A DNA stretch of 27,953 bases from an uncultured delta proteobacterium (GCA_963840855.1 CAWJBB010000009.1:1-27953); one strand, 5' to 3'. Shown: positions 1 to 27,953, numbered from the stretch's first letter. Notes: generated from the letters alone by a model not told the origin. Program-made: numbers and translations.

Positions 1-123
1 GCTTCTGGGATGGCTATGCTACCGACTCAGACCGCTCGCGCTCTGGCTCTTGCTAACGCTGTCACTCGGAGTAAACGACCCCTCGGCGGTCTATCATAAT
101 CCAGCCGCCCTCGGCGGGGTGGA
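1..123 (+). pseudogene. Frameshifted, truncated N-terminal remnant of a FadL/OmpP1-family paralog
   Basis: Frame 1 reads ..PTQTARALALANAVT, then frame 2 reads GVNDPSAVYHNPAALGG. This matches QQTAKAAALSNAVTAGIDDPSAVYTNPAGL of the intact gene just downstream. Frameshift is near nt 66-68 and similarity is lost after about nt 120. Confidence 0.75.
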
Positions 124-208
124 AGCATTGAGCGTTTCCTTGATCAGACATTCGAATTATGGCAAAAATTTTCTTCTTTGGCATACAAACCAATTGCTGA
201 AGCAAAAA

Positions 209-1525
209 ATGACTACTCGGAACCGAGAACTCGTGTACCTCATATTTTTTATTATCTTTGCGTCAATAAATTCTAGTACCGTTTTTGCTGGAGGCTTTGC
301 GGTACCACAACAGACCGCAAAAGCAGCAGCGCTCTCCAATGCAGTGACGGCTGGCATTGACGATCCATCTGCCGTTTACACTAATCCAGCGGGGTTAGCT
401 TTTGTTAAAGGTAACCAAATCCTTGCGAACGGCATTTATATCAATGCAATTAGTAGCGTCAAAAATAGTGGCCAAACCGCGCGAAATTTACACGACGACT
501 TTTTTATCCCGACGTTTTTTGCAAACTACCACATACCCCAGACTGATTTAACATTAGGTATGGGTATGTATACGCCTTTTGGTTTGGGAACTAGCTATAA
601 AGAAGATGCAGTCACTAGATTTGCGTCAATCCGGTCTGAACTGAAGGATTTCTATATAAGTCCGACTGCGGCATGGCAGCCTCTTCCCTATCTTTCCGTG
701 GGTGGAGGCGTGAGCTTTATCCACTCCTCAGTATTGCTATCACGCGCTTTATTTTTGGGGGCCGTAGGTATTGGGGAAGGGCGTTTGAGAATCACTGATA
801 CTGACAACGCGTTTGGCTACCATCTCGGCGTTTTGGCCGGTCCATTCTCGAACATAAAATTCGGATTGACTTACAGAAGCCGCGTTGATTTGAATTTTGA
901 CAGCGCTGACGTCAAGTTCAGAGATGCCGCGTTTGCAGGCGGTACTGGCACTAAGGTTCGAGGCAAGGGCATTCATATTCCGATTCCGCCTGTTGTCAGC
1001 GCCGGAATTCACTGGCAAATCAACCCTCAGTGGGGGGTGGAATTCGTCTATGATTTCACTCGTTGGAGCGAGTTTGAGAACCTTAAGGTTCGCTTTAGTA
1101 CACCACTACCAGCACTTGGAGGACTGTTTCCGATCACTAGCTTTCAAGTTCCTCAAGACTGGAAAGATACGAGCACGCTCCGGTTCGGTACGACATTCAA
1201 ACTAAAGGACAGCTTGGAGTTGAGAGCAGGCCTAGCGCTGGATGAAAGTCCTGCACCAAAAAACACATTGTCTCCAGCCATTCCAACCGCCGATATTTTG
1301 GCTATTTCCGGCGGGCTCGGATATGATTGGGAAAGTTGGAAAGTTGAAGTCGGATACATGGCTCTATTTTACAAAACTCGACAGGTTAACAATAACGTGC
1401 TGGAGGGCAGCAACGTAATAGTCAACGGGGCTACTCCCGCCCCAGCATTTCCCGGCGCTCCCGGTCGTGACAATTATGAAATTTTTAACCACCTTGTATT
1501 TTTGAATTTCCGCTACAGATTCTGA
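209..1525 (+). CDS. FadL/OmpP1/TodX-family outer-membrane hydrophobic-substrate transport protein
   Basis: Signal-peptide-like N-terminus (MTTRNRELVYLIFFIIFASINSSTVFA), family motifs AxAxDPSAVYxNPAGL, PFGLGTSY and WKDT...RFG, and C-terminal barrel signature NFRYRF. ATG 209 is preferred over the TTG at 50, which lies in the remnant. Confidence 0.9.
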   Translation: MTTRNRELVYLIFFIIFASINSSTVFAGGFAVPQQTAKAAALSNAVTAGIDDPSAVYTNPAGLAFVKGNQILANGIYINAISSVKNSGQTARNLHDDFFIPTFFANYHIPQTDLTLGMGMYTPFGLGTSYKEDAVTRFASIRSELKDFYISPTAAWQPLPYLSVGGGVSFIHSSVLLSRALFLGAVGIGEGRLRITDTDNAFGYHLGVLAGPFSNIKFGLTYRSRVDLNFDSADVKFRDAAFAGGTGTKVRGKGIHIPIPPVVSAGIHWQINPQWGVEFVYDFTRWSEFENLKVRFSTPLPALGGLFPITSFQVPQDWKDTSTLRFGTTFKLKDSLELRAGLALDESPAPKNTLSPAIPTADILAISGGLGYDWESWKVEVGYMALFYKTRQVNNNVLEGSNVIVNGATPAPAFPGAPGRDNYEIFNHLVFLNFRYRF

Positions 1526-1578
1526 CCCATTAGACATGACATACTCGTTCTATCGTAATTGACTAGGTTCGGGTTTCA

Positions 1579-2436
1579 GTGCTCACCATGCATGCATTAA
1601 GCGGGCGAACAGCAATTCTTACCGGCGCTTCAGGTGGAATAGGGTCTTATATTGCTCAAGCATTGTCCCGGCAGAAAATGAATTTAGTACTTGCAGGCCT
1701 AGCTGCCTCTTCACTCGACGAACTCGCTAAAAATATTTTGAAGACAACCAATGCAATTACGGTCGTTATGGACGTCACGAAACGCGACGATTTAGAGCGG
1801 CTCGTCACCCAAACGATCGAGAAATATGGCGGCCTGGATTTGTTGGTTAACAACGTTGGGATAGAAATGATTTCGAGGTATCACACTCTTGCACCAGACG
1901 ATATTGAACGTAGCATAAATGTGAATCTCACTAGTGCCATGGTTTTGACGCGTTTAGTTCTCCCAGAAATGCTTAGCCGTAAACGAGGACACATTGTTAA
2001 TATATCCTCTCTATCGGCGAAAGCTGGTCCACCTTGCGCTGAACCATACGCAGCCACTAAGGCTGCGCTTATTGCATTCACAGAGTCCTTCCGCGCGGAA
2101 TATCAAGGGACCGGTGTAAGTGCCTCTGTAATCTGCCCCGGTTTCGTCACTGCCGGCATTTATAAACGTATAGTTGAGGAGACCGGGTTTTGCGCCCCGA
2201 GACTGCTGGGCACCTCGTCGGGAGAAGTTGTTGCACGAGCCGTCGTGCGGGCCGTAAAAGAAGATATTCCGGAAATCATCATTAACCCCGGCCCACAAAG
2301 ACTACTAACAGCCCTAGCAGAATTGTCACCGTCGTTTGCGGAATGGCTCATGAATCGTATTGGTGTAGTAGACTGGTTTATGAAAGTGGCGAAATTCCGC
2401 GAGGATAAGCAGACCAACCATACTCGTTCGAATTAG
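1579..2436 (+). CDS. Short-chain dehydrogenase/reductase (classical SDR)
   Basis: TGASGGIG cofactor motif, NNVG, NISS, catalytic YAATK and ICPGFV. Start may be ATG 1588. Confidence 0.93.
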   Translation: MLTMHALSGRTAILTGASGGIGSYIAQALSRQKMNLVLAGLAASSLDELAKNILKTTNAITVVMDVTKRDDLERLVTQTIEKYGGLDLLVNNVGIEMISRYHTLAPDDIERSINVNLTSAMVLTRLVLPEMLSRKRGHIVNISSLSAKAGPPCAEPYAATKAALIAFTESFRAEYQGTGVSASVICPGFVTAGIYKRIVEETGFCAPRLLGTSSGEVVARAVVRAVKEDIPEIIINPGPQRLLTALAELSPSFAEWLMNRIGVVDWFMKVAKFREDKQTNHTRSN

Positions 2437-2637
2437 ATTGTTTCTTCACAGCCATCGAAATTTTCCTCAGAATTGCACGACAATCATCAGAAATATCCCT
2501 TCTCTGCCAAAAATGCCTTCTTACCTGAGGAACTCGACATTGCGTTCCAAGTAATCAAAAGCCAATGCACCGGCTTGGCATCACGGAAAATGGCAATATC
2601 AATTCACAGCTAGTTATTATTCCTCGCGTTGTTTACT

Positions 2638-2713
2638 CAACCGCACGTCCCCGGCGTTGTCTTCGATATGGAGGACGCGAGATACGATCTTCGAATCCGC
2701 TACGAGCTGACAT
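2638..2713 (-). pseudogene. Truncated response-regulator receiver-domain remnant
   Basis: Minus strand 2679-2638 reads RVLHIEDNAGDVRL, a typical receiver N-terminus (ILLVEDNPGDVRL-like). The ATG at 2713 overlaps the kinase end but is out of frame with this stretch, and stops follow a few codons later. Confidence 0.65.
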
Positions 2714-4580
2714 TCTCTGGCCCTCCGTCTTGTTTAATCGGGAGTGTAAAGTAGAAGGTCGAGCCTTTTCCCAGCACCGATTCGACCCATATTTTCCCTC
2801 GATGGCGTTCGACGATTTTCTTGCAGATGGCAAGCCCGATGCCGGTGCCAGGATACTCTTGCCTGGTGTGGAGCCGCTGAAAGATCACAAAGATGCGCTC
2901 GGTATATTCCGGATCGATGCCGATGCCGTTATCCATCACCGCGAATCGCCACATTTCCCCATACCGCTGGCACCCCACATGAATCTCTGGCGGCCTTTCG
3001 GCGCGGTACTTGATCGCGTTGCCGATCAGATTTTGCAATAGCTGCCCTAACTGGAACTCATCGCCAGGCACGGTCGGCAACTGATCCTGCGTCACCTGCG
3101 CGCCGCTCTCATCGATGGCGGTTTTTAAATTCAAAAGCGTGCGCGCCAGAACCCCGTTGCAGTCGGTAGCGGTAAATTCCTTCCCTCTCGTGCCCACTCG
3201 CGAATAGGCTAGCAAATCGTCGATTAATCCTTGCATCCGTTTCGCCCCATCCACCGCAAAGCCGATAAACTCGTCGGCATCGCTGTCGAGCTTGCCGCCA
3301 TACTGCGTCTGAAGCAGTCGCACATACGCCGTGACCATGCGCAATGGCTCCTGGACATCGTGGGACACAACCGAGGCGAATTGGTCCAGCTCGACGTTAG
3401 AACGGAGCAGATCTTCCGTCCGCTTCGACAGGGCATCGTGCGCCCTTTTCAGCTCTTCTTTGGAAACGGTGGTTGCCTCCAGTTGTGCAACCATTTGGTT
3501 AAACCGTTGCGCAAGCAGCCCTATCTCGTCTTGGCCGCTCCCGCCAACGCGATACCCCAGATTGCCTCCGGCGACCATCTCTGTACCCGTTCGAAGTTCC
3601 GCAATGGAAACACTGATATGGCGCACGATCCACCAGCCCGCGCCGATGGACACAAGCAAAAAGATCGGGATCAGTAAATAGGCCAGCGTCACGGTCTTGG
3701 CGGAACGTCCTTCAGCTTCGCCGATCAACCGCACCATTTGTGATTGCGCCAAGACACGAAGGCTTTCGTCGAGCACCTCGTCCAATTGCGCCCGGTATTG
3801 GCCAAACCGTTCGACCTCGGCGCGCATTCGCTTATCCAACTCAATTCTCTTGAGCGCCAGAGAGCGCAGCCCGCTGATTCTTCGCCCCAGATTTTCGCCC
3901 CAACGGCGTTCTTCCTGGGAAACGGCGGACCGCAGAAAAAATCCAACGCGCCGCGCGGATTCCCTGAACTCCCGGTGGATCCGCTCCTCGTTATCGGTGC
4001 TCGGTATTTCCAGGTAGGTGCCCAGCCAGTTGCCGACCTCGGCTAGGTCGGCGGCAAATCGTGCCGCCAACAACAGCCGCCGAAAACCTTTTTGCTCCTT
4101 GTCCTCAGTGCCCGCCTGAATTTTTTCTTCGATGGAATCATCGATCGACTGAAATTCGGCGGTGAATGTGCGTGCCAGCGCGTCCGCTTCGTCTTTCCGC
4201 CGCATCAAGCCTTTGCCCAAGGAGATAAATTGCCCATAAAGCGCCGCGATCTTGTCGGCCAGCTGTTTTTCTAGTTGCGTCACCGCGAACGCATCGTACT
4301 GCGTCTTGAATCTCGAAAACTCGCTTGCATCCTTTTCCACCCGCTGGCGGTGTTCCGGCAGCGGCGTTTGCATATACTTCATTACGCCCAGACCGGTGCC
4401 GATGACATTAATCTCCAACTCGTAAGCGGCGGCGCTGACGGGATGGCCCCTTTCACCTATCAGGCGTAAAGCCGTAGCCGTGCTCTCCGCGCTACGGTAA
4501 AAGACCGTCATCGCCGCCAGCCCGCTGCCGATGATCAAGGTAAGTCCCAAGCCAATTTTTTTGCCGATGGACCAGGTCAC
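2700..4580 (-). CDS. Membrane sensor histidine kinase (2 TM, helical periplasmic domain, HAMP, HisKA, HATPase_c)
   Basis: TM segments KIGLGLTLIIGSGLAAMTVFY and LAYLLIPIFLLVSIGAGWWIV, HAMP ...QDEIGLLAQRFNQM, H-box SHDVQEPLRMV, N-box NLIGNAIKY, G1 DNGIGI, F-box IFVIFQRLH, G2 GTGIGLAICKKIV. Start uncertain: the ORF is open to 4736; GTG 4580 was chosen because it follows AGGGA and sits just before TM1. Confidence 0.9.
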   Translation of the reverse strand: MTWSIGKKIGLGLTLIIGSGLAAMTVFYRSAESTATALRLIGERGHPVSAAAYELEINVIGTGLGVMKYMQTPLPEHRQRVEKDASEFSRFKTQYDAFAVTQLEKQLADKIAALYGQFISLGKGLMRRKDEADALARTFTAEFQSIDDSIEEKIQAGTEDKEQKGFRRLLLAARFAADLAEVGNWLGTYLEIPSTDNEERIHREFRESARRVGFFLRSAVSQEERRWGENLGRRISGLRSLALKRIELDKRMRAEVERFGQYRAQLDEVLDESLRVLAQSQMVRLIGEAEGRSAKTVTLAYLLIPIFLLVSIGAGWWIVRHISVSIAELRTGTEMVAGGNLGYRVGGSGQDEIGLLAQRFNQMVAQLEATTVSKEELKRAHDALSKRTEDLLRSNVELDQFASVVSHDVQEPLRMVTAYVRLLQTQYGGKLDSDADEFIGFAVDGAKRMQGLIDDLLAYSRVGTRGKEFTATDCNGVLARTLLNLKTAIDESGAQVTQDQLPTVPGDEFQLGQLLQNLIGNAIKYRAERPPEIHVGCQRYGEMWRFAVMDNGIGIDPEYTERIFVIFQRLHTRQEYPGTGIGLAICKKIVERHRGKIWVESVLGKGSTFYFTLPIKQDGGPENVSS

Positions 4581-4918
4581 GCCATTATCCCTGGAGGGAC
4601 GCGATGCCCAGCTCAGCCCGGCGCGAACCAACCACGGCCGTATCAATTCCCGTAACCCGGCGCCGACGGAACGAACCGGATCGAACCGATGTATCAATTG
4701 TGCGAACGTCGGCAACATTGCTAAATCTTTGCACATGACGTGCTGGGCCGCAATGAAACGCCACGGCGGAGCGGGGGAGTGCGTGTATGTAATGGGTCTT
4801 TTGTGATAAGTGAGCGGCTGGCGCTTTTATCATTGACGCGTGCGACGGCAAATTGATAAGTTGATTCCATCTCGAACGCGACGGGCGGGCCGGCGCCGCG
4901 CGCCCAGGGAGGACAAAC

Positions 4919-6037
4919 ATGGTTATCGGACTTTCCCACGGCGGAACCAATGTTTATTCGTCGCCGCAGTACTCACGGCAACTCTGGGTTGGCACTCAGG
5001 ACGGCTTGGTCCTGTTTGAACGGGCGGACAACGGAGAGTGGCGCGAGGGCCAACGGGCACTGCGCGGCCAGCATATCAGCTCGATTATCTTCGAGCGGAC
5101 AACCGAAACGATGTTTGCCGGGGCGTTTTTCGGCTCCGTCCACGCCAGCTCAGACGGCGGCAAAAGCTGGGAGCGGCGCGATAATGGTATCCCGGTCCAC
5201 GACGTCTACAGCCTCGCCTGCCACCTAGTCGATGGCACGGTGCGGGTTTATGCAGGGACGCAACCCGCACATTTATTCGTCAGCGAAGACCTGGGACAAC
5301 ACTGGTCCGAGCTTCCGTCGCTGCGAGAAGTACCGACCAGTTCGCAGTGGTCTTTCCCGGCCCCGCCGCATATTGCCCATACCAAGTTTATTACCTTCGA
5401 TCCACAGGATTCGCACACGATCTACGCTTGCGTCGAGCAGGGCGCGTTTCTGAAAAGCACCGATTTGGGCAAGAGCTGGCATGAGCTTAACACGGTCGGC
5501 CTATACAAGGACAAAAACCGGCCTGTGGAACACTTCTATGACGTGCACCGCGCGCTCATCGATCCGTGCGATCCGCAACGGATTTACGTCACCGGCGGCG
5601 CCGGCCTCTACGTTACTTACACCGGCGGCAGCAGCTGGGAACGCTGGACTAGCCCTGAATGGGCGCCGGATGTCTATCCCGATGGTTTTGTCTGGAATCC
5701 GAAGAATCCAAATACCATGTTCGTCGCGGCTGCCGAGCATAACCCGGTAACTTGGCGCAAGGCCGGCCCGCTCGCCCATGCCGGAGGGAAGATCTACCGC
5801 AGCAATGACGGCGGAAAGAACTGGCAGAAGCTCGGCGGCGGCCTGCCAGATAGTTTGAAACATGAGTTCGGCGCGCTCTGCCTCGAGGAATCGGCTGGAG
5901 TCTGCTCGATCTTCGGCGGCACCACGGGTGGCGAATTGTTTTGCAGCGAAGACAGCGGCGAGTCATGGAAACTGATCACCTCAGACCTAGCGCCGATTTC
6001 GAAAAAGGGCCATGAGCGGCTGTTAGCGGCGAGTTGA
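4919..6037 (+). CDS. WD40/YVTN/BNR (Asp-box) repeat beta-propeller protein, probably cytoplasmic
   Basis: RBS GGAGG. Six SxDxGxxW-type repeats (SSDGGKSW, SEDLGQHW, STDLGKSW, TYTGGSSW, SNDGGKNW, SEDSGESW). No signal peptide. Confidence 0.85.
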   Translation: MVIGLSHGGTNVYSSPQYSRQLWVGTQDGLVLFERADNGEWREGQRALRGQHISSIIFERTTETMFAGAFFGSVHASSDGGKSWERRDNGIPVHDVYSLACHLVDGTVRVYAGTQPAHLFVSEDLGQHWSELPSLREVPTSSQWSFPAPPHIAHTKFITFDPQDSHTIYACVEQGAFLKSTDLGKSWHELNTVGLYKDKNRPVEHFYDVHRALIDPCDPQRIYVTGGAGLYVTYTGGSSWERWTSPEWAPDVYPDGFVWNPKNPNTMFVAAAEHNPVTWRKAGPLAHAGGKIYRSNDGGKNWQKLGGGLPDSLKHEFGALCLEESAGVCSIFGGTTGGELFCSEDSGESWKLITSDLAPISKKGHERLLAAS

Positions 6038-6073
6038 CGAGTTTTCTTCGTCGCAGATTGCCCCAATCGATCA

Positions 6074-6823
6074 ATGAGCGATTCAGCGGAAAATCCCGGC
6101 AAACAAATCGCCGCAGAACTCCGCAAACAAAGTGAAAACGACGCTGCCGTGACGCCCATGGACGCCGTGGCGGCGGCGGCCCGCGCAGGCAAGTTATCCG
6201 ATGACCAATGCTTCCGGCTGCTCGCTCGCCTTTGGACCCTCAAGCGCATGATGTACTACGTTTACGGCGGCTGGGCACAGGGAATTAGCTTGAACGAATA
6301 TCCGCCCACCGTGGCGTATTTGTTCGGCAGGCAGACTTACGACGAGTCGACCCACGAGATGCAGTTCTGTGACGAAATCCTCAAACGCCACTGGGTACGC
6401 ACGCAGCGCCAGCTGTTCGATCACGCTTACGGGCGATTCGACCTGGCAACGCGCACCGGCGCTTATGTCTTCTGCCTGCGCGCTTTGGCCAACTATCCGC
6501 AAAACGTTCGCATCGCCGCCCTTAACTTGGGGCCAAAGGTTATCGAGCTGGCATGGACGGAACGCTTCGCCAATTCTCTGCGCGACGAACCTCTAAGCGC
6601 GCTCTTCTTGAGCCAACTGCCGGAAACCCGCAGCCATATGCTCATGGGTAAGTTACAGGCGGAGCGTTTTTTACAAAAGGAAGTCGATAAAGAGCTGGCG
6701 AAGCGCCTTTCAGCTGAGACCCGGCGCGATTATCTGTTTTTCCTCGAAGAGACCGCGCGCTTCGTTTTGGGACTGGAAGAAGAAAAGGCGGGCGAAGTAA
6801 CGGTGTCCGCCGATATCGATTGA
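6074..6823 (+). CDS. Ferritin-like fold protein with degenerate diiron ligands
   Basis: Helical protein. RQTYDESTH and SQLPETRSH align with RQIWDEVKH and SQEAEELMH of the 7210-7950 paralog. Confidence 0.7.
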   Translation: MSDSAENPGKQIAAELRKQSENDAAVTPMDAVAAAARAGKLSDDQCFRLLARLWTLKRMMYYVYGGWAQGISLNEYPPTVAYLFGRQTYDESTHEMQFCDEILKRHWVRTQRQLFDHAYGRFDLATRTGAYVFCLRALANYPQNVRIAALNLGPKVIELAWTERFANSLRDEPLSALFLSQLPETRSHMLMGKLQAERFLQKEVDKELAKRLSAETRRDYLFFLEETARFVLGLEEEKAGEVTVSADID

Positions 6824-6840
6824 AACGATCGAGGTCCGTT

Positions 6841-6874
6841 TTAAACGACTTGAACCGCTTGAACGATTTGAACC
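6841..6874 (+). repeat. TTGAAC-core 9-nt-period tandem repeat (copy 1)
   Basis: ttaaacgac ttgaaccgc ttgaacgat ttgaacc, directly before the RBS of the first ferredoxin. Confidence 0.85.
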
Positions 6875-6884
6875 AAAGGAATCT

Positions 6885-7157
6885 ATGCCCGGTATAAAAA
6901 TTGATCATGCTAAATGCACCGACTGCCGCATGTGCTACGTCGTGTGCCGCGAGCTAAATTTTAACGCCGTCGCTGTCTCGCCTACGGCGCGGCACCTGTT
7001 GGAAATCGACGAGCGCTGCATTTATCCAAAGTGCACGGTCTGTCTTATGTATTGCCCGGCAGAAGGATCCATCGTCGAAACCGACACGGGACGATCACTG
7101 GTTCCTCCACCACTAGAAGTCTGGACGGAAAATCAACGCTGGCCCCGGATACCTTGA
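6885..7157 (+). CDS. 2[4Fe-4S] dicluster ferredoxin
   Basis: CTDCRMCYVVC and CIYPKCTVCLMYCP motifs; RBS AAGGA. Confidence 0.88.
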   Translation: MPGIKIDHAKCTDCRMCYVVCRELNFNAVAVSPTARHLLEIDERCIYPKCTVCLMYCPAEGSIVETDTGRSLVPPPLEVWTENQRWPRIP

Positions 7158-7200
7158 ACGTTGAAGCTTCGAACTTTGAACGGCTTGAACGATTTGAACG
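7154..7200 (+). repeat. TTGAAC-core tandem repeat (copy 2)
   Basis: ttgaacg ttgaagct tcgaact ttgaacggc ttgaacgat ttgaacg. Shares the exact 17-mer gcttgaacgatttgaac with copy 1. Confidence 0.85.
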
Positions 7201-7209
7201 GAGTTTTTC

Positions 7210-7950
7210 ATGCAACCCATTCTTAAGGATTTTTTGGGAAAATGGGTCTATCCCACTGGTTTCACGGGCCCTGGCGTTGAATTCCGCCTGCGCCAGACCG
7301 AGCGCTGCCTGCCGCTGTGGGACAAGCTGGTAGCGCAGGCGATTCAATTCGCGGAAAAGGATCTCAAATCTGGAAGTGACGAATACAAGGCTGTTCGCGC
7401 CCGGTCTGGTTACGCCGCCGAAGGCCCCTTCATGTCACTCAAGCAGATGTCGACGCAGATTCTTTCCGTCGAGATAGGAGAGCAACCCGCGTATATCGAC
7501 CTCCAGCGCATGCGCGCGCGGCAAATATGGGACGAGGTGAAACACGGCCAGCTCCATGCCGACGTACTTCTGCGCGGCGGCTTCATCAAGCGCGAAGAAG
7601 AACTCATGAACGACCCGCGTGCGAACACGCAGCCTAAACTCTCGTATTTCGGCATGACCGCGATGTTTCCCCACATCCACCCGCTGGCCCGCGCCGGGCA
7701 GCATTACTACAACGAGTCGATGGCCTGCCTCGGCATCGCTGCGACCTTGAGCGTCATTGGCGACGACCTGGTTCGCCACCAACTGCGCAGCCAGGAAGCC
7801 GAAGAACTGATGCACTTCATGGAAGGCAAGTACCAAATTGACGCCTACGCGCTGACACCCAAGGACCAAAAACCCATCGAAGAAGTTTTTGATTTTCTCC
7901 TAAGACCCTGGGCGCCGGAGCCGGGCAGGGCCTTGGGCGGATCGCAATAG
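7210..7950 (+). CDS. Ferritin-like diiron-carboxylate protein (putative oxygenase catalytic subunit)
   Basis: Complete E...ExxH...E...ExxH pattern: E71, E109/H112 (DEVKH), E169, E199/H202 (EELMH). RBS GGAG. Confidence 0.78.
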   Translation: MQPILKDFLGKWVYPTGFTGPGVEFRLRQTERCLPLWDKLVAQAIQFAEKDLKSGSDEYKAVRARSGYAAEGPFMSLKQMSTQILSVEIGEQPAYIDLQRMRARQIWDEVKHGQLHADVLLRGGFIKREEELMNDPRANTQPKLSYFGMTAMFPHIHPLARAGQHYYNESMACLGIAATLSVIGDDLVRHQLRSQEAEELMHFMEGKYQIDAYALTPKDQKPIEEVFDFLLRPWAPEPGRALGGSQ

Positions 7951-7953
7951 ACG

Positions 7954-8145
7954 ATGAAAGTCCGAATCGTCGAAAGTCTCTGCATCGCCTGCGGTCTTTG
8001 CCGTGAGGTTTGCCCCGAGCATGCGGTCCATCCGAAGATGCAGGATATTCATCATATGTACGAAGTTCTCGCGCACGAATGCACCGGTTGCGGCGATTGT
8101 TTGCCCTACTGCCCGGCGCCGGGGGCGTTGCAGGAGTATTCTTAA
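7954..8145 (+). CDS. 2[4Fe-4S] dicluster ferredoxin
   Basis: CIACGLCREVCP and CTGCGDCLPYCP; starts 3 nt after the previous stop. Confidence 0.92.
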   Translation: MKVRIVESLCIACGLCREVCPEHAVHPKMQDIHHMYEVLAHECTGCGDCLPYCPAPGALQEYS

Positions 8146-8206
8146 AGATTTTGACTTACCTCGATCTTCTCCCGGTCTTAAGGAATCAGTTCAAGAGGTG
8201 TCTATT

Positions 8207-8839
8207 ATGATCGACTTCGAAGGACGACACATCCCCAACCAGTTAAGCGAAATCGTCGACCCCAAACACACAGTGCTTTTGGTTTGGGATATGCAGAATG
8301 ACCAGGCCGGCGGGTCGTTTAACAAAGAGGCGTTGATTCGCACCGCGCCGCCGCTCATCGCCGCGGCAGCGCAAGCCAAAATCACCACGGTTTACACCCG
8401 GCAGACGCCTTTTTTGTGGAAAGACGAGGCGGTAACGTGGATTCGCCGGGCGATGATCGATCAAAAGGTCGACCATCCGACCAAACTCAAACCGCGCCGC
8501 ATCAAAGGGAGTTTCGGCTGGCAATTCCTGGAGCCTATCAAGCCCGCCGAAAACGATTTCGTCATCGACAAGCGCCGGCCGACGATGTTCATCGGCAACG
8601 AGTTCGAGACCATCATGCACAACCGCGGCGCGACCAGTGTCGTTATGATCGGCTGCACCACCGACGGTGGCGTCGAAGCAACCGTGCGCGATGGATATAA
8701 TCGCGGCTACCTGATGGTGGTCGTGCGCGATTGCGTCGGCACCTACACCCAGGAAGGCCATAACGCCGCGCTCCAGCGCATGGTGCGCTACGCCGATGTC
8801 GTGGAATCGAAAGAACTGATCGGCCATTGGCTCCGATAA
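8207..8839 (+). CDS. Isochorismatase/cysteine-hydrolase family protein (nucleophile Cys replaced by Gly)
   Basis: LLVWDMQND, IDKRR, GCTTDGGVEATVRDG...RGY and VVRDCVG motifs. RBS GAGGTG supports ATG 8207 over the ORF start at 8003. Confidence 0.9.
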   Translation: MIDFEGRHIPNQLSEIVDPKHTVLLVWDMQNDQAGGSFNKEALIRTAPPLIAAAAQAKITTVYTRQTPFLWKDEAVTWIRRAMIDQKVDHPTKLKPRRIKGSFGWQFLEPIKPAENDFVIDKRRPTMFIGNEFETIMHNRGATSVVMIGCTTDGGVEATVRDGYNRGYLMVVVRDCVGTYTQEGHNAALQRMVRYADVVESKELIGHWLR

Positions 8840-8909
8840 CCTCGAAGACGGATATTTGCGATTTTTGCGTTGACGACGTCAATACCCTGCAGCAGCATGA
8901 AAGGAGTCG

Positions 8910-9884
8910 ATGATGAGTAACCCGAACGGTGCTAAGGCTTTGCACGTCGCGACATTTTCGGGCTGGTATCGTTTCGAGCAGCGCGGCAAAGATTTTATAC
9001 AAACCAAACGCGATCTCTCTTACTGGACGCTCACCTGCATGTCGGTTGACCCGGATGACCCAAACACGATTTACGCCGGCACCGAGCACTCCGGACTCTT
9101 CTACACCAAAGACGCCGGCGCACACTGGCATAGAGCTGACCCGCAAGTGCCCAAGATGTTCCTGTATTCCGCCCTGGCTCTGAACGGCGGTGTCATGGTG
9201 GGTACCGTTCCTTCGGCGGTTTACCGGAGCAAACATGGCGGTGGATGGGAAGAATTGGCGGGCGTGCGCCTGCACAGCGCGGCTGCGAATTTTCCACCGA
9301 GCCCGGAGCTCCAGTCGCGCACACGCTATTTAACGTTCGACCCTGAAAATAAGAACCGTCTCTACGCCGGCATCGAAGTCGGTGGGATGATCGTGAGCGA
9401 CGACGGCGGACGGGGTTGGGAGCCGGCGAACGAAGGTCTCACCGACATGGACATCCATGAAGTCCTTGCGTCCAAAGAGCACTCCGGCATGGTCTTTCTC
9501 GCCTGCGGCGAGGCCTGCTTTCGTAGCCACGACCGTGGCGGCCATTGGGAAAACATTTCACCGAAAAATCATGACTACGGGATCTCCGTCGCCGAAGATA
9601 AAGACGGCGTCGTCTACGTCGGCGCGGCCCGAGGGCGCCCCAATCTGTGGATCCGCGAACAAGGCGCCAAGTCGGCGATCCTGCGCAGCGGCGACAAAGG
9701 CTCGACCTGGGAAACAGTCGTCGACGGACTGAAGGGCGGCGTCATGCATCTGTGCTCCATGCCGGACGGCAACGGCATGGTCGCCGGCACTTCGGATGGG
9801 ACTTTGCTGGTTGTCGACGACTCAGGGGCGCGCGAAGTAGCAGGCGGGCTACCGTTCGTAACGTCGGTGCAACTGGCGGCGTAA
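8910..9884 (+). CDS. Second WD40/YVTN/BNR (Asp-box) beta-propeller protein
   Basis: RBS AAGGAG. Repeats TKDAGAHW, SDDGGRGW, SHDRGGHW, SGDKGSTW; NFPPSPELQSRTRYL parallels SFPAPPHIAHTKFI of the first propeller. Confidence 0.85.
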   Translation: MMSNPNGAKALHVATFSGWYRFEQRGKDFIQTKRDLSYWTLTCMSVDPDDPNTIYAGTEHSGLFYTKDAGAHWHRADPQVPKMFLYSALALNGGVMVGTVPSAVYRSKHGGGWEELAGVRLHSAAANFPPSPELQSRTRYLTFDPENKNRLYAGIEVGGMIVSDDGGRGWEPANEGLTDMDIHEVLASKEHSGMVFLACGEACFRSHDRGGHWENISPKNHDYGISVAEDKDGVVYVGAARGRPNLWIREQGAKSAILRSGDKGSTWETVVDGLKGGVMHLCSMPDGNGMVAGTSDGTLLVVDDSGAREVAGGLPFVTSVQLAA

Positions 9885-9912
9885 GACGTGAGCGGCCAAT
9901 GGCGCTAACGAC

Positions 9913-9937
9913 GTAGGGGTGCATGCTGCGCCCTTAC
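9913..9937 (+). repeat. Degenerate GTAG-type REP-like palindrome
   Basis: GTAGGGGTGCATGCTGCGCCCTTAC: GTAG start, imperfect inverted repeat, intergenic position after a stop codon. Confidence 0.55.
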
Positions 9938-9953
9938 ATAGGTTGAGAAATGA

Positions 9954-10112
9954 CCATGGCTTAATAAAATTAAGTTTGGCGAGTTTATAACGCGCAAAGG
10001 CATCCATCCCCCGCTCCCGGATGTAGAAAAGATCCGGGTCGTCGAAATGGACGAGCCCGATGCAATCACGATGGCCGAGAAGCGCAAAGAGTATAGAAAG
10101 ATTTTTCAATGA
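9954..10112 (+). pseudogene. C-terminal gene remnant, probably an extracellular solute-binding protein
   Basis: Start-less open frame ..KFGEFITRKGIHPPLPDVEKIRVVEMDEPDAITMAEKRKEYRKIFQ*. It resembles, from recall, C-termini of ABC substrate-binding proteins. Upstream in-frame TGA at 9951. Confidence 0.5.
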
Positions 10113-10199
10113 AAGTCGGAGCGTTGGGCCGGCAAACCTATCACTCTGCGACCCCAATACTCCATCACTCCATATCTTCTCGTAAGAGGTGTTTGCGCC

Positions 10200-10844
10200 A
10201 TGAAACTTTACACATTCTTCCGCAGTTCAGCGTCCTATCGCGTGCGTATCGCGCTCAATCTGAAGGGGCTCCGCTATGAGCAGGCGCCGATCCATCTGCG
10301 CCGAGCCGGCGGCGAGCAGTTGCAGCCCGCCTTCAAGGCAATCAATCCACAGGCTCTGGTGCCCGCACTTGAGGATGATGGCCGCATCCTGACGCAGTCG
10401 CTGGCGATTATTGAGTACCTCGACGAGAAATTTCCTAACCCGCCGTTGCTTCCCAAAGATCCGGCTGATAAGGCGTTGGTGCGCAGTATGGCGCTGGTGA
10501 TCGCCTGCGAGGTTCATCCAATACAAAACCTGCGCGTGCTTAACTACGTCAAGAGCGCTTATAATCAAACTGACGAGCAGGTAAACCGCTGGTCCCAGCA
10601 CTGGATGAACCTCGGCTTTACGGCTCTGGAGCAGTTGATTGTTGCGCAACCGAGCCGCGGAAGGTTTTGCGTTGGCGACAGGCCGACGTTGGCCGACATT
10701 TGTCTCGTACCGCAACTTGGCAACGCCCGGCGCTACGGGTGCGACTTGTCCCAATACCCGGCGATTCAAGGCATTGAAAAAAACTGCATGGCGCTTTCCG
10801 CTTTTTCCGGCGCCGCGCCGGAAAAACAACCTGACGCGGAATAA
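10200..10844 (+). CDS. maiA: Maleylacetoacetate/maleylpyruvate isomerase (GST zeta class)
   Basis: FRSSASYRVRIALNLKG, INPQALVPAL, LTQSLAIIEYLDE, ACEVHPIQNLRVL, LADICLVPQ and PEKQPDA motifs; RBS GAGGTG. Confidence 0.95.
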   Translation: MKLYTFFRSSASYRVRIALNLKGLRYEQAPIHLRRAGGEQLQPAFKAINPQALVPALEDDGRILTQSLAIIEYLDEKFPNPPLLPKDPADKALVRSMALVIACEVHPIQNLRVLNYVKSAYNQTDEQVNRWSQHWMNLGFTALEQLIVAQPSRGRFCVGDRPTLADICLVPQLGNARRYGCDLSQYPAIQGIEKNCMALSAFSGAAPEKQPDAE

Positions 10845-10928
10845 CGTTTTCGAGTTCCGATTTCCTGGTTTCCTGTCAACCCGAAACCAAACAACTGAGG
10901 TGATAAACTAACCCGTACGTTCATCCGC

Positions 10929-11705
10929 ATGTTTGTCCTCAAGCAGTTTCTAAAACAACTCATTCTGCCGCCGATGGCCTGGATGTTGCCGCTTTTCGTT
11001 GTTTTAATTTTCTGGCACCGGCGCTGGGCGCGTAAACTGCTCTTTCTCACTCTATGCGGGATTTTGATTCTTCATAGCGGCTTGTTCGGCCACTGGCTTC
11101 GCTACCCTCTTGAATCCCGTTTTGCGCCGCTGCTGAATCCGCAAGACTTCGAGCCTTACCAAGCCATCGTCGTGCTAACGAGCGCGTCGATCCCCGTTGG
11201 GGGCTTGGTGCCGTATCCAACCATTGACGAGTCTATGTTTCGCCGTCTCGATGAAGCCTGGCGGCTCTACAAATTTCAGCCCAAGCCGATCATCGTGTCA
11301 GGCGGACACGTCAATCCCTTCACTCCCGATCAGGATGAAAACAAAATCGCCCGCGACTACTTGATCCGCTGGGGTGTGCCGCCGCATCACGTGTTCGGTG
11401 AAGCGAAGTCCCGCGACACATTTGAAAGCGCGGTGGAGACTGGTAAACTGCTGAAGCAAAAAGGTTGGAAGCGCTATCTACTCGTGACTTCGGCGCTACA
11501 TATGCCGCGCAGCATGCTGGCATTTTCATCCGAAGCACCGGAGCCGATACCGGCGCCCGGTGATTTCACTCTACGGGAGTGGAAGCTCTCGCCGCTCGAT
11601 TTCGCGCCCACCGTGAGCGCAGCCCGAGCCATCGCCTTGACCCTGCATGAGTATATTGGATTGGCGAACTACTATTCGCGGATCGCGTTTGGCGAAAATT
11701 CCTGA
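10929..11705 (+). CDS. YdcF/ElyC/SanA (DUF218) family membrane protein
   Basis: N-terminal TMs (LILPP), IIVSGG, EAKSRDTFESA, LLVTSALHMPRS, PAPGDF and LHEYIG motifs. Confidence 0.92.
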   Translation: MFVLKQFLKQLILPPMAWMLPLFVVLIFWHRRWARKLLFLTLCGILILHSGLFGHWLRYPLESRFAPLLNPQDFEPYQAIVVLTSASIPVGGLVPYPTIDESMFRRLDEAWRLYKFQPKPIIVSGGHVNPFTPDQDENKIARDYLIRWGVPPHHVFGEAKSRDTFESAVETGKLLKQKGWKRYLLVTSALHMPRSMLAFSSEAPEPIPAPGDFTLREWKLSPLDFAPTVSAARAIALTLHEYIGLANYYSRIAFGENS

Positions 11706-11728
11706 GCCTATCGTCCCGCCGATCGCGC

Positions 11729-11959
11729 ATGATCAACCAACGATACTTGCAGATCGCCGGCGAGGTGAGAAAGCGGTTATTGAGCATCGTGCGCGCCGTC
11801 GAGACGGGCAATGAACCGCCGCATCTCATCATGATTCCGGGGCACAATGACATGCGCCACGTCGCGTGTATCGTGACGACGATCCCGGCCTCGATCGATC
11901 CGAAGCGACATATCGCGGAATTGCTAACGAAAGAAAAACGCTGGGAAGTTACGGCGTAA
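11729..11959 (+). CDS. Small hypothetical protein (76 aa)
   Basis: ATG-started ORF co-oriented with the upstream gene, with plausible codon usage but no recognised motif or clear RBS. Confidence 0.35.
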   Translation: MINQRYLQIAGEVRKRLLSIVRAVETGNEPPHLIMIPGHNDMRHVACIVTTIPASIDPKRHIAELLTKEKRWEVTA

Positions 11960-12152
11960 AGGTGGACCGAGTCGTCTCGCAAACGCGCCGGTTCGACACA
12001 GCGGCCGCACAATCTCAAGGACGAGGGCACGGCCGCGCTCTCGGAATTCGTCACGAGCCGGGAAAACACTAATCGGCGGATGCGGCAAAATTCTTCCGCA
12101 CGGAAATTAGAAGGTTTCAACGCTTATTTGCGAATAAGAAGTGAGTTCGTCT

Positions 12153-13244
12153 TTATACAACGACTCCATTCGATCTAAGTGCCGCTTTATATCGCTTTGA
12201 GATCTCCGGGTCTTCGTTTTCGTACGGGATCATCCAACCGCCTTCATCGACGCTGCGAAACACGTCGTCATCTGTCTTCTGGTGCGATACTTTGAAACCG
12301 AGCGGGTAGATGCGGCTGCCGTAGCGCACGGCCAGGTGTCGCGCGGGTTCCTTGCCGGAATTAAAATGCTGATGAAACCAGTCGCCCGGCGGGCAGTATA
12401 TACTGCCCTCGCCCCATTTGATCTCGGTTACCTGGTCCTCGTAGCCGTCGCTGTAGGGGTGGATGCCCCACTGCTTGTGCCAAAGCAGTACGTAGCCAAC
12501 GGACTGCGTGCCGACGATAATCGCGCCTGGGCCATGGTAGTGCGCTTTGTGATATTTCCCCACCGGCCATTCGCCCAGGTGACCGACGAGAGCGTTTCCC
12601 GCCATCTCGAACTGTGCCAGGCGCAATCCGGCGCCTTTGACTTCAAGATTTTCCAGGAAAGCGGACTTGATATCGGGTATGAAATTGGTCTCCCAGATAT
12701 TGATCAAACCGCTGACATATCGTTTCTTGCCGACCTCGAAAAAGTCTTCTTCGCCAAAGAAGCGGTCTTTGAAACTATAGGGGCAGTTAAAAACGAAGTT
12801 CTCGTCGCGATAAATATCGAAAGCCAGCGGTGCGTTGGTGACGGCGAGAAAGCGCACTGGCTCCCGTGAGCCGTTCAGCAACCGGTGCGTCGTGTTCATC
12901 GGCGGCGCAAACAGACTCCACTTGTTCCACTCGAACAATTTCTTGTGCCCGTGATCGTCCCAAAGCTCGGTGGCGCCCTGGCCGTTCAAAATACAAACCA
13001 CTTCTTCATACAGGTGCCGCTCCGGTTCGAGCGCGTCGCCCGGTGCTATCTCACCGATATAGCCGCCGGTGATGCCCTGCATGCCGTGAAGTTGAATGAA
13101 CGCTGCCTTACCGCCCATGCGCTCCCACGGCGCCACTTCGAGCGTGCGCAGGTCTGCCATCCCATGTCCCATATGGACTGGGAGTCCCTGACCTTTCATC
13201 CAGCGCACATATCCGGTTTTTTGATTTATCGGTGCAATATCCAT
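12153..13244 (-). CDS. Bicupin-domain protein (gentisate-1,2-dioxygenase-like architecture)
   Basis: Two cupin modules: ERHLYEE...PPMNTTHR and HKAHYHGPG...PPGDWFHQHFN. RBS AAAGGAGA before ATG 13244. Confidence 0.82.
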   Translation of the reverse strand: MDIAPINQKTGYVRWMKGQGLPVHMGHGMADLRTLEVAPWERMGGKAAFIQLHGMQGITGGYIGEIAPGDALEPERHLYEEVVCILNGQGATELWDDHGHKKLFEWNKWSLFAPPMNTTHRLLNGSREPVRFLAVTNAPLAFDIYRDENFVFNCPYSFKDRFFGEEDFFEVGKKRYVSGLINIWETNFIPDIKSAFLENLEVKGAGLRLAQFEMAGNALVGHLGEWPVGKYHKAHYHGPGAIIVGTQSVGYVLLWHKQWGIHPYSDGYEDQVTEIKWGEGSIYCPPGDWFHQHFNSGKEPARHLAVRYGSRIYPLGFKVSHQKTDDDVFRSVDEGGWMIPYENEDPEISKRYKAALRSNGVVV

Positions 13245-13304
13245 GATTTCTCCTTTATCCAAACCGTTTCTTTTAAGAAGTCATGCGAAGCGCGATCAAA
13301 CATC

Positions 13305-13630
13305 CTATTCGCCACCGGACGTGAACGAATAGGGCGGATTGCTGCGAAAAATGTTCTCGGAAACTTTGGCATAAACGAGATTGACGATATCTACTGCTTC
13401 ACCGATACCCAAGTCCACGGATCTTTATTGCTTGTGAGACCCTGGTGCGACAGCGCTTCGATCTCAACGATCTGTCCCGGTTCAATCGTCAGCGCCAGCG
13501 GCAAGTTGGCAGCGATAGAGCCCCAAAGAATGGTGTCGGGAGTCGATAGGAGCTTGGCGTCGGGCTCGATGGACCTTGGATTGATGCGATTCGGAGCCGC
13601 ATCAGCCGCAGCCAGTGTATTTTTGCTCAT
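13305..13630 (-). pseudogene. Acetamidase/formamidase-family gene with a large internal deletion
   Basis: N-terminus (STPDTILWG...LTIEPGQIVEIEALSHQG...KDP) is joined out of frame at about 13418 to a C-terminus-like segment (VDLGIGEAVDIVNLVYAKVSENIFRSNPPY..*). Confidence 0.72.
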
Positions 13631-13675
13631 ACGCGGAAATAACTATCCGATATGAGCGGTGGGTGTCAATTCAGC

Positions 13676-14763
13676 TCATGCCGGCAAACGAATCCCGAGA
13701 GACTCATCTGGTTCACCCTGGTCGCGATTTTTTTTGTAGAAGGTAAGTGCGGTGCGCGCGAGGATTGGAGATGGCTCGGAGAGCCGCGCGGCAGGGCCCA
13801 CGAGATCGTTCTCGGGCGCAGCCGCGGGAGGAGATTCGACAGATGCGGCGCTGGCGCTTTCGGCGCTTTGCGGCGCCGCCGCTTTGCGCGCCGCGACCAA
13901 GCAGACGGGCGTTCGAAGGATTCACAGGAACGCGACGTGATGAGGAATTACGATGATGAACCGGTCCTCAGGAATATTGAGCATAGTTCGCGCCTTGGAC
14001 TCCATTTCCAAAAAAGCTTCCGTGAAATCGTCTGCTCCTGGCCACGAGCAATAACTCTCTTCCCAACGTAGCACCGACACGTTTTTCGGGCCGGCCACGC
14101 CGTGACGCAAGAGAAACTGCTTCGCCCAGTCAGACTTGACGGCGTAATGATCCATTGGCAACTGGCTCAGGGTATCTTGTTGCCCAAAGGGCTGATCTCC
14201 AGCCCGATGACGGGAATCCCCTTGCGGCGCCCTTGTGAAACCAACCATGTATAGAGGCCACAGCTCGCCCTCGTATTGTTGTCAACCCCCATGAGCGGCA
14301 CGATGATGGCGTCTGCCGCCAGCGGAATCGATGGCTGCGCGCCAAAAAGCTGCAAGGAACAGAGAAAATCATCCATCGCCAGCACCTTCCACAAAGGAAG
14401 TTGGCTCCCAGGGATATGCACATGGGCGGTTTCGCGGATCATCTCATCGGTGGCCCGCAGCCGCTCAGCGACGCTTACTCCAGGTGATTCGATGGCGACG
14501 AATTCCGCTTCGAGCTGGTGATTTTTTGCCGCTTGCAATGCCTCTTTATCGTGCGATACCGCGACGACGTTCCAGCCGGTCTGATCTTTCAACTTCTTCG
14601 CGAGGCGCCAGATCTTGGTCTCGGAGTAACCGAAGTCCGCATCGCCAACCGCGAATAACACACGCGGCCTTTTGCTCGAACTCACTGGCGCGTCGACTCC
14701 GCTAAAGCTCGAAGTCGAGGGCGTGGACTGTGCTCCGCGTTTTGTTTTGGATTTCTTCGACAA
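13676..14763 (-). pseudogene. Disrupted hypothetical protein at the end of the glycosylation cluster (possible glycosyltransferase-like)
   Basis: TTG 14763 follows RBS AAGGGAGA. Frameshift near 14175 (..SPLGNK / TLSQLPMDHYAVK..), in-frame TGA at 13924-13922, then a low-complexity tail in the same frame to 13676. Confidence 0.6.
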
Positions 14764-14782
14764 TGGAGTCTCTCCTTGAAAA

Positions 14783-16846
14783 TCACGCCCGGCGAAATAC
14801 TGGCTGCACCGGCTTGCCTTCCAACATTTCTTCGACCCTGTTCCGCCGGATCGCCTCGCCGGTGATCTCCATCGCAGCGCGATAGACCCGAAGAGCGTAT
14901 TCGATGTCTTCATTACTGTGGCTGAAGCAAAGATTATGGCCGCCGGAGAAAAGCACGCCGCGCTTAAGGCACTCCTGCTGAAACAGACTCTTGACCAAAA
15001 GCGATTCCCGCCCGCTCTCATCGAAGAAGCTCACCACCGTACGCGGCGGCAAGCCGGCACAGCGCACTAACTTTTCGACGCCGAATTGCCTCGCCAAAAC
15101 GTTCAAACCATCCTTGATCTTGCCGCCCTGTTCCCAATTATGGGCAATGACTTCTTTTTCGGCGATCTCCTTCATGGTCGCCAGGCACGCCGCCAGCGAC
15201 AACGCTTCGCCGCCGAAGGTAAAGGAGAAGAACGTCTGCTCGAAATGGTTCATGATCTCGCGCGGACCGACTACGGCGGACAACGGGTAACCGTTGGCCA
15301 TCGCCTTGCCGAAGCAAGCAAGATCAGGAACGACGCCAAAATATTCCTGGGCGCCGCCCCGGGCCAAGCGAAATCCGGTAATCACTTCGTCGAAAATTAG
15401 CAGACAGCCTTCACGGCTGCAGAGCTCGCGCACTTGCTGCAAAAAACCTCCCTCCGGCTCCGCCACACCGATGGGCTCGAGGATAACGGCCGCCACCCGC
15501 CTGCGGTTCTCGTCCAAAATTCGCTTGAGGCTCTCAATATTGTTGTATTCGAAGCTAGCGGTCAGCTGGGCGACGGCTTTGGGGACACCACGGTTAAAAG
15601 TCGTCGTGCCGATGTACCAGTCCTGCCACCCGTGATAACCGCAGCAGGCAATCATGTCTCGCCCCGTATAGGCTCGCGCCAGGCGCACCGCGCCAGCGGT
15701 GGCATCCGAGCCATTCTTGCCGAAGCGGACCATCTCGGCGCACGGCACCATCGCCGCTAACCGCTCCGCCACTTCGATTTCTAGCGGATGCGGCAGGGAA
15801 AACGAAACACCTTGAGTCAGCTGGCGGCGCACTGCTTCATCAACCGCCGGATAACAATGTCCCAGAATGATCGGTCCAAGGGCCATGGGAAAATCGACAT
15901 ATTCGTTACCGTCGGCGTCCCATACGTGACTGCCGTTACCACGCACTAAGAATGCCGGCGCCACGCCTTGAACATACTGAGTTGCGCCCTTACTTAGAGT
16001 CTGCGAACCGCCTGGAATCACGCGCGCCGCGCGCCGCGCTAGATCCTGTGAAAGATCGAGCCTGCGCTTTCGCTGCGGCAGCGGCGTTTCCCGGGCAAGG
16101 GAATGGTAAAAACCTTCGTTGCGGATCAGTCCGGCATTGAGGTCTCCCAGTATGGGTTCGGCGTCGAGCAACGCCAACACCTCGCGCCAGCCGAAAAACT
16201 CCCTAGCCCCCAGGCGCGCGTAGACAGCGCGGACGAATTCAAGATCGCGGGGTTCGTCGACGGTCCAGCGCAAGTGTCTGGTCGACTGCCCCAGTTCGCT
16301 TCGCACGTTGCGCAAACTAAACCGCCGCGAGGTCCTGATGAACGGCGTTACGTGCTCCCGGTCGGCGGCCCGCCGGCCATTGCGCCAGGCGATTTCCAAC
16401 GCCGCGAAAGAAAACACCTCGGCGTCGAGACCGTCGGGATAAGTGCAAACCAGCGTATTGGACGCGTAGTCACACTCTTCGCTCAAAAACGTCGTGATTA
16501 CCCGATCCACCACTTCGGAATCGATCAAAGGGCAGTCACCGGTAATGCGCACCACAATGTCGGCCCTGGCGCTCTTGGCCGCCTCATAGTAACGGTCCAG
16601 AACGTCAGTTTCGTGACCGCGAAACACTTTAAAGTTTTTTTGCGTTGCGGCCTCGGCGATGGGGTCATCCCCTTGGGCGCTGGAGGTCGCAACGATCACG
16701 TCCTTGATAAGCCGTGATCTTCCGAGTCGCGACACGATATGCTCCAGCATCGGCTTTCCGCCCACGTTTTCCAGCACCTTACCCGGGAGCCGGGTAGAGC
16801 TCATGCGCGCCTGTACGATGGCTACAATATTGCGTTCGTGTTCCAC
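14783..16846 (-). CDS. SpsF-type cytidylyltransferase fused to class III PLP aminotransferase
   Basis: N-terminal QARMSSTRLPGKVL, DVLDRY, RITGDCPLID, REHVTP, RWTVD; C-terminal PGGSQTLSK, KNGSDAT, YHGWQDW, FDEVITGFR, FGKAMANG. Confidence 0.93.
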   Translation of the reverse strand: MEHERNIVAIVQARMSSTRLPGKVLENVGGKPMLEHIVSRLGRSRLIKDVIVATSSAQGDDPIAEAATQKNFKVFRGHETDVLDRYYEAAKSARADIVVRITGDCPLIDSEVVDRVITTFLSEECDYASNTLVCTYPDGLDAEVFSFAALEIAWRNGRRAADREHVTPFIRTSRRFSLRNVRSELGQSTRHLRWTVDEPRDLEFVRAVYARLGAREFFGWREVLALLDAEPILGDLNAGLIRNEGFYHSLARETPLPQRKRRLDLSQDLARRAARVIPGGSQTLSKGATQYVQGVAPAFLVRGNGSHVWDADGNEYVDFPMALGPIILGHCYPAVDEAVRRQLTQGVSFSLPHPLEIEVAERLAAMVPCAEMVRFGKNGSDATAGAVRLARAYTGRDMIACCGYHGWQDWYIGTTTFNRGVPKAVAQLTASFEYNNIESLKRILDENRRRVAAVILEPIGVAEPEGGFLQQVRELCSREGCLLIFDEVITGFRLARGGAQEYFGVVPDLACFGKAMANGYPLSAVVGPREIMNHFEQTFFSFTFGGEALSLAACLATMKEIAEKEVIAHNWEQGGKIKDGLNVLARQFGVEKLVRCAGLPPRTVVSFFDESGRESLLVKSLFQQECLKRGVLFSGGHNLCFSHSNEDIEYALRVYRAAMEITGEAIRRNRVEEMLEGKPVQPVFRRA

Positions 16847-16848
16847 GA

Positions 16849-17880
16849 TTAAGTCTCCAATTCAATCCAGCGTGGTTTGAGCGCCGACGCCTTCGCTGCT
16901 AGCGCGATGCTGAGCACCCGCGCCGCTTCGAACAGATCTTGCTCCGGCTGCGCGCGCCGCGCCAGACAGTTTACGAAATGCCGCATTTCGTCCAAATACA
17001 TTTCATTCGCTTCCCAACCCGTGGGGTTGTTGAAGCATTGCCAGGTTTTCGTGTGCACCGAATACCAGCGCACCTGTCCGGCAATATAGTCCCAATGGAT
17101 CGTTCCTTCATCGCCTATGATCTGGCAGGTGCGGTTATAGGCTCGCTGAATGTAATCAAGATGAATTTCGCCCAAGGCGCCATTTTCAAAGCGCAGCAGC
17201 ACAGCCGCGGTATCTTCCGTGTCGATTTCCAGGCGGCTCAGCTTGCCGGCGAGACAAAACACCCCCGCCACTTCGCCCAAGAGCCAGCGGATGTAATCGA
17301 TCTCGTGAATCGCATCGAGTATCACTCCGCCACCGAGATCAGCACGGGCGCTGTAGGTCTGGCGATAATCCTCCCATGGATGCCAAACTGGGAGGTACTG
17401 GCCCGCTTCGACGCGCCCGGCGATGATCCGTCCAACCCCTCGTTCCGCGAGTAGCCGCTTGACTGTGAGCAGCCCTGGATGAAAGCGCAAGTTGCAGCCC
17501 ACCAGTGAAACCAAATTTTTTTGCCGTGATAGTTCCATAAGCCGCTCAACTCCATCCCAAGAACTCGCCAGTGGTTTTTCGATGAATAAATGAACGCCCC
17601 GCTCCGCCGCTTCGATGGCCAGCGGCATATGCAGCGCCGTCGGTGCCGCGATCACGATCGCATGGGGTTCTCGTCCCCAAGCATCATCGAGGCTCGCCAC
17701 CGTTTCGATGCCCAACTCCGCGTTGACTTCGGCACACCGGTCGGTGCGCGAATCGCAACCGAGAATCTCTCCGGCGCCCAGGGTGCGCAGGTTCTTCATG
17801 TGGCGCCGGCCGATGGAACCGCAGCCAGCTACGACAAAACGCCGCCCCTGTAGTTGACTGAAACTATCCACGGACGCCAT
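16849..17880 (-). CDS. Gfo/Idh/MocA family oxidoreductase
   Basis: GCGSIGRRH, FIEKPLA, GCNLRFHP, GGGVILDAIHEIDY and DTEDTA motifs. Confidence 0.93.
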   Translation of the reverse strand: MASVDSFSQLQGRRFVVAGCGSIGRRHMKNLRTLGAGEILGCDSRTDRCAEVNAELGIETVASLDDAWGREPHAIVIAAPTALHMPLAIEAAERGVHLFIEKPLASSWDGVERLMELSRQKNLVSLVGCNLRFHPGLLTVKRLLAERGVGRIIAGRVEAGQYLPVWHPWEDYRQTYSARADLGGGVILDAIHEIDYIRWLLGEVAGVFCLAGKLSRLEIDTEDTAAVLLRFENGALGEIHLDYIQRAYNRTCQIIGDEGTIHWDYIAGQVRWYSVHTKTWQCFNNPTGWEANEMYLDEMRHFVNCLARRAQPEQDLFEAARVLSIALAAKASALKPRWIELET

Positions 17881-18547
17881 TCACACCCGGCTTGATATAA
17901 TGACCATGCAGCTCCTTACGCAGCAGCCAGGCGCCGATGCGCTCATGCTCCGCTACCCGCGCTTGGAGTTCCTTGGTTGCGTGGTGAGCAGTTAAAAAGG
18001 ATACCGGATGGTATAGCCCAGAGGCCAGAAACGTCGCCGCGTAGTTTTGTTTGTAGGTATAGACTTCTTCACTTTCGAGGTGGTGGTAGCGGACTTGCAA
18101 TTGATTGGCCGGGTAAAAATCACCGATCAGAAGATAGCCGCTGTCGCTCACCAGACGGTCTACCTCAGCGACGGCTCGTAGAAGGCTTTGCCGATCGATC
18201 CAGTGAAACACGAAGTTGACAATGACCAGATCGAATGATTCGCGGAGCGGCACTGTGCTGGCCGTGCCGCGTATGAAAGTGATGAAGGGGAAGCTCGCCT
18301 TGCCGTTGAGCACCGCTTGGGCCGATGGTTCCACCGCCACCGTTTCGGCCCCGGTGCGCTGGTGGATCGCCGCCAGCCTGAAACCGTTGGCCGCACCGAT
18401 CTCCAGCACGCGCTCGGGAGTAAGGCCATAGAGTCTAATTAGCTTGAGCGGTAGGTCCGCCGAGGCATCGAAGGCGTTAAGGGCCCGCCGGTTGCGCTCA
18501 AACCATCGGTCGCCTTCAGAGTCGCTGAAAACCCTATCTTGGAGCAC
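17864..18547 (-). CDS. Class I SAM-dependent methyltransferase (nonulosonate-cluster associated)
   Basis: SEGDRWFERN, VLEIGAANG, AVEPS, FDLVIVNFVFHWID and LLIGDF motifs. Confidence 0.88.
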   Translation of the reverse strand: MLQDRVFSDSEGDRWFERNRRALNAFDASADLPLKLIRLYGLTPERVLEIGAANGFRLAAIHQRTGAETVAVEPSAQAVLNGKASFPFITFIRGTASTVPLRESFDLVIVNFVFHWIDRQSLLRAVAEVDRLVSDSGYLLIGDFYPANQLQVRYHHLESEEVYTYKQNYAATFLASGLYHPVSFLTAHHATKELQARVAEHERIGAWLLRKELHGHYIKPGVNGVRG

Positions 18548-19640
18548 GGGCCGTCCTCTCCGCCGCTGCGGTCATAACGGGTAGACCTTTTGCGCCGACC
18601 AGCTCCCAGGTGAGCGGAGTGCCGCGCTCTATGTCGCTGGTAGCCATGCGGCCCAACACTTCGTCGAGATGGCGCGTATGAAGTCCATAACCGGGCCGAA
18701 TGGAGCGTACGTTGTGCTCGGTGAACATTTGTCCGGCGCGGACGTTATCTACCACGAACAGTGAACGGCGAAAGGCGCGGCTCTTGGCTTCCGCTGCGGT
18801 CAACCCAAAGTCCACGCGACCCAGCACCGTCTCGGCGACACGTACACCGTCCACCAAAGCTTTGAATTCCTGGGGCTCTAGCGAAAAAGCGCTGTCTGGC
18901 CCGGCCAACGAGCGCGACAGCGTGAAGTGTTTTTCAATGACGCAGGCGCCCAGGACAACCGCCGCTAACGAGGCAACGCCGCCCAGCGTATGGTCCGACA
19001 CACCCACGGGCACGCCAAAGGTCTGCGCCAAATGCGGTATCGTGCGCAGATTCATTTCCTCATAGGATGCGGGATAGGCGCTGGTGCACTTGAGCAGCGC
19101 CAATTCGTTGCTGCCCGCGTCTTTGATTACGCGCACCATTTCGTCGATCTCCGCGAGCGTCGCCATGCCAGTGGAGGCGATAATCGGTTTTCCCGTAGCC
19201 GCCACCTTGCGCAAGAGCGCGATGTCGCAGTTTTCAAAGGACGCGATCTTGTGCGCGGAGACATTCATGCGTTCAAGAAAATCCACCGCGCTTGCATCGA
19301 AAGGCGTGGAAAAGAGTTCCAGCCCGATGCGCTGCGCGATCTCCTTCAAGCGCGGCTGCCATTCCCATGGCATAGAGGCCTCGCGGTATAGGTCATAAAG
19401 CGTGCGCCCTTCCCACAAGGTTCCGTCAATGCGAAAGTATTGATTATTGCAGTCGATGGTCAGAGTGTCAGGAGTGTAGGTTTGCAGCTTCACCGCGTCT
19501 GCGCCGGCCTCTTTGGCGGCTTCGACAATCTTCACCGCATGGTCGAAGCTCTGCCCATGGTTGGCCGACATCTCTGCGATGATATAACAGGGATATCCCG
19601 GCCCGATGCGCCGGCCGCCGATTTCGATGACGTGTCTCAT
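18534..19640 (-). CDS. pseI: Pseudaminic acid synthase
   Basis: IIAEMSANH, AVKLQTYTPDTLT, FSTPFD, KIASFE, LKCTSAYPA, SDHTLG, IEKHFTL and C-terminal SAF domain (RRSLFVV...SIRPGYGL). Start ATG 19640. Confidence 0.93.
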   Translation of the reverse strand: MRHVIEIGGRRIGPGYPCYIIAEMSANHGQSFDHAVKIVEAAKEAGADAVKLQTYTPDTLTIDCNNQYFRIDGTLWEGRTLYDLYREASMPWEWQPRLKEIAQRIGLELFSTPFDASAVDFLERMNVSAHKIASFENCDIALLRKVAATGKPIIASTGMATLAEIDEMVRVIKDAGSNELALLKCTSAYPASYEEMNLRTIPHLAQTFGVPVGVSDHTLGGVASLAAVVLGACVIEKHFTLSRSLAGPDSAFSLEPQEFKALVDGVRVAETVLGRVDFGLTAAEAKSRAFRRSLFVVDNVRAGQMFTEHNVRSIRPGYGLHTRHLDEVLGRMATSDIERGTPLTWELVGAKGLPVMTAAAERTARAPR

Positions 19641-19662
19641 GTTCCAGCCGTGTCGCTCACCG

Positions 19663-20166
19663 TTAACTTCCTCGCTGATATACCACGCATTCGCGGTTGG
19701 CGAGGCGTTTGTGTTCGGCCACCGTGAAGCGCGCTTTGGCGAATGCGCGCTGCGACGCTTGATTTTCACTGAGCGCGATTCCCCGTAGCCATCTAACTCC
19801 CAATTCGCGGGCCGCCATTGGCGCTGTCAATTCCAGGAGCAGAGTTCCGAGACCTCTCCCGCGAACAACCGGCGCCACCGAAAAACTGATCTGAGCTGAA
19901 TCAGCGCTGATGCGGTCATAGCGAATCTGACCAACGGGGATCTGTTCACGCTCCATGATCCAAAGCCGGCAATCGGGCGATGCCAACTTTTTTGCGTACC
20001 AGCTTTGATGAACGTCCCAAGATATGGCTTCGGTGTTGAAAGAGTTCGCACGCGTCATCGGATCGTTGGCCCATTGCCAGAGCAAAAAGACATCATCGAC
20101 CACGGCCAGGCGAAGGCTAATTTCGCCAAACATCTGAATGTCGTCCCTCTGCGTTACAATCGGCAT
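19663..20166 (-). CDS. pseH: GNAT N-acetyltransferase, PseH-like
   Basis: WQWANDPMTRANSF, HQSWY, VGQIRYD, RGRGLG and NQASQRAF motifs; lies between pseG and pseI. Confidence 0.75.
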   Translation of the reverse strand: MPIVTQRDDIQMFGEISLRLAVVDDVFLLWQWANDPMTRANSFNTEAISWDVHQSWYAKKLASPDCRLWIMEREQIPVGQIRYDRISADSAQISFSVAPVVRGRGLGTLLLELTAPMAARELGVRWLRGIALSENQASQRAFAKARFTVAEHKRLANRECVVYQRGS

Positions 20167-20168
20167 GG

Positions 20169-21236
20169 CTAGGCCGCCCTTGTACAGTCGCGTTGTAACA
20201 ATGCCGATACCACCCGTTCCGCGCCTTTGCCGTCCACCAGCGCTCTGCCCTTTTGGCTCATGCGCAGGCGGCGAAAAGAAGAAAACAGAAGACCATCCAC
20301 GGTGTTAGCTAAGCGCTCCGCAGAGACCTCAGCGTGCCATCCGAGGTTAAAAACCACTCCAGCCGTTCCGAGCTCTTCGGCGATGCCGCGCTGGTTTTCT
20401 GCGATCACCAGACTCACCGCTGGTAATCCCAAACAAGCGAGTTCCCAGCAGGTACCGCCAGCGGCGGTTATCGCAAGATCAGCCCAAGCCATCAACGGTG
20501 CCATGTCGGAGACCGCGCTCAGCAACTCCAGTCTGCCGGGAAACGCGGCCGCCGCGTCGCGGAGTTCCTCGATGTGCGGATTGGCCGGACCCGCCACCAC
20601 GCGAATTTGTAAACGAGTAGTTTCGAGTCGGCGCAACGCCTCGATGACGTTGAGCGTCACGTTGTCGGGATCGCTACCGCCTAGCGTCACTAGAATCTTG
20701 CGCGCGGTCTCCGGCACGGTGTGCAACCGGCTGCGCCAAAATATGAATTCGCGCCGCAGCAAAGCATACTCCGGTCCCAGCAGGACCACCGCATCGGAAT
20801 TACAGTCATACTTGAGCTCTGCCGCGCCCAGATTTTGGTTCAGCAGAATATCGGCATCGTAGTGCGTGAGGCGAACCGTGTCGTCGATCACCAGCAGGCG
20901 GCACCCGCCGGCGCGCACGGCGCGCTGATAGTCAGAATCAAAATCGTAGCCGTCGAGAACGACGTAGGCCGCCTTCAGCTCCGCGAGGAGCGTCAGCGTC
21001 GATTGAATATCAAGAGGCACCGAGGCGTCGGGCGAGAGCGATAGAAATTCGGCGCCAGCGGCTTGTATCCGTTGCTGCAGAGTTGCGTTGTTACAGCGGC
21101 TCAAAAACCAAACCGGTCCGCCGCGCCCACCCCACGCCTGTGCGAGCGCGAGGCAGCGCATGACATGGCCGCTGCCCATCGCCGGGTTAGCATCAGCGCG
21201 TACCAGTAACGGCGGTAGTTCGTCTGTTGATCCCAT
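20169..21236 (-). CDS. pseG: UDP-2,4-diacetamido-2,4,6-trideoxy-beta-L-altropyranose hydrolase
   Basis: RADANPAMGSGHVMRCLALA, VLDGY, LNQN, LGPEYALLRREF, LGGSDP, AAGGTCWELACLG and DGKGAERV motifs. Confidence 0.93.
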   Translation of the reverse strand: MGSTDELPPLLVRADANPAMGSGHVMRCLALAQAWGGRGGPVWFLSRCNNATLQQRIQAAGAEFLSLSPDASVPLDIQSTLTLLAELKAAYVVLDGYDFDSDYQRAVRAGGCRLLVIDDTVRLTHYDADILLNQNLGAAELKYDCNSDAVVLLGPEYALLRREFIFWRSRLHTVPETARKILVTLGGSDPDNVTLNVIEALRRLETTRLQIRVVAGPANPHIEELRDAAAAFPGRLELLSAVSDMAPLMAWADLAITAAGGTCWELACLGLPAVSLVIAENQRGIAEELGTAGVVFNLGWHAEVSAERLANTVDGLLFSSFRRLRMSQKGRALVDGKGAERVVSALLQRDCTRAA

Positions 21237-22428
21237 AGCTGGTTACGACTTTCCACAAGGCTTCGATAACGTCGTTTGTGTCTTTATCGCTCATGCCGGG
21301 ATAAATCGGCAGGGAGAGAATTTCCTGGTATGCCGTTTCCGCTTGCGGGCAAAGCCCGGGGCGGCTGCCGAAACGCTCGCGGTAATAGGAATGGAGGTAC
21401 ACCGGTAGATAGTGTACATTGACGCCGATGCCTTCTGCTCTCAACGCGGCAAAGACACGCCCGCGGTCGACGCCCAAGCAGTCTTCATTCAGGCGGATCA
21501 CGTATAGGTGATAGGCATGTTTCCGGTCGGAATGCAGGGCGAGCGGTGTCACACCAAGCATGGAGGCGAACGCGTCGTCGTAGCGCCTGGCCACGGCCCG
21601 CCGTCTCTCGATCCAGCCGGAAAGCCGTTTGAGCTGGTTCAGTCCCAATGCGCATTGAATATCGCTCAAGCGGTAATTGAAGCCCAAGTCCGCCATGTCG
21701 TACAGCCACGAACCTTGCTGTCCGCGCTGGAAGTGATTCGAGGTTACGCCGTGACTGCGGAAACAACGCATCTGGTGAGCGCTTTCGAAACTTTCCGTTG
21801 TGACCATTCCACCCTCGCCGGTAGTCATGGCTTTTACAGGATGGAGGCTGAAAACGCTTAGATCCGCCAGAGTGCCCACCGCACGGTCTTTGTAGCTGCC
21901 GCCCAGCGAATGGCAAGCATCGGCTACGAGTCCAAGGCCGTGCTGCCGCGCGATGAACCTGAGCGCGTCATAGTCGCAGGGCTGGCCAGCGTAATCCACC
22001 GCGATAATGGCGCGGGTACGCGCCGTGATCTTGGCGGCCACGTCGGCGCAATCGATTAGCAACGTATCCGGCTCCACATCGGCAAAAACCGGCGTCGCGC
22101 CTTGGTAAAGTACACAATTGGCGCTGGCAACGAAGGTCAGCGCCGGCACGATCACATCGTCACCGGGACCAATGCCGAGGGCGTGCATTGCCGCGTGCAA
22201 CGCCGCAGTGCCGCTGTTTACCACCACCGCTTCGCCCGCATCGACATAGCGCGCGAAGGCTTGTTCAAATTCTCTTACCTTGGGCCCCGTCGTGAGCCAA
22301 TCTGAGCTTAGGGCGTCGAGCACGGCGCGAAAATCCTCTTCGCCAATGGTCTGATGCCCGTACGGCAACATGTGCTGGCGCACCGGCGTGCCACCGTCAA
22401 TGGCAAGGCGGGCGAGACGGTTAGTCAT
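21193..22428 (-). CDS. pseC: UDP-4-amino-4,6-dideoxy-N-acetyl-beta-L-altrosamine transaminase (DegT/DnrJ family)
   Basis: LPYGHQTI, SDWLTTGP, NSGTAALH, DACHSLG, FSLHPVKAMTTGEGG, LGFNYRLSDIQCALG and NVHYLPVY motifs. Confidence 0.93.
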   Translation of the reverse strand: MTNRLARLAIDGGTPVRQHMLPYGHQTIGEEDFRAVLDALSSDWLTTGPKVREFEQAFARYVDAGEAVVVNSGTAALHAAMHALGIGPGDDVIVPALTFVASANCVLYQGATPVFADVEPDTLLIDCADVAAKITARTRAIIAVDYAGQPCDYDALRFIARQHGLGLVADACHSLGGSYKDRAVGTLADLSVFSLHPVKAMTTGEGGMVTTESFESAHQMRCFRSHGVTSNHFQRGQQGSWLYDMADLGFNYRLSDIQCALGLNQLKRLSGWIERRRAVARRYDDAFASMLGVTPLALHSDRKHAYHLYVIRLNEDCLGVDRGRVFAALRAEGIGVNVHYLPVYLHSYYRERFGSRPGLCPQAETAYQEILSLPIYPGMSDKDTNDVIEALWKVVTSYGINRRTTAVTGTR

Positions 22429-22547
22429 GGCAATTCACTCGGCTGGTACTCGGCCAGCACCGTGGACAGAAACTCATTGCCAAAGGAACCGCTGCCGCCG
22501 GTGACCAGAATGACTTTGTCTTTGATCAAATCGTTGATAGCATCCAT
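22425..22547 (-). pseudogene. pseB: pseB remnant (UDP-GlcNAc 4,6-dehydratase N-terminal 40 aa only)
   Basis: MDAINDLIKDKVILVTGGSGSFGNEFLSTVLAEYQP is the PseB/CapD Rossmann start. It ends after 40 aa with an ATGA overlap onto pseC, the usual pseB position. Confidence 0.8.
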
Positions 22548-22822
22548 AAATCTTCTCTCGCGCAACAAGCGTCGGCGCGGCCTTGCTGAGCCGTGGGTCA
22601 TGCTGAGCCACCATTTCCGCGCGGCCCGCCGTCGAAATTTTGACAGCTGGAAGAGCGTTTGACGATTCCAGCGGTGATCGCGACGTACTTCTTCCCTTTC
22701 CGGCAGATGAATGCAAACCACAAGCCAGGAGAAATTAAGAGTGGAGAAGCGAAGCCAGCAGAATGTTGAGGAACAAAGAATTAGGATCTATACAGAGGAT
22801 CCTGGATTCGGGCCGCTTCGCT

Positions 22823-22947
22823 GCCGACCCCGGCATCCTCGACCCAAAGTTCGATGCCTTGCGCTAATTGCGCGCTCCAAGAACAATCTTTCCCTGGTCG
22901 GTAAATTCTACCGCGTTGTCAAGTAAGCGCCAAGCAACTGGTTTGAT
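22823..22947 (-). pseudogene. Histidine-kinase HATPase_c domain remnant
   Basis: IKPVAWRLLDNAVEFTDQGKIVLGAR (N-box), a frameshift near 22872, then QLAQGIELWVEDAGVG (G1 box). Confidence 0.65.
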
Positions 22948-23020
22948 GATCCTTCGCACCGACGCGGAGATTCGCGGCGCCGGCGGGCCATGGGTAGGAG
23001 GATAGGCGCAAGAAGTTAGC

Positions 23021-23516
23021 TCATTCGGTGGAGCGTTGAATCAGCGGATAGCGCAGCGGGTAATGCTCAACCACGAGCTGCAACCCGAGGGAGGAAGCCG
23101 AGTTTATCACCAACGGGCCCTGAAGGTTGACGCTGATATCTTCGATACGCTCGCGAAGTGTGACGATGAGCAGTGCCGAAAGGTGTTCCGCCGAAAGCGG
23201 CGCTCAGGGCATCGAGCATCTCATCGTTCACCGGCACCCGGTAGTCCAAGCCGAGTGAGCGCGGATAAATCAACGCGAAGGAAAGATCCTGGTCGAGGCA
23301 ATTGAGCGTCAAGAACGGCGACTCGCTGCCGTCATCCGGCCGGTATTTTTCAAGCCGGTAGCGGCGCGATTCAGGGAAGCCAAGGATGCCGACAGGAAAA
23401 AAAAGCCGCTGTTCTTCGAGGTGGCGGTCGAGCAACGCACCGGCCACCAGCGCATGCGCGTAACTACTCACCGGTGCTTTCCCCCGTTCCTCGGCGTACG
23501 CGTTTGAAAGCATCAT
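23021..23516 (-). pseudogene. fliW: Flagellar assembly factor FliW, frameshifted
   Basis: FFPVGILGFPE...SPFLTLNCLDQDLSFALIYP in one frame; after an extra base at the TTT 23196-23194 it continues ALLIVTL...ISVNLQGPLVIN...GLQLV..YPLRYPL to TGA 23021. Adjacent to csrA. Confidence 0.88.
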
Positions 23517-23520
23517 CTAT

Positions 23521-23721
23521 TTACCTCTTCTGTTCATGGGCTTTCGCTGCGGCCTGGTTTTCTTCCCGTATCGCCTTGTAAATTTCATCGCGGAGCACCC
23601 GCACTTCGCGAGGCGCATTGATGCCAAGACGTACCTGGTTGCCGTTGACGCTCACCACGGTAACAACGATGTCGTCACCGAGGGTGACGCTTTCACCGGG
23701 ACGGCGGCTGAGTATTAACAT
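23521..23721 (-). CDS. csrA: Carbon storage regulator CsrA
   Basis: [48 protein letters not shown], plus the EENQAAA tail typical of FliW-regulated CsrA. Confidence 0.97.
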
Positions 23722-23730
23722 GGGTTGCGC

Positions 23731-24970
23731 CTAGCGGAGAAAATCGAGCAGGCTCGGCCTGAGCACCTGCGACGCGGATTTCAGGGCCGCATCAAAGGCG
23801 CTTTGGAGTCGGGCAAAATCGGAATAGGCGGTGAGCACGTCGGCGTCTTCGATCCTTGAGCGTTCGCCGAGGGTGCGGAGGCGCAGCACCTCCAGAGAGT
23901 CGGCGGCCAGTTGGGCATGGTTCATACGCGCCCCGGCCTCGGCGCGGAATGTTAGCACCTGATCGATGGCGGCATCGATGCGGCCCAGTTGAACGGCGTA
24001 GCCGTTGACATTGGTCTGGTTCAGCGTGAGCACTGCGGAAGTCTGGGCCAATTGCGTTGAGCCGGCAAAACTTAAATCGGCGGCGGCGACAGTGACATTG
24101 GCAGCGCCATTGACAAGTCCGGTCAACGTAATGTCGGTAAGCGTGCTGGCTCCGGCGTTGAGCGTGCCACCGGGGTTAAACTCCAAAGTCCCCTCGGGAG
24201 CGACCTGGTAGAGATTTCCCGGCGTGCCACCGGTGATCTCGGCGGAGTTCGCCACGACCGGTGTAAAGCCTGCGCCGGCGGCAATGGCGTCGTCGAGGTT
24301 TACCGCCAGACGCATGGCGTTGGGAGCGCTCTGGCCGTTCAGTAAAGCTTCTAGGTCTCGCAATATATCAAAGATTCCCTGGCCCCCCCGGGTACTCCGG
24401 CCGCTTGAAAAACTTCATTGCCGAGAAAATTGATCGGTAATGTGCTCGTGGAGTTGGTTTGAATGCGAATCTCACCGTTGTCACCCGAATAATTCACGCC
24501 GGAGAGAGTTTCCGTGAAGGGCACCGTGCCGTGCAGAAGGGCACCGTGCCGTTGATAAAGCCGCCGAAGAGAAATCGGTTCTCGACCTTGGTATTGGCCG
24601 CCGAAAACAGATGCTCGAAAATTTGGCGCACTTCGCGTCCTGCGGCGCGCCGCTCCACCGGCGAATAGACATCGTTGGCCATCTGCACCGTAAGTTCCTT
24701 TGTGCGCGTCAGCCCTTTTACGACGGCGTCGAACACCGAGTCCGCCTGCTTCAGAAACGGCGAGGTATTGTCGATGTTGCGACCGTACTGGGCAACCGCG
24801 GTCTCGAAACTGCGCAGGTCCATGGCGCGGGTGGCACCGATGGGATCGTCGGCAAGACGATTGATGCGCCGCCCTGAGGTCACGACTTCCTGGGCACGCG
24901 CCAACCTCTGATAGGCTCGCGCCAAGCCGTCGTTCACCTGAATGCCCAGCATCTGTGACGTGACGCGCAT
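23731..24970 (-). pseudogene. flgL: Flagellar hook-associated protein FlgL, disrupted twice
   Basis: N-terminus MRVT...SGRRINRLADDP...ANTKVENRFLFGG and C-terminus RAEAGARMN...SRIEDAD...PSLLDFLR. Broken by a 20-nt duplication (24516-24552) and a frameshift at the G7 tract 24383-24389. Confidence 0.9.
24516..24552. repeat. 17-bp direct repeat with 20-nt period inside flgL
   Basis: gaagggcaccgtgccgt at 24516-24532 and 24536-24552. Confidence 0.92.
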
Positions 24971-24972
24971 AC

Positions 24973-26365
24973 TTACCTCGTCATTTCGATGAGCGCGCCG
25001 TACATCGCATCCGCCGTGCGAACTAGCAGAGAGGACGCTTCGAATGCGCGCTGGAATAGGATCAGCTTGGTCATTTCTTCGTCTATATTGACACCCGACG
25101 CGGACTCCCGTCGCGCCTGGGTTTGGGTCAAAAGCGACTGGCGAAAGTCCAAGCTCATTTGGGCGCTCTCCACTTGCGATCCTAGGTCACCCACCAGAGC
25201 GAGGAAGCCATCCTGTAACGTCAGATTGCCCAGGGACGCGTGAGTAACCGAGCGCAAATTCCCCAGCGCAAGAGCGTTGCGGTTGTCCCCCGGCACCGCC
25301 GTTGCGAGCTGGCCGCCGCGATAAGCCGCGGGTCCGAAGCTAATGCGGGGTTGATTCGCACTAGGCCGGCTCCCGCCACCGCGGGAACGGCCATAAAAAA
25401 ATCACTGCCAGCGGCGCCGTTAAGATCGAACCCGAGAGCGTGCTGGGCGTTGACGGTATTCACCAAAGTAACTGCGATCTGATCGAGCCGGTCGATAATT
25501 CCCTGAATACGGCTGTCGCGCATCTCAAGCAGCGCGCCGATTTTACCCGTTTGAAAAAGCGTCGTGGCGTCAAAGGTGAGACCATCCGGGCTTTGAAACG
25601 TCACCTGGCGGAAGCCCGCGCCGTTGAATGTGCTACTATCCAAGGTAGCCGCGCGCTGGCCGCTCACGAGCAGCAGGCCATTGCTGACAACCGTCACTTG
25701 CCCGTCCGCCTCTTCACGCACCGTGGCGCCGGTGAGACGGACCAGTTCCTGAATCCGCGTTTGGCGTTGGTCGCGAAAGTCATTGGCTTCCGCGCCGCAG
25801 GCTTCGCTAAAGTTGATCTGCCCGTTAAGCGTGGCGATCTGTTCGGTAAGAAGATTGACCCGGTTGGTGATGCTTTCGAGCTCGTTATCGAGATTGCGTT
25901 GCGCCGAAGTCAGGATTCCCGGACTTGGCGCAGGTTTTCGCCCAGGGCGTTGGCCTTGCCGATTACGCTAACCCGTTCAGCCAGCCCGCCGGGATTGTTG
26001 GCCAGGTCCGAGAGTGCACCGAAAAACGCGCTCAGCGCCGCATCAATGCCGCCCGTCGTTGGAAAGACTTCTTGAATTGTCGCCAGAGCTTGGTGCTCGG
26101 CCTCGGCGGTGCCAACATCGCGGTTAAGGGTGAGCAGTTCTGCCTCGACGAATCGGTCTACCACCCGCTGGACACCAGCCACGTTGGAGCCCTGGCCGAG
26201 AAACACGCCGCCTTCGAAAGACGGATACTCGGTAACCAACTCCACTCTCTGACGCGAAAAACCGGGGGTGGCGGCGTTGGCTATATTGTGGCCTACCGTC
26301 TGGATGCCCACCTGCTGGTTTTTCAGCGATTGCGCGGCAATAGAAAGTGTCGCCAGGATACCCAT
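24973..26365 (-). pseudogene. flgK: Flagellar hook-associated protein FlgK, two frameshifts
   Basis: GHNIANAATPGFSRQ, ANDFRDQR, GKIGALLEMRD, VNAQHALGFDLNG, PGDNRNAL and SGVNIDEEMTKLILFQRAFEAS motifs. Single-base losses near 25917 and 25310. Confidence 0.92.
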
Positions 26366-26373
26366 AAAAAATT

Positions 26374-26889
26374 TTACGCTTTGTTTCGAATTAACGCCGA
26401 TGACGGGCGCTGTACCGCTGCCGCGCCGGTGTCGCCATAAAGGGACACGGCCGGACGCGCGAGCGGCCTCAAGGCCTCGTTGAGATGGGACAGAAGATTT
26501 TCCATCAACCCGATGACACTGCGCTCATCGGCTTGCAGCCGGACAAAAGTTTCACGGGCGCGCGCCCGCACTGTCTGCAAACGATGACGCACCGGCAAGT
26601 CCTCGGGGCAAGCCGCAATCAAGCGGCGAAGCGCAACGGATTTATTGGGCGCGGCCTCCTGTGCCAACAGATTGCGGCGCCGCACTTCCAGTTCACCCAA
26701 AGAACGAAGCCATGGCCCGCGCGCTTCGATCTTGGCGATGAGCGCGTCCATATCCCAGCAGATAAGCGCTTGCCGTTGGGCCGCCAGGTTGTGGCTAAGT
26801 TCCTCGCCCACGGCGATCTCTTCTTCGAGAACTGCTGCCAGATCATTCAACTCTGGGTTCATGATCGGGTCTCGGCTTTCACTGATCAT
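26374..26889 (-). CDS. flgN: Flagellar export chaperone FlgN family
   Basis: Helical protein between flgM and flgK; TAATG overlap with the flgM stop; ends with Y-G...G and LIRNKA as FlgN proteins do. Alternative start at 26862. Confidence 0.78.
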   Translation of the reverse strand: MISESRDPIMNPELNDLAAVLEEEIAVGEELSHNLAAQRQALICWDMDALIAKIEARGPWLRSLGELEVRRRNLLAQEAAPNKSVALRRLIAACPEDLPVRHRLQTVRARARETFVRLQADERSVIGLMENLLSHLNEALRPLARPAVSLYGDTGAAAVQRPSSALIRNKA

Positions 26890-27200
26890 TAATCTTTAAG
26901 GAGCCGGGTGACCTCGGTGCGCAATATACTTTTGGCCACGTCTTCGGGCGCAACCTTGTACTCCCCGGCTTGTATTTGCTCCTTAATCTGGCGAACCTTT
27001 TCAGTGCGCAACTCGTTGCCCGTGCGGGCCAATTCGGCGATTTTTTGCAATTTTCGCGCTTCTTGTGAGATGTCAACTTTGGCGGAATCACCGCTTTGCT
27101 GAGTCTTGACCTCCCTAGCCTGTTTCTGCCCCACGGCCTTGTCATTTTGCACGAGCTGAGAGGGATCGGTGTTCGCCGGTCCTCTTTGGGTGATTTTCAT
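26889..27200 (-). CDS. flgM: Anti-sigma-28 factor FlgM
   Basis: KVDISQEA...RTEKVRQIKEQIQAGEYKVAPEDVAKSIL; RBS AGAAGGAGA. Confidence 0.95.
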   Translation of the reverse strand: MKITQRGPANTDPSQLVQNDKAVGQKQAREVKTQQSGDSAKVDISQEARKLQKIAELARTGNELRTEKVRQIKEQIQAGEYKVAPEDVAKSILRTEVTRLLKD

Positions 27201-27222
27201 CAGGTTCTCCTTCTAAATTGAC

Positions 27223-27249
27223 GCATCGGCAAGGGGGAACATTTCTTTA
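27223..27249 (-). promoter_or_regulatory. Sigma-28 (FliA) promoter of flgM
   Basis: Minus strand TAAA-N15-GCCGATGC versus consensus TAAA-N15-GCCGATAA, 22 nt upstream of the flgM ATG. Confidence 0.85.
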
Positions 27250-27256
27250 GCTCCCC

Positions 27257-27272
27257 CAAACCTCGAGGTTTG
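27257..27272. promoter_or_regulatory. Perfect 16-bp palindrome upstream of the sigma-28 promoter
   Basis: CAAACCTCGAGGTTTG is its own reverse complement; its function is inferred only. Confidence 0.5.
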
Positions 27273-27304
27273 CCTCTATCATACTCTAACCGCCAAATAA
27301 TTCA

Positions 27305-27952
27305 TTAAACTATGGAGCTTACCTTCGTGCCTTTGAGTATACCCCCAACCATTGCCGAAGGGTCCACGGGTTTGCCTCCCTGGCGCACCTCAAAATGAAG
27401 ATGGGCGCCCGTGGCCCGGCCCGTACTCCCGACAATTGCGATGATCTGTCCAGCCTTGACCTCGTCGCCGGCTACCACAAAGTTCGCGGCATTATGGGCG
27501 TAACGGGTCGACATACCGTCCCCGTGGTCGATTTGCACCAGATTGCCGTAGCCTTTCGCCAGGCCACTGAAAGTAACTTTGCCGCTGGCGGGCGCCTTGA
27601 CTTCAGCACCCGCGGGAGCGGCGATGTCTACGCCGCTGTGAAAATGTTTCCGACCATGAATCGGGTCATGGCGCACGCCAAAGCCCGATGATACCACGCC
27701 ACCCACTGTTCCGCCCTCGGTCGCTTCGGCGCGGGGCTTGGTCGCCATCGTATCGATGGCCCGTTCCACCGTTTTGGTAAATCCCGTGGCATCCCGTTTC
27801 GCTAACACCCGTGCCATCTCGGTATCAAACATTGAGGTGTAAATATCCCGCGACAACGTATCGTTTTCGAAAAGGCCATCCTTGGGCAGCGTCGCGCGCA
27901 TAGCCTTTAGCACTTCGAGATACAGAAAGGATGCAAACTCCTGTGCGGTCTG
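27305..27952 (-). CDS. FlgJ-like rod-binding domain fused to M23 peptidase (5' partial, runs off the window)
   Basis: AQEFASFLYLEVLKAMRATLPKDGLF...IYTSMFD (rod-binding domain); SSGFGVRHDP, HSGVDIA, YAHN and TGAHLHFEV (M23 HxxxD and HxH). Confidence 0.88.
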   Translation of the reverse strand, partial: QTAQEFASFLYLEVLKAMRATLPKDGLFENDTLSRDIYTSMFDTEMARVLAKRDATGFTKTVERAIDTMATKPRAEATEGGTVGGVVSSGFGVRHDPIHGRKHFHSGVDIAAPAGAEVKAPASGKVTFSGLAKGYGNLVQIDHGDGMSTRYAHNAANFVVAGDEVKAGQIIAIVGSTGRATGAHLHFEVRQGGKPVDPSAMVGGILKGTKVSSIV

Positions 27953-27953
27953 C

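Follow-up and report, generated by a model that had tools for sequence, protein, structure and literature searches.

A ferredoxin-associated pair of remote paralogs from an uncultured delta proteobacterium, most likely a divergent branch of the heme-oxygenase-like HDO superfamily

The known HDOs of the heme-oxygenase-like superfamily possess a ligand set of three His and three carboxylates, and ferritin-type diiron enzymes possess one of two His and four Glu. TenA and PqqC are metal-free enzymes within the heme-oxygenase-like fold and have other active sites. PaaA/PaaC-type systems and multicomponent monooxygenases receive their electrons via a flavin/2Fe-2S reductase, and 4Fe-4S ferredoxins of low potential seldom serve as donors to diiron enzymes that activate O2. 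The benzoyl-CoA epoxidase BoxAB, a diiron oxygenase acting on an aromatic CoA thioester, draws its electrons through a protein bearing two [4Fe-4S] clusters; of its components, BoxB is large and ferritin-like, and BoxA contains FAD. According to the accessible portions of two papers, in which the six-ligand set of the HDOs is described, these enzymes belong to natural-product biosynthesis, have a single subunit type and are mostly presented without their in-cell electron source (PMC13133933, PMC7848743). By the logic of this literature, HDOs with an extra Glu in auxiliary helix 2 are of a substrate-independent N-oxygenase type, and the same portions contain no mention of a heteromer or of a 4Fe-4S partner (PMC13133933, PMC7848743).

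The window, by which is meant the whole stretch of DNA analysed, comprises 27,953 nucleotides from an uncultured delta proteobacterium (GCA_963840855.1 CAWJBB010000009.1:1-27953). The elements described here all lie on the plus strand. The same-strand block opens with prop1 (4919..6037), encoding a BNR/Asp-box beta-propeller protein (Pfam Sortilin-Vps10, 5.9e-16; BNR, 5e-10); a homolog lies 5' of A in loci L003-L030 and is absent from L031-L082, adjacency to the cassette being found only in the Binatia-like clade. Subunit A (6074..6823), of 249 amino acids, is assigned to the heme-oxygenase-like fold as a paralog whose metal site is degenerate (AF2 pLDDT 90.9). It is followed by a spacer with overlapping TTGAAC-containing repeats (6841..6882; repeat family D1, three copies) and by fdx1 (6885..7157), a 90-aa 2x[4Fe-4S]-type ferredoxin (Pfam Fer4 families). 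A further TTGAAC repeat (7176..7199; a 96% copy, family D1) lies 5' of subunit B (7210..7950), which has 246 amino acids, the same predicted fold and a complete candidate di-metal site (AF2 pLDDT 88.9). The next genes are fdx2 (7954..8145), a 63-aa canonical 2x[4Fe-4S] ferredoxin (Pfam Fer4, 6.8e-11); an isochorismatase-family cysteine hydrolase (8207..8839; Pfam Isochorismatase, 7.3e-40), whose start was set at the ATG at 8207 because this yields 210 amino acids as in its relatives; prop2 (8910..9884), a second BNR beta-propeller paralog (Pfam Sortilin-Vps10, 6.2e-12); and a maleylacetoacetate isomerase (GST zeta; 10200..10844; NCBIfam TIGR01262 maiA, 6.3e-90, above cut-off). MaiA is an enzyme of an aromatic ring-cleavage pathway. 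Orthologs of the hydrolase, likewise of 210 amino acids, are found in 10 Binatia-like loci within L007-L025. The open reading frames of A and B are as given in the preliminary description, in which every residue number is correct.

Neither promoter-like sites (3 against 3.3 expected from shuffles) nor terminator-like sites (8 against 10.6) are in excess. Contigs of RNA libraries from four studies cover parts of every block gene with 88-99% likeness, and one contig of 460 nt spans the B/fdx2 junction. Since these contigs are those of relatives and the libraries may hold DNA, they are not taken as proof of expression, and stretches without cover carry no meaning.

The proposal that A and B are paralogous holds on several grounds. 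BLASTP finds little direct likeness between A and B (E 0.12); hhalign of the two families gives E 3.5e-5 over 107 columns and recovers both motif alignments made earlier by hand. An intermediate clade, here called the singleton clade because each of the 8 loci examined carries a single gene of this kind, is matched in 8/8 loci by the HMMs of both the B family (59-70 bits) and the A family (46-67 bits), and B of the window matches alphaproteobacterial A homologs by BLASTP with 45-50 bits. In the phylogenetic tree A, B and the singletons form one clade (100/100), separate from the canonical HDOs, and the A and B subtrees are congruent. The likeness of A and B is judged from these comparisons to exceed chance, and the two to be remote paralogs. 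The B-family profile, run against 1.84 billion representatives, found no member of the A family at E<=0.001; most of its 112 matches were fragments of one 50% cluster. The family is unnamed, as had been supposed: scans of A and B against Pfam and NCBIfam return zero matches at E<=1, and the literature search found no paper on either. DUF455 (PF04305), a hint from the ESM Atlas, where it accounts for 30% and 13% of the members of two look-alike clusters, was dropped, as it has no Pfam match on A or B or on 8 distant relatives, is absent from the genome and is without relevant literature.

The motif residues of B are E71, E109xxH112, E169 and E199xxH202, with Q195 also in the candidate site, and their counterparts in A are K57, E91xxH94, K155, Q181, T185 and H188. 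E71 sits at a break in the helix, ahead of the G72-P73 turn that separates helix 58-71 from helix 73-85. Where A has K57, K155 and T185, the superfamily alignment (14 sequences) shows Glu in B and in 8/8 distant full-length relatives. Conservation was counted in the genome loci plus the window, excluding rows with a BLAST alignment shorter than 220 residues (2/80 loci for B, 12/80 for A). The E-E-H-E-E-H set of B, with its ferritin-type E / ExxH / E / ExxH motif, is kept in 79/79 sequences, and this motif is found in 0/69 sequences of A. The A family (n=69) possesses K155 in 68 members, Thr or Asn at position 185 in all 69, and Lys, Glu or Asn at position 57 in 35, 32 and 2, respectively. The split into a complete and a degenerate site, as first drawn from the window, is upheld for B and for positions 155 and 185 of A but not for K57, which is Glu in nearly half of the family; a full ligand set, whose general presence among A homologs had been named as the finding that would speak against the split, occurs in 0/69. 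The losses at positions 155 and 185 of A are ancient, and K57 belongs to only part of the family. D90, E95, E158, E184 and H188 are invariant in the A family. A is conserved as strongly as many enzymes, and because of this strong conservation it may have a role beyond scaffolding.

The relation to HDOs emerges from profile comparisons with 28 canonical PF14518 paralogs encoded in the same genome, in which PF14518 and PF03070 were found at 32 and 26 places, respectively, none of them on the contig of the window. By hhalign these paralogs match the singleton clade with a probability of 96.8% (E 2.1e-10), the combined A+B+singleton alignment with 95.1% (E 3.2e-8) and the A family with 81.7% (E 1.1e-5). 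The B family alone gives E 0.037, short of significance, so that its link to PF14518 runs via the singleton clade. When the 8 distant relatives were scanned at E<=10, no PF14518 or ferritin-clan match above the curated cut-off was obtained. The columns of E109, H112, E169, Q195, E199 and H202 in B are occupied by E, H, E, H, D/E and H in 28/28 PF14518 paralogs. B retains five of the six positions of the canonical HDO set and A at most three, the first His of HxxxDxxH being Gln (Q195) in 79/79 B sequences. E71 aligns with an auxiliary-helix-2 column that is Glu in 4/28 canonical paralogs and is a candidate equivalent of SznF E189 or RohS E98. Gln in place of the first His, ExxH on core helix 1 and E71 together give B a set of two His and four Glu. 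From the column-for-column match with the HDO ligands, six or seven residues of B would converge on one metal site. A and B most likely form a divergent and so far undescribed offshoot of the heme-oxygenase-like HDO superfamily, which is related to PF14518.

Structural comparison of the models is consistent with this placement. The 21 highest VIA rows for A belong without exception to heme-oxygenase-like proteins (Z 14.4-18.6, with 197-221 residues aligned), led by TenA (2rd3_A, 18.6), CADD (8va9_A, 18.4) and BesC (17.3), and Foldseek superposes the model onto TenA with TM 0.68-0.80, its highest pair of values being 0.71/0.80. For B, the best rows are also heme-oxygenase-like, with TenA at 13.8, CADD at 13.6 and UndA at 13.0, but these scores (Z 12.8-13.8, about 190-207 residues) are near the noise level of the tool for helical bundles. 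Foldseek at E<=0.001 finds no match for either model, and the assignment draws on hhalign together with the TM and VIA Z scores. The best match for both models is a seven-helix heme-oxygenase-like fold of four auxiliary and three core helices. Sequence searches of the PDB with the B, A, superfamily and singleton profiles yield no match with an E-value under 0.0075; those at the head of the list (nicalin, threonine aldolase, MmoX, RNR beta, E2 enzymes) were judged to be noise or bare ExxH-motif matches.

The cassette A-fdx1-B-fdx2 is complete, with A, B and at least two ferredoxins, in 72 of the 80 genome loci, which come from several phyla. A accompanies B in 77/80, and two of the three misses are at contig edges; the third, L082, has full flanks and contains B and fdx2 without A. 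One or both ferredoxins are missing beside the pair in L041, L054 and L056. The cassette is distributed amongst Binatia, Methylomirabilota, Dehalococcoidia, Alpha- and Gammaproteobacteria and others, with 132 confirmed matches in a one-genome-per-species collection, all of them uncultured and spread over at least seven named lineages. B was found in 10/24 other genomes of the family of the window (two of the 10 being unpublished), in 0/16 from other families of its order and in 0/200 other sampled genomes of its phylum, a distribution that is read as that of a patchy accessory operon rather than contamination.

The predicted A-B complex reaches ipSAE 0.82, 0.83 and 0.77, against 0.05 for the best of three controls, with contact agreement of at least 97% between runs and partner pLDDT of at least 86. 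The mark of 0.82 is attained by 58/80 solved complexes and 2/110 mismatched pairs, a calibration that is only rough because paralogs of solved-homodimer proteins may pass by likeness and because custom alignments were used, and the score cannot separate a heterodimer from A-A or B-B homodimers. The confident interface anticipated in the preliminary description is obtained, and its two-subunit reading is consistent in silico with this prediction and with the co-occurrence of A and B. On the side of A the interface involves residues 58-96 and 111-122 and includes the invariant R58, Y61, Y62, Y64 and G65, the conservation of which can be explained in this manner without catalysis.

The reading favoured here, and held to be moderately probable, is that of a heteromeric oxygenase from an undescribed HDO branch, with A and B as its two subunits and with a di-metal (probably diiron) centre supplied by ferredoxins. 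It is supported by homology, fold class, conservation of the ligand columns and of the cassette, gene fusions and the predicted interface. From these we infer metal binding and the identity of the metals, O2 use, the electron path, the reaction and the substrate. B would be the catalytic subunit with two metal ions, held by E109 and H112 of core helix 1, E169 of core helix 2 and E199 and H202 of core helix 3, with E71, at the Gly-Pro kink of auxiliary helix 2, as a putative extra ligand. A would be an ancient paralog that has lost its site, with Lys for the core-helix-2 Glu, Thr or Asn for the core-helix-3 Asp/Glu and, in the lineage of the window, Lys also for the auxiliary-helix Glu. The two would pair, each contributing auxiliary helix 2 and core helix 1 to the contact. 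A dedicated 2x[4Fe-4S] ferredoxin for each subunit would relay electrons to the di-metal site from reductants of the cell; the extra auxiliary-helix-2 Glu, as a mark of the substrate-independent N-oxygenase type, would account for the electron need of the cassette. The reduced site would then activate O2 and hydroxylate (or N-oxygenate) a catabolic substrate, probably an aromatic or N-heterocyclic acid.

Alternatively, the cassette may encode two separate enzymes, a B homodimer with fdx2 acting as a di-metal oxygenase and A with fdx1 as a distinct catalyst or substrate-handling protein, mononuclear-metal or metal-free. Several features of A are consistent with this: its high conservation, with the five invariant polar residues near the old site; a ferredoxin of its own and of a distinct subtype, whose motifs CxxCxxCxxxC and Cx4CxxCxxxCP are both present in 75/75 orthologs; TenA- and PqqC-type proteins at the head of its structural list; and an alphaproteobacterial form still retaining E57, E91, H94 and H188. 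The singleton clade, moreover, evidently functions with one subunit type, and L082 demonstrates B without A. Such a division is nevertheless considered unlikely, as it must be set against the near-constant adjacency of A and B, their congruent subtrees, the score of the predicted interface relative to its controls and the position of the invariant aromatic stretch of A within that interface.

The association of the subunits with ferredoxins extends to gene structure. fdx2 shares the frame of B, with one TAG and one codon in between, and the two are fused in P0024, P0044 and L059. Other apparent fusions, seen as long open reading frames, are out-of-frame overlaps, leaving L059 as the sole true one among the 80 loci. 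In the singleton clade a homologous ferredoxin, 43% identical to fdx2, lies directly upstream (annotated in 3/8 loci). Besides maiA and the isochorismatase-family hydrolase, the window contains a FadL/TodX porin. A class III extradiol dioxygenase lies upstream in the 18 loci carrying one (alphaproteobacterial loci and L041), Amidohydro_2 lies downstream in at least three alphaproteobacterial loci (L057, L058, L072), and Rieske oxygenases flank the cassette on either side in one Dehalococcoidia locus, L038. The neighbours of the singletons include Mo enzymes of the xanthine dehydrogenase family, a CoA-transferase and an enoyl-CoA hydratase. This context suggests aromatic or heterocycle catabolism.

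The setting also bears on whether the cassette encodes an oxygenase at all. A di-metal protein that is linked to ferredoxins and has a reductive or protective task, such as a peroxidase or oxidase of the rubrerythrin kind or an N-O/C-O bond reductase, would agree with the low-potential 2x[4Fe-4S] donors, with a block that encodes no ferredoxin reductase, with the weak rubrerythrin Pfam match of the distant relative P0338 (E 0.025, below cut-off) and with the set of two His and four Glu, which rubrerythrin-type and other non-oxygenase diiron proteins also carry. It appears decidedly improbable, since the genes found beside the cassette in different clades belong to catabolism (extradiol dioxygenase, Amidohydro_2, Rieske oxygenases, maiA) rather than to stress responses, and since the lineages concerned (soil and marine groups, Stellaceae, Binatia) are probably mostly aerobic. 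Homology to HDOs argues in the same direction, the characterised members using O2 in the accessible portions of the literature (PMC13133933, PMC7848743).

The ferritin-like label under which A and B were first described is not supported in the sense of PaaA/PaaC; the whole-chain heme-oxygenase-like matches, the hhalign relation to the PF14518 paralogs and the shared ligand columns point to HDOs instead. The core helices of the models do superpose on Dps, bacterioferritin, PaaC and ADO, with lower Z scores and fewer aligned residues than the heme-oxygenase-like matches; for B the Z scores are 10-12 with ferritin-like chains, mostly spanning only residues about 50-220. A new family of four-helix-bundle diiron hydroxylases, divided into catalytic and structural subunits as PaaA/PaaC or alpha/beta hydroxylases are, is most improbable. 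In its favour, the E / ExxH / E / ExxH motif of B is exact, the four ligand helices superpose on PaaC (3pvr_B, Z 12.1, 169 residues) and aldehyde-deformylating oxygenases as well as on Dps and bacterioferritin, the ExxH helix gives sub-threshold sequence matches to MmoX and RNR beta (E 0.04-0.5), and an active plus degenerate subunit follows PaaA/PaaC logic. Against it, the first ferritin-like row for A stands at Z 14.4 where the best heme-oxygenase-like row reaches 18.6, the profile homology to PF14518 (via the singletons) has ligand columns in register with HxxxDxxH, no Pfam match to PaaA_PaaC, Phenol_Hydrox or any ferritin-clan family exists at E<=1, and every sequence match to a ferritin-type protein has an E-value above 0.04.

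If the heteromeric oxygenase reading is true, the HDOs gain a heteromer in which one paralog is dead, ferredoxins that are supplied within the cassette and at times fused to the catalytic subunit, a ferritin-type ligand set and a catabolic setting. A bolder formulation, offered tentatively as plausible, is that this would be the first obligate heteromeric HDO, with a 2-His/4-Glu catalytic subunit on a heme-oxygenase-like scaffold, a lysine-filled pseudo-subunit and two private 8Fe ferredoxins as an electron wire, and hence a new class of catabolic multicomponent monooxygenase in uncultured soil and marine bacteria. Because the ligand helices of the family agree with HDO and ferritin-type sites alike, it could also supply the missing sequence link that would point to a common origin of the two great diiron scaffolds. 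The four-gene cassette is a concrete target for expression that could inform on the reduction of HDOs in vivo, the role of a pseudo-subunit and the kinship of HDO and ferritin-like diiron sites. With 28 canonical HDO paralogs in the same genome, the lineage is in addition a rich source for the HDO family.

Among the systems with which the cassette can be compared, DipD, from the dipicolinate (dip) cluster of Alcaligenes faecalis JQ135, hydroxylates an N-heterocyclic acid in a catabolic pathway, with O2 as the source of the oxygen; it is likened to the cassette by description alone, and the accessible part of that description makes no mention of ferredoxins (PMC11472048). BoxAB resembles the enzyme proposed here in its diiron site, its [4Fe-4S] supply and its CoA thioester substrate, CoA-transferase and enoyl-CoA hydratase genes lying near some relatives of the cassette, and has no sequence relation to A or B in any search made here. 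CADD (CT610) of Chlamydia trachomatis and the TenA/PqqC proteins are the best structural matches and of like size (about 215-250 residues), CADD scoring 18.4 with A and 13.6 with B, and TenA 18.6 with A, but they show no significant sequence match to either subunit; the catalytic Cys of TenA has no conserved counterpart in A, where C134 varies. PaaA/PaaC and the alpha/beta multicomponent monooxygenases combine a catalytic diiron subunit and a ligand-less paralog with external electrons and a catabolic role, as proposed for A and B, and they share the E/ExxH/E/ExxH motif with B; core superposition is moderate (3pvr_B, Z 12.1 to B; 3pvr_A, Z 12.8 to A). They differ in fold class and superfamily, A and B being much smaller, and in the electron supply, which is a flavin/2Fe-2S reductase rather than two 8Fe ferredoxins. 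The HDOs (PF14518, Haem_oxygenas_2) resemble A and B in the predicted seven-helix fold, in profile homology and in the ligand columns of core helices 1-3, and within the SznF/RohS/HrmI subgroup, as far as the accessible text goes, SznF and RohS have the extra Glu at the auxiliary-helix-2 kink (PMC13133933, PMC7848743), for which E71 of B is a candidate counterpart. A and B differ from the HDOs in being unrecognised by the PF14518 model, B in its Gln for the first His of HxxxDxxH, the ExxH spacing on core helix 1 and the resulting ligand set, and the cassette in the obligate-looking pairing with a degenerate paralog and in its dedicated, sometimes fused, 2x[4Fe-4S] ferredoxins.

Proteins A (249 amino acids, 6074-6823) and B (246 amino acids, 7210-7950) are encoded in a tight same-strand block on the plus strand that opens with a BNR beta-propeller gene (4919-6037). 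Each is followed by a ferredoxin gene, fdx1 (90 amino acids, 6885-7157) after A and fdx2 (63 amino acids, 7954-8145) after B, and the block continues on that strand with genes for an isochorismatase-family hydrolase (8207-8839), a second beta-propeller (8910-9884) and maleylacetoacetate isomerase (maiA, 10200-10844). The gaps A/fdx1, fdx1/B and B/fdx2 measure 61, 52 and 3 bases; fdx2 shares the frame of B, with one TAG and one codon between them (7948-7956). A 24-nt TTGAAC-rich repeat, TTGAACNNCTTGAACGATTTGAAC, lies at 6841-6882 and 7176-7199, directly 5' of fdx1 and of B, and its copies in the two spacers are 96% identical. Loose ends of contigs from relatives' RNA libraries bunch at 6837-6874, indicating that the spacer there differs among strains. 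The repeat may act in translation or regulation, or be a leftover of the module duplication. The BNR/Sortilin-Vps10-type propellers are paralogs (26-29% identical), score far under the cut-off of the NCBIfam 'F510_1955 family glycosylhydrolase' model, and are paired around the A-fdx1-B-fdx2 cassette in the Binatia-like clade only. Just 5' of the block are a FadL/TodX outer-membrane channel for hydrophobic compounds (50-1525), a short-chain dehydrogenase (1579-2436) and a divergent HAMP histidine kinase (2700-4736, minus strand), which may have a role in pathway uptake and regulation. Farther along, a nonulosonic-acid type sugar cluster (14783-22428, minus strand) adjoins flagellar genes and is probably a flagellin glycosylation island; it contains NeuB, a DegT aminotransferase, a cytidylyltransferase-class III aminotransferase fusion, GFO/IDH/MocA, a methyltransferase, GNAT and a glycosyltransferase. 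The flagellin N- and C-terminal helical regions are on separate ORFs (23731-24363 and 24494-24970, minus strand) with 130 bases between them; either the gene is split or frameshifted, or the assembly is wrong there.

No Pfam or NCBIfam model matched A or B at E<=1, and every database relative of the two is labelled hypothetical protein. The preliminary description regarded them as paralogs, and all the residues it named are where it placed them. Direct BLASTP between A and B is weak (E 0.12), and at the level of sequence their homology is established by four further lines. Profile comparison by hhalign of the A alignment (21 sequences) with the B alignment (23) gives a probability of 71.6% and E 3.5e-5 over 107 columns, reproducing both motifs that had been aligned by hand. 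In one clade of the distant relatives reached with the B profile, with one such gene per locus (singletons, eight metagenome loci), the homologs are matched by the HMMs of either family, at 59-70 bits for B and 46-67 bits for A. BLASTP with B from the window reaches alphaproteobacterial A homologs directly (45-50 bits). Finally, in a maximum-likelihood tree of 48 sequences, including 15 A and 14 B rows, A and B are each monophyletic (100/100) and form with the singletons one clade (100/100), separate from canonical heme-oxygenase-like di-metal oxidases/oxygenases (HDOs). B groups with two singleton-type sequences (98/99), and A has no firm placement among the singletons; the tree is midpoint-rooted with long branches, and no order of events is drawn from it.

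AlphaFold2 models based on alignments of 42 and 45 rows are of high confidence, both for B (pLDDT 88.9, pTM 0.88) and for A (pLDDT 90.9, pTM 0.88). Foldseek returned no match at E<=0.001 for either model; its top rows for both are TenA homologs, UndA, CADD, PolF and AetD, with TM values for A of up to 0.68/0.76 (2gm8_A) and 0.71/0.80 (2rd3_D). When A was run in VIA-align against 48,161 chains, the first 21 rows were all heme-oxygenase-like proteins; TenA 2rd3_A scores Z 18.6 (rmsd 2.8, 213 aligned), CADD 8va9_A 18.4, BesC 17.3, HrmI 15.9 and UndA 15.4, the best ferritin-like chain 14.4 and PaaA 12.8. For B, TenA 1rtw_A (Z 13.8), CADD (13.6) and UndA (13.0) each align over about 190-207 residues, and Dps, bacterioferritin, PaaC (Z 12.1, 169 aligned) and aldehyde-deformylating oxygenases score Z 10-12, mostly over residues ~50-220. 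Since helical bundles can reach about Z 13-14 through arrangement alone, the fold match of B is not decisive by itself; that of A exceeds this level.

The superfamily is decided by profile homology. The genome of the window contains 32 matches to PF14518 (Haem_oxygenas_2), 28 of them above the cut-off and none on the contig of the window. In hhalign, the alignment of these 28 paralogs matches the singleton clade (96.8%, E 2.1e-10, 187 columns), A, B and singletons together (95.1%, E 3.2e-8, 187 columns) and the A family (81.7%, E 1.1e-5, 212 columns); the match to the B family alone is not significant (E 0.037, 124 columns). Because of these matches, the A/B family is placed in the HDO superfamily, of which, on profile evidence, it is a divergent branch. 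The earlier assignment to a ferritin-like family is disfavoured by the same matches and by the heme-oxygenase-like chains heading the structural list of A. The HDO complement of this genome is unusually large for a single bacterium, and several of the genes are in tandem arrays of 3-4 (e.g. contig positions C65:132936-138464, C87:168349-172195 and C40:338615-343517).

HDOs are described in passages of PMC7848743 and PMC13133933 as having a seven-helix fold, in which a conserved 3-His/3-carboxylate set binds a diiron cofactor; core helix 1 supplies E and H, core helix 2 supplies E, and core helix 3 carries HxxxDxxH. By hhalign, E109 and H112 of B occupy the core-helix-1 Glu and His columns (with four extra residues between them in the canonical proteins), E169 the core-helix-2 Glu column, and Q195, E199 and H202 the H, D and H of HxxxDxxH. 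The 28 canonical paralogs all have E, H, E, H, D/E and H at these columns, which are thus the HDO ligand columns. E71 of B is at a helix break preceding a G72-P73 turn, in the helix ahead of core helix 1; its column in the 28 paralogs contains Q (18), N (5), E (4) or D (1). B has, therefore, a candidate 2-His/4-Glu set, E / ExxH / E / ExxH, which is a ferritin-type pattern on an HDO scaffold, and we infer from the alignments that its ligand residues converge in three dimensions. This pattern accounts for the ferritin-like impression and for sub-threshold matches of the ExxH helices to MmoX and RNR beta (E 0.04-0.5). Among 1.84 billion cluster representatives the B profile found 112 matches; ten were retrieved, and the eight full-length distant relatives that were aligned all retain the pattern.

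A is different at these positions. Its K155, Q181, T185 and H188 occupy the same hhalign columns as E169, Q195, E199 and H202 of B, and in the superfamily alignment K57, K155 and T185 are at columns holding Glu in B and in all eight distant relatives. Ligand columns were counted in 80 genome loci and the window, leaving out rows with fewer than 220 aligned residues (2 loci for B, 12 for A). B is E-E-H-E-E-H in 79/79, and none of 69 A proteins has the full set; A homologs generally keeping all the ligands would have refuted the preliminary description. In A, position 155 is K (68) or Q (1) and position 185 T (37) or N (32); ligand losses there are thus common to every A examined. Position 57 is K (35), E (32) or N (2), position 91 E (57) or D (12), position 94 H (55) or Q (14), and position 188 H in 69/69. 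The replacement of Glu by Lys claimed earlier is hence general at 155 and not at 57: the A tree has two main branches, and Lys57 occurs in just one.

Scanning a genome collection yielded 132 confirmed B relatives, all from uncultured organisms, and the best 80 of the 132 loci were scored for gene content with HMMs on stop-to-stop frames. Their lineage labels, possibly wrong for some bins, include Binatia, Methylomirabilota/Rokubacteria, Dehalococcoidia, Alphaproteobacteria (Stellaceae), Gammaproteobacteria, Dormiibacterota, Verrucomicrobiia and others. Of the 80 loci, 72 contain both A and B with two or more ferredoxin genes; four have A and B with a single ferredoxin (two of them stopping at a contig edge right after B) and one has A and B alone. 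A is missing from three, two of which start within B at a contig edge; the third, L082, has full flanks with B and fdx2 and no A or fdx1 within 7 kb. In three loci (L041, L054, L056) A abuts B with no ferredoxin in between, and L041 has a ferredoxin 5' of an extradiol dioxygenase. CxxCxxCxxxC and Cx4CxxCxxxC motifs are found in 75/75 fdx1 orthologs, and two canonical motifs in 68/75 fdx2 orthologs. B-fdx2 fusions are found in two database proteins with precomputed ferredoxin domains (P0024, 313 amino acids; P0044, 319) and in locus L059 (303 amino acids, B at 1-234 and ferredoxin at 240-302); changing a stop codon suffices to join or separate the two. Singleton loci have one HDO-like gene in 8/8, and the three annotated ones L083, L085 and L090 have a homologous ferredoxin directly upstream, 43% identical to fdx2 and 33-38% to fdx1. 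The unit of HDO-like protein and 8Fe ferredoxin thus exists in single-subunit form too.

The A and B subtrees branch in the same order, as expected of long-term partners. Complex prediction for A and B gave ipSAE values of 0.82, 0.83 and 0.77 (best of three controls 0.05), with contact agreement between runs of at least 97% and partner pLDDT of at least 86. The mark reached is also reached by 58/80 solved complexes and 2/110 mismatched pairs, counts that apply only approximately here, as custom alignments were supplied for A and B. To the predicted interface (A 58-96 and 111-122; B 72-117 and 129-139) each chain contributes core helix 1 and the latter half of auxiliary helix 2, in pseudo-symmetric packing; the interface includes the invariant A residues R58, Y61, Y62, Y64 and G65. 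The prediction supports an A-B dimer and does not distinguish a heterodimer from homodimers of either paralog. Taken as a whole, the preliminary description was right about an active and degenerate pair, probably forming a heteromer, and about novelty, and most likely wrong about the fold family. Full-text searches of the main text of open-access papers found none describing a system of this kind. B is found in 3/4 other genomes of the genus and 10/24 of the family (two positives, G215 and G209, are unpublished), in 0/16 genomes of the order's other families and in 0/200 others sampled across the phylum. The cassette is a patchy accessory operon, present in several further phyla too.

The neighbourhood varies by clade and is catabolic in all. 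Binatia-like loci, including the window, have two BNR propellers, isochorismatase-family hydrolase, maiA, DUF3500 and a solute-binding protein. In 18 loci (alphaproteobacterial and L041) a divergent class III extradiol dioxygenase is directly 5' of the cassette, and an Amidohydro_2 protein is directly 3' in at least three alphaproteobacterial ones (L057, L058, L072). Rieske oxygenases flank the cassette on either side in a Dehalococcoidia locus (L038). Singleton loci contain xanthine-dehydrogenase-family molybdoenzymes (L084, L085 and L090, of four annotated), alpha/beta hydrolases, family III CoA-transferase and enoyl-CoA hydratase. A Dormiibacterota-labelled locus has an adenylation-thiolation-thioesterase protein (AMP-binding, PP-binding, Thioesterase) after the cassette (L031:5439-8303).

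According to passages of PMC7848743 and PMC13133933, auxiliary helix 2 bears a seventh Glu in a subgroup with SznF and RohS, and a built-in seventh carboxylate is a mark of HDOs whose peroxo intermediate arises without substrate and which need electrons from outside. With moderate confidence, this logic and the dedicated ferredoxins favour a monooxygenase (hydroxylase or N-oxygenase), to which the ferredoxins would deliver electrons. The A/B enzyme may act on an aromatic or N-heterocyclic acid or its CoA ester, the substrate being a guess. The dipicolinate hydroxylase DipD (PMC11472048) is a possible functional precedent. Compared with canonical HDOs, B has Gln195 where HxxxDxxH begins with His; its E71, in the helix before core helix 1, may correspond to the extra Glu of SznF and RohS.
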